Origin: an uncultured Lachnospiraceae bacterium
GTDB lineage: Bacteria; Bacillota; Clostridia; Lachnospirales; Lachnospiraceae
Assembly (NCBI GenBank): GCA_947168155.1
Contig: CAMVKW010000006.1
Span: 10,313-74,312, forward strand
Reading direction: 5' to 3'
Length of the DNA: 64,000 bases
How positions within the stretch are numbered: position 1 is the first letter of the stretch; the number at the start of each line of letters is the position of its first letter. A model generated the notes under the pieces. The model saw only the letters and a list, made by a program, of their open reading frames with translations. It did not search any database and had not been told where the DNA came from. Of the stretch, positions 1 to 64,000 are shown piece by piece. The translations under genes were made by a program, and so were the position numbers.

Positions 1-360
1 GGTGGAAAAAACAGGTCATCAATTCTCTGCGATCTGTTTGAGTCAGTTCTTGGTGCCATTTATCTGGATGGTGGCATTGAAGAAGCTGAAAAGTATGTTC
101 AGAAGTTCCTGCTTACAGATATAGAGCATAAGAGCACATTTTATGATGCGAAGTCCATACTCCAGGAATATGTTCAGAGTAAAGGTGGCAAGATTGAATA
201 CAGACTTGTGGATACAACCGGCCCTGAACATAATCGCACATATGAATCAGTGGTAACCATTGATGGTGTTGATTATGAAAAAGGTACAGGACATACCAAG
301 AAGATGGCTGAGCAGGTTGCAGCTCATAGAACCATCATTAAATTAAATTTCGATAACTAA
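1..360 (+). CDS. rnc: Ribonuclease III, C-terminal part (5' end outside window)
   Basis: Frame +1 is open from the window edge to TAA 358-360. The translation ...CDLFESVLGAIYLDGG... ends with a dsRBD-like tail (KSILQEYVQSKG...GHTKKMAEQVAA). The rnc-smc-ftsY order matches B. subtilis. Confidence 0.85.
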   Translation, partial: GGKNRSSILCDLFESVLGAIYLDGGIEEAEKYVQKFLLTDIEHKSTFYDAKSILQEYVQSKGGKIEYRLVDTTGPEHNRTYESVVTIDGVDYEKGTGHTKKMAEQVAAHRTIIKLNFDN

Positions 361-370
361 GGGAAAAATT

Positions 371-3300
371 ATGTATTTAAAGAGTATAGAAGTAAATGGT
401 TTTAAATCATTTGCCAATAAGATTGACTTCAGATTTGAAGAGGGTATTACTGCTATTGTTGGCCCTAACGGCTCAGGTAAGAGTAATGTTGCCGATGCTG
501 TACGTTGGGTTCTTGGTGAACAGAGTGCAGTAAAGCTCCGTGGTTCCAAGATGGAAGATGTTATCTTCTCGGGAACTGAGCAGAGAAAACCCCAGGCAGC
601 TGCATATGTTGCTATTACTCTGGATAATTCTGATCACAGTCTTCCTATTGATTATAACGAAGTAACTGTTGCTCGTAGAGTATACCGTTCAGGTGAAAGT
701 GAATACCTTCTTAATGGAAACGTTACCCGTCTTAAGGACATTACATCAATGTTCTTTGATACAGGTATTGGTAAAGAGGGTTATTCTATCATCGGACAGG
801 GTCAGATAGAAAGAATTCTTTCTGACAAGCCTGATGATAGACGTGCACTTTTCGATGAAGCAGCAGGTATTGTTAAATATAAGAAGAATAAACAGATTAC
901 AGAGAAACAGCTGGATGCTGAGCATGTGAATCTGAACCGTGTTAATGATATTCTTTCAGGTCTTGAGGAAAGAGTTGAGCCTCTTCGCGAGCAGTCTGAA
1001 AAGGCAAAGATTTTCCTTGAGCTTAAGGATCGTCAGAAAACTCTTGATATTAATTCCTTTCTTATAGAAGTAGATAAGTTAAGAGCTAAACTGGATGAAA
1101 GCAAGAAGAATCTGGAAATCACAGAGAATGAAACTGCCAGACTCCAGGAAGAGTTTGATTACACAAAGGCTGAATATGAAAGACTCGAGGAAACCCTTGA
1201 AGTTATTAATAATAAAATAGAAACCTGTCAGCACAGCATTAACGAGAAGAAGCTTGAAAATGAGCATGCTGATGGTGAGATTCGAGTAATTAATGAGCGT
1301 ATTTCCTCTGAAGATGTAATCACAGCCGAGATTAATTCTCAGATTGAGAGAGTTAAGAACAGGATTGATGATCTTCAGGCAGAAGTGGATGCTCTTAATA
1401 AAAAGAAATCTGATGTTACCAAAGAGCTTAATGAAAAGAATAAATCTTTTGAAGCACTTCAGGCTGAAGTTGATAAAGCTGAAAAAGAAGAAAATGCTGT
1501 TGCTGATAAGATTGAATCTGCTAAGACAGATATTATTGAATTCATTAATGAAGGTGGTAACCTCAAAGAGAAAATTGCCAGATATGATACTATGCTTGAA
1601 AATATCAGCCTTCGTAAGACAGAGCTGAATTCAAGATTTTTAGCTGATAAGAGCGAGCAGTCACAGGCACTTAGTGAGCAGCAGACTCTGGAAAATGAAA
1701 AGAAATCCGTTGAGGAAGCACTTTCAAAGGATAGACAGAGACTTACTAAATGTGAGACTGAGCTAAGATCTGTATCTGATAGAGCTACAACTGTTAAGAC
1801 AGATATTCAGAAGTACAATCAGAGTGTAATCAGCCTTCAGTCAAGATACGAGAGTCTTCGTAATCTGACTGAGAGATATGAAGGTTACGGCCAGAGTATC
1901 AAGAAGGTAATGGAGAAGAAGACAAAGGATTCCAAGGTTATTGGAGTTGTTGCCGATATCATCTCCGTTGATAAGGAATATGAAACAGCTATAGAAACAG
2001 CACTTGGTGCAAGCATTCAGAACATCGTTACTGAGGACGAAGCTACAGCAAAAGAGATGATTGCTTACCTTAGAACTAATAAGCTGGGACGTGCTACATT
2101 CCTTCCTATTACAGGTGTTGTAAAGAGAGGAAGTGCTAATCCGGATGCACTTAAGGAAAATGGTGTTATTGGTGTTGCATCTAAGCTGGTTAAAACCAAT
2201 AAGAAATATGAAAACATTATAGAAAGTCTTCTTGGCAGAAGTATTGTTGTAAAGAATATTGATGATGCCATTAAGATTTCTAAGAAATATAATCAGTCAC
2301 TCAGACTTGTTACTCCTACTGGAGAACTTATTAATCCAGGTGGAGCCATGACTGGTGGTGCTTTCAGAAATTCAAGTAATCTTCTTGGACGTAAGAGAGA
2401 GCTTGAAGATATTCAGAAGCAGATTGGTGAAACAAATAATAAGCTTCGTAAGGCTAGAGAAGAAGATGCAAACCTTACGATGAAGAAGGAAACTCTCAGA
2501 GAAGAGAGAAACAACCTGAATAACCATATTCAGAAGCTTACTATTGATGAGAACTCTCTGACTATCGGTCTTACTAATATAAAGAATAAGCTGGAATCTA
2601 TTGATAACAGCTTTGCCAGCATTAAGAAAGAAAGCACTGAACTTGATGCTCAGGTTAAGCAGATTGATGGTAATAAGACTGACCTCTTTAATACTGGAAA
2701 GAAGCATGAGGAATCTATTACTGAGCGTGAATCCATGATCGCTAAGCTTGAAGTTGAGCTTTCAAAGAAGAACGATATCAAGCATGAAAAAGAAGATAAA
2801 ATGCGTGCTGCAAATATGGATGTGGAGAACGAGAAGAACAATCTCAGCCACTTAAATGACGATATAGCACGTATTGAAAATGAGATTTCTAATTATAATG
2901 ATGAAATTGATGGTTTTGCTCAGAGACTTCTGGATAATTCTAATAATGTAGATAATCTGAAGAAGGAACTGGATGATCTTAGAAAGACTAAGGAAAATAA
3001 CCAGAAAGCTATTGAGAAGGATAATGAAAACCTTAAGAAGCATATAGCTGAAAAAGATGAGATTAATCAGAACCATAAGGATTTCTTTGGAAAGAGAGAA
3101 AAACTGTCTTCCGATATTAATGGGCTTGAAAAGTCGGCTTATTCTTTGAAGCTTAATATTGAAAAGCTGGAAGAGGAAAAGGATAAAGCTTCTAACTATA
3201 TGTGGGAAGAGTATGAGCTTACATATAGCTCTGCTGAACAGCTTAAGACAGAGGATTATAATGATCCGGCAGCTCTTAAGAAGGAAATAACAACTGTTCG

Positions 3301-3928
3301 TCAGAGAATCCGTTCTCTCGGTGATGTAAATGTAAATGCTATCGAAGAATTCAAGGAAGTATCTGAAAGATATGAATTCCTGAAAGAGCAGAGAGATGAC
3401 ATTTTAGAGGCAGAGAATAACCTCAGAGGTATTATTGCTGATCTTGATAAGGCTATGAAGGAGACATTTACAGAGAAGTTCAAGGATATCCAGGTTATGT
3501 TTGGTAAGGTATTCAAGGAACTCTTTGGTGGTGGTAAGGCAAGCCTTATGCTTGTTGATGAGGATGACCTTCTTGAAACAGGTATTATTATCAATGCACA
3601 GCCACCTGGAAAGAAGCTCCAGAATATGATGCAGCTCTCCGGTGGTGAGAAGAGTTTAACGGCTATCAGCCTTCTGTTTGCCATTCAGAGTCTTAAGCCA
3701 TCTCCATTCTGTCTTCTCGACGAGATTGAGGCGGCCCTTGATGATTCTAACGTAAGCAGATTTGCTCATTATCTGGATAAGCTTACAAAGCATACCCAGT
3801 TCGTTGTTATTACACATAGAAAGGGTACCATGGAATCTGCAAACAGACTCTACGGTATTACAATGCAGGAGAAGGGTGTTTCCACTCTTGTATCTGTTAA
3901 CCTTATTGAAGATAAACTTGATGACTAG
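371..3928 (+). CDS. smc: Chromosome segregation protein SMC
   Basis: 1185-aa ORF with N-terminal Walker A GPNGSGKSN and long K/E-rich coiled-coil arms around a hinge. The C-terminus carries the signature LSGGEKSLTA and Walker B LLDEIEAALD. Confidence 0.97.
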   Translation: MYLKSIEVNGFKSFANKIDFRFEEGITAIVGPNGSGKSNVADAVRWVLGEQSAVKLRGSKMEDVIFSGTEQRKPQAAAYVAITLDNSDHSLPIDYNEVTVARRVYRSGESEYLLNGNVTRLKDITSMFFDTGIGKEGYSIIGQGQIERILSDKPDDRRALFDEAAGIVKYKKNKQITEKQLDAEHVNLNRVNDILSGLEERVEPLREQSEKAKIFLELKDRQKTLDINSFLIEVDKLRAKLDESKKNLEITENETARLQEEFDYTKAEYERLEETLEVINNKIETCQHSINEKKLENEHADGEIRVINERISSEDVITAEINSQIERVKNRIDDLQAEVDALNKKKSDVTKELNEKNKSFEALQAEVDKAEKEENAVADKIESAKTDIIEFINEGGNLKEKIARYDTMLENISLRKTELNSRFLADKSEQSQALSEQQTLENEKKSVEEALSKDRQRLTKCETELRSVSDRATTVKTDIQKYNQSVISLQSRYESLRNLTERYEGYGQSIKKVMEKKTKDSKVIGVVADIISVDKEYETAIETALGASIQNIVTEDEATAKEMIAYLRTNKLGRATFLPITGVVKRGSANPDALKENGVIGVASKLVKTNKKYENIIESLLGRSIVVKNIDDAIKISKKYNQSLRLVTPTGELINPGGAMTGGAFRNSSNLLGRKRELEDIQKQIGETNNKLRKAREEDANLTMKKETLREERNNLNNHIQKLTIDENSLTIGLTNIKNKLESIDNSFASIKKESTELDAQVKQIDGNKTDLFNTGKKHEESITERESMIAKLEVELSKKNDIKHEKEDKMRAANMDVENEKNNLSHLNDDIARIENEISNYNDEIDGFAQRLLDNSNNVDNLKKELDDLRKTKENNQKAIEKDNENLKKHIAEKDEINQNHKDFFGKREKLSSDINGLEKSAYSLKLNIEKLEEEKDKASNYMWEEYELTYSSAEQLKTEDYNDPAALKKEITTVRQRIRSLGDVNVNAIEEFKEVSERYEFLKEQRDDILEAENNLRGIIADLDKAMKETFTEKFKDIQVMFGKVFKELFGGGKASLMLVDEDDLLETGIIINAQPPGKKLQNMMQLSGGEKSLTAISLLFAIQSLKPSPFCLLDEIEAALDDSNVSRFAHYLDKLTKHTQFVVITHRKGTMESANRLYGITMQEKGVSTLVSVNLIEDKLDD

Positions 3929-3967
3929 TTAATTATACATAGTGAAGAATCTTTTGGAGGATGACAC

Positions 3968-4924
3968 ATGGGATTTTTTCAAAGACTTAAAGAAGGCTTA
4001 AAGAAAACAAGCGACAGCTTTACAAATGTTTTCAAAGCCAATGAAATAGATGATGACTTCTATGATGAATTAGAAGAAACTCTTATCTCTGCAGATATGG
4101 GATTTGAGACTACAGAAAAGGTTATAGATGACCTGAAAGAAAAGGTTGAAGAACTTGGCATCAGGGATGCATCTGAATGTAAAGAGCTTGTTATGAATTC
4201 TCTTAGAGACCAGATGAATGTTCCTGACAATGCATATTGCTTTGAAGATGCTAAGACAGTAATGCTTATTATCGGTGTAAATGGTGTTGGTAAAACTACA
4301 TCCATTGGTAAGCTTGCTGCACAGTATAAGAATCAGGGCAGATCAGTTCTTCTTGCTGCGGCAGATACATTCAGAGCTGGTGCCATTGATCAGCTCAAAA
4401 CCTGGGCCGACAGAGCAGGCGTTGATATTATTGCTCAGGGCGAGGGTGCTGATCCATCTGCGGTTGTATTTGATGCAGTTAAGGCTGCAAAGGCTAGAAA
4501 AACTAACCTTACTCTTATCGATACAGCAGGTAGACTTCATAATAAGAAGAACCTTATGGATGAGCTTGCTAAGATGAGAAGAGTTATTACAAGAGAATAC
4601 CCAGAGTGTTATGTTGAAACCATGATAGTACTTGATGGCTCAACTGGTCAGAATGCTCTTGAACAGGCAAGACAGTTTTCAACTGTTACTGAAATCAATG
4701 GTATTATTCTTACCAAGCTGGATGGTACAGCTAAAGGTGGTATTGCCGTTGCAATTCAGTCAGAGCTTAATGTTCCAGTTAAATATATTGGTGTAGGTGA
4801 GAAGATTGATGACCTGCAGAAATTTGATCCAGATGAATATATAAATGCACTCTTTGCTGATTTCGACATGAGAACAGATGAAGAAATCATTGTAGATGAA
4901 GCGATAAAAAATATGGAGGATTAG
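3968..4924 (+). CDS. ftsY: Signal recognition particle receptor FtsY
   Basis: 318 aa with SRP-GTPase NG-domain motifs GVNGVGKTT, DTAGR and TKLDG. GGAGG lies upstream of the ATG. Confidence 0.95.
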   Translation: MGFFQRLKEGLKKTSDSFTNVFKANEIDDDFYDELEETLISADMGFETTEKVIDDLKEKVEELGIRDASECKELVMNSLRDQMNVPDNAYCFEDAKTVMLIIGVNGVGKTTSIGKLAAQYKNQGRSVLLAAADTFRAGAIDQLKTWADRAGVDIIAQGEGADPSAVVFDAVKAAKARKTNLTLIDTAGRLHNKKNLMDELAKMRRVITREYPECYVETMIVLDGSTGQNALEQARQFSTVTEINGIILTKLDGTAKGGIAVAIQSELNVPVKYIGVGEKIDDLQKFDPDEYINALFADFDMRTDEEIIVDEAIKNMED

Positions 4925-4933
4925 ACAGTTAAA

Positions 4934-6163
4934 ATGGGCGATAATATGATAACAAGAGAAAAATGCGAAGAAGCATATGAAATAGTTTCAAAGGTGGCTA
5001 GAAATACTGGCCTTATAGAAAGTGAATATTTTAGTAATCTTACTGGTAATAAGGTTTTCCTAAAGCCAGAGAATATGCAGCTTACAGGAGCTTATAAAAT
5101 CAGAGGTGCTTATTATAAGATTAGTCAGCTTTCTGAAGAAGATAGAGAGAAGGGACTTATAACAGCATCTGCTGGTAACCATGCTCAGGGAGTTGCTTAT
5201 GCAGCTAAGAGCTATGGCGTAAAGGCAGTAATCGTAATGCCAACTACAACACCTCTTATCAAGGTTAATAGAACCAAGAGCTACGGTGCTGAGGTTGTTC
5301 TCTACGGAGATGTTTATGATGAGTCCTGTGAATATGCTCTTAAACTTGCTGAGGAAAAGGGATATACATTTATTCATCCTTTTGATGATACAGAAGTTGC
5401 AACAGGTCAGAGTACGGTTGCAATGGAGATACTAAAAGAACAGCCATTTATTGATACAATTCTTGTACCAATCGGTGGTGGTGGACTTGCAACAGGAGTT
5501 GCTACACTTGCAAAGATGCTTAACCCATCTATCAAAGTAATAGGTGTTGAGCCAGCTGGCGCTGCCTGCATGAAAGCATCTATCGAAAAAGGCAAGGTCA
5601 CAACACTTCCAAATGTAAATACTATTGCAGATGGTACTGCTGTAAAGACTCCTGGTGAGAAGATATTCCCTTATATCCAGAAGAATATTGATGAGATTAT
5701 TACAGTTGAGGATAGTGAGCTTGTTGTTACTTTCCTTGATATGATTGAAAATCATAAGATGATTGCTGAGAATTCAGGACTTCTTACAGTTGCTGCGCTT
5801 AAGCATCTGAAGCCTGAAGGCAAGAAGGTGGCTGCTATTATTTCCGGTGGAAACATGGATATAATCACACTTTCTTCAGTTGTACAGCATGGACTTGTTG
5901 CCAGAAGCCGTATATTTACAGTTTCTGTTCTGCTTCCAGATAAGCCAGGTGAACTTGTTAAGGTATCACAGCTTATAGCAGAGCTTCAGGGTAATATAAT
6001 TGAGCTTGAGCATAATCAGTTTGTATCACTGAACAGAAATGCTGCAGTTGAGCTTATAATTACTTTGGAGGCCTTTGGTCCAGAACATAAGGACAAGATT
6101 ATGAAGGCACTCGAGGAGAAAGGCTACAGGCCTAAGGATAAGAGCCATAAGGCGGTACTTTAA
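4934..6163 (+). CDS. ilvA: Threonine ammonia-lyase (threonine dehydratase), PLP-dependent, single C-terminal ACT-like domain
   Basis: 409 aa with the PLP-lysine region TGAYKIRGAYYK, the GGGGL loop and an ACT-like tail (FTVSVLLPDKPGEL...). An alternative start exists at 4946. Confidence 0.82.
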   Translation: MGDNMITREKCEEAYEIVSKVARNTGLIESEYFSNLTGNKVFLKPENMQLTGAYKIRGAYYKISQLSEEDREKGLITASAGNHAQGVAYAAKSYGVKAVIVMPTTTPLIKVNRTKSYGAEVVLYGDVYDESCEYALKLAEEKGYTFIHPFDDTEVATGQSTVAMEILKEQPFIDTILVPIGGGGLATGVATLAKMLNPSIKVIGVEPAGAACMKASIEKGKVTTLPNVNTIADGTAVKTPGEKIFPYIQKNIDEIITVEDSELVVTFLDMIENHKMIAENSGLLTVAALKHLKPEGKKVAAIISGGNMDIITLSSVVQHGLVARSRIFTVSVLLPDKPGELVKVSQLIAELQGNIIELEHNQFVSLNRNAAVELIITLEAFGPEHKDKIMKALEEKGYRPKDKSHKAVL

Positions 6164-6960
6164 TGAAATTAATGACAATAGCAAGTGGCAGCTCGGGGAA
6201 TTCCTGTTTTATTGGAACAGATAGAACGTCGCTTCTGCTTGATACTGGTATTAGTCTTAAAAACATAGAAAAGGGTCTGGCAGATGCGGAGATTAGTCCG
6301 AAAGATCTGGATGGAGTGCTTATTACCCATGAGCATAGTGACCATATTAAAGGGCTGGGGGTGCTTCTTCGAAAGTACAATATTCCAGTTTATGGAACCT
6401 ATGGAACTATCGATGGTATTATGGCTACAAAATCCTTAGGTGTTTACGACTATAATCTGCTAAGTCCAATTAAGAATGAAGATGAATTCGAGATAGGTGA
6501 TATAAGAATAGCCGCTCATCCTGTTTCCCACGATGCAAACGATCCGGTTTGTTTCAGCTTTACATCTGGGGACAGAAAGGTTGCGGTTGCTACAGATATG
6601 GGGGTTTTCGATGATTCTATTGTAGACTTTCTTCAGGAATGTGATGCAATGGTAATTGAAGCCAATCACGATGTAAGAATGCTGGAGGTTGGCCCGTATC
6701 CTTATATGCTTAAAAGAAGAATTCTAGGTGACCGGGGGCATCTTTGTAACGAAGCCAGCGGTTATCTTATAAGACAATTACTTAATGATCATTTAAAGTA
6801 TATTGCATTAGGGCATTTATCAGATAAGAATAACTATGCTGAGCTGGCTTTTGAAACTGTAAAGCAGGAGCTGCTTGGTAATCCTTATACAGAAGATGTA
6901 AGAGATTTTGGCCTATGTGTAGCACCAAGATATGAAACGGGTGAACTTATAGAAGTATAA
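6163..6960 (+). CDS. MBL-fold metallo-hydrolase
   Basis: 265 aa carrying the HxHxDH motif HEHSDH. The start overlaps the ilvA stop (TAATG). Confidence 0.85.
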   Translation: MKLMTIASGSSGNSCFIGTDRTSLLLDTGISLKNIEKGLADAEISPKDLDGVLITHEHSDHIKGLGVLLRKYNIPVYGTYGTIDGIMATKSLGVYDYNLLSPIKNEDEFEIGDIRIAAHPVSHDANDPVCFSFTSGDRKVAVATDMGVFDDSIVDFLQECDAMVIEANHDVRMLEVGPYPYMLKRRILGDRGHLCNEASGYLIRQLLNDHLKYIALGHLSDKNNYAELAFETVKQELLGNPYTEDVRDFGLCVAPRYETGELIEV

Positions 6961-6981
6961 ATAAGAAAGAAGGAAAATTTC

Positions 6982-7254
6982 ATGGATAAGACAATAATTA
7001 CAGTAGTAGGTAAAGATGCTGTTGGAATAATTGCAAAGGTTTGTAATTATCTGGCAAGCAATAATATAAATATAAATGATATTACACAGACAACAATGCA
7101 GGGCTACTTCAACATGATGATGCTTGTTGATGTATCCGAGTCAGTTAAGAAGCATGAGGAACTTGCTGATGAGCTGGCAAGCCTTGGAGATGAGATTGGT
7201 GTACAGATTAAGGCTCAGAAGGAAGAAATCTTCCAGATGATGCACAGAATATAA
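6982..7254 (+). CDS. ACT domain protein (UPF0237-type)
   Basis: 90-aa ACT-like small protein placed directly upstream of a UPF0210/DUF711 gene, which is a commonly conserved pair. Confidence 0.75.
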   Translation: MDKTIITVVGKDAVGIIAKVCNYLASNNININDITQTTMQGYFNMMMLVDVSESVKKHEELADELASLGDEIGVQIKAQKEEIFQMMHRI

Positions 7255-7330
7255 ATCAACAAGCTTTTCTTGCAAGCAAGAACGCTTTTGACTTTTGACC
7301 CTTTATATCATATTAAAAGAAGGAATAACT

Positions 7331-8695
7331 ATGATTTCATTAGATGAAGTATTAGAGACAAATGAAATGGTTCAGCGAATGAACTTTGACGTCAGAACCA
7401 TTACTATGGGTATATCATTACTTGATTGTGTAGGTAAGGATGTGCCTGAAACATGCGAAAATATTTATAATAAAATTACAGAAAAAGCTAAGAACCTTGT
7501 AAAGGTTGGAGAAGAGATTACATCTATGTATGGTATCCCTATCGTAAATAAGAGAATCTCAGTAACTCCAATTGCTTTAGTTGGTGGTTCAGTTTGTAAA
7601 ACAGTAGATGATTTTGTTGAAATTGCAAAGACTCTGGATAAGGCTGCTCATACAGTAGGAGTTAATTTCCTTGGTGGTTATTCAGCTCTTGTATCAAAGG
7701 GTATGACACCAGCAGATGAACTTCTCATTCAGTCTATTCCAAAGGCGCTTGCTTCTACAGAACTGGTATGTTCATCAGTAAATTGTGGATCAACAAAAAC
7801 AGGTATTGATATGGATGCTGTTCGTCTTATTGGCGAAAAGATTAAAGAAACAGCTGAGCTTACTAAAGATAAAGATAGCTTTGGTACAGCTAAGTTTGTT
7901 GTATTTTGTAATGCTCCTGATGATAATCCATTTATGGCAGGTGCATTCCATGGTGTTACAGAGGCAGATACTATCATAAATGTAGGTGTATCTGGACCTG
8001 GTGTTGTTAAGACTGCACTTGAGCAGGTTAGAGGCGAGAGCTTTGAGGTCCTTTGTGAGACCATTAAGAAGACAGCATTTAAGATCACAAGAGTTGGACA
8101 GCTGGTTGCTAAAGAAGCATCAGAAAGACTAGGTGTACCATTCGGTATCGTTGACCTTTCACTTGCACCAACACCTGCTATTGGTGATTCTGTAGCAGAT
8201 ATTCTGTGCGAGATGGGACTTGAGTTTGCAGGTGCCCCTGGTACAACAGCAGCCCTTGCACTTCTGAATGATCAGGTTAAGAAGGGCGGTATAATGGCAT
8301 CTTCTTACGTAGGTGGTCTTTCAGGTGCATTTATCCCAGTATCTGAGGATCAGGGTATGATAAATGCAGTCGATGCCGGTGCGCTTACAATTGAAAAGCT
8401 TGAGGCGATGACATGTGTCTGCTCAGTAGGTCTTGATATGATTGCTGTTCCTGGTGACACACCAGCATCAACACTTTCAGGAATTATTGCCGATGAGATG
8501 GCTATCGGTATGATAAATCAAAAAACAACAGCGGTCCGCATTATGCCGATCGTTGGTAAAGAAGTAGGAGACAGAGCTGTATTTGGTGGACTTCTTGGTG
8601 AAGCACCGGTTATGCCTGTTAATAAGTATGATTGTTCAGACTTCATTAACAGAACCGGACGCATCCCGGCACCAGTACATTCTTTTAAGAATTAA
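7331..8695 (+). CDS. UPF0210/DUF711 family (PFL-like) protein
   Basis: The ORF is open from 7295. I chose ATG 7331, preceded by AAGAAGGAA, giving about 454 aa. It is the typical partner of the preceding ACT protein. Confidence 0.78.
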
Positions 8696-8696
8696 T

Positions 8697-9896
8697 ATGG
8701 ATGCAACATTTGTAATAACCGAAATTAATTCAAAGAAAACGGGCTTTCTACTTGAGGACAACTCTCTGGTTAGAGCCTGTTCTCTTTATAATGAGAGTCT
8801 GATTGGTAATGTATATACAGCTAAGGTTGTAAATTACGTGCCTTCTATTAATGCGGCCTTTTTAGATGCTGGAACTGGGGATTATCTATATTATTCATTA
8901 AATGATAATATCAGTCATTTGTTTACTCAGCATGGAAATAAAGATAAGGTTTGCATGGGTGATGAACTCCTGGTTCAGATATCTAAGGACCCAATTAAGA
9001 CAAAGAAGGGCGTTGCAACCAGTAATTTAGAACTAAATGGCAAATACATTATTCTAAATAGAAGTAATGATGTAGGAATTTCCCATAAGATATCAGATGC
9101 AGAGACCAGGAATAACCTTAAATCAAAGGTTCAGTCTGCTTTGGATGAATATAATGCAAGATACAAAGCAGAAGATAAAGATATGTGTCTTGGAGCTATT
9201 ATCCGTACATCTGCAGAATTTGTATCAGATGAAGACCTGCTATTTGAGCTGAATACTCTTGTTCATACAATGAACGGTATCATTGATCTGGCAAAGCATT
9301 CAGTTGTAAAGAAGCTAATCTATTCACCAGATAGATCAATAAAGAGTGAGCTTATAGATATAAAAAATAAAAAGAAATACGATTCATTTAATATTATTAC
9401 GGATCTTGAGGATGAATATAATCTACTAAGCGTAGATTTTGGTTCTGATATAAAACTGTATAATGATGATATGGTTTCTCTTCATAAGGTTTATAACTTA
9501 GAAGATAAACTCCAGAAAGGTTTTGATAGATTTGTTTATCTAAAATCTGGTGGAAGCATTATTGTGGAACCTACAGAAGCCCTTACTGTAATCGATGTAA
9601 ATACAGGAAAAGCCATCAAGGGTAAGAATACAGAAAATTCATTTTTAAAAATTAACAAAGAGGCAGCCGAGACTATTGCTCGTATTATAAGACTACGCAA
9701 TATTTCCGGCATTATAATAATTGATTTCATTAGCATGAAGAAAGCTGAAAGCATTAAAGAATTGATAGATCATTTAAAGCGGCAGCTTGAAAAGGACGAG
9801 GTGAGAGTCACATATGTAGATATGACTCCACTTGGATTGGTTGAGCTGACCAGAAAAAAGGAGGCGAAGCCACTATCGGTTCAGGACTTTCTATAG
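8697..9896 (+). CDS. rng: Ribonuclease E/G family protein
   Basis: The ORF is open from 8583, but ATG 8697 directly follows the upstream stop. The 399-aa product has an S1-like N-terminus (GNVYTAKVVNYVPSINAAFLD) and RNase E/G core motifs (TVIDVNTGK, IIIIDFI). Confidence 0.8.
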   Translation: MDATFVITEINSKKTGFLLEDNSLVRACSLYNESLIGNVYTAKVVNYVPSINAAFLDAGTGDYLYYSLNDNISHLFTQHGNKDKVCMGDELLVQISKDPIKTKKGVATSNLELNGKYIILNRSNDVGISHKISDAETRNNLKSKVQSALDEYNARYKAEDKDMCLGAIIRTSAEFVSDEDLLFELNTLVHTMNGIIDLAKHSVVKKLIYSPDRSIKSELIDIKNKKKYDSFNIITDLEDEYNLLSVDFGSDIKLYNDDMVSLHKVYNLEDKLQKGFDRFVYLKSGGSIIVEPTEALTVIDVNTGKAIKGKNTENSFLKINKEAAETIARIIRLRNISGIIIIDFISMKKAESIKELIDHLKRQLEKDEVRVTYVDMTPLGLVELTRKKEAKPLSVQDFL

Positions 9897-9956
9897 TGCG
9901 GCGTTTTTAAGCTATCGCACATCTCTTTATGCTTTTACTACAGAAAGAGGACTAAA

Positions 9957-11348
9957 ATGTTAAGCGTAATAAAGGAAAAATATATAGGAGATAGAAAGTT
10001 TTACGAGAACTTATTTAAGATATCATTTCCAATCATTATCCAAAATGCACTGACTAATTTTGTAAATCTCCTGGATAATATAATGGTTGGAAGACTTGGC
10101 ACCGAGCAGATGTCCGGTGTATCCATCGTTAACCAGATAACATTTGTTTATTATCTGCTGATATTCGGTGGACTTTCAGGTGTAGGAATTTACACCGCAC
10201 AATACTATGGTAATCATGACGACGAAGGAGTTAGAACAACTTTTAGATTTAAGCTTTGGCTTGGACTTATCATATGTATAACATCCATTATGATATTACT
10301 ATTATTCGGAGGAAACCTGGTACAGAAGTTCCTGAATGGTAGTAGTGATGGTGGAGATCTTGCAGCAACACTTAGCTATGGTATGAAGTACATGGGAATT
10401 ATAGTCTTCATGCTTCCTGCAGTTTATATAGGAATGCTTTATACCAGTACAATGAGAGAGTGCGGACAGACCTTTGTTCCAATGATCGCTGGTGTAGTTG
10501 CAATTATTGTAAACTGTATACTTGATTATGACCTTATTTTTGGTAAGCTTGGCCTTCCTGAAATGGGAGTTGCTGGAGCTGCAATAGCTACAGTAATTGC
10601 CAGATATGCTGAAATGCTCATAGTAGTTCTTTGGGCGGTTCTTAATCGGCATAAGCATACATACTTCAAAGGTGTTTTCAGGACATTCCTTGTTCCAAGG
10701 CATCTCATTAAGAAGTATTTTATTACAAGTATGCCACTTCTTATAAATGAAGGTCTTTGGTCAATAGGTGTGGCTATGCTGGCTCAGGCTTATTCTATAA
10801 GAGGACTTAATGTAGTTGCCGGTCAGAATATCGCAAGTACTATTAATAACATATTCAATATTGTATTTATTGCCATGGGAGATGCTGTTGCCATTATTGT
10901 AGGTCAGTATCTTGGCTCTGGTGATATGAGAAAGGCAAGAGATGCAGATAATAAAATTATTGCATTTGCGATATTTAGTTCTATTATCATTGGTGCTATA
11001 ATGCTAGTGCTGGCTCCAATCTTTCCACAGTTCTATAATACAAATGATATGGCTAGACTGGTTGCTACACATTTCATAATTGTCCAGGGACTATTTATGG
11101 CGAAAGATGCATTCCTGCATACCAGCTATTTTACTATAAGAGCTGGCGGAAATACTGTGATAACATTTGTATTTGATAGTGTGTTTATGATGGCGGTCAG
11201 TGTTCCATTTGCACATTTCCTTTGCAGATGTACCACACTTGGAATAGCTGTAGTATTTGCTTTGGTACATGCAGCTGATATTCTAAAATGCATATTTGGA
11301 TTCATACTTCTTTATAAAGGAATATGGATGAAGAATATAGTTAAATAA
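9957..11348 (+). CDS. MATE family efflux transporter
   Basis: 463 aa, about 12 hydrophobic helices, with a MATE-type N-terminus (PIIIQNALTNFVNLLDNIMVGRLG). Confidence 0.9.
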   Translation: MLSVIKEKYIGDRKFYENLFKISFPIIIQNALTNFVNLLDNIMVGRLGTEQMSGVSIVNQITFVYYLLIFGGLSGVGIYTAQYYGNHDDEGVRTTFRFKLWLGLIICITSIMILLLFGGNLVQKFLNGSSDGGDLAATLSYGMKYMGIIVFMLPAVYIGMLYTSTMRECGQTFVPMIAGVVAIIVNCILDYDLIFGKLGLPEMGVAGAAIATVIARYAEMLIVVLWAVLNRHKHTYFKGVFRTFLVPRHLIKKYFITSMPLLINEGLWSIGVAMLAQAYSIRGLNVVAGQNIASTINNIFNIVFIAMGDAVAIIVGQYLGSGDMRKARDADNKIIAFAIFSSIIIGAIMLVLAPIFPQFYNTNDMARLVATHFIIVQGLFMAKDAFLHTSYFTIRAGGNTVITFVFDSVFMMAVSVPFAHFLCRCTTLGIAVVFALVHAADILKCIFGFILLYKGIWMKNIVK

Positions 11349-11393
11349 ATTGTGGCGCATGACGTCGGCCACAAAGAAAGATGAGGTGTATAA

Positions 11394-11918
11394 ATGGAAA
11401 CTTTAGAAGTGATGAAGAAACGTAGAAGTGTAAAGAGCTATAAGAGTGATCCAGTACCAAAGGAGCTTCTTGAAAAGATAGCTGCTGCTGGAACTTATGC
11501 ACCAAATGGTAAGGGTGCTCAGGCTGCAAAGATTATCGTTATTACAAATAAAGAGCTGAGAGACAGACTTTCAAAGCTGAATGCATCTATCATGGGTAAG
11601 GGTGAGGATTTTGATCCTTTCTACAATGCACCAGCTATCTTTGTTGTTCTTGCTGATAAGGACGTATTTACTTATGTATATGATGGTAGTGTGGTTCTTG
11701 AGAACCTTCAGCTTGCAGCTACTGATCTTGGTCTCGGTGCTTGCTGGATTCACAGAGCTAAACAGGAGTTCGAATCAGAAGAAGGAAAGGCAATCTTAGC
11801 TGAGCTCGGTATTGAAGGAAACTACGAAGGAATTGGCCACTGTGCAGTTGGTTACATTGATGGCGAGTATCCAGCAGAGAAGAAGATCAAGGATGACTAC
11901 GTAGTATGGGCTGAATAG
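11394..11918 (+). CDS. Nitroreductase family protein
   Basis: 174 aa with the N-terminal MKKRRSVKSYK motif typical of FMN nitroreductases. Confidence 0.85.
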   Translation: METLEVMKKRRSVKSYKSDPVPKELLEKIAAAGTYAPNGKGAQAAKIIVITNKELRDRLSKLNASIMGKGEDFDPFYNAPAIFVVLADKDVFTYVYDGSVVLENLQLAATDLGLGACWIHRAKQEFESEEGKAILAELGIEGNYEGIGHCAVGYIDGEYPAEKKIKDDYVVWAE

Positions 11919-11952
11919 TCATAAATATAATAAAAATACCTAAATATTTTGA

Positions 11953-11981
11953 TTGACATAGATTTACATAAGTGTTAGTAT
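11953..11981 (+). promoter_or_regulatory. Sigma-A-type promoter of the rplU-prp-rpmA operon
   Basis: TTGACA (11953-11958), a 17-nt spacer, then TAGTAT (11976-11981). Confidence 0.5.
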
Positions 11982-12074
11982 ATCGGAGTATGCCGCATAA
12001 CTAGGTAGGAAAGTTGCGCCCTTTTGTGGAGCACACCGAGGTTAGCGAGTTTGATAAGTTAGGAGGAAAAACTT
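11982..12074 (+). promoter_or_regulatory. 5' leader of rplU (possible L21-leader type autoregulatory RNA)
   Basis: An approximately 90-nt untranslated leader sits between the promoter and the rplU SD (AGGAGG), which is the position of the Firmicutes L21 leader. I could not verify the consensus by eye. Confidence 0.3.
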
Positions 12075-12386
12075 ATGTACGCTGTAATTGCAACAGGTGG
12101 AAAGCAGTACAAGGTAGCAGAGGGTGATATCATCAGAGTTGAGAAGTTAAACGCTGAGGATGGAGCTAAGGTAACATTTGATACAGTTATCGCTATCAAT
12201 GATGACAAGAATGTTCTTGTTGGAGATAAGGTAGCTAAGGCTAAGGTTGATGCTACAGTTCTTAAGACTGCTAAGGCTAAGAAAGTAACTGTTTACAAGT
12301 ATAAGCCTAAGAAAGGTTTCCACAAGAAGAATGGTCATAGACAGCCATTTACAGAAGTAAAGATTGAAGCTATTAAGACAAAATAA
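12075..12386 (+). CDS. rplU: 50S ribosomal protein L21
   Basis: 103 aa beginning [14 protein letters not shown]. Confidence 0.97.
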
Positions 12387-12398
12387 GGGTTTTGATCA

Positions 12399-12731
12399 AT
12401 GATTAAAGCAATTTTCTACTCTAAGAACAACAAAGTATTTGGATTCAAGATAAAGGGTCACGCAGAATATGGATGCTGTGGCAAGGACGTTGTCTGTGCC
12501 GGTGTATCAGCTCTGGTTATCAATACTGTTAATTCTATTGAAGAATTCACAGAGGACTGTGTGGTTACTGAGGAATGCGAGGACGGTCTTGTAAGATTTA
12601 AGATCGTTGGAAAAGTTAGTTCACAGAGTAAACTGTTACTGAAGTCTCTTCGATTAGGACTTTGTTCTATATATGAAGAGTACGGAGATAAGTATATTCA
12701 GATATATTTTAGGGAGGTAAGTCATGTTTAA
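12399..12731 (+). CDS. prp: Ribosomal-processing cysteine protease Prp
   Basis: 110 aa located between rplU and rpmA, with conserved H/C residues (GHAEYG..., VVCAGVSAL). Confidence 0.9.
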
Positions 12732-13008
12732 GATGAATTTACAGCTCTTCGCTCATAAGAAGGGAATGGGTTCTACAAAAAACGGTAGAGATTCTGCTTC
12801 TAAGAGACTCGGAGCTAAGCGTGCAGATGGCCAGTTCGTAAAGGCTGGTAATGTGCTTTATACACAGCGTGGAACAAAGATCCATCCAGGACTTAATGTT
12901 GGACGTGGCGGAGATGACACATTGTTCGCATTAACAGATGGAGTTGTTAGATACGAAAGACTTGGAAGAGATAGAAAACAGGTTTCTATCTATCCAGTAG
13001 CTGAGTAA
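12724..13008 (+). CDS. rpmA: 50S ribosomal protein L27 with N-terminal propeptide
   Basis: [10 protein letters not shown]|[14 protein letters not shown]. The Firmicutes-type N-terminal extension ahead of the Prp cleavage site is present. Confidence 0.97.
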
Positions 13009-13025
13009 CTAATCATGTTTATTAT

Positions 13026-13060
13026 GGAGCTTTGTGAGAATCTCACAAGGCTCCTTTTTT
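13026..13060 (+). terminator. Rho-independent terminator after rpmA
   Basis: GGAGCTTTGTGAGA-A-TCTCACAAGGCTCC is followed by TTTTTT. Confidence 0.8.
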
Positions 13061-13067
13061 GTAATAA

Positions 13068-13090
13068 GTCACGGGACCGGGTCTCGTGAC
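13068..13090. repeat. GC-rich hairpin GTCACGGGACCGGGTCTCGTGAC
   Basis: A palindromic hairpin whose CGGGACC...GGGTCTCG core recurs at 18885-18909. Confidence 0.6.
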
Positions 13091-13129
13091 TCCAAGATGT
13101 GTCCCTTTTGACTTATTGAGGAGAATGCT

Positions 13130-14434
13130 ATGGCAAATGTATTTGCGGATAGAGCGAAGATCTATGTCAGATCCGGAAAAGGTGGCGATGGCCATGTTTC
13201 CTTCCGTCGTGAGCTTTATGTTCCAAATGGTGGACCAGACGGTGGAGATGGTGGAAAAGGTGGAGATGTCATCTTTGTTGTAGATCAGGGTCTTAACACT
13301 CTGTCGGATTTCAAAAATATAAGAAAATATAAGGCTGGAGATGGTCAGGAAGGTGGCAAGAAAAGATGCCACGGAGCTAACGGCAAGGATATTGTGATCA
13401 AAGTCCCTCCTGGAACTGTTATCAAAGATTATGATACGGGCAAGGTCATAATAGACATGGCTGATAGAGAAGAACCATTTGTACTTCTTGAAGGTGGTCG
13501 TGGTGGTAAAGGTAATCAGCATTATGCTACAAGTACCATGCAGGCACCTCGTTATGCTCAGCCAGGCCAGATAGCTATTGAAAAGACATTAGTTCTTGAG
13601 CTTAAGATGATAGCCGATGTAGGACTTGTTGGATTCCCAAGCGTTGGAAAATCCACAATTCTTTCTAAGGTTTCAAATGCGAGGCCTAAGATAGCTGACT
13701 ATCACTTTACAACTCTTGTTCCGAATCTTGGTGTTGTAGGTCTTAGTGATGGAAGAGGCTTTGTAATGGCCGATATTCCTGGAATCATTGAGGGCGCAGC
13801 TGAAGGTGTTGGACTTGGTCTTGATTTCCTCAAGCATATTGAAAGAACAAGGGTTCTTCTTCATGTAGTAGATGCTGCTTCAGTTGAAGGAAGAGACCCT
13901 ATTGCAGATATAGAAGCCATTACCGAAGAACTTCGAAATTATAGTGAGGAGCTGGCATCCAGACCTACTATTATAGTAGCTAATAAACTGGATGTGCTTT
14001 CTCAGGAAGATAGAGAAGAAGTTTTAAAGAAGCTTAAGGATAAGTTTGAACCGGATATTCCTGTTCTTGCTATTTCTGCGGCAACAGGTGAAGGAATTAA
14101 AGAAATGCTTGAAGTTGCTTATAAAACACTTCAAACAGCCCCAGATACTGTTATGGAATTCAATCCTGAGATTTCACTTGAAGAATACAATTCTCGTGTT
14201 GAAGAGCTTCCATATACAGTTGAAAGATCCGAAGATGATGAACATGTATTCCTGGTTGAAGGACCTCGTATTGAAAGAATGCTAGGTTATACCAACCTTG
14301 AAGATAACAAAGGATTCAAATTCTTCCAGGACTTCATGGTTAAAAATGGAATTATCGATGAACTTAAAGCTTTGGGTATCCAGGAAGGTGATGAAGTCCG
14401 CGTATATGGTTGGGGCTTTGAGTATATCGAATAA
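13130..14434 (+). CDS. obg: GTPase Obg/CgtA
   Basis: 434 aa with a glycine-rich Obg fold (GGDGGKGGD), G domain motifs GFPSVGKST, DIPG and NKLD, and a C-terminal OCT domain. Confidence 0.97.
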   Translation: MANVFADRAKIYVRSGKGGDGHVSFRRELYVPNGGPDGGDGGKGGDVIFVVDQGLNTLSDFKNIRKYKAGDGQEGGKKRCHGANGKDIVIKVPPGTVIKDYDTGKVIIDMADREEPFVLLEGGRGGKGNQHYATSTMQAPRYAQPGQIAIEKTLVLELKMIADVGLVGFPSVGKSTILSKVSNARPKIADYHFTTLVPNLGVVGLSDGRGFVMADIPGIIEGAAEGVGLGLDFLKHIERTRVLLHVVDAASVEGRDPIADIEAITEELRNYSEELASRPTIIVANKLDVLSQEDREEVLKKLKDKFEPDIPVLAISAATGEGIKEMLEVAYKTLQTAPDTVMEFNPEISLEEYNSRVEELPYTVERSEDDEHVFLVEGPRIERMLGYTNLEDNKGFKFFQDFMVKNGIIDELKALGIQEGDEVRVYGWGFEYIE

Positions 14435-14442
14435 CAATTAAT

Positions 14443-14604
14443 ATTTGCAGTATATCTACAGTATAAAATGCTGCAATAAAACTTGTTTTATATGCAGTAT
14501 TTTTATACTGTAGATTATCTCGAAGAGATAATCTAAACGGCACGAGGAAAACGGGAGCACGATTAGTGCGGGTTTTCCGAGCATAGTTTAGATATACTGC
14601 AAAT
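14443..14604. repeat. 162-nt nested palindromic, multi-branch structured element (unknown class)
   Basis: A perfect 14-bp closing inverted repeat (14443-14456 with 14591-14604) encloses a perfect 12-bp helix (14457-14468 with 14501-14512) capping a hairpin. It also encloses a perfect 9-bp hairpin (14513-14533) and a GC-rich hairpin (14546-14578). Confidence 0.6.
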
Positions 14605-14622
14605 TAAAAAAAGGAGTTAATT

Positions 14623-14940
14623 ATGACAACAAAAGAAAGAGCTTTTCTTAAGGGCCTGGCTCAGACAATCGATCCTGTTCTTTCTCTCGGAAAGGCCAGC
14701 CTCACACCTGAGTTTGTAGATGCTACAGCAGAAGCACTTAAGGCAAGAGAACTTATAAAAGTAAACGTATTAAAGAATTGTATAGATGATCCCCATACAC
14801 TTGCTATAACTCTTGGAGAACGTACACGTTCTGAGGTTGTACAGGTTATTGGTAGAAAAATTGTTTTATACAAGAGAAATAATGAAAATACAAAAATATA
14901 TTTCCCTGGGGAAAAGGTGAAGCCAAATGGTAAGAAATAA
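14623..14940 (+). CDS. yhbY: RNA-binding protein YhbY (CRM domain)
   Basis: 105 aa with the start LKGLAQTIDPVLSLGKASLT and the motif VVQVIGRKIVLYK. Confidence 0.9.
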   Translation: MTTKERAFLKGLAQTIDPVLSLGKASLTPEFVDATAEALKARELIKVNVLKNCIDDPHTLAITLGERTRSEVVQVIGRKIVLYKRNNENTKIYFPGEKVKPNGKK

Positions 14941-15580
14941 TAATGAGCATTACTACACGGTTGCTGAATCATTTGGTGATATAGCCATTCTTGGCGGTTC
15001 TTTTAACCCAATTCATTCAGGACATATTGAGATGGCTGAAACAGCTCACCGTCAGCTTGGTCTTAAAGTAGTTCTTATACCTAATAAGACTACCTACTAT
15101 AAGGAAAATAAGGTTTTTGCTCCTGATGAGGACAGACTGAACATGCTTGAGCTTGTGGCTAGTCAATATCCATATGTTTATTACACTGATCTTGAGATAA
15201 TTCGAGGTGGAGTAACTCATACTGTAGATACGATCAGAGATTTTCATGAATCTGATCCTGAAAGAACTATTTATTTCATTATTGGTGGAGACAGTCTGGA
15301 GTGGGTTGATAAATGGGTAGATGCAGAAGAGTTGCTTAGAACAGTGCATTTCCTTACTGCTGTTCGAGGAACTACTGATAGGGAAAGAACCCAGGAAATA
15401 ATTAATAGATTAAAGAAAGACTATCCTCAGTCAAGGTTTACAATACTTGATATGGATGAAACGCCTATATCTTCATCAGATATCAGACAGCGAATTGAAA
15501 GTGGACAAAGTATTGATGGCCTTGTGCCTGACTATATAAAAGATTATATTACAAAGAATAATCTATATAAGGGAGAATGA
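14927..15580 (+). CDS. nadD: Nicotinate-nucleotide adenylyltransferase
   Basis: Contains GGSFNPIHSGH (the (H/T)IGH-type motif) and ISSSDIR. It overlaps the yhbY end by 14 nt. Confidence 0.92.
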   Translation: MVRNNNEHYYTVAESFGDIAILGGSFNPIHSGHIEMAETAHRQLGLKVVLIPNKTTYYKENKVFAPDEDRLNMLELVASQYPYVYYTDLEIIRGGVTHTVDTIRDFHESDPERTIYFIIGGDSLEWVDKWVDAEELLRTVHFLTAVRGTTDRERTQEIINRLKKDYPQSRFTILDMDETPISSSDIRQRIESGQSIDGLVPDYIKDYITKNNLYKGE

Positions 15581-15582
15581 TC

Positions 15583-16152
15583 ATGGATAGAGCTGAAATG
15601 ATTGAAAAGCTTAAGAAAAAGCTTAATGAAAAGAGATTTGTTCATACTATTGGTGTTGAATATACAGCAGCAAACCTTGCCTTTGTTCATGGATGCGACA
15701 TTAAAAAGGCAAGAATAGCAGGGCTTTTACATGACTGTGCCAAATGCATTCCTACGGAGGAAAAGCTTAAGAAAGCTAAAAAGTTTGGACTTCCAATAAG
15801 TCAGAGCGAAAAAGCAAACCCTGACTTACTTCACGGCAAGCTTGGCGCTTATTACGCAAAAGAAAAGTATGGGATTGATGATGAAGATATTCTTTCAGCA
15901 ATTACGTACCATACAACTGGTAAGCCGGAAATGTCCATGCTGGATAAGATTATTTTTGTAGCTGACTATATAGAGCCAAATAGAAAGATGATCAGAGATC
16001 TTTCTGAAATCAGAAGAGAGGCTTATTCAGATATAGATAAATGCGTCATTCACATTCTAAAGAATACTCTTGAATATCTGGATGGCGGAAAAGCCGTTGT
16101 TGATGAAATGACAAAGAAGACATATGAGTTTTATATGAAAGGTAAGAAATGA
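15583..16152 (+). CDS. yqeK: HD-domain bis(5'-nucleosyl)-tetraphosphatase YqeK
   Basis: Carries the HD motif (LLHDCAK) and follows nadD as in B. subtilis. ATG 15583 has better SD spacing than ATG 15577. Confidence 0.86.
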   Translation: MDRAEMIEKLKKKLNEKRFVHTIGVEYTAANLAFVHGCDIKKARIAGLLHDCAKCIPTEEKLKKAKKFGLPISQSEKANPDLLHGKLGAYYAKEKYGIDDEDILSAITYHTTGKPEMSMLDKIIFVADYIEPNRKMIRDLSEIRREAYSDIDKCVIHILKNTLEYLDGGKAVVDEMTKKTYEFYMKGKK

Positions 16153-16490
16153 AGACAGAAGAAAAAATGCTAGAAATATCTGTAAATGCACTCCAGGATA
16201 AGCTGGCTAAGGATGTGGTTGTGCTTCACGTTGGAGAAGCTACAGTTATTACAGATTATTTTGTTATCGCTACTGGTAATAGTAAATCTCAAATAGATGC
16301 AATGGTAGACGGTGTTGAGGAAGCTATGAAGGATGCAGGATATGATCTTAAGCTTCGTGAAGGAAAGTCTATCGGTGGATGGGTTCTTCTGGATTATTAT
16401 GATGTTGTAATCCACATTTTCAGCCCTGAAATGAGAGAGTTTTACAGCTTAGACAGTACATGGCGAGATGTAGAAAGAATAGATTATTAA
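16149..16490 (+). CDS. rsfS: Ribosome silencing factor RsfS
   Basis: 113 aa with the motifs TDYFVIATGNS and WVLLDYYDVVIHIF. Confidence 0.92.
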   Translation: MKTEEKMLEISVNALQDKLAKDVVVLHVGEATVITDYFVIATGNSKSQIDAMVDGVEEAMKDAGYDLKLREGKSIGGWVLLDYYDVVIHIFSPEMREFYSLDSTWRDVERIDY

Positions 16491-16599
16491 TTAGTTCAAA
16501 GATAGGCTCAGTTTGTTGATTTATTGGGCTTAAAATAGTATAATGTTTAGTCGGTTAATCATGACTAAGTGAACAATGATTATAAGTGTGGGGCAGGAT

Positions 16600-16935
16600 A
16601 TGTTTAGAGCAGTAAATGAGTACATGGCAAAACTTAACATCGTTACTGACGATGGCATTCAGAGTGCTATGAGTACTTTCCTGGAGAAATCCAAGAAGGT
16701 TGAGAGTTTCTGCATTAATATCAATTACAATCGCTACATAGTTGATATTAAAATGAAGAAATATACTGTTGGAGCCGCTGATCAATTATTCAGAAAATTC
16801 GTAGAGGCTACTGCCTATCCTTATTCTCACATTTCCGTACGATACAACGAGGAAAATAGAGTACGATATAGATACTCCACATGTCAGGAGAACAAGACTG
16901 GAGTATATATGGATATAATTATCTCCCAGTCATAG
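16600..16935 (+). CDS. Hypothetical small protein
   Basis: The ORF is open from 16576. ATG 16600 is preceded by GGGGCAGGA. I recognise no motif. It ends 12 nt before hisZ, and a TATAAT-type promoter lies at about 16515-16550. Confidence 0.4.
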   Translation: MFRAVNEYMAKLNIVTDDGIQSAMSTFLEKSKKVESFCININYNRYIVDIKMKKYTVGAADQLFRKFVEATAYPYSHISVRYNEENRVRYRYSTCQENKTGVYMDIIISQS

Positions 16936-16947
16936 AAAGGATTCATT

Positions 16948-18207
16948 ATGAGAGAAACAATGCTTTCAACACCTGAGGGAATCAGAGATATTTACGGCCT
17001 GGAGTGCGAGAGAAAACATGCAGTTCTTGCAGCAATGGAAAATGTACTCCATCTTTATGGCAATAAGGATATTGAGACTCCTACATTTGAATATTTTGGC
17101 ATTTTCAATGCAGACAGAGGTTCAGCTCCATCAAATGAAATGTATAAATTCTTTGACAGAGATAATAACACTCTTGTACTTAGACCTGACTTCACACCAA
17201 GTGTTGCAAGATGCGTTGCTAAATATTTCGCAGACGAAGAACTTCCTATCCGTCTTTGCTACAAAGGTAAGACCTTTGCCAGCACAGAAAAACACCAGGG
17301 TAAACTTGCTGAGATTACACAAGTAGGAAGCGAACTCATAAATGATGACAGCTCAGCCGCAGATGCTGAAACAATTGCCTGCGTTATTGACTGTCTTAAA
17401 GCAGCTGGTCTTAAAGAATTCCAGATAGAAATCGGCGAAGTTGATTTCTTCAAGGGAATCATTGAAGAAGCAAACCTCGATGCTGATACAGAAGAAAAAA
17501 TCAGAGACTACATTCAGATTAAGAACTTCTTTGGCCTTTCAGAGTTCATTTCCGAACTTGATATGTCCGAAGAAATAAAAGAAGACCTTAATTCATTATC
17601 ATCATTATTCGGTGGCCTGGATGCCCTCGACAAAGCTGAGAGCATTACAAAAAGCCCTCGCGCCCTTGAGGCAATCGACAGACTCCGTAAGGTCTATACA
17701 GCACTTTCATATTATGAATATCAGGAATATGTAAGCTTCGACCTTTCAATGATCAATGGCTACGATTATTACACTGGAATCGTATTCAGCGGTTACACTT
17801 ACGGAACAGGAAACCCAATCGTGAAGGGCGGTAGATACAATAACCTTCTTTCCCAGTTTGGAAAAGATGCCCCATCAATCGGATTTTCCATCTATGTGGA
17901 TGAACTTATGAACGGTATTACTCGTCAGAACATCCCATTTGAGAGAACTACAAAATGTGCCCTTATCGTATATACAATTGAGAATCAAGCGAGCGCACTC
18001 AGACTTGCTCAAAGCTTACGTGAGAAAGATATAATCACTCAGCTGATCCGTAAGTCTAAGAGACATGATGAAGACGAATATATGAGATACTCTGACGTAT
18101 ATGATGCTGGACGCGTTTATATACTTCAGGACGACTCAAACGTTCGCATTATAAGTGATGATAGAAGTGTTGATGAGATCAGAGATATAAATGATCTTGT
18201 TATCTAG
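16948..18207 (+). CDS. hisZ: ATP phosphoribosyltransferase regulatory subunit HisZ
   Basis: 419-aa HisRS paralogue (LRPDFTPSVAR, motif-3-like GGRYNNL) immediately upstream of a short-form hisG. Confidence 0.88.
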   Translation: MRETMLSTPEGIRDIYGLECERKHAVLAAMENVLHLYGNKDIETPTFEYFGIFNADRGSAPSNEMYKFFDRDNNTLVLRPDFTPSVARCVAKYFADEELPIRLCYKGKTFASTEKHQGKLAEITQVGSELINDDSSAADAETIACVIDCLKAAGLKEFQIEIGEVDFFKGIIEEANLDADTEEKIRDYIQIKNFFGLSEFISELDMSEEIKEDLNSLSSLFGGLDALDKAESITKSPRALEAIDRLRKVYTALSYYEYQEYVSFDLSMINGYDYYTGIVFSGYTYGTGNPIVKGGRYNNLLSQFGKDAPSIGFSIYVDELMNGITRQNIPFERTTKCALIVYTIENQASALRLAQSLREKDIITQLIRKSKRHDEDEYMRYSDVYDAGRVYILQDDSNVRIISDDRSVDEIRDINDLVI

Positions 18208-18216
18208 GAGGAATAG

Positions 18217-18861
18217 ATGAGATACCTTACATTTGCTCTTGCAAAGGGCAGACTTGCAAAAGAGACACTGAAGCTTCTTGAGAAGATAGGAATTACTTGC
18301 GAGGAGATTAACGATCCAAAGACAAGAAAACTTATCTTCCAGAATGATGAACTGGGAGTTAGATTCTTCCTTTCTAAGCCTAGCGATGTACCAACATATG
18401 TAGAATACGGAGTCGCAGATATAGGAGTTGTTGGAAGAGATACACTGCTTGAAGAAGGCAGAAATCTTTACGAAGTTCTTGATCTCGGCTTTGGAAAATG
18501 CAGGATGTGTGTCTGCGGACCAGAATCAGCCAGAGAACTCCTGACAAAGAACGAAATCATTCGTGTTGCCAGCAAATACCCAAATATCGCAAAGAACTAC
18601 TTCAAAGAGAAGAAGAATCAAACAGTCGAAATCATCAAGCTCAACGGTTCTGTGGAGCTTGCTCCAATCGTAGGACTGTCCGAAGTAATCGTCGACATTG
18701 TCGAAACTGGTTCGACCCTAAAAGAGAATGGACTCACAGTCCTTGAAGAAATAACAGATCTCAGCGCTCGTGTCGTTGTTAACCAGGTTAGTCTTCGTAT
18801 GGAACACGAACGAATAAATAAACTTTTAAAAGAACTTAAAGCAGTATTAGAAACTACATAA
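18217..18861 (+). CDS. hisG: ATP phosphoribosyltransferase, short form
   Basis: 214 aa with the start LTFALAKGRL and the motif DIVETGSTLKENGL. Confidence 0.95.
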   Translation: MRYLTFALAKGRLAKETLKLLEKIGITCEEINDPKTRKLIFQNDELGVRFFLSKPSDVPTYVEYGVADIGVVGRDTLLEEGRNLYEVLDLGFGKCRMCVCGPESARELLTKNEIIRVASKYPNIAKNYFKEKKNQTVEIIKLNGSVELAPIVGLSEVIVDIVETGSTLKENGLTVLEEITDLSARVVVNQVSLRMEHERINKLLKELKAVLETT

Positions 18862-19054
18862 TGCCGCAATAAATCAAAACATGTTCGGGACCGTCGCGGG
18901 TCTCGGTGCTTAGCGATTCACGAGCCTGAAAGGCGAAGTGAGAGCTTAGCAAGCCGAAGCTTCTTTTCGAAGAAAGGAAGCCGGCGTCCGCTAGGGGCTA
19001 GCCCGCGCCGAGCGGAAGCGATGTCACGATACATGTTGTTGATTTATAAGGCAT
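18861..19054. repeat. 194-nt GC-rich structured element bounded by a 24-nt imperfect inverted repeat, inside the his operon
   Basis: ATGCCGCAATAAATCAAAACATGT (18861-18884) pairs with ACATGTTGTTGATTTATAAGGCAT (19031-19054). The core is far more GC-rich than its surroundings, full of palindromes (for example GGGCTAGCCC), and holds no ORF. Confidence 0.55.
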
Positions 19055-19100
19055 TCACATATTTACTTACACATTTATTATTCAATCAGAGGACTTAATT

Positions 19101-20390
19101 ATGAGAATTGTAAAACTTACAAGCGAAACAAAAAATAAGTTAATGAGCGATCTGCTCAAGAGAACCACCGACGATTACGGCGAGCAGGAGCTTATCGTTA
19201 AGGAGATAATCAAGAACGTTCACGATAATGGCGACGCCGCTCTCTTTGAGTATACAAAGAAGTTTGATAAGGCTGATATAAATGCTGATAATATCAAGGT
19301 TACCGATGCCGAGATTGAAGAAGCATACGGTCAGGTTGATGGTGATCTGATTGAGGTTATCAGAAAAGCTATCATGAATATTAGTGATTTCCATGAACTA
19401 CAGAAGAGAAACAGTTGGATCAACACTTATGAGAATGGCTCTGTACTTGGCCAGCGTGTAACTCCAATTGAATCAGCTGGCGTTTATGTACCAGGTGGAA
19501 AGGCAGCTTATCCATCCACAGTTCTTATGAATGTTCTTCCTGCTAAGGTTGCTGGTGTTTCAAGAATTGTAATGACAACTCCTTGTAATGCAGAAGGTAA
19601 GGTTTATCCTACAACTCTTGTAGCAGCTAAAGAAGCTGGCGTTCAGGATATTTATAAGGTTGGTGGAGCTCAGGCTATCGCAGCTCTCGCTTATGGAACA
19701 GAGAGCATTCCTAAAGTAGATAAGATTGTTGGACCTGGAAATATTTTCGTAGCTATAGCTAAGAGACTTGTTTATGGACATGTTTCAATAGATTCCATAG
19801 CTGGTCCTTCTGAGATTCTTGTTCTTGCTGATGAGACAGCCACACCAAAGTATGTTGCAGCTGACCTTCTTTCACAAGCAGAGCATGATGAACTTGCTTC
19901 AGCAACTCTTGTTACTACAAGCGAAAAGCTTGCAAACGAAGTTTCTGAGTGGGTTGATAAGTTCACAGCTGAGCTGTCACGTAAGGAGATAATTCAGAAG
20001 TCACTCGATAATTTTGGAAATATATTCGTTGCTGATACAATGGCAGATGCTATCGATGCTACAAACGAAATAGCACCAGAGCATCTTGAAATATTAACTG
20101 CTAATCCTTGGGAGACAATGACTCATATTAAGAATGCAGGAGCAATCTTCCTTGGTGAGTATTCTTCAGAACCACTTGGCGATTATTTTGCTGGTCCTAA
20201 CCATGTACTTCCTACAAATGGTACAGCAAGATTCTTTTCACCACTTGGCGTTGATGATTTCATTAAGAAATCAAGTATTATTTGTTATTCAGAGGATGCT
20301 CTTAAGGCAGTACATACTGATATTGAGGCGTTTGCTAAGGCTGAGGGTCTTACAGCTCACGCTAATTCAATAGCTGTTAGATTTGAGTAA
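19101..20390 (+). CDS. hisD: Histidinol dehydrogenase
   Basis: 429 aa with the motifs GGAQAIAALAYGT, QAEHDE and PEHLE. Confidence 0.97.
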   Translation: MRIVKLTSETKNKLMSDLLKRTTDDYGEQELIVKEIIKNVHDNGDAALFEYTKKFDKADINADNIKVTDAEIEEAYGQVDGDLIEVIRKAIMNISDFHELQKRNSWINTYENGSVLGQRVTPIESAGVYVPGGKAAYPSTVLMNVLPAKVAGVSRIVMTTPCNAEGKVYPTTLVAAKEAGVQDIYKVGGAQAIAALAYGTESIPKVDKIVGPGNIFVAIAKRLVYGHVSIDSIAGPSEILVLADETATPKYVAADLLSQAEHDELASATLVTTSEKLANEVSEWVDKFTAELSRKEIIQKSLDNFGNIFVADTMADAIDATNEIAPEHLEILTANPWETMTHIKNAGAIFLGEYSSEPLGDYFAGPNHVLPTNGTARFFSPLGVDDFIKKSSIICYSEDALKAVHTDIEAFAKAEGLTAHANSIAVRFE

Positions 20391-20412
20391 ACAGTAGGTT
20401 TAGGAGGTTAAT

Positions 20413-21006
20413 ATGGCAGATAGAAAATCAAGCATTGAAAGAAAAACTGCTGAGACTGACATTAAGCTGGCGCTTAACTTAGACGGTACAGGCGTTAGTA
20501 ATGTAGATACTGGCATTGGTTTCTTTGATCACATGCTTAAGAGTTTTGCTAAACATGGTTTCTTTGATATGAACTTAGTTGTTAAGGGGGACCTTGAGGT
20601 TGACTCGCATCACACAATTGAGGATACAGGAATTGTTCTTGGCAAGGCTATAAAAGAGGCTGTTGGTGATAAGGCTGGAATAAAGAGATATGGTTCATTC
20701 GTTATGCCAATGGACGAAACTTTAGTTCTTTGTGCTATTGATCTTTCTGGACGTCCATATCTTAACTTTGATCTGGATTTAACAGTTCCAAAGGTTGGAA
20801 ATTTTGATACAGAAATGGCTAAGGAATTCTTTTATGCTGTTAGTTATGCAGCAGAGATGAATCTCCACATTAAGCAGCTGGATGGTTCTAATAATCATCA
20901 TATTATTGAGGCTGCATTTAAAGCATTTGCTAATGCGCTGGATATTGCAGTTGGTTATGATCCAAGATTGGATGGCGGACTGTTATCAACGAAGGGAGCA
21001 CTTTAA
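20413..21006 (+). CDS. hisB: Imidazoleglycerol-phosphate dehydratase
   Basis: 197 aa with the motifs [16 protein letters not shown] and NNHHIIEA. Confidence 0.97.
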
Positions 21007-21007
21007 T

Positions 21008-21868
21008 ATGTCAGACTTTGTGCTTTTTAATAAATATGATGCGGTATTTGATGATGTTAAACATCTGCTTTACGAAGGTAACAAATATGTTGTTTTCGAT
21101 GTAGAGGGATGTAATGGAAATGCTTCATTCCTTGATCTTTTAAAGTATTCAAAGGAAAGATTTCCTGGTAAGGTATTTGAAAGTGAAGAAGAATTAAATA
21201 AATACCTTGAAAGTGCATCTGAATATGAAACGACTGAGCTAAGCTTCTCTGAATTTAAACTGAATAGTGATGGTCTTATTCCTTGTATAGCTCAGGATTA
21301 TAGAACTGGTGAAGTTCTTATGATGGCTTATATGAATGAGGAGTCTTACAAGAAAACACTTGAGACTGGTCTTATGACTTACTGGACTCGTTCAAGACAG
21401 AGACTTTGGACAAAGGGTGAAGAGTCTGGACATTTTCAGAAGATGATAAGTCTTACCATTGACTGTGATAAGGATACAATCTTAGCTAAGGTAGATCAGA
21501 CTGGTCCGGCCTGTCATACTGGAAATCCAACTTGTTTCTTTACTCCGCTTACATCTGAAACAGATGCAGCTGGTTCAGATAATAAGGATATATATAAAGT
21601 TATTCAGGATGTTTACAGTGTTATAGCTGACAGAAAGATTAATCCTCGAGAAGGAAGCTATACAAATTATTTATTTGATAAGGGTATTGATAAGATACTT
21701 AAGAAGGTTGGAGAGGAAAGTACTGAGATTGTTATCGCAGCAAAGAATCCTGATCCAAAGGAAATCAAATATGAAATAGCAGACTTCCTGTATCACGCTA
21801 TGGTTCTTATGGTAGAACGTGGTGTTACATGGGAAGAGATAGCTGAGGAACTTGCTAATCGCGAATGA
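21008..21868 (+). CDS. hisIE: Bifunctional phosphoribosyl-AMP cyclohydrolase / phosphoribosyl-ATP pyrophosphatase with about 85-aa N-terminal extension
   Basis: The ORF is open from 20882, but ATG 21008 follows the hisB stop. The HisI core ([25 protein letters not shown]) and the HisE part ([18 protein letters not shown]) are both present. Confidence 0.9.
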
Positions 21869-21885
21869 TTAATAACACCTCATCC

Positions 21886-21935
21886 GTCAACTGATAAATC
21901 AGTTGACACCTTCCCCTCAAGGGGAAGGCTTTGTT
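21886..21935 (+). terminator. Tandem hairpins / terminator after hisIE
   Basis: GTCAACTGATAAATCAGTTGAC is followed by CCTTCCCCTCAAGGGGAAGG and then CTTTGTT. Confidence 0.65.
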
Positions 21936-21963
21936 AAGATAAATATAACAGGAGTTGAAAATT

Positions 21964-24618
21964 ATGAGACAGTTTACTTCAAAAGAGCTTAGAAAGACCT
22001 GGGTTGAATTCTATAAGGAGAGAGGACATGTTGATGTTGGTGCCGTATCCCTGGTATCTGACGGTTCAACAGGTGTTATGTTCAATGTAGCTGGTATGCA
22101 GCCACTTATGCCTTATCTTCTTGGCGAGAAGCATCCGCTTGGAACAAGACTTTGCAACGTGCAGGGTTGTGTTCGTACAAATGATATTGATTCAGTTGGT
22201 GATAAGAGCCATGTTACATTCTTCGAGATGATGGGTAGCTGGAGTCTTGGAGATTATTTCAAGGAAGAGAGATGTAAGTGGAGTTTTGAACTTCTTACAG
22301 AGGTTTTTGGTTTTGACAGAGATCATCTGGCATCTACAGTTTTTGCTGGTGATGAGAATGCTCCTCGTGATGAGGAAGGTGCACAGTACCGTATAGCTTC
22401 TGGTTTTAAACCAGAGAATATTTACTATCTTCCAGCATCAGATAACTGGTGGGGACTTGAATATGGTCCATGTGGTCCTGATAGTGAGATGTTCTACATT
22501 GCAGATGTAGATGACTGTGGTCCTGATTGTGGACCTGGATGTGATTGTGGTAAGTATACTGAGCTTGGAAATGATGTTTTCATGCAGTATGAGAAGCACC
22601 ATGATGGAACGCTTACTCCACTTAAACAAAAGAATGTTGATACAGGTTGGGGTCTTGAGAGAATCCTTGCTTTCCTTAATGGTACAAAGGATGTTTATCA
22701 GACAGACCTGTTTACAGATGCTATAAGCTTTATTGAAGCAAAGTCTGGTTTAAAGTATGAGGCAGATGAAAAGCTTACTAAGTCAATGAGAATTCTTGCT
22801 GATCATATGCGTACAAGCGTTATGCTTATTGGTGATGCAGCTAAGCTTCTTCCTTCAAATGTTGGAGCTGGTTATGTTCTTCGTCGTCTTATAAGAAGAG
22901 CTGTTAGACATGGACGTACTCTTGGCCTGAATAAAGAGAACCTCCTGGAGCTGGCTAAGATTTATATTGAAAAGGTTTATGATGACAGCTATCCACTTCT
23001 TACAAAGAATGAGGAATTCATCATTACAGAGCTTGGTAAGGAAATATCAAGATTTGAGAGCACTCTTGAGAATGGTATGAAAGAGTTCAATAAGATCCTT
23101 GACGAGAAGAAGAGTGCCAGTGCTAAAGAAATCGATGGCGAGAGTGCATTTTATCTTTATGATACATTTGGTTTCCCTATTGAACTTACAGTCGAGATGG
23201 CTGCAGAGGAAGGTCTTACAGTAGATGAGGCTGGATTTGACAAGGCTATGGAAGCTGCTAAGCAGAAGGCAAGAGAGAATCAGAACTTCTCACAGAGCCT
23301 TGTTGCAAGTGATGATCTTTTCGCTAGTCTTGCAGATGATATTGAGACTGAATTTACTGGTTATGACAAGACAGAGGATAATTCAAAGATAGTTGCAGTT
23401 GCTGATGAAAGTGCTATGGTTGATGTACTTTCAGAAGGAACAAAGGGAACTATCATTGTTACAAATACACCATTCTATGCAACAATGGGTGGTCAGACAG
23501 CTGATACAGGTATTATTGAGACAGCTGATGGAACATTCAAGGTTGAAGATACAGTTAAGCTTAAGGGTAACAGAGTTGCTCATGTTGGTGTAGTTACAAG
23601 TGGCGCTATTAAGTCTGGAGCTGATGCAACACTTAAGGTTGATGCTGACAGACGTGCTCTTATCTGTAAGAACCATTCAGCTACACACCTTCTTCAGAAG
23701 GCACTTAAGACTGTACTTGGTGACCATGTTGAGCAGGCAGGTTCACTTGTAACTGACGGAAGACTTCGTTTCGACTTCTCTCATAATCAGGCTATGACTC
23801 CTGATGAGATTAGAAAGGTTGAAGAAATAGTTAATAAGGAAATTGGTGAAGACCTTAAGGTTAACACTCAGGTAATGTCACTTGATGAGGCTAAGAAGAC
23901 TGGCGCTATGGCTCTCTTTGGTGAGAAGTATGGCGAGGAAGTTCGTGTTGTAAATATGGGCGACTGGTCAATAGAGCTTTGTGGTGGTACACATGTTCCT
24001 CATACAAGTGTTATCGGTACATTTAAGATTGTTTCTGAGCAGGGTATAGCTGCTGGTGTTAGACGTATAGAGGCGCTTACATCTACAGGTGCTGCAGCAT
24101 ATTATGCAGATGTTGAGGATAGACTTAACGCTGCTGCGAAGGCAGCTAAGACAGAACCTGCTAAGCTGACAGAGAAGATTCAGTCTCTTATGGACGAGAT
24201 CAAGGCTCTTCAGTCTGAGAACCAGAGTCTTAAAGATAAGATGGCTAAGGCAGCTGCTTCTTCAGCAGAAGACGCAGTAGTCGAAGTTGGAGATATAAAG
24301 GTTCTTCCAATGGCTGTACAGGGTGTTGATCCAAATGCACTTAGAAATCTTGGTGATGAGTACAAAGCTAAGCTTGGCAAGTCTGTTGTAATCATGGCTT
24401 CAGATATGGGTGGTAAAGTTAGCCTTGTTGTTATGGCATCCGACGATGCTGTTTCAGCTGGTATTCATGCAGGAAATATAATTAAGACAATTGCTCCTAT
24501 TGTTGGAGGCGGCGGTGGCGGTCGTCCTAACATGGCTCAGGCTGGTGGTAAGGATGCTTCTAAGATTCAGGATGCACTCAGTGCCGGTGTTGAAGAAGTA
24601 AAGAAACAGCTGGGTTAA
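21964..24618 (+). CDS. alaS: Alanine--tRNA ligase
   Basis: 884 aa from ATG 21964 (a TTG at 21955 is also open). Carries a class II core, editing-domain motifs HSATHLL and CGGTHV, and a DHHA1 tail GGGGGGRPNMAQAGG. Confidence 0.97.
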   Translation: MRQFTSKELRKTWVEFYKERGHVDVGAVSLVSDGSTGVMFNVAGMQPLMPYLLGEKHPLGTRLCNVQGCVRTNDIDSVGDKSHVTFFEMMGSWSLGDYFKEERCKWSFELLTEVFGFDRDHLASTVFAGDENAPRDEEGAQYRIASGFKPENIYYLPASDNWWGLEYGPCGPDSEMFYIADVDDCGPDCGPGCDCGKYTELGNDVFMQYEKHHDGTLTPLKQKNVDTGWGLERILAFLNGTKDVYQTDLFTDAISFIEAKSGLKYEADEKLTKSMRILADHMRTSVMLIGDAAKLLPSNVGAGYVLRRLIRRAVRHGRTLGLNKENLLELAKIYIEKVYDDSYPLLTKNEEFIITELGKEISRFESTLENGMKEFNKILDEKKSASAKEIDGESAFYLYDTFGFPIELTVEMAAEEGLTVDEAGFDKAMEAAKQKARENQNFSQSLVASDDLFASLADDIETEFTGYDKTEDNSKIVAVADESAMVDVLSEGTKGTIIVTNTPFYATMGGQTADTGIIETADGTFKVEDTVKLKGNRVAHVGVVTSGAIKSGADATLKVDADRRALICKNHSATHLLQKALKTVLGDHVEQAGSLVTDGRLRFDFSHNQAMTPDEIRKVEEIVNKEIGEDLKVNTQVMSLDEAKKTGAMALFGEKYGEEVRVVNMGDWSIELCGGTHVPHTSVIGTFKIVSEQGIAAGVRRIEALTSTGAAAYYADVEDRLNAAAKAAKTEPAKLTEKIQSLMDEIKALQSENQSLKDKMAKAAASSAEDAVVEVGDIKVLPMAVQGVDPNALRNLGDEYKAKLGKSVVIMASDMGGKVSLVVMASDDAVSAGIHAGNIIKTIAPIVGGGGGGRPNMAQAGGKDASKIQDALSAGVEEVKKQLG

Positions 24619-24647
24619 TGAGCATATTCTCTTGTCAAATTGAGTAC

Positions 24648-24675
24648 TTGACAAGAAACTTAAGTGTGTTATAAT
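24648..24675 (+). promoter_or_regulatory. Sigma-A promoter of rpsU
   Basis: TTGACA (24648-24653), a 16-nt spacer, then an extended -10 TGT-TATAAT (24667-24675). Confidence 0.55.
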
Positions 24676-24740
24676 TGCATTTGCGTGTTTTAGTTTGAAC
24701 ACGTTAGATTTATTCCCTAGACGAAGGGAGGGTAGATAAG

Positions 24741-24917
24741 ATGTCAAGCGTTGTTGTAAAAGAAAATGAGACTCTCGATAGCGCACTTCGCAGATTCAAG
24801 AGAAACTGTCAGAAGGCTGGAATCCAGCAGGAAATCCGTAAAAGAGAGCATTATGAAAAGCCATCAGTAAAGCGTAAGAAGAAATCTGAGGCTGCTAGAA
24901 AGCGTAAGTATAAATAA
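24741..24917 (+). CDS. rpsU: 30S ribosomal protein S21
   Basis: 58-aa ORF below the ORF-track cutoff: [58 protein letters not shown]. The SD GGGAGGG lies upstream. Confidence 0.93.
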
Positions 24918-24939
24918 GTAATATTTACATTGCATTATT

Positions 24940-24975
24940 CGCCACGTTCAAATTATAATGAACGTGGCGTTTTTA
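24940..24975 (+). terminator. Rho-independent terminator after rpsU
   Basis: CGCCACGTT, a loop, then AACGTGGCG followed by TTTTT. Confidence 0.8.
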
Positions 24976-25026
24976 TTTGTCTTAGCAAGTAAAAGTGCAA
25001 GTTTAATCAAGAAATATGAGGTATAA

Positions 25027-26004
25027 ATGGGACTAGACAGAAGAACTATAAAAGTAGATGAGAGAAGCATTCAGCTTCTTTTTGGACAATTTGATAAAAA
25101 TATCAGAAAGATTGAGAAAGCATTTGATGTAACCTATGTTTATAGAGGGGATGAGCTTATCCTGGAAGGAGATGAACGTATGGTTGCTAAGGCTGAGCAG
25201 GTTGTAAATGACCTTCTTGTAATATCAAAGAAGGGTAAGGATATAACTGATCAGAATGTAGACTATGCCATTAGTATTACTAATAGTGGTGAAGGTGGCA
25301 AAGTGAGTGATCTTGAAAAGGATGATGAACTAATTTGCCATACACTTGCTGGTCGTCCTATAAGACCAAAGACCTTTGGTCAGAAAAAATACTGCGAAGC
25401 TATAGATAACAATATGATCATCTTTGGTAGTGGCCCTGCAGGTACTGGTAAAACTTATCTTGCGATGGCTAAGGCTATTACAGCTTTTAAGAAGGGTGAG
25501 GTTGAAAGGATAATCCTTACAAGACCTGCTATAGAAGCTGGTGAAAAGCTTGGTTTCTTACCTGGTGATCTTCAGAGCAAGATTGATCCTTATTTAAGAC
25601 CGCTTTATGATGCACTTTATGAAATCATGGGTGCTGAGTCCTTCCAGAAAAATATGGAAAAAGGCCTTATTGAAGTAGCACCTCTTGCATATATGAGAGG
25701 ACGTACTCTCGACAATGCATTTATTGTACTGGACGAGGCTCAGAATACAACAGAATCTCAGATGAAGATGTTCCTGACACGTATAGGCTTTGGTTCTAAG
25801 GCCATTATCACAGGTGACCAGTCACAGAAGGACCTGGCACAGGGTACAAAATCAGGACTTGATATAGCTCTCAAGGTTGTGAGAAATATAGATGGCATTG
25901 CCATTTGCAACCTTACAAGTAAGGACGTTGTAAGACATCCGCTGGTACAGAGAATTGTTGAAGCATATGAGAAGTATGATTCACAGAAACCTAAGAAAAA
26001 ATAA
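25027..26004 (+). CDS. phoH: PhoH-like ATPase
   Basis: 325 aa with Walker A GPAGTGKTY and VLDEAQN. It precedes ybeY, as is widely conserved. Confidence 0.92.
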   Translation: MGLDRRTIKVDERSIQLLFGQFDKNIRKIEKAFDVTYVYRGDELILEGDERMVAKAEQVVNDLLVISKKGKDITDQNVDYAISITNSGEGGKVSDLEKDDELICHTLAGRPIRPKTFGQKKYCEAIDNNMIIFGSGPAGTGKTYLAMAKAITAFKKGEVERIILTRPAIEAGEKLGFLPGDLQSKIDPYLRPLYDALYEIMGAESFQKNMEKGLIEVAPLAYMRGRTLDNAFIVLDEAQNTTESQMKMFLTRIGFGSKAIITGDQSQKDLAQGTKSGLDIALKVVRNIDGIAICNLTSKDVVRHPLVQRIVEAYEKYDSQKPKKK

Positions 26005-26039
26005 GCTTTTTAGGGCTTAATATAAAGGTTCATCTATTT

Positions 26040-26068
26040 TTGACACGATATACAATATGTGTTAAAAT
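26040..26068 (+). promoter_or_regulatory. Putative promoter upstream of ybeY
   Basis: TTGACA, a 17-nt spacer, then TGT-TAAAAT. Confidence 0.4.
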
Positions 26069-26090
26069 AGCACCTTAGTGAGGTTTAATT

Positions 26091-26597
26091 ATGAGCATAT
26101 TTATTTCTAATGAATCTGACATTGAATATCCTAAGGAATACGATGATATCATTCGTGATGTGGTGCTTGGTTCTATTGAATTTCTTAAGTGTCCATATGA
26201 ATGTGAAGTCTCAGTTACCTTGGTTGATAATGATGAGATTCATGAGATAAATAAGTCAGAGAGAGGAATTGATAGCCCCACAGATGTATTATCATTTCCT
26301 ATGCTGGATTTCGATAAACCAAATGATCTCTCATATATTGAGAAGTATCCACAGGATTATTTCAATCCAGAAACTGACGAACTACTTTTAGGAGATATCG
26401 TTATTTCTCTTGAGAAGGTTAAGTCCCAGGCTAAAGCTTACGGACATAGTGATAAGAGGGAGATAGCATTCCTAGTTGCTCATAGCTGTCTGCATCTGTT
26501 TGGATATGACCATATAGATGAAAATGACAGAATGGAGATGGAAAAGCTTCAAAACGAAATCTTAGAAAAGAAAGGATACACTAGAGACTATGAGTAA
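26091..26597 (+). CDS. ybeY: rRNA maturation endoribonuclease YbeY
   Basis: 168 aa carrying the zinc motif HSCLHLFGYDH. Confidence 0.93.
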   Translation: MSIFISNESDIEYPKEYDDIIRDVVLGSIEFLKCPYECEVSVTLVDNDEIHEINKSERGIDSPTDVLSFPMLDFDKPNDLSYIEKYPQDYFNPETDELLLGDIVISLEKVKSQAKAYGHSDKREIAFLVAHSCLHLFGYDHIDENDRMEMEKLQNEILEKKGYTRDYE

Positions 26598-27759
26598 AAA
26601 GAAGATTTTATCAGTACTTTTAGCAGCTACATTTGTACTTGGTGCATTTGCTGGATGTGGCAAGAAGGAAGAGGCTACTGAGGATAATGGAGAATCATAT
26701 AGCGTAAATCTTCAGGATGCAGCATTTATAACAGAGGATAGCAACGTTGCCATGATGAAAGACGGAATGGTAATGAGTGATCTTAACGGTAGCTGGGTAA
26801 GCCCTGAGTCAGCCGATAAGAGATATGTAGCTATCATGGTTGTTAATAATAACCTTGGACTTCCACAGTCAGGTATTGAGAATGCACAGGTTGTTTATGA
26901 AATGCTTGAAGAGGGTGGAATATCTCGTCTTCTTTGTCTCTTTGATCAGGATACAATTAAGGATGTTGAGAAGATAGGTCCTGTAAGAAGTACACGTGTT
27001 AACTTCGATAGAAAGGCACTTGAGTATGATGCTGTTCTTGTTCACTGGGGCGGTATCTGGGCTATGATGGAAATGCCACTTATCACAGATCTTGATGATA
27101 TGAACCTTAACACAGAATCAGCTGCATACGGATTCAGAGTTTCAAGACCTGGATACGGTTCAGAGTTTACTGGATATACATCTGGAGAGAAAGTACTTCA
27201 GGGTATTTCTGATAAGGGATTCGATACAAATAAGTGTAAAGAGTACAAGAGCATGTTCAGCTTCAACATGGATGATAAGGAGCCTGAAAGTGGTGAGTCT
27301 TGTACAAAGATCGCTATCAACAGTGATATCGAGTCAAGACCATACTTCGAGTATGATGCTGAGAATAAAGTATATAAGAAGTTCACATATGGCGATGTTC
27401 AGTATGATGAGGCAACAGGAAATCAGCTGACATACAAGAATGTAATTTATGAATTCTGCCCACACTATGTACTTAGTGATGAGGTTGGAAGTAAGTATAT
27501 CGATGATGTAGGCGAAGGCGAAGGTTACTATTGTACAGATGGTAAGCTTATAAAGATTAAGTGGAAGAAAGACGCTAAGAAGACTTTTGCTTATAAGGAA
27601 GAGATCTTCGGTCAGACAGCTACTAGAGATGGTGCTTGTTCAGACTATGGTGTAACTAAGTTCTACACAGAGGATGGTAAGGAACTTAAGCTTAATCCTG
27701 GAAAGACTTACATCACATTATTCCCAGATTCAAGCAAGGATAATGTAAGTTATCAGTAA
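26590..27759 (+). CDS. DUF3048-type lipoprotein (YerB-like)
   Basis: 389 aa with a signal peptide and lipobox (FAGC). The family assignment is from memory of YerB-like proteins. Confidence 0.65.
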   Translation: MSKKKILSVLLAATFVLGAFAGCGKKEEATEDNGESYSVNLQDAAFITEDSNVAMMKDGMVMSDLNGSWVSPESADKRYVAIMVVNNNLGLPQSGIENAQVVYEMLEEGGISRLLCLFDQDTIKDVEKIGPVRSTRVNFDRKALEYDAVLVHWGGIWAMMEMPLITDLDDMNLNTESAAYGFRVSRPGYGSEFTGYTSGEKVLQGISDKGFDTNKCKEYKSMFSFNMDDKEPESGESCTKIAINSDIESRPYFEYDAENKVYKKFTYGDVQYDEATGNQLTYKNVIYEFCPHYVLSDEVGSKYIDDVGEGEGYYCTDGKLIKIKWKKDAKKTFAYKEEIFGQTATRDGACSDYGVTKFYTEDGKELKLNPGKTYITLFPDSSKDNVSYQ

Positions 27760-27775
27760 AAATCAGGTAGGTTAT

Positions 27776-29092
27776 ATGTATAAGAACATATACGACATTT
27801 GTATAATTGGCGCAGGTGCATCAGGACTTGTGGCCGCAATCGAAAGCTCCCGTAGGGGGCTTTCTTGCGTAGTTGTGGATAAAAATAAAAAAGCTGGAAT
27901 GAAGCTTTATGCCACTGGAAATGGAAGATGTAACCTTACAAACGACACCTGGGAGGAAGATACATACTACGAAAATGAATTTGTAGATCGTGTTTTTGAC
28001 TACCTTTACAGAGAGACTGGAATGAGACAAAGAACCTTTATTCTGGACTATTTTAAAGGTCTTGGTGTAAATACGGTAAATAAGGATGGTTATTTCTATC
28101 CATCAAGTATGCAGGCCTCATCTGTTGTATGGGCACTTCTGGATGCTGCAAGAGCGCTAAATATTGAAATAAAGAATAAAACTACATGTATTAGCATTGA
28201 TGCTCTAAATCTCTCAGATATCATTGATGATGTAAATACTATTGATGATTCTATCTTTGATTTAAAGACGATTTATAGAGTTAATACAATTGCGAAAGAT
28301 TCTGAAACTGGTGAAGAAACTGTTTCTGAGATCATTGCTCGTAATATTATTATTGCTACGGGTGGTCAGTCTCAGACAAAGCTTGGAGCTCAGAGTAGTG
28401 AAATGGCTAAGAAGCTTTTCTCAAGTCTCAGGGTTCCTTACGAAGAGTTTCAAAGCGGTCTTTGCCCAGTTAAATGCTACGAGGATCTTTCTGCTTTAGC
28501 TGGAGTCAGAACAAGAGCTAGGCTCAGCGTGGCTGGTCATAGAGAGCTTGGAGAGGTTCAGATAACTGAGGACGGACTTAGCGGAATTGTGACATTTAAT
28601 ATGTCTTATTACATGAAGCCGGGAAGTCCAATATCTATAAATCTTTTACCAAAGACTTCTGAGGATGAATTTGCTGAGCATTTTAATGCTATCAAGAAAG
28701 AATTTCCTAATAAGAGACTGGATTCATTTATAAATGGATATATAAACGATAAGCTGGCAAGCCATATGATATCTAAATTCTACGGAACTCCGGATATCAA
28801 GTTTACTCTGAAGGATGTTACTGAAACAGGTATTAGAGGCCTGTATCAGGAGATTACAGAGTGGAAGCTTACCGTTCTTGAAAAGGGTACATTTGATAGT
28901 TCTCAGGCATCTATTGGTGGAATTCTTACTGATGTAATAAGTCCATCAACTATGCAAATAAGCCCTGATAGAACCCTTGGTGGTGGAATTTATGCTGTTG
29001 GTGAAGCAACAGATGTTATTGGCAAATGTGGTGGGTACAACCTCACCTATGCCTTTATAACTGGCTATATTGCTGGTAACTCAGTAGAGTAG
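27776..29092 (+). CDS. HI0933/BaiN-like NAD(P)/FAD-dependent oxidoreductase
   Basis: 438 aa with the N-terminal dinucleotide fold IIGAGASGLVAA and the motif GNGRCNLTN. Confidence 0.8.
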   Translation: MYKNIYDICIIGAGASGLVAAIESSRRGLSCVVVDKNKKAGMKLYATGNGRCNLTNDTWEEDTYYENEFVDRVFDYLYRETGMRQRTFILDYFKGLGVNTVNKDGYFYPSSMQASSVVWALLDAARALNIEIKNKTTCISIDALNLSDIIDDVNTIDDSIFDLKTIYRVNTIAKDSETGEETVSEIIARNIIIATGGQSQTKLGAQSSEMAKKLFSSLRVPYEEFQSGLCPVKCYEDLSALAGVRTRARLSVAGHRELGEVQITEDGLSGIVTFNMSYYMKPGSPISINLLPKTSEDEFAEHFNAIKKEFPNKRLDSFINGYINDKLASHMISKFYGTPDIKFTLKDVTETGIRGLYQEITEWKLTVLEKGTFDSSQASIGGILTDVISPSTMQISPDRTLGGGIYAVGEATDVIGKCGGYNLTYAFITGYIAGNSVE

Positions 29093-29100
29093 GGTGTTTC

Positions 29101-30801
29101 ATGATTCGAATTAGTAATATTAAAATGAAACCCGGATATTCAGAAGATGATATCCGTGAGGTCATTTTTAAAAACCTGAAAACTAAAAATATAAAATCCT
29201 ATAAGATTTTGAAAGAATCTCTGGATTCAAGACATCATGATAACATCCATTATCAGATGTCCATCGGTGTTTTTGCAGATAATGAGTCTGCAATCGTTAA
29301 TAAAATTAACAATAATAATATTATGTTAACAAAAGAGGACGAATATACATTCCCTCACATCGTAAATACAGAGATCAGAGAATTTTTGGATGAGGCAGAA
29401 GAGTTTCGACCCGTAATAATCGGTTCTGGTCCTGCAGGTTATCATGCTGCTATTAAACTTTGTCTTGCTGGCTTTAAACCTATTGTTTTCGAACGTGGTA
29501 AATCAGTTGAAGACAGAGTTCAGGATGTTAATGAATTCTGGGAAAGTGGAAAGCTTAACTTAAATTCAAATGCACAGTTTGGTGAAGGTGGAGCCGGTAC
29601 ATTTTCAGATGGTAAGCTGAACACGGGAAATAAGGATAAAGGTGGCTATTTCAAAGAGGTTTTAGAAACTTTTGTTAAGTACGGCGCTGATGAAAGTATT
29701 CTTTATAAGGCTAAACCGCATATTGGAACAGATGAGCTCCAAAATATCCTTGTGAATATGCGCCATGAAATTGAGAGACTTGGTGGTGAGGTAAAGTTTG
29801 ATTCAAAGCTTGTTTCTATAGAACATGAAGTTGTTATAGATACATTTGGCTATGAGTCAGAGCTACCGATTTATGAACTGACTATCGAGTCTGGCGGTAA
29901 GATCATTAAGCATAAAACTCATTCAGTAATTTTGGCGGTTGGTCACAGTGCCCGAGATACTATAAAAATGCTTTATGATAAAGACTTTGTAATGGAGTCT
30001 AAGCCGTTTGCGATTGGTATAAGAGTTGAGCATCTGGCTGAAACTATTAATAAAGCTATGTATGGTGAGGATTATAAACAGCGTTACGGTGAGCTTCTCC
30101 CGACGGCTGATTATAAGCTGGTTTATCATACTGACGACAGGAATGTATTTTCATTCTGTATGTGCCCAGGTGGTTATGTGGTTAATGCATCTACCGAGGA
30201 AGATGGTACAGTAATAAATGGGATGAGTTACAGTGGTCGTGCAGGTATTAATTCAAATTCAGCTATTGTTGTAAGCGTAACTCCAGAGGATTATGGATCT
30301 GACGATCCGATGGCTGGTATTGATTATCAAAGAGAACTGGAGAAGAAGGCATTTACCCTTGGTAATGGTGGTGTCCCGGTTCAGTTATATGGTGACTTTA
30401 TTGATGATAAGATAAGCGAAAGCTTTGGTTCTATCGAACCGCAAATTAAGGGTAAATGGACCTTTGCTGATCTAAGGAAAGTTCTGCCGGACGTTGTGAC
30501 AGATGCAATCCTTGAGGCAATGAAGTATTTTGGCACTCGTATTAAAGGGTATGATGATACAGATACTGTTTTCTCGGCTATTGAATCCAGAACCAGTTCG
30601 CCTGTAAGGATTCTTCGAGATGACAATATGATGGCTGAAAACTTCCCTGGCATTATCCCGGCTGGAGAAGGTGCTGGCTATGCAGGTGGTATAACATCTG
30701 CGGCGGCAGATGGCATTAAGGCTGCTGAAGCTTTATCTGAGTATCTTGTTGATGATCTGATTGAATGCTATAAGGCTTACGAAACAAGTAAATATTTATA
30801 A
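29101..30801 (+). CDS. FAD-dependent protein (COG2509-like dehydrogenase)
   Basis: 566 aa with the dinucleotide fold IIGSGPAGYHAA and GGAGTFSDGKL. Confidence 0.75.
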   Translation: MIRISNIKMKPGYSEDDIREVIFKNLKTKNIKSYKILKESLDSRHHDNIHYQMSIGVFADNESAIVNKINNNNIMLTKEDEYTFPHIVNTEIREFLDEAEEFRPVIIGSGPAGYHAAIKLCLAGFKPIVFERGKSVEDRVQDVNEFWESGKLNLNSNAQFGEGGAGTFSDGKLNTGNKDKGGYFKEVLETFVKYGADESILYKAKPHIGTDELQNILVNMRHEIERLGGEVKFDSKLVSIEHEVVIDTFGYESELPIYELTIESGGKIIKHKTHSVILAVGHSARDTIKMLYDKDFVMESKPFAIGIRVEHLAETINKAMYGEDYKQRYGELLPTADYKLVYHTDDRNVFSFCMCPGGYVVNASTEEDGTVINGMSYSGRAGINSNSAIVVSVTPEDYGSDDPMAGIDYQRELEKKAFTLGNGGVPVQLYGDFIDDKISESFGSIEPQIKGKWTFADLRKVLPDVVTDAILEAMKYFGTRIKGYDDTDTVFSAIESRTSSPVRILRDDNMMAENFPGIIPAGEGAGYAGGITSAAADGIKAAEALSEYLVDDLIECYKAYETSKYL

Positions 30802-30847
30802 AACAAAATAATCCAAATTATAATAAAGTAAATAGATAGGAAAAATT

Positions 30848-31702
30848 ATGAACGCTAGAGAAGTATTAAAAGACAAAAGAAGAATAGTTATAAAGGTTGG
30901 TTCATCTTCACTTGTACATCAGGAAACTGGTGAGCTGGATTTTATGAAGATAGAGAAGATGATCCGTCTTATAAGTGATATCAAGAATCAGGGAAAGGAT
31001 GTTGTTCTTGTTTCTTCAGGAGCTGTTTCAGTAGGTAGAAGAATATTGGGACTTCAGAAGAGACCTGAAATTCTTTCAATGATTCAGGCTTGTGCGGCTC
31101 TTGGTCAGGGAGAACTTATGATGCTTTATCAAAAGCTCTTCATGGAATATAACCATAAGGCAGCTCAGGTACTGCTTACATTTGATGTTATTACAAATGA
31201 TGAAAGAAGAAAGAATGCTGAGAATACTCTTAAACAGCTTCTTGATCTTGATATAGTTCCAATCGTAAATGAGAACGATACAGTTGCTACTGATGAGATT
31301 GAATTTGGTGATAATGATACACTTTCAGCTATCGTTGCAACTCTTATCGGTGCTGATATGCTGATTCTTCTTACAGACATAGATGGATTCTATACTGATG
31401 ATCCTCGTAAGAATCCACACGCCAAGAGACTTTCAGTTGTTGATAAGATTGATGATTCTCTTAAGGATATGGCTAAGGGTACTGTTACAAGATATGGAAC
31501 AGGCGGTATGTATACTAAGATTGCCGCTGCTCGTATTGCATGTCATGCAGGTTCGGATGTAGCTATTCTTGAGTCATCTGATATGGAGATAATCCATCAG
31601 CTTCTTAATGGTGATGATGTTGGTACACTTTTTGTTAACGACACATCTACTGATTTTGATATTATTGAATTTATTAAGAATAAGGAATACTTAGACAAAT
31701 AA
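30848..31702 (+). CDS. proB: Glutamate 5-kinase (no PUA domain)
   Basis: 284-aa amino-acid-kinase fold (VIKVGSSSL, NENDTVA). No proA lies adjacent. Confidence 0.9.
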   Translation: MNAREVLKDKRRIVIKVGSSSLVHQETGELDFMKIEKMIRLISDIKNQGKDVVLVSSGAVSVGRRILGLQKRPEILSMIQACAALGQGELMMLYQKLFMEYNHKAAQVLLTFDVITNDERRKNAENTLKQLLDLDIVPIVNENDTVATDEIEFGDNDTLSAIVATLIGADMLILLTDIDGFYTDDPRKNPHAKRLSVVDKIDDSLKDMAKGTVTRYGTGGMYTKIAAARIACHAGSDVAILESSDMEIIHQLLNGDDVGTLFVNDTSTDFDIIEFIKNKEYLDK

Positions 31703-31732
31703 TTATTCTCTTTGGAGAAGGGGGTATTTGTT

Positions 31733-32761
31733 ATGGAAGGTACAGGTTTAGTTCTATCCGGTGGTGGCGGAAAAGGCATTTACCAGGTAGGGATACTTAA
31801 ATCACTTGCTGCAGCAGGTTTACTGGATGATGTGGTTGCAGTATCTGGTTCTTCTATTGGTGGTATAAATGCAGTCCTCTTTGCTGAAGGTGTTGCAGAG
31901 GGTGGTGTAAGCCGTGCGATAGAGCAGATGGAAGAGGTCTGGAATGAGATTGACCTTGGGGTTATATTCAACTTTGACTATTCAAAGATCCAGGCTGGAG
32001 ATATGCATTTCTCCAGAAAAAAGACTGAAGAATTAATAGATAAGTATCTTACTTATGATCTTTTTAAAACAACAGAAGATAAGTCGATGATGCCGATTTT
32101 TGTTACTGGTGCCAGATGTCCTGAAGGTATAGTTTCTTCTGAACAGGTTACTCAGGAAGAGATGAAGCTTATAATGTCTGCTTCTGTGGAAGATACATAC
32201 AGAGATTATGCGATAGAATACTTTAAGCTTAATGATCAGGATAATGGTTTTATTAGGTCGGCTCTTCTTGCTACAACATCACTGCCTGTTATTTTTTCAC
32301 CAGTTGATGTAAATGGAAGTCTTTATGTAGATGGTGGAATGAAGGATAATTCGCCTATTAAGCCTCTTTATGACCTTGGAATCAGACGCTTTATCGTTGT
32401 TGAACTAAGTACAACAACATATGTAAAAGATATGAATGCATTTGCTGATGCAGAGATTATAGACATCTTATCCAGTGTTGATCTGGGACAGCTGCTTAGT
32501 GGAACGCTTAATTTTGATAAACAGGATCTGGCATTTAAGAAGACACTAGGTGAGCTTGACGGAAAGCGTTATATCAAGACTCTTTTTGAAAAGGATGAGG
32601 CTTATATAGCAATGGAGAAACAGCTTGCTAAGATGGATTATGATCATGCACTCCAGATGCAAAAATTTAATTCCAATTATGATTCTTTAAGTAGTACGGT
32701 TAATGACAGGTTTGACTATATTAAGAACCTTGAAGAATCATTAAAGAAATACGATATTTAA
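31733..32761 (+). CDS. Patatin-like phospholipase
   Basis: Carries the GGGGKG oxyanion loop, the GSSIGG (GxSxG) motif and the DGG catalytic Asp motif. ATG 31733 follows GGAGAAGGGGG. Confidence 0.85.
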   Translation: MEGTGLVLSGGGGKGIYQVGILKSLAAAGLLDDVVAVSGSSIGGINAVLFAEGVAEGGVSRAIEQMEEVWNEIDLGVIFNFDYSKIQAGDMHFSRKKTEELIDKYLTYDLFKTTEDKSMMPIFVTGARCPEGIVSSEQVTQEEMKLIMSASVEDTYRDYAIEYFKLNDQDNGFIRSALLATTSLPVIFSPVDVNGSLYVDGGMKDNSPIKPLYDLGIRRFIVVELSTTTYVKDMNAFADAEIIDILSSVDLGQLLSGTLNFDKQDLAFKKTLGELDGKRYIKTLFEKDEAYIAMEKQLAKMDYDHALQMQKFNSNYDSLSSTVNDRFDYIKNLEESLKKYDI

Positions 32762-32800
32762 GAAGTACTATATTAAAAAAACTATGTAACGAGGTATGAA

Positions 32801-34270
32801 ATGAAAGTATTAGAAGGACAGGAACCAGCATCGGTTCTAGGATTTTTTGAGGAGTTATGTGGCATCCCACATGGTTCAACAAACACAAAACAAATAAGTG
32901 ATTACATTGTGCAGTTCGCTAAGGATAGAGGACTTGATTATTATCAGGATGATATGAACAATGTTATTATCTATAAGGACGCTAATCTTCCAAATGGTGG
33001 TGAAGCGTCAGAGCCAATTATTCTTCAGGGCCATATTGATATGGTATGCGAGAAGGAAGCTGGTTTTGAGTTTGATTTTGAGAAAGAGGGACTTAGGCTT
33101 CGTTGTGATAATGGAGTTATAAGTGCTGAAGGAACAACTCTTGGTGCTGATGACGGAATTGGTGTTGCTTATATGATGGCAATTCTTGATAGCGACAAGA
33201 TTGTTCATCCACCTCTTGAGTGCGTTTTCACAGTAGATGAAGAGATTGGAATGCTAGGTGCTGCTGGTCTCGATATGACAAAACTTAAGGGTAAAACTCT
33301 TATGAATATTGATTCTGAGGATGAAGGACATCTGCTCGTTTCCTGTGCAGGTGGAGCACTCGTACAGATGAAATTTCCTATAAAAAGAAGAGGAGCCCAG
33401 GGAAAACGTTACAAGATTTCTGTAAGTGGTCTTCTTGGTGGTCATTCAGGAATTGAGATTGATAAGGGCAGAGCTAATGCTGATATGCTGCTTGCCAGAG
33501 TTCTAAGAGACCTTCTTTTTGTAGATGACAGCCTTCGTATTATTTCTATTCAAGGTGGATTTAAGGATAATGCCATTCCTTCTGCTGCAGAGGCTATAAT
33601 TGTTGCAAAGGATTATGATGGAATCCTTGCTGCACTTGAAGATACAGATATGGATATCAGATCAGAATATGCAGAAACTGATCCTGGAATTCAGATTAAA
33701 TGTGAGCCACTCACTTCTGAGGAAGAAGAGAACTATAGTGGGGTTTATCCACTTGATGAGATGGTTAATCTTTCGCTTGTGATGGCATTTAGTAGTCTTC
33801 CAAATGGTATTCAGACAATGAGTAAGGATATTGAGGGATTAGTTCAGACTTCACTTAACCTTGGTATACTCGAGACTCATGATGATTCAATAGAAATGTC
33901 TTTCTGTGTGAGAAGTAGTGTTGAAAGCGAGAAGGAAGAGTTGATAGAACAGCTTTCGCTTATCTGTAAATCTGCAGGCGGAACTATTGATGTTTCTGGA
34001 CCTTATCCTGCATGGGAATATAAGGCGGATTCAAGGCTTCGCGATATAATGACAAGTACTTACGAAAAGATGTTTAATAAGCCTATGATCGTTGAGGCTG
34101 TGCACGCTGGTGTAGAGTGTGGTATTTTTGCAGGTGCTATTAGTGGGATTGACGCAGTTTCATTTGGACCTGATATTCTGGATATACATACACCAAAAGA
34201 GATGATGTATGTAGACAGCGTTGAGAGGACATGGAACTTTATCGTTGAAGTACTTGGACAGTTAGTTTAG
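32801..34270 (+). CDS. pepD: Aminoacyl-histidine dipeptidase (M20 family)
   Basis: 489 aa with the motifs LQGHIDMV, GADDGIGVA and TVDEEIGMLGA. Confidence 0.9.
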   Translation: MKVLEGQEPASVLGFFEELCGIPHGSTNTKQISDYIVQFAKDRGLDYYQDDMNNVIIYKDANLPNGGEASEPIILQGHIDMVCEKEAGFEFDFEKEGLRLRCDNGVISAEGTTLGADDGIGVAYMMAILDSDKIVHPPLECVFTVDEEIGMLGAAGLDMTKLKGKTLMNIDSEDEGHLLVSCAGGALVQMKFPIKRRGAQGKRYKISVSGLLGGHSGIEIDKGRANADMLLARVLRDLLFVDDSLRIISIQGGFKDNAIPSAAEAIIVAKDYDGILAALEDTDMDIRSEYAETDPGIQIKCEPLTSEEEENYSGVYPLDEMVNLSLVMAFSSLPNGIQTMSKDIEGLVQTSLNLGILETHDDSIEMSFCVRSSVESEKEELIEQLSLICKSAGGTIDVSGPYPAWEYKADSRLRDIMTSTYEKMFNKPMIVEAVHAGVECGIFAGAISGIDAVSFGPDILDIHTPKEMMYVDSVERTWNFIVEVLGQLV

Positions 34271-34303
34271 CTTTTAATTGTTTATTTATAAAGGTTATAA
34301 AGT

Positions 34304-35164
34304 ATGTATTTGGAAGTGTTTAAAGATATAAATATAATAACAGGTGATGATATAAGTAAGTGGATCAATGGAAAGGGTATTTCTTTACTTGATTATCTGC
34401 TTAAATTTCTGATTGCACTTATTGTATATGTTATCGTAAGTAAGATACTTAAGAAGGTTGTAAAAGCGATTTCAAGCAGGCTGGATACTCGTGGCGTAGA
34501 TCCCATTGCAAGCAGGTTTATTCTGAATCTTATTAAGTATGGTATTCAGATTTTTATCATTGTTACGATTATCTCTAAGCTTCATATCGTTGAGATTACA
34601 TCTATCGCGGCTCTTATTGCATCAGCTGGTGTTGGTATTTCACTTGCTATGCAGGGCGCTCTTTCAAATTTTGCTGGTGGAGTTCTTCTTCTTGTGATCA
34701 GGCCTTTTAAGAAGGGTGATTATATAGAAATTCCTAATGCAAATGTTGAAGGTGTGGTTGAAGAGATAGCTATTTATTATACAACCATAAAGACGGTTTT
34801 CGGAGAGGTTATAAAAATTCCTAATTCACAGCTTACAAATAACTCTGTTAAAAATCGTTCCGGAGATGATAAGAGGGCACTTGTTATTAACGTAGATGTT
34901 GGCTATGATACGGATATTGATAAGGCCAGAGCTATTGTTATGGAGCTTATTAAGTCTGAGGAAAATATAATTAATGGAACGGAAAATGTATTCGTAGATG
35001 AGCTTGGTGCTCACGGCGTTAAGCTTGGTATATTTGGCATGGTTCCGGTTACAAGTTATATTGCTGTTAAACGTTCCCTTAATGAGAAGATACTTAATGC
35101 ATTTAGAAAAAATGATATTGAAATACCATTTAACAAGCTTGATGTAACGTTATTAAATAAGTAA
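34304..35164 (+). CDS. Small-conductance mechanosensitive channel (MscS family)
   Basis: 286 aa with three N-terminal TM helices followed by the MscS beta-domain motif PFKKGDYIEI. Confidence 0.88.
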   Translation: MYLEVFKDINIITGDDISKWINGKGISLLDYLLKFLIALIVYVIVSKILKKVVKAISSRLDTRGVDPIASRFILNLIKYGIQIFIIVTIISKLHIVEITSIAALIASAGVGISLAMQGALSNFAGGVLLLVIRPFKKGDYIEIPNANVEGVVEEIAIYYTTIKTVFGEVIKIPNSQLTNNSVKNRSGDDKRALVINVDVGYDTDIDKARAIVMELIKSEENIINGTENVFVDELGAHGVKLGIFGMVPVTSYIAVKRSLNEKILNAFRKNDIEIPFNKLDVTLLNK

Positions 35165-35205
35165 GTTATAAATAGTGATTTGCATATTAAAGAACAGGTT
35201 ATTAC

Positions 35206-36210
35206 ATGGAACAGAATATTACTTTAACACCTGATCTTGATGATATTGGTGTAAGACTGGACAAATACATATCAGAAGAACTTGAAGAAGTATCCCGCTC
35301 CTATATCAAGAAACTTCTTGATAAGGGACATATTTCGGTTCTTGGTTCTGATGGCACTGAGAGGCGTATAAAAGCCTCTTATTTGCTTTCTGAGGGTGAT
35401 ACAGTAAATCTTACCCTCCCTGAGCCTGAGAAACTTGAAATCCTTCCTGAGAATATTCCTTTGGATATTGTTTTCGAGGATGATGACATTATAGTTGTTA
35501 ATAAGCCGCAGGGGATGGTTGTTCATCCCGCTCCTGGTAATTATATAGGTACTCTTGTTAATGCTCTGATGTACCACTCTGGTGATTCGCTTTCATCTAT
35601 TAATGGTGTGGAACGTCCTGGTATTGTGCACCGTATTGATAAGGATACCAGTGGACTTCTTGTTATTTGCAAAACGAATCTTGCTCATCAGAGTCTGGCT
35701 GAGCAGTTTGCTGACCATAGTATACATAGGATTTATAGCTGTATTGTTTATAATTATTTTGACATAGATAAGATGGAGAGACTTGAGAAAGGAAACGATG
35801 ATATTCCTGATGCAGTATTTCCAGAAGGACTAAATGAAGTTTATACTGACGTGGTCAGGAAAAATATTGCCCGTGCTAAGAATGATAGAAAGCGCATGGC
35901 TATTGATCCAGATGGTAGAAGAGCAGTGACTCATATTTATCTCCAAAAGAATTTAAAAGATAACTTTGCATATGTTAAATGCAAGCTTGAAACGGGACGT
36001 ACTCATCAGATAAGAGTACATCTTACCAGTATAAGTCATCCGCTTCTGGGAGATCCGGTTTATGGACCAAAGAAGAGTCAGTTTAATCTTGCCGGGCAGG
36101 TTCTTCATGCAGGTACACTTGGATTTATACATCCTAGAACTAAGGAATATATTGAATTTAATTCGGAGCTTCCTGATTATTTTAAGAAATTGTTGGGTAT
36201 ATTAAGTTAG
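35206..36210 (+). CDS. rluD: RluA-family 23S rRNA pseudouridine synthase
   Basis: An S4-like N-terminus plus the catalytic motif HRIDKDTSGLL and the GRTHQIRVH motif. Confidence 0.9.
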   Translation: MEQNITLTPDLDDIGVRLDKYISEELEEVSRSYIKKLLDKGHISVLGSDGTERRIKASYLLSEGDTVNLTLPEPEKLEILPENIPLDIVFEDDDIIVVNKPQGMVVHPAPGNYIGTLVNALMYHSGDSLSSINGVERPGIVHRIDKDTSGLLVICKTNLAHQSLAEQFADHSIHRIYSCIVYNYFDIDKMERLEKGNDDIPDAVFPEGLNEVYTDVVRKNIARAKNDRKRMAIDPDGRRAVTHIYLQKNLKDNFAYVKCKLETGRTHQIRVHLTSISHPLLGDPVYGPKKSQFNLAGQVLHAGTLGFIHPRTKEYIEFNSELPDYFKKLLGILS

Positions 36211-36216
36211 GTTTTT

Positions 36217-37227
36217 ATGAATAAAGAAGAAGCAAAAAAATTAATAGATACTAATTACCAGGGCATTCATAGTTCTAAAAATGTCACCCTGAATATTGAT
36301 GATGGTGTTCCGTTTATTCAGGTTGAGGGATTTTCAGATATGTCCTTTATCCAGCACGGCTTTACTACAAGGCTTGGTGGAGTCAGCAAAGGGATTTATG
36401 AGTCGCTGAATATGGGACTACATCTTGATGATGAAAAAGAAGATGTAATGGAGAACTATCAGAGACTTGGTGCCACAATGGGCTTTGACTATACTCGTAT
36501 GTCCGCTCCAAATCAGGTTCATAAGTCAAACATTCTGGTTGTTGAAGAAAAGGATGCTGGAGATGGCATTTCCAGAGATCTAAGCCATTTCGAAATTGAT
36601 GCTCAGATCACAAATGTAAAGAACATACCGCTTATTGTTTATACAGCTGATTGTGTGCCTATACTTCTGGCAGATCCTGTCAGCCGTGTAATTGGTACGG
36701 TTCATGCGGGATGGAGAGGTACTGTAGATGCCATTGCCGCTAAAACAGTTGAGAAGATGAGTGAGGTTTATGGCTGTCTGCCTGAAAATATCCACGCTAT
36801 AATAGGTCCTTCTATTGGTCCTGAGAATTATGAGGTGGATGAAACTGTTATTAAAGCAATGGTGGAATGTCCTTACCTTGATACAACTGAGGATAATGTT
36901 ACTTTTGAACCACTTCAGAATGATGATTTTAAATATATCATTCATTCCGGAAGTGTTTATAGAGAAGGAATGCCAGCTGAATATAAGGGTATAACACTTA
37001 CAAGACTGGGTGTTCCGTATGAGATATTCAGGACAGTAAAGATCAGGGACAGATATATGCTTAATCTCTGGAATCTGAACGAACTGATCCTTGTAAATGC
37101 TGGTCTTAAATCCAGAAATATTTACCAGACAAAACTTTGTACAATGAAATATCATGATATCTTCTTCTCTCATCGCTATACAAACGGTAGAAGAGGGCTA
37201 AATGCAGGTATTATAGTTATTAAATAA
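36217..37227 (+). CDS. pgeF: YfiH/PgeF family (DUF152) purine nucleoside phosphorylase / laccase-domain protein
   Basis: Carries QVHKSNI, TADCVPI and HAGWRGT motifs. At 336 aa it is longer than I recall for this family. Confidence 0.8.
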   Translation: MNKEEAKKLIDTNYQGIHSSKNVTLNIDDGVPFIQVEGFSDMSFIQHGFTTRLGGVSKGIYESLNMGLHLDDEKEDVMENYQRLGATMGFDYTRMSAPNQVHKSNILVVEEKDAGDGISRDLSHFEIDAQITNVKNIPLIVYTADCVPILLADPVSRVIGTVHAGWRGTVDAIAAKTVEKMSEVYGCLPENIHAIIGPSIGPENYEVDETVIKAMVECPYLDTTEDNVTFEPLQNDDFKYIIHSGSVYREGMPAEYKGITLTRLGVPYEIFRTVKIRDRYMLNLWNLNELILVNAGLKSRNIYQTKLCTMKYHDIFFSHRYTNGRRGLNAGIIVIK

Positions 37228-37241
37228 TTGGGGTATTAGAG

Positions 37242-39620
37242 ATGAAGAGAAATGTAGCATTTCATAGAAAGAGAGCAGAAGAGTTTTTATCAAAGCTTAG
37301 CTTTGATGAGATGGTTTTGATCAGGACAGGTTATCCTGAGGATAAGAAGAAAATTGGTGTTCCATATATTGATTTTCCTGGTGAGGCAGCTCATGGTGCT
37401 CAGGCCAGACATGATCAGAATTTCGATTTTGGAGAGCCGGTTCCAGCAACCACATTTCCAACTGCAATCGGAATGGTTTCTTCATTTGATAAGAATCTAA
37501 TGCGACAGATTGGAAGAGTTGTTGGTACAGAGCTAAGATGTATGCTTAACGAGCATAAACATTTTGGTATTCTTGGTCTTGCTCCAACTGTAGATATGGA
37601 ACGTGACCCTAGATGGGGTCGAAATGAAGAGGGATACGGAGAGGATCCTCGTCTTGCCGCAATGATGGGTGGAGAGTATGTAATTGGTATGGAAGGCGAA
37701 GATCCTCAGTATATAATCTCGGCATCAACCCTAAAACATTTCTACGGCAACAACTACGAAAATGAAAGATATTATGCAAATAGTGAAATGCCACTTGATT
37801 TGAAAGAGGATTACTATCTCAGGGTATTCAAAGAGATTATTGAATATTCTCATCCCCTTTCTGTAATGTCTGCATATAATCAGATAAATGGTGTTACCTG
37901 TACATTTAATCCTGAGAATAAAGAGCTTTTAAAGAAATGGGGAGTTCCATTTATTGTTTCAGATGCATTCACCCTGGAATATGCTGTAACTCAGCAGCAT
38001 ACAGCTAAAGACGGTGCAGATGCAGTAAGGAAGGCTCTTGATGCTGGTGTAGATATGTTCTTTGAAAAGCCAGAATTTGAGGCGCAGGCAGTTGTGAGTG
38101 CATTTCAGAATGGCATTATTAATGAAAAAGATATAAAAGAAACTCTTATAAATAAACTTACTGTTTATTCAATGCTCGGGCTTTTGCCAGATGATATGGA
38201 CGAGGATGGCTGTTCTAAACTATTCCCTATGAGCGAATACAATATGTCCAAGGTTGATACAGAAGAATCAAGACAGCTTGCCAGACGTTCACAGGCTGAG
38301 TCAGTTGTTCTTTTAAAGAATGATGGAATGCTTCCTCTTAAAGATAATAAGAATACATTTGCCTTTGGTCCATTTTCTGATTATGCACCAATGGACTGGT
38401 ACAGTTCTGTTCCAAGCTATAAGGTTACTGTAAGCGAGGGAATGGTCGTTGGTTCAGATAATCTTTGTCCAAAGGTAAAGCTTAGATTTAAAGATAAAAA
38501 TGGCGAAATGCATTTTGCAACTATAAAAAATAAGGAAATAGTTCCAGCAGATGAAAGCACTGCTGAAGTTTTTGAGATAATGCTGTGGGATGACTCTCGA
38601 ATTACTCTGAAGTCCACAACTTCTGGTAAATATATGTCTACAATGTCCCCTGATATAAAGTTTGTTAATGCTGAAGAAAAGGCTGAATTCTTCTGGTTAT
38701 ATGAAAGAAATGAGGAAATCTTCAGCTGGTTCGTAAATGAAGCTTTTATTCTTATTGATGACAAGGGTGAAACAGTTCGTTTTAATAATGAAAATTCCCT
38801 CAGGTTCTGGGAAGATTCCAGAATTAGCGGAATTAAAAATGTAGATGGAGAGTTGGAAGTAGAGTTCGTTACTGTATCAGACGTAGACTCAGCTTTAGAA
38901 AATGCAATCCTAGATAATAATCTTGATTCTGAAACAAATATTCTTGCCTGCTTTGGTCTTCATCCACTTGTAAATTGCAGGGAGGACAGAGACAGGGATT
39001 CTATTGAGCTTCCTCCATTCCAGAGAGCAGTTCTAAGAATACTCAGGGAGAGATTTAATAATATAGCCTTTCTAGTTATGGCAAATGGACCTGTGGCAAT
39101 TCTAGAGGAGGCAAGTGATCCAGAAGTAAAATGTATTCTTTGGACAGCAATGGGTTGTCAGGAGCTAGGAAATGGTCTTGCAGATGTGATAATGGGACGA
39201 GTTAGTCCTTCAGGAAGACTTCCTCAGACATGGTATACAGGAGATGATCAGCTTGGAGATATCAGAGATTACGATATCAGAAAGAACAAGATGACATATC
39301 TCTATATGGAAGATAAGCCTTTATATAGATTTGGCTTCGGACTTACTTATTCTAAGTTTGAAAGCGAGCTTGTAGCCGTAAAAGATTCGGATTCCTTTAC
39401 TGGAAAAGAATTTGAAGTTGCTGTTAATAATGTTGGTGATGTAACTTCTGATTACGTGGTTCAGATTTATCAGTCAAAGGATGGAGATTTCTATCTTTAT
39501 GGTGATAACGAAGATGGACTGGATGTAAATGGGCGTAAGATACCTATCGAAAGTAAGCTTGTTGCTTTTGAGAGGGTTCATGGTATAAAACCAGGGGAGA
39601 GAGTTAATATATCATTTTAA
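37242..39620 (+). CDS. Glycoside hydrolase family 3 (beta-glucosidase/xylosidase-like), no signal peptide
   Basis: 792 aa with the GH3 motif VDMERDPRWGRNEEGYGEDP, KHFYGNN, a putative nucleophile region IVSDAF, and an inserted beta-rich domain (about aa 400-545). Confidence 0.88.
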   Translation: MKRNVAFHRKRAEEFLSKLSFDEMVLIRTGYPEDKKKIGVPYIDFPGEAAHGAQARHDQNFDFGEPVPATTFPTAIGMVSSFDKNLMRQIGRVVGTELRCMLNEHKHFGILGLAPTVDMERDPRWGRNEEGYGEDPRLAAMMGGEYVIGMEGEDPQYIISASTLKHFYGNNYENERYYANSEMPLDLKEDYYLRVFKEIIEYSHPLSVMSAYNQINGVTCTFNPENKELLKKWGVPFIVSDAFTLEYAVTQQHTAKDGADAVRKALDAGVDMFFEKPEFEAQAVVSAFQNGIINEKDIKETLINKLTVYSMLGLLPDDMDEDGCSKLFPMSEYNMSKVDTEESRQLARRSQAESVVLLKNDGMLPLKDNKNTFAFGPFSDYAPMDWYSSVPSYKVTVSEGMVVGSDNLCPKVKLRFKDKNGEMHFATIKNKEIVPADESTAEVFEIMLWDDSRITLKSTTSGKYMSTMSPDIKFVNAEEKAEFFWLYERNEEIFSWFVNEAFILIDDKGETVRFNNENSLRFWEDSRISGIKNVDGELEVEFVTVSDVDSALENAILDNNLDSETNILACFGLHPLVNCREDRDRDSIELPPFQRAVLRILRERFNNIAFLVMANGPVAILEEASDPEVKCILWTAMGCQELGNGLADVIMGRVSPSGRLPQTWYTGDDQLGDIRDYDIRKNKMTYLYMEDKPLYRFGFGLTYSKFESELVAVKDSDSFTGKEFEVAVNNVGDVTSDYVVQIYQSKDGDFYLYGDNEDGLDVNGRKIPIESKLVAFERVHGIKPGERVNISF

Positions 39621-39623
39621 AAG

Positions 39624-39667
39624 TCAAGGCAGATGAGAATCATTCCCATCTGCCTTGATTTCCTTTT
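39624..39667. terminator. Bidirectional terminator between GH3 and the GGDEF gene
   Basis: A 12-bp perfect stem TCAAGGCAGATG/CATCTGCCTTGA is flanked by A/T tracts on both sides. Confidence 0.75.
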
Positions 39668-39675
39668 ACCTTAAT

Positions 39676-41613
39676 TTATTCAGTAATAATACCTTTTCGT
39701 ATATATTTTTCTCGTTTTACTTCGTACATACTTGTATCTGCATTCTTTACTGCCTTTGTTATATCAAAATCATCGTTCAGGATAGTTGTAATATAACCGC
39801 AGCTGGTAGATACATCATATGGTTTTCCGGACCCCTCGTTATATTTATCTAGATACTTATCTATATTTTTAATTATCTGATCAGGATCGCATTCGCCAAA
39901 GATAACTGAGAAAATCTCATCACCACCAAATCTTGCTGAAAGACTGTTTTCAGGAACGGAGTCCATTAGAGCTTTTGCGGTCGTAGCGATGGCATTATCT
40001 CCATCAGCATGTCCGAAATGGTCATTTATATATTTGAGTCCATCCAGGTCAGACATAATGACAGTGATTTCTTTGTTGTCATATTTATGTTTTTTACAAA
40101 TCTTCTTAAACTGGTTATGGAAGCCTATTCTGTTAAACAGACCTGTAAGTGGGTCATGCCTGTACATCTCATCCATCTTTTCAAGAAGAGTGCGTTGGTA
40201 CTGAATATTAACATATCCACCAATTGCCGTACCGATTGCATTTGTCGCATTTACTGTATTCGAATAGTTGGAGATGAAATAATCCCTGAAATAATAGCAG
40301 ACAAATCCAAAAGCTTTACCCATATAGTCCAGAGCATTGAAAATAAGTGGATAACCACTCTCTGTAAGCTGAAGGATTCTGTATCTGAAAGCGGGAGAGA
40401 GCACATCTTCTGTATATATATCATCATATTCAGGCTTTACAAATGTATCTGGTTTATAATCATCCTTAAAATCAGCATCAAAAATCTTTACAAGCTCTTT
40501 CTTGGAATTATCATTTTCAAGGTCTATGAAATAATTATCTTCCTCATTTTCAAACATTCGTTTATCAACAACTGTAAGCTGCTGGTCGGTTTTATAGCAA
40601 TCGAGATGAGAAACCATGGTTCCTATATTAGGACTGAGCTGCATGGCTGCAGTAACTCGTTTTAATACTCGGTTGTCATCATTATGTCTGGAAAAGCTTT
40701 CTCTGAACCAGTCAAGAAGTATCTGAGTGCTTTCTTTATGTTCCTTACAACCGCAGGATTCATTTGCAATGAATGTAGGTGTGATAAAGCGGTTATGTGT
40801 TTTTCCTTCCTTAATGGCCTCAAAAACAGCATCAGCAGATGCATCAGCAAGCTGAATGATATCACAGGAAGCAGATGTTATTTTAGGAGAAGTGAAGAAA
40901 ATCTCATCATAACCATCAAAGCCAGCTATTAAAATGTCATCTGGAATCTTATAACCTTTTTCCTTCAGCATTTCTGATACAGTAATTGCCATTACGTCAT
41001 TAGCGCATATAATAGCTTCTGGAAGCTCTGATCCTTCACATCTTTCGAAAAGCTCCTGCATGGCAATACGGCATGGATCTGACCAGAAATAGCCATAACT
41101 AAGCATACTGTCATTAAAATCTATATTGTTTTCTTCCAGAACCTTCTTGAATACTTTGATTCGGTTGTTTGAGAAATCATTATCAGGCTGACCAGCAATC
41201 ATATGTGGTCTTGTTACTTTATGATCCTCAATTATATGACGAACAACCTGCTCAAAGCCTTTTTCATAATCAAAATTAATGCAATAAGCGCCATCATAAT
41301 GTCCATCGGCGATTATAACTGGAACATTATTTTCATTAGAATGTTCGATAACATATTCTGAAATCTTATGACTTTTAATCTTTTCGTCCATGATTACAAC
41401 AGCGTCAATATAGTTATAAGGAATAAGCTTAAAAATATATTTTTCAGCTGCCTGTCTGTTTTCTTCCCAATAAATATCAGAATTTATTGCAAAAATAAGA
41501 AGAGAGTAGTCCTCGGCACGGAGCCTCTCATTCAACTTTACAATATATCCATGGATTTGGGGATCATATATGCGTGAAGTGCATAAAGCGACCAGTTTTT
41601 TGCCATTAATCAT
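39676..41613 (-). CDS. Diguanylate cyclase with N-terminal LacI-type (periplasmic-binding-protein-fold) sugar-binding domain and no HTH
   Basis: 645 aa with no TM helix or signal peptide. A PBP type I fold covers about aa 5-270, and a C-terminal GGDEF domain carries the active-site variant RFGGDEI. Confidence 0.85.
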   Translation of the reverse strand: MINGKKLVALCTSRIYDPQIHGYIVKLNERLRAEDYSLLIFAINSDIYWEENRQAAEKYIFKLIPYNYIDAVVIMDEKIKSHKISEYVIEHSNENNVPVIIADGHYDGAYCINFDYEKGFEQVVRHIIEDHKVTRPHMIAGQPDNDFSNNRIKVFKKVLEENNIDFNDSMLSYGYFWSDPCRIAMQELFERCEGSELPEAIICANDVMAITVSEMLKEKGYKIPDDILIAGFDGYDEIFFTSPKITSASCDIIQLADASADAVFEAIKEGKTHNRFITPTFIANESCGCKEHKESTQILLDWFRESFSRHNDDNRVLKRVTAAMQLSPNIGTMVSHLDCYKTDQQLTVVDKRMFENEEDNYFIDLENDNSKKELVKIFDADFKDDYKPDTFVKPEYDDIYTEDVLSPAFRYRILQLTESGYPLIFNALDYMGKAFGFVCYYFRDYFISNYSNTVNATNAIGTAIGGYVNIQYQRTLLEKMDEMYRHDPLTGLFNRIGFHNQFKKICKKHKYDNKEITVIMSDLDGLKYINDHFGHADGDNAIATTAKALMDSVPENSLSARFGGDEIFSVIFGECDPDQIIKNIDKYLDKYNEGSGKPYDVSTSCGYITTILNDDFDITKAVKNADTSMYEVKREKYIRKGIITE

Positions 41614-41735
41614 AGCACACCCCTTAATTTAAAAACCATCCAAAAAAATTATAACACATGTGTTGCGCTTTTGTTATACTTTCTATGATAAGATGTTAAA
41701 GAAATTATTGTAAATTTACATTTATGGAGGTTTAT

Positions 41736-42308
41736 ATGGATATCATACTATTAAATGAATGTGATAAAGATGTAAAGGATCTGTTTAACAGATTTGTACC
41801 AAAGGATTATCTTGGACTTTTGGAAGAGGAAACTACCATACTACTCGGGGCAATTGATACAAATGAGGATGGTAGTGAACCTATAGGAATAACCATTGTT
41901 TCAATAGATGATGGCTATTTTGTAATAAAATGGATGTGGATAGATCCAGAACTGAGACTACAGGGAGCAGGAGAAAAAATGCTGAAAACATGCTTTGATA
42001 TAGCATTAATGAATGAATTAAATACTATTTATGCGTATGTACCTGCTCTTGATACAAAAGATATTTCAGAAAGTGATATGGCGGAATTCTTCTATAATAA
42101 CACTTTTAATTATGTGGAGAACAGGGAAAAAGAAGGTGTGAAGTACTATGTTCTTTCAGCAAACACTGATATATATTCAAATATGGACAATGAAATGATG
42201 AATGAAACTGTTAATCAAAGTAGAATAGATAAAGCGTATAGTAAATTCCCTAATAATTTTGTTGAGAGGGAAGTAGAGTATTATAGCGGAGTTAAGATAG
42301 AGGAATAA
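41736..42308 (+). CDS. GNAT-like acetyltransferase-fold protein (hypothetical)
   Basis: The ORF is open from 41724, but that ATG lies inside the SD GGAGG, so I chose ATG 41736. The motif-A-like segment is WMWIDPELRLQGAGEKML. Confidence 0.5.
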   Translation: MDIILLNECDKDVKDLFNRFVPKDYLGLLEEETTILLGAIDTNEDGSEPIGITIVSIDDGYFVIKWMWIDPELRLQGAGEKMLKTCFDIALMNELNTIYAYVPALDTKDISESDMAEFFYNNTFNYVENREKEGVKYYVLSANTDIYSNMDNEMMNETVNQSRIDKAYSKFPNNFVEREVEYYSGVKIEE

Positions 42309-42321
42309 AGGAGAAAAAATT

Positions 42322-45300
42322 ATGGCACCAAAACAAAGAAATCAGAAACTTATCAGAGGAAGCTATGATAGGTTAAACGACGAACAGAAAAAAACAGCCG
42401 TGAAGTTAAACGGTGATTACTACATAGTTTATCCTCTGGAACTCCAGCCTAATCAGTTTAAGATGAGGGCAAACCTTACAAGTAAGAAAGATAGTGAGCT
42501 TATAAGGGATAGAAATGAGGCGAGAACTGCCTTAAGAGATGAGCTAACAATAAATGATTTTAAGCAGAATAATCTTAAAACAAGCCAGTTTATGCTGAAT
42601 GCCAGTGCACTTCTTGAGAAAGACTGGAGACTATTTAAGAAGGCGTCTCCTGAGATGCTATGGGTTAAAAAGAGTATTGCTGCCCTTAATAATGTTCTGG
42701 AGTCTGGATTTGGAAATTATATAAATGACCAGGGAATATTTGATGCAGAAGGCTATATAGAGAGAATTAATAAAGCTTATCAGGAATTCTTTGATGCTGC
42801 AGAAAACTACCTGAGTAGTAGAAAGCCTTCAAGTATAGCTGGAAAGAGAAGATATAGACGTGTGTCAGAGCTTCTAAATACTGCTAGACAGGCAAAAATT
42901 GATAATTATAACCTGTTCACCTCTATCAAGGATGGTGCGGTAGAGTTTGATAATATTACTCTTGAGAAGAAAAATAGCCTGAATGCCTATAATATAATAA
43001 CTGAAGTTAGTTCTTATGAGGCTGATCAGGAAACTGTTGTTTGGCAGAATGAGGGTAATTCCACAGATGTTTATAGATTGAGACTACAGGGAGATGATCA
43101 GAATTTCTATTATCTGAAAGAGAATCTTCCTTTCCTCAATTATAACCTTGAAGGCTTTATTACACGTCGTTTGAGACAGCTTGCTGCAAGTAAGGCAAAT
43201 AGAGAGTCTGATCCTAGAAATGAAGAACAACGACTAAAGAAGATATCAAATAAGGATTATGAAAACGGCGAGAGATTTCTGAATGCTTTTAAAACAGCAT
43301 TAGATCAGGCAGGTGCTGCTAATAAACAAAAGGTTGCTGATAAGCTTGTAAAATATTTGGGACATGATTTTGATAAGATATTTAAGGATTTCGAATTATA
43401 TAATAAAGCAGCTGATTATCCCGCTGTTCAGGAAGAGAAATCGCTGGATGAGCTTATAGCTACTAGTCAGGGAATTGAGAAACAGGCATATCTTTTTAGA
43501 AAACAAATGCTTGAAGATGAGGGAAATTATATTCCAGGAGCTAAGGCAGCAGAAGTTATCCAGAAGACAAGTGCAGTTGACTGGTTGAAAAAGAGATTAA
43601 ATCTAAAAGATAATGAAGATGCTGTTTTACTAAATGCACTTCAAGGACTTTCTGATAAAGAGGTTGAAAATATATTCAGATATACCCTTGGTAAAGAAGT
43701 AGAACTCTACGGACAGATGAACGAGACAGTACAGCAGAAGGGCGAAGATAAGGTAGCTATTAATAATACAGCAACTGCCAGAGTGGCTGAGCACCTGGGA
43801 TTTGATGATGTTATTACGAAATCTAAGACTTCTCTGGTTAAGTTTAAGAGAAGAGATGGTACAGAGGTTAATCAATTATGTACTATCTGTGAAGAGGCTC
43901 CGGGAGATGAGTTTATAGACCTTATGAAACAGGCAGAACGAGACAATGTTAAGATAGTTTACTCTCCAGAAGCTATCAGAAATCTTATGCGTCTGCAGGC
44001 TATAGATACACTATGTTTCCAGAAAGATAGACATGGTCGAAACTTCAAGTGTTTAAATGAGAAGGATCCTGTAACTGGTAATATTATTATCAAGTCTATC
44101 AAAGCTTATGATAATGATATGTCTTTCGATGCTTGTTCCCTTGAAACAGGCTTTAAAGAAATGGAAGATGGTATACCTAGGGATCCACAAAGAAACCAGT
44201 TCCTTCCGGCTATGAATATGGTAATCAAGAAGGATTCAGCTCTATATAAACATGTGTTTGGAAATTATTTTGGTATTGACGTAATCAGTCCACCTAAAGA
44301 AATGGCGCCAGAACCAATGGTAAGATTTGGCAGAGCTCTAATAAATATTAAACCAGAGTATATTAATAGAGTATTGACATATACCTGGGATATGCATGAA
44401 TATAAAGTCAGTACGCCTGAAGAATTAAAGTGGAATTATGATATACGTGATATTAAGCTTAGAGAAGGACTTGATCCTAAGTTAAAAGAAGATATCATTA
44501 ATGAAATTAAGTCAGGAAAATATCCTGATGTTAAATATAATGAAAATGATATAAATGAATCTTTAGCTGATTATGCTGCGCATAAGTTTTCTGATTTATC
44601 AAATCAGATAAGAGATATTTGGTTTAATCCAAAACCTGTTCGTCTGCAAATGGCTGAAGAATATAATAAGAATCATCCGGATAAACATGCACATGAATCT
44701 CAGTACTATTATAAAAACAATCTAAGTCCGGCAGATAAGAAAAAACTAAACTCTTTAATGACGGAATTAAAGCAACTGCATAGTACATATAATTTTGATG
44801 AAGTTTATAATAGAGATATATCCTTAGTGGGAGCATATCCATTTTTGGATGCTTTTGTTAAAACATCTACATATGTATATGACCGAATGTATGGAGATAC
44901 TTTAGAGAACAGAGCACTCTATCAGGCAAAGGATGATGAAACATATAATGCTATTAAGAGTCTGATTAATAAAAATGGTGATCTGGAAATTCCTTCACTG
45001 CTTCATTATGACAATGAAGCATATGAGAGACTATGTCAGTCTATTCATGATTTTGAAGATCCAAATTCTGCAATAGTTAATAAGCTTAAGAAGATTGGTC
45101 TGAGCGACGAAAAGATAAATGCAATTGCTACGCGAAATAAAGAAATGAAGGCTAAGCTAGATAAGGCAAATATAAAAGCTCAGGCATTTTATAAGGCTGC
45201 CGGCTGGACAACACCTCCAAAGAATTCATTCTTTCTTAATAAAGAAGACTATAAAAATATTGAAAATCTTACAGATTTTGCTATAGATCCGGGTAATACA

Positions 45301-46143
45301 TATCTTGCAATAGATAATGAAAATTATCTGGCAGGACAGACCTTTAAAATGAAGGTTGGAAATGAGATAAAAAATGTTAAATATACGGAGCTAATGAATG
45401 AAAATGAGATTCTTAAGGCCCAGGATCACAACGAGTATATTAAAAATGATGAAAAGCGTTGGAAATATACAGCAGAAGAAAAGCAGAATAAGAAATATGA
45501 TGTAAGTAATACAGATGTAAAGCTTATAACAGTAATTGATGCTAAATACTATGTTAATGCATGTATTGATGATGCAATCTATAATGTGGCTCATAATGAT
45601 TTTGAAACAAAAGAAAAGCTTATAGAAGGCTTCAAAGAAATACTGTTTACACAAAGAATGCGTACAAATAAGCCATTGAATGTTGATTCTGTAAAACAAT
45701 TTATGGAAAAAGATTCAAATCTTAGAGCTGCATTTAATAATGAATTAAATAGCCCAGAAGGCAAAATATTCATGAAAAACTTAAATTCAATGCTTGAAAA
45801 TGAATTCAATAACCGTGGTTACAAGAAACTAACTGAAAAGAACTTAGAAAAGAGCAAAAAGAAAATCTTTGATAAATCATTAGATGACATCTTTGATAAG
45901 TTAAAAGCACCTGGTGCCGATAAAAATGCGATAGTAGAGGGTATGGCTAAGGATTGCAAGAATATGAAAGACTTTGCAAAGAAATTTGGTGTAGATATTG
46001 ATCCAGAGACAGCTTTGCAGCAGTTTATCCAGAATAATCCTGGTGTACTTACACAGGAACAGATAAACAAGATTATGAATGCAATAAAACCTCAGCAGGC
46101 TCAAGTAAATGTAAATAATAACGGACCAGCTATGAATCATTAA
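42322..46143 (+). CDS. 1273-aa hypothetical cytoplasmic protein with PI3/PI4-kinase/HipA-like catalytic-loop motifs
   Basis: The SD AAGGAGAAAA sits 13 nt after the GNAT-like gene. There is no signal peptide or TM helix. Motifs are DRHGRN (aa 569-574, nt 44026-44043) and YDND (aa 596-599), and the rest is K/N/E-rich helical sequence. The confidence applies to the CDS; the function is speculative. Confidence 0.85.
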   Translation: MAPKQRNQKLIRGSYDRLNDEQKKTAVKLNGDYYIVYPLELQPNQFKMRANLTSKKDSELIRDRNEARTALRDELTINDFKQNNLKTSQFMLNASALLEKDWRLFKKASPEMLWVKKSIAALNNVLESGFGNYINDQGIFDAEGYIERINKAYQEFFDAAENYLSSRKPSSIAGKRRYRRVSELLNTARQAKIDNYNLFTSIKDGAVEFDNITLEKKNSLNAYNIITEVSSYEADQETVVWQNEGNSTDVYRLRLQGDDQNFYYLKENLPFLNYNLEGFITRRLRQLAASKANRESDPRNEEQRLKKISNKDYENGERFLNAFKTALDQAGAANKQKVADKLVKYLGHDFDKIFKDFELYNKAADYPAVQEEKSLDELIATSQGIEKQAYLFRKQMLEDEGNYIPGAKAAEVIQKTSAVDWLKKRLNLKDNEDAVLLNALQGLSDKEVENIFRYTLGKEVELYGQMNETVQQKGEDKVAINNTATARVAEHLGFDDVITKSKTSLVKFKRRDGTEVNQLCTICEEAPGDEFIDLMKQAERDNVKIVYSPEAIRNLMRLQAIDTLCFQKDRHGRNFKCLNEKDPVTGNIIIKSIKAYDNDMSFDACSLETGFKEMEDGIPRDPQRNQFLPAMNMVIKKDSALYKHVFGNYFGIDVISPPKEMAPEPMVRFGRALINIKPEYINRVLTYTWDMHEYKVSTPEELKWNYDIRDIKLREGLDPKLKEDIINEIKSGKYPDVKYNENDINESLADYAAHKFSDLSNQIRDIWFNPKPVRLQMAEEYNKNHPDKHAHESQYYYKNNLSPADKKKLNSLMTELKQLHSTYNFDEVYNRDISLVGAYPFLDAFVKTSTYVYDRMYGDTLENRALYQAKDDETYNAIKSLINKNGDLEIPSLLHYDNEAYERLCQSIHDFEDPNSAIVNKLKKIGLSDEKINAIATRNKEMKAKLDKANIKAQAFYKAAGWTTPPKNSFFLNKEDYKNIENLTDFAIDPGNTYLAIDNENYLAGQTFKMKVGNEIKNVKYTELMNENEILKAQDHNEYIKNDEKRWKYTAEEKQNKKYDVSNTDVKLITVIDAKYYVNACIDDAIYNVAHNDFETKEKLIEGFKEILFTQRMRTNKPLNVDSVKQFMEKDSNLRAAFNNELNSPEGKIFMKNLNSMLENEFNNRGYKKLTEKNLEKSKKKIFDKSLDDIFDKLKAPGADKNAIVEGMAKDCKNMKDFAKKFGVDIDPETALQQFIQNNPGVLTQEQINKIMNAIKPQQAQVNVNNNGPAMNH

Positions 46144-46189
46144 ATTTAGTTTTAATTAAACTACCTGGAATTAAAACTAATAATATAAA

Positions 46190-46232
46190 AATAATACCAT
46201 GAGTTTGAAAAAACTTGTGGTATTATTTTTTG
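46190..46232 (+). terminator. Rho-independent terminator after the giant gene
   Basis: A 17-bp stem AATAATACCATGAGTTT/AAACTTGTGGTATTATT (with two G-U pairs) is followed by a T tract. Confidence 0.75.
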
Positions 46233-46295
46233 AAATAAAGAAAAAAACAAGGTATAAAAAAGTTAAAAAACGGCTAAAAATAAAGGAAAAAGGGG

Positions 46296-46324
46296 TTGAA
46301 AAGGGATAAGAATAGTGGTATACT
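46296..46324 (+). promoter_or_regulatory. Putative promoter of the recombinase gene
   Basis: TTGAAA, a 17-nt spacer, then an extended -10 TGG-TATACT. Confidence 0.45.
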
Positions 46325-46403
46325 ACAAATAGATATTTATTCGTGAAACCATAGTTTTGCGAAAATATGAGACCTGCAAATATACGAAAGAAGGGATAAA
46401 ACC

Positions 46404-47504
46404 ATGTCTGAATCCTACGCAAAACAACTTTCAAAAAAACAAATCCTTGAACTTAGATCTATCCTTTCAGATCTTCCTCCATATGTTAAAGACTTCATGC
46501 GTTCAATTGAAACTACAACCCAACCACGTACTCGCATAGCCTATGCACATGATATTAAATATTTCTTTGAATTTCTTCAATCAGAAAATCCTTTTTTAAA
46601 GAAAAAAGAAATGTATGAAATAACATACTCTGATATAGATAAACTCCAGGCTCGTGACATTGAGGAATATCTCGATTATTTGTCATATTATGTACGTAAT
46701 GGCCGTGAATATACCAATGATAACGCCTCAAAAAAGCGAAAACTCGTTGGTTTACGTGCTTTTTTCAAGTATTTATATATTAATGATTGCATCTCTCAAA
46801 ATGTCACAGAAAAGGTAAAAACCCCTAAAATTAAGGAAAAAGCCATTGTTCGTATGGAAGCTAATGAAACAGCTGATTTTCTTGATAATGTTGAATATGG
46901 AACCAATTTGACACAGCGTCAACAAAAGTTCCATGAACGTGATAAAACCCGTGATTTGGCCCTTTTAACCCTTATGTTAAGCACAGGACTTCGTGTTTCT
47001 GAGACTGTTGGACTTAATATAGATGATGTAGATTTTGATAATTCACGTGTAAAAGTCACCAGAAAAGGTGGAAATGAATCATTTGTTTACTTTTCTGACG
47101 AAGCAACTGGTTATATACAGGAATATCTTAAAGAAAGAGAAAAAATAGTCCCTGTAGATGGCCATGAGGATGCACTATTCCTCTCCTCTCACAGAAAACG
47201 TATATCTGTAAGGTCTGTTGAAAATATGGTTAAAAAGTACGCCAGAGTTACTACTCCTCTTAAAAATATAACTCCACATAAGCTTCGAAGCACTTATGGT
47301 ACAGCTCTTTATCAGGAAACAAGTGATATTTACCTTGTTGCAGATGTTCTTGGACATAAAGATGTTAATACAACTCGTAAACATTATGCAGATATTGATC
47401 AGGAAAGAAAACGTGGAGCCAGAAACAAGGTTACTCTACGTGAAAATGTTTCTAAAGACACATCTCTCGCTGAAAAATTTGCTCAAGATTCTGATGATGA
47501 ATAA
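46404..47504 (+). CDS. Tyrosine recombinase (XerC/XerD/integrase family)
   Basis: 366 aa with an N-terminal SAM-like core-binding domain and catalytic residues in GLRVSE (R), HKLRST (HxxR) and GHKDVNTTRKHY (H...Y). The C-terminal tail is acidic. Confidence 0.9.
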   Translation: MSESYAKQLSKKQILELRSILSDLPPYVKDFMRSIETTTQPRTRIAYAHDIKYFFEFLQSENPFLKKKEMYEITYSDIDKLQARDIEEYLDYLSYYVRNGREYTNDNASKKRKLVGLRAFFKYLYINDCISQNVTEKVKTPKIKEKAIVRMEANETADFLDNVEYGTNLTQRQQKFHERDKTRDLALLTLMLSTGLRVSETVGLNIDDVDFDNSRVKVTRKGGNESFVYFSDEATGYIQEYLKEREKIVPVDGHEDALFLSSHRKRISVRSVENMVKKYARVTTPLKNITPHKLRSTYGTALYQETSDIYLVADVLGHKDVNTTRKHYADIDQERKRGARNKVTLRENVSKDTSLAEKFAQDSDDE

Positions 47505-47579
47505 ATTAGTTTTCCATAATTATATTATGTAAACTATCATATTATAAAAATAATGTCAATGGAAATTTTGGTCTCATAA

Positions 47580-48968
47580 TTAATATCCTAAATCTTCGGC
47601 ACTAAGTGTATTAATGTGACTTCCATCAATTGCATTTATATATGTTACAGCAATTAATCTGCTTGTTGATCTTGTAGATATCTCCCAAGATGGTATGAGT
47701 TGCATTGTGCCATCATCTAGTGTAATTGGAACATATACGAATTGAACAGCATCGATAATGAGCGAGCCAGTATTATCACTTAATTCTTTTGGATCGATAT
47801 CTTGTGATGCTTCATTCACAAATGTATCCATTGCATCTTTAAAACTAAGTACACTGGTATTTTCTGTTACTCTCTCACCAAATACATAATTTGTAGATAC
47901 TCTGAAAGCAATGACTCCGGAATTGTTGAGATATACGTCTCCACCCTGAAGTACCATTGATTCAACATATGGAGTTCCCGTTCTTATATATTGGTTGCAT
48001 ATGGTATACATTACAGGAATGTCATACCCATCTCTTACTGCTCCTTCAAGAGTATCTGAATTCATTATATCGTCATTTAAATATACCAATTCATTCTTTT
48101 GCGGATCTTCTACATCAGGAATGCCGAGTGAATTTGCATTAGAATAAAATGATATAGATTCTGGTGGATAGTCAACATTCAGAAAATCTTTAAGAGTTTT
48201 AGATGTTGTGTTTATAAGCTCTTCATCTGAAAGAGTACATTTGTTTGGCCTGTCAGACATTACCTCATTAAGATTAACTGTGTGTAGCCCTGGATTATAA
48301 AGATAAACATTTCCATCACGATATGACATATAACAATCTTCTAGAGCAGGATCACCAACTATATCAGAATACTTTTTAGGGAAAAGCGCAACCGCCATTT
48401 GATTAAATTTACTGCAATATGATACTACTAATTGATAATCTAATCCGTTATATTTACCCTCATATGTATGTACATAGTATGAATCCTCATCTAGCCATGG
48501 GACAGCCTCGTGAACATGGACATTATCTGGATCTGAATTTGCCGAACAAATGGAATTTATAACATCAATTATACCTGAAGAATCTTCATCTTTATTTAGA
48601 AGGCTTTTATCTTCCGTTTTTATCGCTTTTCCAGTTTCTCCAAATATTTTCTTTACTATCTCGTTTTCTTTAACATCATCTTCTGTCATTAATTCTACGT
48701 TGTAAATACACAGACTATCTGTATCTTTAACAGTATAATTTACGTTCATTTCACATGCGGTATCTCCTAAATTGAAGGAGTTTGAATATGAAAGCTCTTT
48801 ACCACCCAGCATTTCGATGAGTGAATCACCTGTGTTAGCTTTTGCTTCGCTGGATTTGCCACTTGATTCCCCCGAACCATAATCCTCTACTTTTATATTT
48901 TTATTTCCGCATGCAGTAAGAAATAGAGATAATACTAAGATTAGACATAATAATTTCCTTTTTTTCAT
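47580..48968 (-). CDS. Lipoprotein, unknown function
   Basis: 462 aa with a signal peptide and lipobox LTAC. The SD AGGGAGAA lies upstream. Confidence 0.8.
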   Translation of the reverse strand: MKKRKLLCLILVLSLFLTACGNKNIKVEDYGSGESSGKSSEAKANTGDSLIEMLGGKELSYSNSFNLGDTACEMNVNYTVKDTDSLCIYNVELMTEDDVKENEIVKKIFGETGKAIKTEDKSLLNKDEDSSGIIDVINSICSANSDPDNVHVHEAVPWLDEDSYYVHTYEGKYNGLDYQLVVSYCSKFNQMAVALFPKKYSDIVGDPALEDCYMSYRDGNVYLYNPGLHTVNLNEVMSDRPNKCTLSDEELINTTSKTLKDFLNVDYPPESISFYSNANSLGIPDVEDPQKNELVYLNDDIMNSDTLEGAVRDGYDIPVMYTICNQYIRTGTPYVESMVLQGGDVYLNNSGVIAFRVSTNYVFGERVTENTSVLSFKDAMDTFVNEASQDIDPKELSDNTGSLIIDAVQFVYVPITLDDGTMQLIPSWEISTRSTSRLIAVTYINAIDGSHINTLSAEDLGY

Positions 48969-49032
48969 GATGTTCTCCCTTTTATTTAATACTTTAACCT
49001 TTTAAAATATTAATCTTTATCTTTATTAGAGA

Positions 49033-49494
49033 TTATTTCCTAATCATCTCGCCATTAAGCTGTAAATCTGTATCTTGCCCCATAAAGAAATTAGCCTGTG
49101 TCCATTTTGATGAAGCGGTGAATTTATCATTTGTATTATTGTATTTTAAAGTGATTGTGCTAGGCGTAAAAGCTATATCGCTCATTTCAAATGGCTCTGA
49201 TAAGGTGATTGTTACTATAGCATCAACCATATTATCATCTTCAGGACCGGCGGTGAATGACCACTTAATATCCTGAGTTGTTTTTGAAAGCGTCAGTGTT
49301 CCAGTCATATCATCCTTAAGAGTGAAATAAAAGTCATCCTTAATAGGATCCTCCCCCATATCCCAGGATGAAGCTGTCCAATCACCTACATAATCTTCTT
49401 TTTTTGCTTCGTATTTTTCACCGCAACCTGTTATAAATAAACAGCTTAGAATAACTAAACATGTCATTGTTGCTAATAGTTTAAATCTTTTCAT
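49033..49494 (-). CDS. Small lipoprotein, lipocalin-like (GxW) paralogue A
   Basis: 153 aa with lipobox ITGC and the motif VGDWTASSW. It is clearly paralogous to the next gene. Confidence 0.8.
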   Translation of the reverse strand: MKRFKLLATMTCLVILSCLFITGCGEKYEAKKEDYVGDWTASSWDMGEDPIKDDFYFTLKDDMTGTLTLSKTTQDIKWSFTAGPEDDNMVDAIVTITLSEPFEMSDIAFTPSTITLKYNNTNDKFTASSKWTQANFFMGQDTDLQLNGEMIRK

Positions 49495-49517
49495 ATGTGT
49501 AACTCCCCATATAATTA

Positions 49518-49985
49518 TTATTTTCGATCTAATGTTCCTGTTGTGTTGAATCTTGCTTCGCCTAAATCAGTCTGCTGTTTCCAATCTGTATCAAATGTAA
49601 AGTTTTTGTTTGTTTCATCGTACTTAAGATAGAAAGTTTTATTAGTCTCAATAGTAAGTGTACCAGTTGTTATATTTTCTGCTAATGTGAGTTTTGCTCT
49701 TGGTGGAATTGCAGGTGGAGTACCATCTTCATCGGTATACCAACCTGAGGTTTCCCATGTTATATCCTGACTTTTTTCACCTACGGTGAGTTTGCCAGTA
49801 TAGTCTTCATTTAGAACGAGTGTCATTTTGTCATCCCAAGGTTTATCTCCTACGTTCCATTCAGTAGTTTCCCATGTACCTGCAAAATCTTCTGGCTTTA
49901 TATTTCGTTCATCCTCACCACATCCGGCAAATACACCCAGACATAGTATAATTAAAACGGCTAAAATAGTAACTTTTTTAATCAT
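49518..49985 (-). CDS. Small lipoprotein, lipocalin-like (GxW) paralogue B
   Basis: Lipobox FAGC and motif AGTWETTEW. I chose the start at the second ATG (49985) because the first ATG lies inside the SD GGAGG. Confidence 0.78.
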   Translation of the reverse strand: MIKKVTILAVLIILCLGVFAGCGEDERNIKPEDFAGTWETTEWNVGDKPWDDKMTLVLNEDYTGKLTVGEKSQDITWETSGWYTDEDGTPPAIPPRAKLTLAENITTGTLTIETNKTFYLKYDETNKNFTFDTDWKQQTDLGEARFNTTGTLDRK

Positions 49986-51069
49986 TGATACCTCCATTTG
50001 TTTCTAAAATATCTACATTAACTCTATATGGAAGCTTGTTTTCTAATGAATAGCTCATCCTTTCAGGAACACCATTAAAAGAACAAGTTGTTCCTTCTGC
50101 GTTTTCAACTAAATAGCTCGCAGAACTACAATATGGCATATTCCTTGCTGTAATATCAGTAAACTCGGTATTTATAAATACATTTCCCTCTGTTGATCTG
50201 AGTTTTTCAAATGCTTCATCACTGAATGTGAGTTTTAGTTTATTATCATCCGGCGCGGAACCTTTAGTAAATTCAAAATCCAAAATCTGATCTTCGGTAA
50301 TTACAATGTTACCAGCTTCATCAATAATGCTTATTTTTCCGCTAGTATAGAACTGGTCATAGTTATATTCAGTAAGCATGTTTGAATTGCTTGTGCATTT
50401 AATCTTTCCATTTTCAGACTCGCATTTTAACTCGATTGGTATATTACCGCTGTCATCATTTTTATTCCATAGATCGGCTCTTTTTTCTAAAATAGAAATA
50501 ATATCTTTATAATCAGATTCGCTTATTTCGCCCTCTTCTGCTGATATTTCTACAATCATTCTGTTAGAAATAGATGTTTTATAAGCATCATAAACTAAGA
50601 AAATAATTAATATAGAAAAGATTACAGCTGTGATGATTGAAACAACCTTTAATACTTTCTTCTTATCTATTGGTTTTTTAATAACCTGTTCAGGTGTTTC
50701 ATCTGGTATTACGCCCCATGCAGCAACTGATTTATTCCTGTTATCCAGAGTTTCTTTAAGCAGTTCTGGTGTTAAACCAATTCTTTCAGCAGCGGCCTTA
50801 TAACCTTTTTGTGAAATCTTTGCAACAAGAACAATACATAAAGGCATGGCAAGAATCATTAATAAAGCAAGTACATATCCAATTACTCCGCCAATTACTC
50901 TAACAAAGATAATGGATAGAATAAATAAACCGATTTCTGAACCTAAATACAAAATCAATGCCAAATAAGCAAATTTACTTAGTTCGGAATTTAATTCGCG
51001 CAAGGATTCCTCAGTATAATTCTGACCATTAGGAATATGTTGCGGTACTATTTTCTTTCCTTTTTTCAT
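49978..51069 (-). CDS. Membrane protein, three predicted TM helices and a C-terminal extracytoplasmic domain
   Basis: 363 aa. Hydrophobic segments lie at about aa 33-55, 58-85 and 140-160. I recognise no motif. Confidence 0.75.
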   Translation of the reverse strand: MKKGKKIVPQHIPNGQNYTEESLRELNSELSKFAYLALILYLGSEIGLFILSIIFVRVIGGVIGYVLALLMILAMPLCIVLVAKISQKGYKAAAERIGLTPELLKETLDNRNKSVAAWGVIPDETPEQVIKKPIDKKKVLKVVSIITAVIFSILIIFLVYDAYKTSISNRMIVEISAEEGEISESDYKDIISILEKRADLWNKNDDSGNIPIELKCESENGKIKCTSNSNMLTEYNYDQFYTSGKISIIDEAGNIVITEDQILDFEFTKGSAPDDNKLKLTFSDEAFEKLRSTEGNVFINTEFTDITARNMPYCSSASYLVENAEGTTCSFNGVPERMSYSLENKLPYRVNVDILETNGGIND

Positions 51070-51085
51070 ATAATTACCTCGAAAA

Positions 51086-51400
51086 TCAGATGGCTTTATT
51101 CTTCTTTAGTTCTTTGTATTTTGAAATCGCCTCATTTAATAGTGGTGCCAGATCTGGCTCTATCTTTGTAAAACATCCAGCTGAATATATAACACCTCTA
51201 AGATCCTTTTCTGTATATTCTTTGTTTGGATCACTTGCAAAATCTATAAGAGATTTAGCGAAATCGTTATATTTTATTCCGTATTCTCCACCTTTAAATT
51301 TGTTTCCAACTACATCATTTACCTTTTGAAATAACTCTTCAGAAAACAGTTCTGAAGCCTTAATTTTAGGCATATCCTTCTTGCTACCAAATAATCCCAT
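51086..51400 (-). CDS. Hypothetical small soluble protein
   Basis: 104 aa with a good SD (GGAGGG). It starts 20 nt after the stop of the GGDEF-EAL gene. Confidence 0.6.
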   Translation of the reverse strand: MGLFGSKKDMPKIKASELFSEELFQKVNDVVGNKFKGGEYGIKYNDFAKSLIDFASDPNKEYTEKDLRGVIYSAGCFTKIEPDLAPLLNEAISKYKELKKNKAI

Positions 51401-51420
51401 ATGTTTGTCCCTCCATTTTT

Positions 51421-54400
51421 TTATAAATTATTCTTAGATATTCCCAGCATTACTATGACATATGCCGCCATCTTATTCACAGGATTATCCATCAGTTTAC
51501 GTGTCATGGTATGAAGTATTGCCCCATCCTCCAGCTTCTCATCAGAGAAGACAAACTGTCCGTCTTCTTTACACATTTTGACAGAATTATGAAAAGCAGT
51601 TCCAATCTCGTCTTTGATATCTGATACATTAACTGTCTGCCCCACCTGGATATGACCGGGATGTGATTCTACAAACTCACGATAAGCCTGATTACCTCTT
51701 ACTACCTTCGCAACGTTTCCGTCATATTCTACTACGAACATAGGCTGTGTATTAAAATACTGGTCGCTCAAGGTTTCATTATCGTCGAAATTTGCTCCGA
51801 GATTAGAGAGATTTATGTTGCTTACCATTCTGTTATAGCTGATCTCCGCAGGATCCTCAAATCCTATCTGCACTCCCTTGTCATACCTATCCAGTATCTT
51901 CGACATAGGAATCGGTTTGCAGAAATAGTAGCCCTGAACCTTTGTACAGCCTATTCCACCAAGAAACTCAAACTGCTGTGCAGTTTCAACACCCTCTGCC
52001 ACGGTTTCCGTGTCCAGGCTGGCAGCCATCCTCATAAGCTCGGTAAGAATGATTCTCGACTCAGGCTTCTCGTTGAACTTCCTCATAAAACGCATATCGA
52101 ACTTGATAAGATCAAAATGTATCTCCTGCAGAAGATCCAGGGATGAATATCCGCTTCCGAAATCATCCATCCAAACCTTAAAGCCCAGCTGCTGAAAACG
52201 TTCAATCTGTTCCTTCATAAATTCAAAATTCTCACCTATGATACTTTCCGTAATCTCTATGGTAAGAAGACATCTTGGAAGTCCGGCTGCGTCCACACGA
52301 TTGCATATCTCTTCTACTATGTCACATACCTCAAAGTCTGCTCTCGAGAGGTTTACCGACTGAGGAACAAGATGCAGTCCGGCACGTTTCTGGTTCTTCA
52401 GCTTTTCCAGAATGATATCCACCATCCTGAGATCAACCTTATAGATAAGCTTGCTTTCCTCAAGGATTGGAATAAATTCTGCCGGTGACAGCATTCCCAT
52501 TTCAGGATCTATCCACCTGGCCAGAGCCTCCTCATCACAGACCTTGCTGTTAATGACACGGACGATAGGCTGATAGTACGCTGTTATCCAGTTTTCATCT
52601 ATGGCACGGTCCAGATTGTTTATGACATACTGTCTTCTGACTTCCTTTTCCAGCATATCATTATCAAAATAGTTGAAGTAAGAGCTGTTATCATCCCTGT
52701 TCATATCGCAGGCATATTTTGCTCTGTCACAGGCCAGAGAACTTTCCACTATACCCATGGAATCCGGATATATTCCAGCTCTGACATTAAGGGTTTTTCC
52801 GTGATTTGCCCTCTTCATTTCCTTGAAAACATTTTTGATTTTTTTCTCAAGGCCTTCCATCTCTGCGAAAACCGCAAAATGATCCTGTCCGAAACGGCTG
52901 CTTCTGTCGGCTCCAAACTGGGACTCCAGAATATTACCCATACATTTGATCAGCACATTTCCTTCATTGAAACCATATTTTTTATCAAAGAATCTCAATC
53001 CACTGAGATTCAGAAATACTACGGCGGATTCTACCCCATTTTCATGCATGATCCTTCGGTCACGCTCGGCAATCCTGAAAAAGCTGCTCATGGTCAGAAG
53101 ACCCGTCAGATAATCTCTATCTATGTCCAAAAGCTCAGCCAGGTCTGTCTCAACATTTGCCGCTTTTTTTATATCCGTAAGACCTAATCTCTTAGAAACC
53201 AGCTCCTTCGGATTACTCTCATAGAAATGCCACTTGTCCTCATACATCCGCTTATCCGCTATACGAAGAGCCATGCGAATATCGCTGGACCTCTTCTCGA
53301 AGCATTCACCGATGGCAAAGAACAGGTTATTATACTCCTTACTGTACTCCCGGATTTTTTCCACCCGATTGTGAAGCTCCTCTTCGGAAACATCCAGCGC
53401 GATAACAGTAAACTCATCGCCTCCTGCACGGAATATCTCCCTCTCATCAAAAACTCTCCGAAGTACTTCCGCTGCATTTTTCAGAAGATGGTCTCCTGCC
53501 AGATGTCCCTGAGAATCATTTACCAGCTTAAGTCCGTTCATATCAATAAAAAGAACTGCCACAGAGGAATCCATATGTTTTTCTCCACTGCTAAGCATTT
53601 CCACATAATTATTCATTTCATTACGGTTCATGACTCCCGTCAGCATATCCTTGGAACTGAGGAGTCTGAGCCTGTCCAGAAGCATATAGTTACCCAGCTC
53701 TGAACCCAGGATAAATGTGGTCACCTCCAGAGTTTGCTTTATCAGAACACTTCTGGATGCATCGAAATTGATGGCCCACATGAAGCCCAGCAGCTTATTT
53801 CTGGATTTAAGCGGGAAGAGAACTATATTGTGCGCACCGGCACTTGTGAGAGACTCATACCAGATAGGATTCCGCTCTTTTATGAGCAGCATATCATGCT
53901 CATCCTTTGCGATGAGACAGTTGCTGCCTGCAATGGTAGATATCCAGGATTCCGCTATATCGTAGAAATCCTTATTTACATAGGTATCCATAGGAAGAAG
54001 CTTCGTTCCCTCAGAAAGCGCTTCTCCCAGTACATAACATGATCTGTCCATTTCATCCATTACCAGGATACAACAATGTTCGGCAGCACACATATCTCCG
54101 ATTCCTTTGATTATATCCTTCATGGTAGCTATGAAATCGTTTGTTCCGCTGAGTCTGATACATGTATTCAGAACAGAGGATGCTATATCACCTGATATAT
54201 TAGTCATAGGTTCAGAGTCGAATCCCTCACCAAATTCCATAATATAGAGACAATATCCAAGTTCCTCAGTATCTCCATTCAGCGGCATAAACATCATGTT
54301 AAACCATACGCCCGTGGCATCCAGATACACGTAGGAGTGCAGACACTTCTTCTCCACAGCCGCACGATAACAATAGTCCTCAAAATTCAGATTTCTCTCC

Positions 54401-54600
54401 AAAAAAGTGGTGTAATCCGAATTCGGAACAAACTTATCAAACTGTATATCCATATTCGGTGTTGGATGCTCTACTGAATCAATATATGCGTCATTTCCCG
54501 TAACGATCCTGAAGGTTCTTTTATCACCATCAAGTTTTTTTTCAACGGAAACAACACATGCCGTCGATGTAAACGCATTTACGATTGTTTTAAAATCCAT
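51421..54600 (-). CDS. Multidomain c-di-GMP turnover protein: sensor-like N-domain, GAF, GGDEF, degenerate GGDEF, EAL, sensor-like C-domain
   Basis: 1059 aa. GGDEF-1 is intact (RAGGDEF) and GGDEF-2 is degenerate (RFGQDHF). The EAL domain carries EALAR, EITES, DDFGSGYSSL, EGVET and QGYYFCKP. Confidence 0.9.
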   Translation of the reverse strand: MDFKTIVNAFTSTACVVSVEKKLDGDKRTFRIVTGNDAYIDSVEHPTPNMDIQFDKFVPNSDYTTFLERNLNFEDYCYRAAVEKKCLHSYVYLDATGVWFNMMFMPLNGDTEELGYCLYIMEFGEGFDSEPMTNISGDIASSVLNTCIRLSGTNDFIATMKDIIKGIGDMCAAEHCCILVMDEMDRSCYVLGEALSEGTKLLPMDTYVNKDFYDIAESWISTIAGSNCLIAKDEHDMLLIKERNPIWYESLTSAGAHNIVLFPLKSRNKLLGFMWAINFDASRSVLIKQTLEVTTFILGSELGNYMLLDRLRLLSSKDMLTGVMNRNEMNNYVEMLSSGEKHMDSSVAVLFIDMNGLKLVNDSQGHLAGDHLLKNAAEVLRRVFDEREIFRAGGDEFTVIALDVSEEELHNRVEKIREYSKEYNNLFFAIGECFEKRSSDIRMALRIADKRMYEDKWHFYESNPKELVSKRLGLTDIKKAANVETDLAELLDIDRDYLTGLLTMSSFFRIAERDRRIMHENGVESAVVFLNLSGLRFFDKKYGFNEGNVLIKCMGNILESQFGADRSSRFGQDHFAVFAEMEGLEKKIKNVFKEMKRANHGKTLNVRAGIYPDSMGIVESSLACDRAKYACDMNRDDNSSYFNYFDNDMLEKEVRRQYVINNLDRAIDENWITAYYQPIVRVINSKVCDEEALARWIDPEMGMLSPAEFIPILEESKLIYKVDLRMVDIILEKLKNQKRAGLHLVPQSVNLSRADFEVCDIVEEICNRVDAAGLPRCLLTIEITESIIGENFEFMKEQIERFQQLGFKVWMDDFGSGYSSLDLLQEIHFDLIKFDMRFMRKFNEKPESRIILTELMRMAASLDTETVAEGVETAQQFEFLGGIGCTKVQGYYFCKPIPMSKILDRYDKGVQIGFEDPAEISYNRMVSNINLSNLGANFDDNETLSDQYFNTQPMFVVEYDGNVAKVVRGNQAYREFVESHPGHIQVGQTVNVSDIKDEIGTAFHNSVKMCKEDGQFVFSDEKLEDGAILHTMTRKLMDNPVNKMAAYVIVMLGISKNNL

Positions 54601-54637
54601 ATTACCCTTCCTTTGATTCTAAAAAATAAGACTACAT

Positions 54638-55444
54638 CTATATCAGATAAATTCCGTATTCTTTCATTTTTATTAATTCATCTTCTTTGATGGTTATATT
54701 ATGAGTGATTGTCTGAGATTTTCTGAAGAAATAATTTTTTGTGCAATTGATGTCATTACCATCTTTTTCAAATGTATACTCAATAAAGTTTGGATTATAT
54801 ATTCTGTCTGGCATCATCGAAAACGCGAATTGGCTAATCTTTGCTGGAAGATCTGAAGAAAAATCCTTATATTGATCTATACAGCTTAATACTCCATCAG
54901 TATATTCATAGTATTCTGCATCAACCTTAAAACCGCCTGAGAAAAAACTATCATCCTTGAATAGTTCAACGCTTATAAGTCTTCCTTCTTCATCGTATTC
55001 GCTCCATTCAAATTCATTCCAGTTTTTAAATATCTTTCCTTTATCATCAATTTTAAGCATACAATCAATCCTTAGGTTATCTGATACAAAGAAAGATACA
55101 TATTTTGCATTTTTTGCATTGAAAAATGTTTCGGAAATGAAGCCGGCAGTTCCTAAATCAAGAATCATATGATGGAGCTTACCTTCTTTATCAAAAACAA
55201 GTTCGTGATATTCCTCAGGATTTCCGTTCTTAGGAATACTCTTTCGTGGCTGCTTGTAAAGAATTTTACCTTTGTCTATATGAGGTGTTATAAACATACT
55301 AAAGTTATTATCAAGCTCTATATTATCTTTTGAATATAGAGTTGCTCCTCTTTCTATATCTATATCGGCCTCATAAGGTTCCACATATTCTTTTTTTATT
55401 CTTTCGAATTTTTCTCTTATTTTATCCTCATAAAATTTAATCAT
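54638..55444 (-). CDS. Hypothetical protein with YwqK/MORN-variant-like or YD-like beta-hairpin repeats
   Basis: The ORF is open to 55486, which would overlap the upstream gene by 23 nt. ATG 55444 gives 268 aa. Repeats are FDKEGKLHH, IDDKGKIFKN, YDEEGRLISV and YTDGVLSCI. Confidence 0.55.
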   Translation of the reverse strand: MIKFYEDKIREKFERIKKEYVEPYEADIDIERGATLYSKDNIELDNNFSMFITPHIDKGKILYKQPRKSIPKNGNPEEYHELVFDKEGKLHHMILDLGTAGFISETFFNAKNAKYVSFFVSDNLRIDCMLKIDDKGKIFKNWNEFEWSEYDEEGRLISVELFKDDSFFSGGFKVDAEYYEYTDGVLSCIDQYKDFSSDLPAKISQFAFSMMPDRIYNPNFIEYTFEKDGNDINCTKNYFFRKSQTITHNITIKEDELIKMKEYGIYLI

Positions 55445-55463
55445 CTTATTTATACCTTTATAG

Positions 55464-56351
55464 TTAACAATTCCCTGTATATACAAAGTCCAGCTTTTCT
55501 CTGGCTATATCAGCAAGTTCATATACTCTCCTGACATCCGTGGCCGCCCTGTCAGTCATCTTGAATGTTGGGAAGAATCTGGATATATGAAGAGGGATTT
55601 GTTTACCGATTACATTTCCGTCTTTATCTTTAAGTCCTGCTATCCATTTACTTATCTCGCGCATCTCATCATAACTATCATTCTCCCCAGGAATAATAAG
55701 TGTTGTTAGCTCAACGTGAGAATCTCGGACAGCTCTTTCAATGAAATCCATTACCATCTTCCTATTGCCGCCCAAAAGTCTGCTGTAATAGTCGTCGGTA
55801 AAACCCTTTAAGTCTATATTCATTGCATCAATATAGGGCAGAATTTCCTCTAAAACAGCTATTTCAGCAGTTCCATTAGACACGAGAACATTCTTCATAC
55901 CTTCTGACTTAATCAGTCTTGCGGTATCACGAATGAATTCATAACCTATCATTGGTTCATTATAAGTAAATGCAATACCAATATTCCCCTCATCTTTATA
56001 GCTTTTAGCAATATAAACAAGCTCTTCTGGGGAGATGTATTCCAGACCTTTTTCGTCCATGTTATCAATATCAAGTTTTGCAAAGGATTTGGCCATTTCA
56101 GACCAGGATATGTCATAGTTCTGACAGAATGGGCAACGTAGATTACAACCATAACTGCCTACTGAAAGAATTTTACTTCCAGGACAAAACCTAGAAAGTG
56201 GTTTTTTCTCAATAGGATCAAGAGCAAGCGCTGTAATCTTGCCATAATTAGACGCGGTGACAATGCCATCTTTACAGATTCTTGCACCGCAGAAACCGAT
56301 TTCACCTTCAGTAATTTCGCAATGTCTAAAACAGACTTTACATTTAGCCAT
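55464..56351 (-). CDS. Radical SAM protein (PflA / AmmeMemoRadiSam-type activase-like)
   Basis: 295 aa with an N-terminal Cys cluster (CKVCFRHC...FCG), DPIEKKPL, and the radical SAM motif CNLRCPFCQN. Confidence 0.82.
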   Translation of the reverse strand: MAKCKVCFRHCEITEGEIGFCGARICKDGIVTASNYGKITALALDPIEKKPLSRFCPGSKILSVGSYGCNLRCPFCQNYDISWSEMAKSFAKLDIDNMDEKGLEYISPEELVYIAKSYKDEGNIGIAFTYNEPMIGYEFIRDTARLIKSEGMKNVLVSNGTAEIAVLEEILPYIDAMNIDLKGFTDDYYSRLLGGNRKMVMDFIERAVRDSHVELTTLIIPGENDSYDEMREISKWIAGLKDKDGNVIGKQIPLHISRFFPTFKMTDRAATDVRRVYELADIAREKLDFVYTGNC

Positions 56352-56371
56352 ATTAATTACCTATTGGCTGA

Positions 56372-57271
56372 CTAAAGCCCCAATTTATGGTTCAAAGCAT
56401 TTAGTACTTTCTTCTTATCTTTACTCCATTCAGGAGCTATAAGTGTACGCTTTGGACCATCCCCTGTTAACCTATGTATTATTATATCATCAGGTAGTAT
56501 ATCAAGGCAATCACTTACTAGATTAATATATTCTTCCTGAGTCATACACTCAAAAAGTCCCTGTTCATAATCCTTGGCAAGGTCAGTATCCTTTAATACA
56601 TGAAGAAGCTGCAACTTAATCCCCTGTACGCCGCTTTCTCCTACGTATTTTACTGTTTCCAGCATATCTTCTTTTGATTCACCTGGTAGTCCAAGGATTA
56701 CATGAGTAATAAATTCTATATTACGAGATAATAAATCCTGAACCGACTTGTCATAGACTGATAAAGGATAACCTCTTCTAATATAATTAGCTGTTTTCTG
56801 GTGTATAGTCTGAAGCCCAAGCTCAATCCAAATTGGCTTTATATGATTTAATTCCTCTAGTAGATCGAGGACCTCGTCAGGAAGGCAATCTGGCCTTGTT
56901 CCTATAGAGACGGCTACAATGTCAGGATGATTAATTGCTTCAGTATAAAGGGCTCTCAGCCGTTCTACAGGGCCATATGTGTTGGTAAAAGCCTGAAAGT
57001 ATGCAATATATTTATTAGTATCTATATTACTTTCTTTATTCTTGGGCATCTTGGCTACTACTCTTCTTTTACCATTTTCAATTTGCTGAGTTATAGAAAG
57101 ATTCCTATCCTCAGCAAAATCACCCGATCCACCTGCAGAACAAAAAATACACCCTTTCGATCCAAGGGTGCCATCTCTATTCGGACAAGTAAAACCGCCA
57201 TCTAGCGCCAGCTTATAAACCTTCTGCCCAAACCTCTCTCTTAAATACTTGTTTAACGTCTTCTGCTTCAT
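56372..57271 (-). CDS. TIGR01212-family radical SAM protein (YhcC-like)
   Basis: 299 aa with the N-terminal motif FTCPNRDGTLGSKGCIFCS. Confidence 0.85.
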   Translation of the reverse strand: MKQKTLNKYLRERFGQKVYKLALDGGFTCPNRDGTLGSKGCIFCSAGGSGDFAEDRNLSITQQIENGKRRVVAKMPKNKESNIDTNKYIAYFQAFTNTYGPVERLRALYTEAINHPDIVAVSIGTRPDCLPDEVLDLLEELNHIKPIWIELGLQTIHQKTANYIRRGYPLSVYDKSVQDLLSRNIEFITHVILGLPGESKEDMLETVKYVGESGVQGIKLQLLHVLKDTDLAKDYEQGLFECMTQEEYINLVSDCLDILPDDIIIHRLTGDGPKRTLIAPEWSKDKKKVLNALNHKLGL

Positions 57272-57287
57272 ATCTCTCCGAATATGA

Positions 57288-57815
57288 TTATCTCTTTTTA
57301 CGCGCGAACATTATGTCCATATCCTCATCCTTGTACTTAAATAAAAATAACGCAAGAACAACGAACATACATACAGTTACACATATATCTGCAAAGTTAA
57401 ATATTGGAAAATTGATGAATTTAGCTTCAATAAAGTCAATTACGAATCCAAGGCGGATTCTGTCGATCATATTTCCAATTGCACCACCAAGAATAAAAAG
57501 AATACATATCTTAAGCTCAATGTATTTTTTCTCAAATATAATATTCTTATATACATATAACAAAGCAATAATAAGAATAATGGATATTACTAAAAGAAGT
57601 ATTGTTTTACCAGAGAAAGAGCCCCAGGCAGCACCACTATTTTTTATATATCTTAGTGAAAACACTCCATCAATGACCTTTTTTTCGTCCTTGTATGGAA
57701 CCATATTCTTAACAATCCAGAATTTACTTAACTGGTCAATCACAACTAAAATTGCAACTACAATTAATGAAATTATTACATTTAAAGCTTTTCTCATAAT
57801 TAAGTCCTTATGCAT
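57288..57815 (-). CDS. lspA: Lipoprotein signal peptidase II
   Basis: A four-TM protein with the motifs NSGAAWG and FNFAD. An alternative start lies at 57797. Confidence 0.92.
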   Translation of the reverse strand: MHKDLIMRKALNVIISLIVVAILVVIDQLSKFWIVKNMVPYKDEKKVIDGVFSLRYIKNSGAAWGSFSGKTILLLVISIILIIALLYVYKNIIFEKKYIELKICILFILGGAIGNMIDRIRLGFVIDFIEAKFINFPIFNFADICVTVCMFVVLALFLFKYKDEDMDIMFARKKR

Positions 57816-59073
57816 AGTTTTTCATGTATTCAAGTAATGCGTCGCGCATATCAGAGTCTGTAACGTCTTTACGGATTATGGCATTTCCAATGCTATCTAA
57901 TAAGATAAATTTGATCGTATTACCAATAGCTTTTTTGTCGCTATGTGTATAGCTGATAACTAAGTCTATATCAATATCTTTAGGAAGCTTTGGAAGGTCA
58001 AAGTTATCTACTATTAAGCTTTCAATTTCGCCAACATCGGAGTTTGAGATAAGTCCTTTATTTCTTGAAATATATGCTGCCAGTATGCATCCGATTGAAA
58101 CGCATTCTCCATGAAGGAGCTGGAAGTTCATATATTTTTCGATAGCATGGCCAAGAGTATGTCCGTAGTTAAGAAGTGCTCTCTCTCCTGTTATCTCATG
58201 AGGATCATCTTCTACAACCTGCTTCTTAATCTTATTACAGCTATAAATCATATGACTCATTAAACGAGTAAATGAATACTTAGAAGGATCGTCAACTATT
58301 TTACGAGCAAACATATCCATGGATTTTGCCACATCATCATATCCATTATTTGCTGAATCGTCGCTAAATGTGCCGACTATAGAATTAATATCTGAATAAT
58401 CCTTATTTAAGTCAGCCTTCTTGTAAAAACTACTAAGTGTCTTTATATTATCTTTCAGCCAATCAAACAGCTCTTTATCCTTAATGAGAGCTGACTTAAC
58501 AACCTCTCCCATACCAGAGAAGAACTGTCTCTTATCGAGACTCTTCAGGGTCTCCAGGTTAATATAAACAAGCTTTGGCATATGGAATGCTCCGACCATG
58601 TTTTTATATTGATCGAAGTCCACACCAGTCTTTCCACCAATACTGGAATCTACATCAGCAAGAAGGCTGGTAGGAACCTGAATAAAATCTATTCCTCGAA
58701 GAAACGTTGCAGCTGCGTAGCCACACATATCTCCTGTTACACCGCCACCTAAAGCAAGGAGAACATCATTTCTATTGAACTTCTCCTCAATCAACTTAAC
58801 ATACAGCGCTTTAACTGTATCTAAATTCTTGCTTTCTTCGCCCTCAGGGAATACATAGTTTACGACCTTTGAAAAGCTATCTTTCGATATATCTAAAATA
58901 GCATCCATATAAACGGATGCCACTTTAGAATCTGATACAATGCAAAGCTTCTTTGCACCATCAGCATTATATTCATTATAAAATGATACTAATCCTTCAA
59001 AGTTACTGTGGTAAACTATGTCATAAATTTTCTTACCTTCGAAATATACAGGTAATGAATTACTTAATGACAT
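57808..59073 (-). CDS. aroB: 3-dehydroquinate synthase
   Basis: 421 aa with the motifs GGGVTGDMCGYAA and NYGHTLGHAIE. It carries an extra internal segment compared with the roughly 360-aa enzymes I recall. Confidence 0.88.
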   Translation of the reverse strand: MSLSNSLPVYFEGKKIYDIVYHSNFEGLVSFYNEYNADGAKKLCIVSDSKVASVYMDAILDISKDSFSKVVNYVFPEGEESKNLDTVKALYVKLIEEKFNRNDVLLALGGGVTGDMCGYAAATFLRGIDFIQVPTSLLADVDSSIGGKTGVDFDQYKNMVGAFHMPKLVYINLETLKSLDKRQFFSGMGEVVKSALIKDKELFDWLKDNIKTLSSFYKKADLNKDYSDINSIVGTFSDDSANNGYDDVAKSMDMFARKIVDDPSKYSFTRLMSHMIYSCNKIKKQVVEDDPHEITGERALLNYGHTLGHAIEKYMNFQLLHGECVSIGCILAAYISRNKGLISNSDVGEIESLIVDNFDLPKLPKDIDIDLVISYTHSDKKAIGNTIKFILLDSIGNAIIRKDVTDSDMRDALLEYMKNYA

Positions 59074-59081
59074 ATGTCCTC

Positions 59082-59789
59082 CTAATCATCCATAAACATT
59101 ATATCGCTAAATGGGTCAATGCCATCTCCACCAAGTGTAGAGCCATATACTGTGGATGAATTACTTTGTTTATTTGCCATACTCAGCTTAGAACCGCCTG
59201 AAGATCCACCAAGTGAACTTCCTTCTGGCTTACTGGATGAACCACTGCTCTCTGCTGAACTTGCGCCGGAAATATCAAAATAACTGGTATCTTCCTGCTT
59301 ATCTTCTTTATTGTATCCTGCAGCGGCAACTGTATTTGCAGCATTTGGATCAAAATCATTATCATCAAGAGTTCTTCTTAGCTTTCTGATAAGACTATTG
59401 AAATTTGCCTTATATTCAGCATACTTAGCTGTAAGCTCAAGAATCTCCTCTTCAAGCCTTTCTTTTTTAGCCTGAGCTTCTTTAATGATATCATTACCTC
59501 TGCTCATAGCCTCGAGCTCAATAGCCTTAGCATTCTTTTCTGCATTGGACTTTGATTCTTCAATATTCTTATCTGTAAGAAGAAGCTTTTTGTTAAGTTC
59601 GTTCTCAGTAGATTTGTAATGCTGGACCTTATCAGTTAAGGTTATAACCTTCTCTTTAAGTTCAGCGTTGGATTTATAGAGCTCCCCATAGCTCTTAGAA
59701 ACCTCATCAAAAAATGCCTGAACATCCTTCTTATCAAATCCAAGACCACCTTTGAACTTCTTCTGTTGAATATCAAGTGGTGTTAACAT
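59082..59789 (-). CDS. divIVA: Cell division protein DivIVA
   Basis: N-terminal MLTPLDIQQKKFKGGLGFDKKDVQAFFDEV, a coiled coil, and a Ser/Gly-rich tail. Confidence 0.93.
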   Translation of the reverse strand: MLTPLDIQQKKFKGGLGFDKKDVQAFFDEVSKSYGELYKSNAELKEKVITLTDKVQHYKSTENELNKKLLLTDKNIEESKSNAEKNAKAIELEAMSRGNDIIKEAQAKKERLEEEILELTAKYAEYKANFNSLIRKLRRTLDDNDFDPNAANTVAAAGYNKEDKQEDTSYFDISGASSAESSGSSSKPEGSSLGGSSGGSKLSMANKQSNSSTVYGSTLGGDGIDPFSDIMFMDD

Positions 59790-59825
59790 TCTATAGTTAC
59801 CCTCCCCAGAGTATTATATAGCTAA

Positions 59826-60395
59826 TTAATTACCTAAGAATGGAGAAAATGTAGAGTTGAGAATCTCTTCTCTAAGATCTCCAGAAACTTCTATGCTGTT
59901 TGGTACAGCTATAAAGATTGATGCTGATATAGCCTTTATCTCGCCTTCCATACCGTAGCAGGCACCACCAATGAAATCTATGATTCTCTGTGCCGGTTCA
60001 AGTTGCAAACCTTCCAGATTGATAACGATAGCCTGTCCTCTCTTAAGAAAGTCTGCTACAGTCTGTGCATCATCAAATGTCTGAGGTTTAATTACATATA
60101 CTTCCTGAGATCTAGATGGTCTAGGTCTTCTCTCAGGATTATCAAATGAAACAAGCTTGTCTGTTGCCGTAGCCGTATTTGAGAAGTTGCTAGGTCTTCT
60201 GGTTTCTTTAGGCTGAGGCGCAGAAAAAGCAGGCTTTCTCTCCGGTTTCTTTGGAGCAGCAGCCTTCTGTCTTACAGCTTCTTCATATTCATAATCATCG
60301 TCTTCATCGAAGATGTAATCATCATCTTCATCGTATTCTTCTTCATCATCACTTATCTTGAAGTAATCGAAGAATCCCTTTCTTCCTTTTGCCAT
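59826..60395 (-). CDS. sepF: Cell division protein SepF
   Basis: An acidic N-terminal region followed by the conserved C-terminal SepF domain (AIVINLEGL...RIIDFIGGACYG). Confidence 0.92.
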   Translation of the reverse strand: MAKGRKGFFDYFKISDDEEEYDEDDDYIFDEDDDYEYEEAVRQKAAAPKKPERKPAFSAPQPKETRRPSNFSNTATATDKLVSFDNPERRPRPSRSQEVYVIKPQTFDDAQTVADFLKRGQAIVINLEGLQLEPAQRIIDFIGGACYGMEGEIKAISASIFIAVPNSIEVSGDLREEILNSTFSPFLGN

Positions 60396-60415
60396 GTTAA
60401 GTTACACTCCGTTCG

Positions 60416-61114
60416 TTAACTATAATCTCTCTCTCCAAATATTGCGGTACCAACTCTGACCATTGTTGCACCTTCTTCAACAGCAACTAAATAGTCATTT
60501 GTCATTCCCATGGAGAGAATGGACATATCAACATTATCTATGTTTTCAGATTTTATGTCAAGTAATAATTGATGCATACCCTTGAATACTTCTCTGTTTT
60601 CTCCGGGGTTTTCAACGAATGGAGCTATAGTCATCAAACCTCTTATGTGAACATGTCTGAGACTACTTGCAATCTCCTTTATTAGAGGAAGTACTTCTTC
60701 CTTCTTAACACCGAATTTAGTATCCTCTTCAGCATAATTAACTTCAATGAGGACATCTCTATGTATTTCTCTTTTAGCAGCTTCTTTCTCAATAACCTGA
60801 GCCAGCTTATAAGAATCAACTGAATGAATTAAAACTGCCTTATTTATTATATATTTAACCTTATTAGTCTGAAGATGTCCGATCTGATGGAACCGTACTG
60901 GAGTTGAAACCATTTCAAACTTGTCTCTAAGCTCCTGTGGCTTATTCTCACCAAAATCCATTACATCTATCTTGATGAGTTCTTCTATATCACTGAGTGG
61001 CTTTGTTTTACTAACAGCAATAAGTGTAACATCTTCTGGTTTACGACCTATTTCCTTACACTTCTCATCAATTTTTCTTCTGACTTCTTTATAATTGTCT
61101 TGTATTTGTGACAT
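60416..61114 (-). CDS. yggS: YggS/YlmE family PLP-binding protein
   Basis: 232 aa with the PLP-lysine motif AVSKTKP and HQIGHLQTNK. Confidence 0.92.
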   Translation of the reverse strand: MSQIQDNYKEVRRKIDEKCKEIGRKPEDVTLIAVSKTKPLSDIEELIKIDVMDFGENKPQELRDKFEMVSTPVRFHQIGHLQTNKVKYIINKAVLIHSVDSYKLAQVIEKEAAKREIHRDVLIEVNYAEEDTKFGVKKEEVLPLIKEIASSLRHVHIRGLMTIAPFVENPGENREVFKGMHQLLLDIKSENIDNVDMSILSMGMTNDYLVAVEEGATMVRVGTAIFGERDYS

Positions 61115-61131
61115 GGATTAAATTACCTCCA

Positions 61132-62670
61132 TTAATAAAGATTCTGGTTATCACGAACCTGCTCTGCATCCAGAACAATGTTATCAAATTCCTTAAGATT
61201 CTCATCATCCTTCAGAATTGTAAATTCATCCTGAGACTTAACTATAGTAACCTCAGTGAAGTTAGCAACACCTGTATTCGCAAGATAAACACCCGTCAAC
61301 ATTGTGGTTTTAAGTGACACAACAGGGATAGTCTGACCTTTTTCTCTTGTGTAAATCTGGTCAGTATCATAAAATGCGTCCTCATCAACATAGTAGTATT
61401 CTTCATCTATCTTATAGACAATAAGCTCTACTGTCTTATCTCTAGGTTCGCCAGGTTTGGCATCTGTTAACGTAGACTTCGTTACAGCATCGGTCATGCT
61501 GGCATTTCCCAGAGTGGCATCCAGAAGCGTTGCATCATCCGGCGTAGCCTCATCCACCTTGGCATCCTTTGAAAGCTTTTTCTTATCATCTTCGTATCTG
61601 ATAACCTTAACAGTCTTTACGTTTGAACGCTCATCCTCTGGAACATAGCTCTTAGGTATCATATAAACTTCCTTATCAATAAGAGAAGAATTAGGTACCT
61701 TAAGACCTTCGAATTTATTAAGAATGATCTCGATACTCAGGAATCTTTCATCAATATAGTCAACCATGTATTTAGAAAGCGGAAGAACCAGGAAGTAACA
61801 ATCTTCTTTTTCAATAAGATTAAAGGTTGAACTAACCTCATTTGGAGAATTATTGATCGTAAATCTCAGCTTCTCTTCTTCCTGAATAACCTTTGCCTGC
61901 TCCTTTGTTATCTGACAGACAATGTTCCAGTTTTCATCTGAAACTATCTTAAATACAGTAGAACCTGTATCAAGAATATCTCCGGATTTAAGAGATGTCT
62001 TCTTGTAATTAGCCTGATTAAAATCCTCCTCAGAAAGAGTTTCAGGAGTTTTCTTCTCATAGCCATCGATATAATATGTAACAACGCCACTTTCTGTAGC
62101 CTTTATAGTCTGAAGTGTTGAGCTAACCTGAGCACCGCCTGCATTTATCTCCTGCATCATAACCTCGCTGGAAAGCTCCATGACCTTACTCTCAATCTCA
62201 GATTTGAAATTATAAAGATTTGAGAAGGTTACATCTGAATAAGATGATTTATAAGTATCTATTGTGGATCTGATATGAGCATAATCGGAATCAGTAAAAA
62301 GTGTATTACCATCATCACTATCACCTGCTTCTTTAATAGCTGTGATTACATTTCCAGTTTCATCTACTGTACAAACAGGTGAGTTCTTCTTTGTCTTATC
62401 ACCATCATGAACGAAATAAATCATATATCCAGATTTGCCACTTGTAATCTCAATCTCGTTTCTAAGAGCAATACCTGTACAGTTGATATTATTATTAATA
62501 TTACTGCTGCCAACCTTATACGTTGTAATAGGCTCCTTAGAAAGGGAAATGAAAATGCTTGCTATTACATAAATCAGGATAATACCAAAAATGATAATAG
62601 TAGAATTAAACCTAGCAGCTCTATTAAGTTTTATAACGTTGCTATTTCTTCTTTTCTTATTACCGCTCAT
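61132..62670 (-). CDS. HlyD-like / membrane-fusion-type protein with an N-terminal TM anchor
   Basis: 512 aa with a single TM helix near aa 25-45. The family call is tentative and based on architecture only. Confidence 0.45.
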   Translation of the reverse strand: MSGNKKRRNSNVIKLNRAARFNSTIIIFGIILIYVIASIFISLSKEPITTYKVGSSNINNNINCTGIALRNEIEITSGKSGYMIYFVHDGDKTKKNSPVCTVDETGNVITAIKEAGDSDDGNTLFTDSDYAHIRSTIDTYKSSYSDVTFSNLYNFKSEIESKVMELSSEVMMQEINAGGAQVSSTLQTIKATESGVVTYYIDGYEKKTPETLSEEDFNQANYKKTSLKSGDILDTGSTVFKIVSDENWNIVCQITKEQAKVIQEEEKLRFTINNSPNEVSSTFNLIEKEDCYFLVLPLSKYMVDYIDERFLSIEIILNKFEGLKVPNSSLIDKEVYMIPKSYVPEDERSNVKTVKVIRYEDDKKKLSKDAKVDEATPDDATLLDATLGNASMTDAVTKSTLTDAKPGEPRDKTVELIVYKIDEEYYYVDEDAFYDTDQIYTREKGQTIPVVSLKTTMLTGVYLANTGVANFTEVTIVKSQDEFTILKDDENLKEFDNIVLDAEQVRDNQNLY

Positions 62671-62679
62671 TGTAAATCC

Positions 62680-63669
62680 TTAATTAGTTAAATTAAAAAG
62701 TGTACCAATCTTATTATAAAGGTCGTCTTCAGATGTTCCATCCGCCACAAACAGCGAATACTTCTTTCCATCAACCTCAACATTCATTGTTAAAATGTGA
62801 CCCGCAAGTCTTGTTGTTCCAGTCTTCCATGAATCAATCTTGATATTAGATGGAAGCTGATAATTACCAGAAAGGAACTGATTTGTAGGTGAGATGTCAT
62901 CTTCCCATGAAACTCCATCTGCATCTGTAAATGAATATGTAAATGAATCATAAGAATCTATCTCTCTTATAATTTCATACTTCTCTGCTTCCTGAAGAAT
63001 CAGGTACATATCATAAGCTGTTACATAATGGTTATCATCATGAAGTCCATGAGGATTAGCAAAATGACTATTTGTGGCACCTATTTCATATGCTTTCTGA
63101 TTCATTAAGTCAACGAAAGAAGCCTGATCTCCCGCTACATATTCAGCCAGTATAACAGCAAAATCGTTATATGACCTCATAAGAAGTCCATATAACAGAT
63201 TACGAACAGTTATTGTATATCCAGCCTTTAGTGGACTTGTAAGAACGCCGTCCTCATTGAACTGAATATCATGTGAAAGTGTTATCTGGTCATCCAGACT
63301 TATCTTCCCTGAATAAAGGGCGTCACAAACAACAATGCCTGTCATAAGCTTTGTTGTAGATGCAGGATATATTCGTCTCAGGGAATTATATGAAACAATA
63401 GGTACGTTATTCTCATTATCTACAAGAAGTGTTGCATATGTATCAGCTACGAAGTCATCTGCATTTACATCCTGTCCATCTGGGATGATAGCAAGTCTGG
63501 ATTGATATCCGCCTGCCTTCATCGTTGGAAGTGATGAACTCAGTTGAACTTCATTGATCATTTCACTGTCATACTTATCACTGTAGGTAATGTTTCTGTT
63601 TATGAAAAACAAAACGCTTCCTATTGCTATGATCATAAGAAGTAAATAATAGATTACAGCCTTACCCAT
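62680..63669 (-). CDS. D-alanyl-D-alanine carboxypeptidase (S11 PBP)
   Basis: An N-terminal TM/signal segment plus SxxK (ASTTK), SxN (SYN) and KTG (KTGTT) motifs. Confidence 0.88.
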   Translation of the reverse strand: MGKAVIYYLLLMIIAIGSVLFFINRNITYSDKYDSEMINEVQLSSSLPTMKAGGYQSRLAIIPDGQDVNADDFVADTYATLLVDNENNVPIVSYNSLRRIYPASTTKLMTGIVVCDALYSGKISLDDQITLSHDIQFNEDGVLTSPLKAGYTITVRNLLYGLLMRSYNDFAVILAEYVAGDQASFVDLMNQKAYEIGATNSHFANPHGLHDDNHYVTAYDMYLILQEAEKYEIIREIDSYDSFTYSFTDADGVSWEDDISPTNQFLSGNYQLPSNIKIDSWKTGTTRLAGHILTMNVEVDGKKYSLFVADGTSEDDLYNKIGTLFNLTN

Positions 63670-63680
63670 TAAAAAGTCCT

Positions 63681-64000
63681 CTAGTTCTTATAAAGTGATC
63701 TCCAGTCCAAATCTCCTCTTTCAAGCGCCTTAATAAGAAGCTCTGCAGTAGCAAGATTAGATGCGATTGGAATATTATAGATATCGCATAGAGTGGAAAT
63801 GTTATGAAAGTCATTATTATGTGGCTGACTCATGCTATTCTCTCTAAGGAAAATAACAAGGTCCATCTGGTTAGATTCAATCTGTGTTGCAATCTGCTCA
63901 ACACCCCCAAGATGCCCCGCAAGAAACTTGTGTACGGTAACACCTGATGCCTCTTCTACAAGTCGTCCTGTTGTAGCAGTTGAATAAATATCATGATTCT
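63681..64000 (-). CDS. mgsA: Methylglyoxal synthase, C-terminal part (5' end outside window)
   Basis: The minus-strand frame is open to the window edge. The translation is ...IYSTATTGRLVEEASGVTVHKFLAGHLGGVEQIATQIESNQMDLVIFLRE...IPIASNLATAELLI. Confidence 0.88.
   Translation of the reverse strand, partial: NHDIYSTATTGRLVEEASGVTVHKFLAGHLGGVEQIATQIESNQMDLVIFLRENSMSQPHNNDFHNISTLCDIYNIPIASNLATAELLIKALERGDLDWRSLYKN

Follow-up and report, generated by a model that had tools for sequence, protein, structure and literature searches.

A GNAT-fold protein and a giant protein with an atypical kinase-like core form an obligate gene pair in Lachnospiraceae

The locus analysed here encodes a protein whose core resembles kinases of the PI3/PI4-kinase and HipA type. 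The fold of the type II PI4-kinases (PI4KII) is equally close to protein kinases and to lipid kinases, and the G-loop of PI4KIIalpha comprises residues 130-136 (PMC3974213). HipA belongs to toxin-antitoxin systems of the HipA/HipB or HipBST type, has its own N-terminal domain, and is partnered by the HTH protein HipB or by HipS. The pair described below belongs to no described family, and no described system was found to match it, as a first-pass annotation of the same DNA had stated. The interpretation in that annotation is partly supported overall.

The window, a stretch of 64,000 nucleotides from the chromosome of a rumen Lachnospiraceae bacterium, contains two plus-strand ORFs (41724/41736-42308 and 42322-46143) that form a two-gene operon with its own promoter-like region, translational coupling, and a strong terminator, and that encode an obligate pair (Table 1). 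The small gene starts at ATG 41736, which lies 8 nt downstream of GGAGG and is also the codon at which its homologues begin, giving a product of 190 aa. The promoter-like site, ATAACA-18-TATACT with a TG at 41651-41680, is a consensus match only and does not rise above shuffle expectation in the promoter scan. Spacers of 11-13 nt between the two genes also occur in several distant homologous loci (L003, L005, L006, L007, L010, L039-41, and L047-48). The terminator folds at -21.3 kcal/mol (z = -8.4), with none of 200 shuffles equally stable; a simple consensus scanner did not pick it up at 46187-46236. It is kept in L021, a genome of the same species, and in L010, from a different species. The first-pass annotation was borne out on every one of these points, from the two ORFs and the 13 nt between them to the two Shine-Dalgarno sites, the terminator, and the coordinates of the motifs.

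Table 1. Features of the two-gene operon and its immediate context, in window coordinates
Feature	Position	Strand	Remarks
Upstream region	41651..41735	+	Promoter-like site and GGAGG Shine-Dalgarno; left edge of exchanged cassette ~41658-41700
GNAT-fold partner gene, 190 aa	41736..42308	+	GNAT domain aa 1-135; conserved C-terminal tail
13-nt spacer between partner and giant genes	42309..42321	+	Carries the giant's AAGGAG Shine-Dalgarno
Giant gene, 1273 aa	42322..46143	+	Soluble multidomain protein; one recognisable enzymatic part
N-terminal mostly helical domain, aa 1-228	42322..43005	+	AlphaFold pLDDT mostly >90
Kinase N-lobe, aa 229-275	43006..43146	+	G-loop, putative ATP-binding K266, then N268
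Helical insertion between kinase lobes, ~220 residues, aa 276-495	43147..43806	+	Conservation and AlphaFold
Kinase C-lobe, aa 496-660	43807..44301	+	Catalytic loop and metal-binding element
Poorly conserved linker/middle region, aa 661-800	44302..44721	+	Conservation profile
Conserved C-terminal helical domain, aa 801-1075	44722..45546	+	AlphaFold pLDDT 88
Clade-specific C-terminal tail, aa 1076-1273 and stop	45547..46143	+	Only in long-form subfamily
Rho-independent terminator of operon	46187..46236	+	20-bp stem (46187-46230), 4-nt loop, U-run
Promoter-like site upstream of recombinase	46296-46324		Conserved region (alignment)
Imperfect palindrome, candidate dif site	46335-46367		Conserved region 5' of recombinase
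XerS-like tyrosine recombinase	46404..47504	+	Context, outside module; NCBIfam XerS

The giant protein is rich in K (10.8%), N (9.5%), and E (7.9%), its AlphaFold model (pLDDT 84.8, pTM 0.78) is mostly helical, and no TM segment or signal peptide was found (maximum Kyte-Doolittle 19-residue mean 0.89), all as annotated before. Its core is an atypical protein-kinase-like domain of the PI3/PI4-kinase or HipA type, split by the 220-residue helical insertion. Beta strands are modelled in the N-lobe at 240-242, 250-255, and 262-267; here the G-loop G245-N-S-T-D-V-Y251 (nt 43054-43074) lies within WQNEGNSTDVYRLRL (aa 241-255) and K266 (nt 43117-43119) within FYYLKEN (aa 262-268). G245, N246, T248, V250, Y251, K266, and N268 are invariant across 55 sequences. 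In the C-lobe, MRLQAIDTLCFQKDRHGRNFKCL (aa 556-578, nt 43987-44055) holds the catalytic loop D569-R-H-G-R-N574 (nt 44026-44043), and IKAYDNDMSF (aa 593-602, nt 44098-44127) holds the metal-binding element Y596-D597-N-D599 (nt 44107-44118). Both D569-R-H-x-R-N574 and Y-D597-x-D599 are invariant across 55 homologues, and in a set of 237 domains D569, N574, D597, and D599 are retained by 228-234, among them all 68 distant relatives of ~600 aa. Judged from these alignments, every residue predicted to be required for phosphotransfer is invariant in the family. The kinase-fold core proposed earlier thus stands, on the strength of both motifs, the N-lobe G-loop with K266, and the structural matches, and D569, H571, N574, and D597, whose invariance was to be checked, are invariant.

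In a Foldseek search with the model of the giant, the best 12 matches were all type II PI4Ks (probability 0.89-1.0), and the protein kinases CLK1 and ULK2 appeared further down the ranking, amid unrelated folds. Because of the insertions in the giant, its absolute similarity to PI4KII is low (E = 7e-3 to 5e-2, TM below 0.3). Matches in BFVD were giant-virus Ser/Thr kinases, and distant relatives gave sub-threshold PI3_PI4_kinase HMM matches over the C-lobe region. The spacing from G-loop to lysine resembles that of PI4KIIalpha, whose ATP lysine we take to be K152. The inter-lobe insertion, with conserved E302, R304, GKEVELYGQ (457-465), and NNTAT (481-485), may be analogous in position to insertion I1 of PI4KIIalpha. 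Eukaryotic type II PI4-kinases as best structural matches would also suit an exported effector, which might be likened to the lipid-kinase effectors of Legionella. Such a phosphoinositide kinase would manipulate phagosome or membrane traffic in rumen ciliates or fungi, and the GNAT-like protein would serve it as a chaperone or join it as a co-effector. The giant is large, hypervariable, and K/N/E-rich, the family comes, by record titles, mostly from ruminant gut communities rich in bacterivorous protozoa, and faint matches to HopA1, ABC1, and Fam20C occur in neighbouring giants. We nevertheless regard export as very unlikely: these effector-family matches are all far below threshold, signal peptide and TM segment are lacking, no secretion-system genes recur near the pair, the PI4KII palmitoylation motif is absent (no CC dipeptide anywhere in the giant), and a PI4KII-like fold is no nearer to lipid kinases than to protein kinases (PMC3974213).

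The resemblance to HipA suggested by the first-pass annotation is real at the motif level and goes no further. HipA_C was the most frequent Pfam match among the homologues (12/37, best E = 1e-5) and falls on their C-lobe region, hhalign pairs the catalytic loop of the giant with D309, H311, and N314 of HipA (D309-x-H-x-x-N314), and the gene order, small before large, resembles that of antitoxin and toxin. However, every HipA_C score is below the gathering cut-off, the window protein has no HipA_C match and matches no curated family, hhalign gives a probability of less than 7% across 33 columns, and no HipA structure is among the 50 Foldseek matches listed. Moreover, the giant, at three times HipA's size, lacks the HipA N-terminal domain, and the partner is neither an HTH HipB nor a HipS. 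Membership of the pair in the classical HipA/HipB-type (or HipBST-type) family, even as a divergent branch, is therefore largely refuted, and we consider it the least probable reading.

Outside the kinase core, aa 1-228 of the giant had no significant structural match. The mirror-tree correlation with the partner is highest for this region (r = 0.88-0.92), in a test that discriminates poorly. The domain at aa 801-1075, with invariant P891, H895, R938, A953, F970, L972, and Y994, has no structural match in the PDB (best E = 0.68, probability at most 0.16) and could provide a further site for catalysis or ligand binding.

The partner has a genuine GNAT fold, in agreement with the first-pass annotation. 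It scores 23.5 bits against Pfam Acetyltransf_1 (cut-off 20.7), a model matched by 19 of 20 partner-family members, and its PDB profile matches are nearly all GNATs. Motif A, R75-x-x-G78-x-G80, lies in IDPELRLQGAGEKML (nt 41940-41984). P22, W66, F124, P172, and E181 are invariant, and the family-specific tail FP-x-x-F...VEY[F/Y]SG (aa 172-185, nt 42249-42290) is conserved. The R-x-x-G-x-G acetyl-CoA loop is intact in the window partner, none of the catalytic residues is missing from the kinase, and the closest fold is that of a lipid kinase. The two proteins could thus be enzymes that modify a common substrate (a small molecule, a lipid, or an envelope component), which the GNAT would acetylate and the kinase phosphorylate while the helical domains act as scaffolds that bind it, somewhat as in the AAC(6')-APH(2'') pair, which handles aminoglycosides. 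Glycosyltransferase, GtrA, and UDP-galactopyranose mutase genes are found close to some of the Butyrivibrio loci, which fits this proposal. We still think it unlikely. In several partner subfamilies motif A is degenerate (e.g. FREQSIATD) but the tail and the pairing are retained, which weakens the corresponding version of the first-pass reading; GNAT paralogues are also paired with giants without a kinase core; and no transporter, biosynthetic, or resistance genes recur near the pair. In addition, ~900 extra residues and 43-59% allelic divergence within one species are not normal for a biosynthetic or resistance enzyme, and the PI4KII fold is as near to protein as to lipid kinases (PMC3974213).

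The module had been called an orphan, but the pair belongs to a sizeable family. A word index returned 54 homologues, and profiles gave 802 matches among 1.84 billion cluster representatives. Its members occur in Lachnospiraceae and a handful of unclassified MAGs and, according to most record titles, come from the ruminant gut. The distribution is patchy and covers only part of this one bacterial family, carrier genomes have 1-3 divergent copies, and no phage, plasmid, or viral contig was found to contain the pair. Wherever enough flank was available, the partner adjoined the giant (35 of 35 loci), so the co-occurrence proposed earlier as a check was found throughout; it lay immediately upstream in 29 loci and downstream, divergent, or convergent in 6. 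Partner-giant distances correlate at r = 0.76-0.92, and no other gene family recurs near the pair in more than 9 of 52 loci. The two genes are an obligate pair and one evolutionary unit, kept through changes in gene order, co-diverging, and replaced or recombined as a cassette. Some genomes also contain islands of further pairs of a GNAT paralogue and a giant.

Comparison with L021 and L010 shows that the cassette is a mosaic allele, exchanged as a block between strains and species. Relative to L021, identity is 88-99.5% for the flanking proteins (95% or more for all except one), but 43% for the partner and 59% for the giant. Nucleotide identity drops to 52-71% exactly between 41700 and 45450, and the giant's tail, outside this hypervariable block, returns to 93-98% from ~45450 on. 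Relative to L010, most flanks are 60-89% identical and xerS 93%, yet the giant is 92% identical, with 94-99% nucleotide identity from 43500. The breakpoints against both genomes fall in the region upstream of the partner gene, and dS contrasts confirm cassette exchange (dS 0.11 for giant aa 1041-1273). Selection on the pair is purifying but relaxed (dN/dS 0.15-0.27, against 0.02-0.08 in the flanks; partner 0.18-0.23), with the highest value, 0.43, at giant aa 661-1040 against L021; no direct signal of positive selection was found, dN/dS being below 1 everywhere.

Within the clade of the window the locus is apparently always occupied, syntenic, and at a fixed site beside xerS. Together with purifying selection and the lack of mobile-element and defence signatures, this would fit a signalling or regulatory kinase outside any conflict, with a large scaffold, a regulatory subunit, and endogenous protein substrates. 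The same region has other recombination patches (Cu-oxidase_4 and a 49-55 kb indel), and relaxed constraint with high recombination could be an alternative source of hypervariable loci near the terminus. Such a kinase seems improbable to us. Alleles of 43-59% identity in a mostly 95-99% background, and the passage of a 92% allele between species, go far beyond what a housekeeping regulator would be expected to show, and the family is patchy, with divergent copies and completely different gene contexts outside the clade.

Our tentative best guess, held with less than even confidence, is a conflict module in which the kinase is the effector and the partner exerts control, with toxin/antidote and anti-invader functions as candidates. 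A conflict role accounts better than a housekeeping one for the hypervariable, mosaic nature of the alleles, for the presence of several divergent copies in a genome, and for the islands of GNAT and giant pairs, and block exchange of a pair is a common pattern for genes in biological conflicts. Several results count against it: the syntenic and apparently always-occupied locus, dN/dS below 1, no PADLOC match for the pair, and the lack of any recurrent neighbour known from defence, restriction-modification, or mobile elements; the weak absolute similarity to PI4KII is a further point against. Defence islands more typically show presence/absence polymorphism. In such a conflict module the giant would be an active ATP-dependent phosphotransferase acting as the effector, its helical domains would select the target, and the partner would bind the giant via the conserved tail, either restraining the kinase or co-modifying the same target. 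Where the acetyl-CoA loop is degenerate, the role of the partner cannot depend on acetyl transfer.

Horizontal acquisition had been proposed from the adjacent tyrosine recombinase and from AT-richness. This argument fails, and exchange is shown instead by the stronger evidence of allelic and mosaic replacement. The GC content of the pair is marginally lower than that of the window (0.338 vs 0.375), with GC3 within the range of the neighbours, and the pair is not bordered by att- or dif-like repeats. An island integrase was rejected: XerS is the best Xer model for the recombinase (NCBIfam, 231 bits, below the 267 cut-off), and the gene is 99.5% identical in L021 and syntenic in related genomes. 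The cumulative GC-skew maximum and a switch in gene orientation coincide with the recombinase, which marks the replication terminus and not a mobile island.

Gene calling and RNA folding place two tandem open reading frames ahead of a hairpin with a U-run (see the table), in keeping with the first-pass annotation, which had described two coupled genes with a 13-nt gap, Shine-Dalgarno sites, and a terminator. A GGAGG motif lies 8 nt upstream of the ATG at 41736, and the homologues begin at the same ATG. The small protein, referred to here as the partner, therefore has the 190 residues assigned to it earlier. The 13-nt spacer that separates it from the gene of the 1273-aa protein, the giant, contains AAGGAG. 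The giant is rich in lysine (10.8%), asparagine (9.5%), and glutamate (7.9%), helix is predicted over much of it, and no hydrophobic segment was found (maximum 19-residue Kyte-Doolittle mean 0.89), which agrees with its initial description as a K/N/E-rich, helical-looking protein without a TM segment. The peptide motifs quoted at that stage were all recovered at their positions. The module had also been called AT-rich relative to its neighbours; this is marginal only, as its GC content is 0.338 versus 0.375 and its GC3 lies inside the neighbours' range. The module is real and conserved.

Coordinates of the two-gene module, its flanking recombinase gene, the conserved and modelled elements of the giant, and related pair islands
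Feature	Position	Strand	Evidence
Partner ORF	41724/41736-42308	+	ORF call
Giant ORF	42322-46143	+	ORF call
Operon hairpin, 20-bp stem and U-run	46187-46230		-21.3 kcal/mol, z = -8.4, equalled by 0/200 shuffles
XerS-like tyrosine recombinase (xerS)	46404-47504		best model NCBIfam XerS, 231 bits vs cut-off 267
Giant, N-terminal helices			AlphaFold model
Giant, beta strands bearing G-loop and K266	aa 240-267		AlphaFold model
Giant, glycine-rich loop	G245, N246, T248, V250, Y251		invariant, 55 sequences
Giant, lysine and asparagine	K266, N268		invariant, 55 sequences
Giant, helical insertion of ~220 residues	aa 276-495		AlphaFold model
Giant, glutamate and arginine	E302, R304		invariant, 55 sequences
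Giant, G-K-E-x-E-x-x-G-Q block	G457-Q465		invariant, 55 sequences
Giant, strands	aa 501-524		AlphaFold model
Giant, helix running into catalytic loop	aa 549-564		AlphaFold model
Giant, aspartate and glutamine	D562, Q567		invariant, 55 sequences
Giant, catalytic loop D-R-H-x-R-N, plus lysine	D569-N574, K576		invariant, 55 sequences
Giant, strands terminating in YDND	aa 575-595		AlphaFold model
Giant, metal-binding element Y-D-x-D	Y596-D599		invariant, 55 sequences
Pair islands, locus L006	1109-4513 and 11353-17761
Pair island, locus L005	12195-15953
Pair island, locus L001	372-17940

Pfam and NCBIfam models gave noise only against the giant, which belongs to no curated family. PDB sequence searches, whether with the single sequence or with a 55-sequence profile, returned nothing significant, and an exact-sequence look-up of the window's giant found no recorded match. 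A word-index search yielded 54 homologues, none informatively named; to judge from the source names and the titles of the records, they come from Lachnospiraceae and Butyrivibrio. The invariant columns of the 55-sequence alignment are exactly those required by a kinase, and D569, H571, N574, and D597, the residues singled out in the first-pass annotation, are among them. Together with D599, three of these (D569, N574, and D597) are kept in 228-234 of the 237 core domains of the wider family and in all 68 distant short forms. The alignment shows a complete and invariant predicted phosphotransfer site of the PI4K/HipA type, and the signature of the family reads Q-x-D-R-[HN]-x-x-N ... [YIF]-D-x-D.

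When 1.84 billion cluster representatives were searched exhaustively with a profile, 802 proteins were retrieved at E <= 1e-3, 411 of them at the stricter limit of E <= 1e-10. Approximately 80 of the 802 are full-length relatives of the giant; many others are ~550-700 aa in length and have only the kinase core in common with it. When ten relatives were scanned with Pfam, five had no match, two longer ones among them, and three had a sub-threshold PI3_PI4_kinase match (19.6-20.4 bits versus a cut-off of 27.1). Two distant kinase-core relatives of ~600 aa (L057 and L059) are found in quite different contexts, and a GNAT neighbour is absent from both. One adjoins polyphosphate kinase and pyrophosphatase genes in an organism with an SLH protein, and the other ends an operon of five unknown genes headed by a HATPase_c_2 protein.

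A confident AlphaFold model of giant residues 1-720 (mean pLDDT 84.8, pTM 0.78) has a bilobal protein-kinase-like fold, and PI4KII is its nearest structural neighbour. Ranks 1-12 of a Foldseek search against PDB are all PI4KIIalpha/beta, with a probability of 0.89-1.0. These matches are otherwise weak (E 7e-3 to 5e-2, TM < 0.3), the low TM-scores being due to insertions in the giant. Lower ranks mix unrelated folds with a small number of protein kinases (e.g., CLK1 and ULK2). The viral structure library BFVD gave weak kinase matches only, of which the credible ones are giant-virus Ser/Thr kinases. The invariant catalytic set, the model, and the PI4KII ranks bear out the kinase-like fold that had been proposed from sequence motifs.

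The giant and PI4KII have in common a G-x-S-x-x-[VY]-[YF]-type G-loop with the ATP lysine ~15-20 residues on (PI4KIIalpha loop positions: PMC3974213), a catalytic loop of the form D-R-x-x-x-N, a metal-binding [I/Y]-D-N-[G/D] element, and lobes broken by insertions. The giant's insertion (220 aa) is far larger, and ~900 further residues of unmatched fold distinguish it from PI4KII. It is moreover bacterial, soluble, and paired with a GNAT protein, and a phosphoinositide substrate is not implied. The type II PI4Ks feature a CCPCC palmitoylation insertion and integral membrane association (PMC3974213), and the giant is devoid of this motif, with no CC dipeptide anywhere in the protein. PF00454 has no match in the giant, and distant relatives reach ~20 bits at most against the gathering cut-off of 27.1. 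PI4KII itself has its closest structural analogues among protein kinases, namely CtkA, Golgi casein kinase, and actin-fragmin kinase (PMC3974213), so the resemblance of the giant to PI4KII means an atypical kinase and not a lipid substrate. An exported PI-kinase effector directed against rumen eukaryotes, as the PI4KII-like fold might suggest, is very unlikely. If a lipid or envelope kinase is nevertheless the true reading, the giant would be a rare bacterial relative of the type II PI4-kinases.

The C-terminal half of the giant (aa 661-1273) also models well (pLDDT 88, AlphaFold), and a Foldseek search of it against PDB gave noise only (helical repeats, 14-3-3). It includes a conserved domain at ~aa 801-1075, in which P891, H895, R938, and Y994 are invariant, and a C-terminal tail of ~200 residues that is confined to the long-form subfamily. 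A LanM-type lanthipeptide synthetase, which joins a lipid-kinase-like dehydratase to a LanC cyclase and is encoded beside a precursor peptide and a transporter, was considered and rejected. The LanM features DUF4135 and LANC_like had no Pfam match in the window protein or in 36 homologues, the C-terminal half is without a PDB structural match, and no neighbour genes recur.

HipA_C (PF07804) does not match the window's giant, so that neither of the Pfam families named in the first-pass annotation, PF00454 or HipA_C, detects it. A sub-threshold HipA_C match covers the catalytic-loop region in 12 of 37 homologues (best E 1e-5, 25.6 bits versus a cut-off of 30.5). In an hhalign comparison with E. 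coli HipA, MRLQAIDTLCFQKDRHGRNF was aligned to HipA MKFQVFQWLIGATDGHAKNF over 33 columns only, with a probability below 7%. The D-x-H-x-x-N loop of the giant aligns with HipA D309/H311/N314, and Y596-D597 downstream of it is invariant. The helix and loop pattern h-h-Q-x-h-x-x-L-x-x-x-x-D-x-H-x-x-N-F, then Y-D, is common to the giant and HipA/HipT, and both the module and the HipA systems consist of two genes with the small one first. A classical HipA-type toxin-antitoxin system would share this gene order and loop. The giant, however, is three times larger than HipA, Pfam found no HipA N-terminal/coupling domain in it and no HTH HipB or HipS in the partner, which has a GNAT fold, and no HipA structure is among the 50 Foldseek matches listed. 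HipA family membership was rejected, since every test fell below threshold and the hhalign match was restricted to the catalytic loop, and a toxin-antitoxin system of this type is extremely improbable. The giant resembles an atypical kinase of the PI4KII/CtkA/HipA neighbourhood but lies outside PF00454 and PF07804 by their thresholds. The atypical kinase family defined here is absent from Pfam, NCBIfam, PADLOC, and PDB. Among bacteria, it connects two branches of the kinase superfamily, the PI4KII-like and the HipA-like.

The GNAT-like identity first assigned to the 190-aa protein was upheld by profile searches. The partner passes the threshold of PF00583 Acetyltransf_1 (23.5 versus 20.7 bits), 19 of 20 members of its family match the same model, and the PDB matches of the partner-family profile are almost all GNAT structures. 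P22, W66, F124, P172, and E181 are invariant, and conservation is also strong in the tail at the extreme C-terminus, FP-x-x-F...VEY[F/Y]SG. This tail, which sets the family apart from the GNAT superfamily, is absent from GNAT paralogues beside other, non-homologous giants. Short-form giants have partners of ~320-400 aa, in which a second domain of ~130 aa is inserted. GNAT toxins pair with RHH/DUF1778 antitoxins, whereas the partner family is tied to the giant gene. The partner is a member of the GNAT superfamily with a private tail, and the conservation pattern suggests that its conserved role is to bind the giant via this tail.

The acetyl-CoA loop R75-L-Q-G78-A-G80 (R-x-x-G-x-G, beta4-alpha3 region) is intact in the window's partner. 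Motif A is kept in most short-form partners and degenerate in several subfamilies (e.g., FREQSIATD), and acetyl transfer may be retained in some partners, including that of the window. To our knowledge, AAC(6')-Ie/APH(2'')-Ia is the only well-known case in which a GNAT and a protein-kinase-like phosphotransferase are coupled on one substrate. That enzyme is compact (~480 aa altogether), its domains are fused, and its kinase is of the APH type, with the Brenner motif HxDxxxxN. The module, by contrast, has two separate genes and a PI4K/HipA-like kinase, and the acetyl-CoA loop of the partner is not universally kept. No APH match to the giant was found by sequence (Pfam, PDB) or by structure among the Foldseek matches listed. 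An analogous pair that acetylates and phosphorylates a small molecule or an envelope component would make use of the intact loop; as this loop is not universal among partners, we regard such a pair as unlikely.

A scan of GTDB species representatives located the giant family at 47 loci, all in Lachnospiraceae or in a few unclassified MAGs, and mostly with ruminant-gut sample names. Six cultured isolates are among them (NE2001, AB2028, LC2019, FCS014, Su6, and AE2015), and some genomes have two or three divergent copies of the giant. For 35 giants, at least 1.1 kb was available on both sides. The partner lies immediately upstream on the same strand in 29 of these and is adjacent but downstream, divergent, or convergent in the other six, so the co-occurrence that the first-pass annotation proposed to check holds in 35 of 35. 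No other gene family occurs in more than 9 of 52 loci around the pair, which is an obligate, self-contained module. Divergence of partner and giant is correlated (mirror-tree, r = 0.76-0.92, highest for the giant N-terminal domain); since all giant regions fall in this range, the test does not discriminate the binding region of the partner. Neither protein of the pair matched PADLOC-DB v2, nor did four homologues; the only match was a weak one (PDC-M03A, E = 6e-4) to a paralogous 1331-aa protein in L001. No description of the giant family, or of such a kinase-plus-GNAT module, was found in the literature, in line with the earlier remark that no system of this architecture had been described.

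The gene content of the window (SMC, AlaRS, and RluD-like, Cu-oxidase_4, GH3, GGDEF, and GGDEF-EAL proteins) is that of ordinary chromosome. Cumulative GC skew peaks exactly at the xerS gene directly after the giant, where gene orientation also switches from + to -, which places the replication terminus within the window. The closest genomes have the pair at this site too, and the order there is ...rluD, Cu-oxidase_4, variable genes, partner, giant, xerS. The neighbouring recombinase had been read as a sign of horizontal acquisition; the enzyme is XerS-like and marks the terminus, not an island. An IMEX or integrative island was considered and rejected, since no att- or dif-like direct repeats were found at the cassette borders, the recombinase is of the chromosomal XerS-like type, and no homologue of the giant family was found in 50,697 phage records, 72,556 plasmids, or IMG/VR.

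Comparison with related loci revealed a different mode of exchange. Relative to L021, a locus of the same species, the flanking proteins are 88-99.5% identical (all but one at least 95%), the partner 43%, and the giant 59%. Nucleotide identity to L021 is 52-71% across 41700-45450 and 93-98% from 45450 on, i.e., in the giant's tail, the terminator, and xerS, which is 99.5% conserved although the cassette differs. The reverse applies to L010, from another species, where the flanks are mostly 60-89% identical at the amino acid level (xerS 93%), the partner 77%, and the giant 92%. Nucleotide identity to L010 is 76-86% up to 43500 and 94-99% beyond, and the DNA upstream cannot be aligned. Two further loci of the same species, L063 and L064, carry the same allele (~97-100% nucleotide identity throughout). 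Relative to L010, dS is ~0.1 for giant residues 401-1273 and 0.87 or saturated in the flanks. Relative to L021, dS is saturated in the cassette, 0.13-0.34 in three of four flanking genes, and ~1.0 in Cu-oxidase_4. The identity breakpoints and the dS contrasts identify the cassette (promoter, partner, and giant) as the unit of recombinational exchange and indicate that it is exchanged within and between species, with internal mosaic breakpoints. Horizontal acquisition as suggested in the first-pass annotation is thus upheld by allelic and mosaic replacement, whereas the arguments from composition and from the recombinase were wrong. A metagenome search anchored on xerS-proximal sequence returned one contig, the flank of which was too short for allele comparison. 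The dN/dS of partner and giant is 0.15-0.27 versus 0.02-0.08 in the flanks; both genes are under purifying selection, somewhat relaxed.

The initial structural reading, a kinase-fold giant with a GNAT-fold partner, was correct, and we class the giant as an atypical kinase whose hypervariable architecture of two components is new. We propose that the giant would be an active kinase whose target is picked by the helical domains, and that the partner would dock by its tail and then regulate the kinase or co-modify the target. A conflict function (toxin/antidote or anti-invader) is favoured over housekeeping because of the evolutionary behaviour of the pair. Taken as a whole, this proposal is tentative and held with somewhat less than even confidence. 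A regulatory kinase without any role in conflict is, in view of that evolutionary behaviour, of low probability. The strict GNAT coupling and the recombining, hypervariable cassette make the pair a directly testable two-component system. If the conflict function is true, it would represent a new effector/regulator logic (kinase plus pseudo-GNAT) in an under-studied but agriculturally important microbiome.

Other Lachnospiraceae genomes contain clusters of several pairs of a GNAT paralogue and a giant, the giants being unrelated by sequence. Those in the pair islands (796, 966, 1839, and 2523 aa, and others) have no sequence similarity to the kinase giant, and the 1331-aa protein of L001 has two kinase cores of the giant's type. 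Region-specific HMMs gave one N-terminal-domain match and two proteins with kinase cores among the other giants, and nothing else. Pfam matches of the other giants to HopA1, Lipase_3, and EIIA-man are faint and were not trusted; the faint HopA1 match of one island giant and the weak ABC1 match of another are leads, not findings. It is possible, if doubtful, that rumen Lachnospiraceae have a class of bacterial conflict modules that has escaped recognition, with the pair as its best-defined member. Each module would couple a GNAT-fold, often pseudo-enzymatic, partner to a giant cytoplasmic effector with an interchangeable enzymatic core. Such cores would include the PI4KII/HipA-like kinase, the doubled kinase core of the paralogue, and possibly ABC1-like or HopA1-like domains. 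The modules would reside in islands, with several divergent copies per genome, and would be traded, in the form of mosaic cassettes, within species as well as across them. As toxin or anti-invader effector, the kinase would be kept inactive by the C-terminal tail of the partner until a trigger arrives.

Several further features were observed in this region. The Cu-oxidase_4 (laccase-domain) gene (36217-37227) is 88% identical to its L021 orthologue, versus 95-99% for its neighbours, and marks another patch of recombination, independent of the first. An imperfect palindrome, ATTTATTCGTGAAAC-CATAG-TTTTGCGAAAATA, just upstream of xerS (46335-46367) has counterparts in two further genomes. It is a candidate dif site and resembles the streptococcal difSL arrangement. 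Between this candidate and the xerS start codon, L021 (14060-14248) and L010 (14067-14340) have a GC-rich insert of 190-270 bp, which is missing from the window (site at ~46393-46403). The insert is crowded with short hairpins, e.g., GGGCGnnnGCCC and GGCAGCTTGCTGCC, and a repeated GGCGATTG, and could be a small repeat element or a structured RNA.

Adjoining the gene of a DUF6034 lipoprotein (47580-48968) are two tandem paralogous genes for small lipoproteins of 153 and 159 aa (49033-49494 and 49518-49997), ~34% identical, for which no family assignment was found. They belong to a segment of ~6.4 kb (49003-55446), together with genes for a 363-aa membrane protein and a 1059-aa GGDEF-EAL protein, that is missing from the same-species loci L062, L063, and L064 and 98-99% identical in L021. 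The segment is a strain-level indel near the terminus. Cyclic-di-GMP genes are present on both sides of the module: the GGDEF-EAL gene (51421-54600) and, directly upstream on the opposite strand, a gene for a periplasmic-binding-protein-like/GGDEF protein (39676-41613). At 9 of 52 loci the module has GGDEF genes in its vicinity, probably by coincidence, because such genes are so common.
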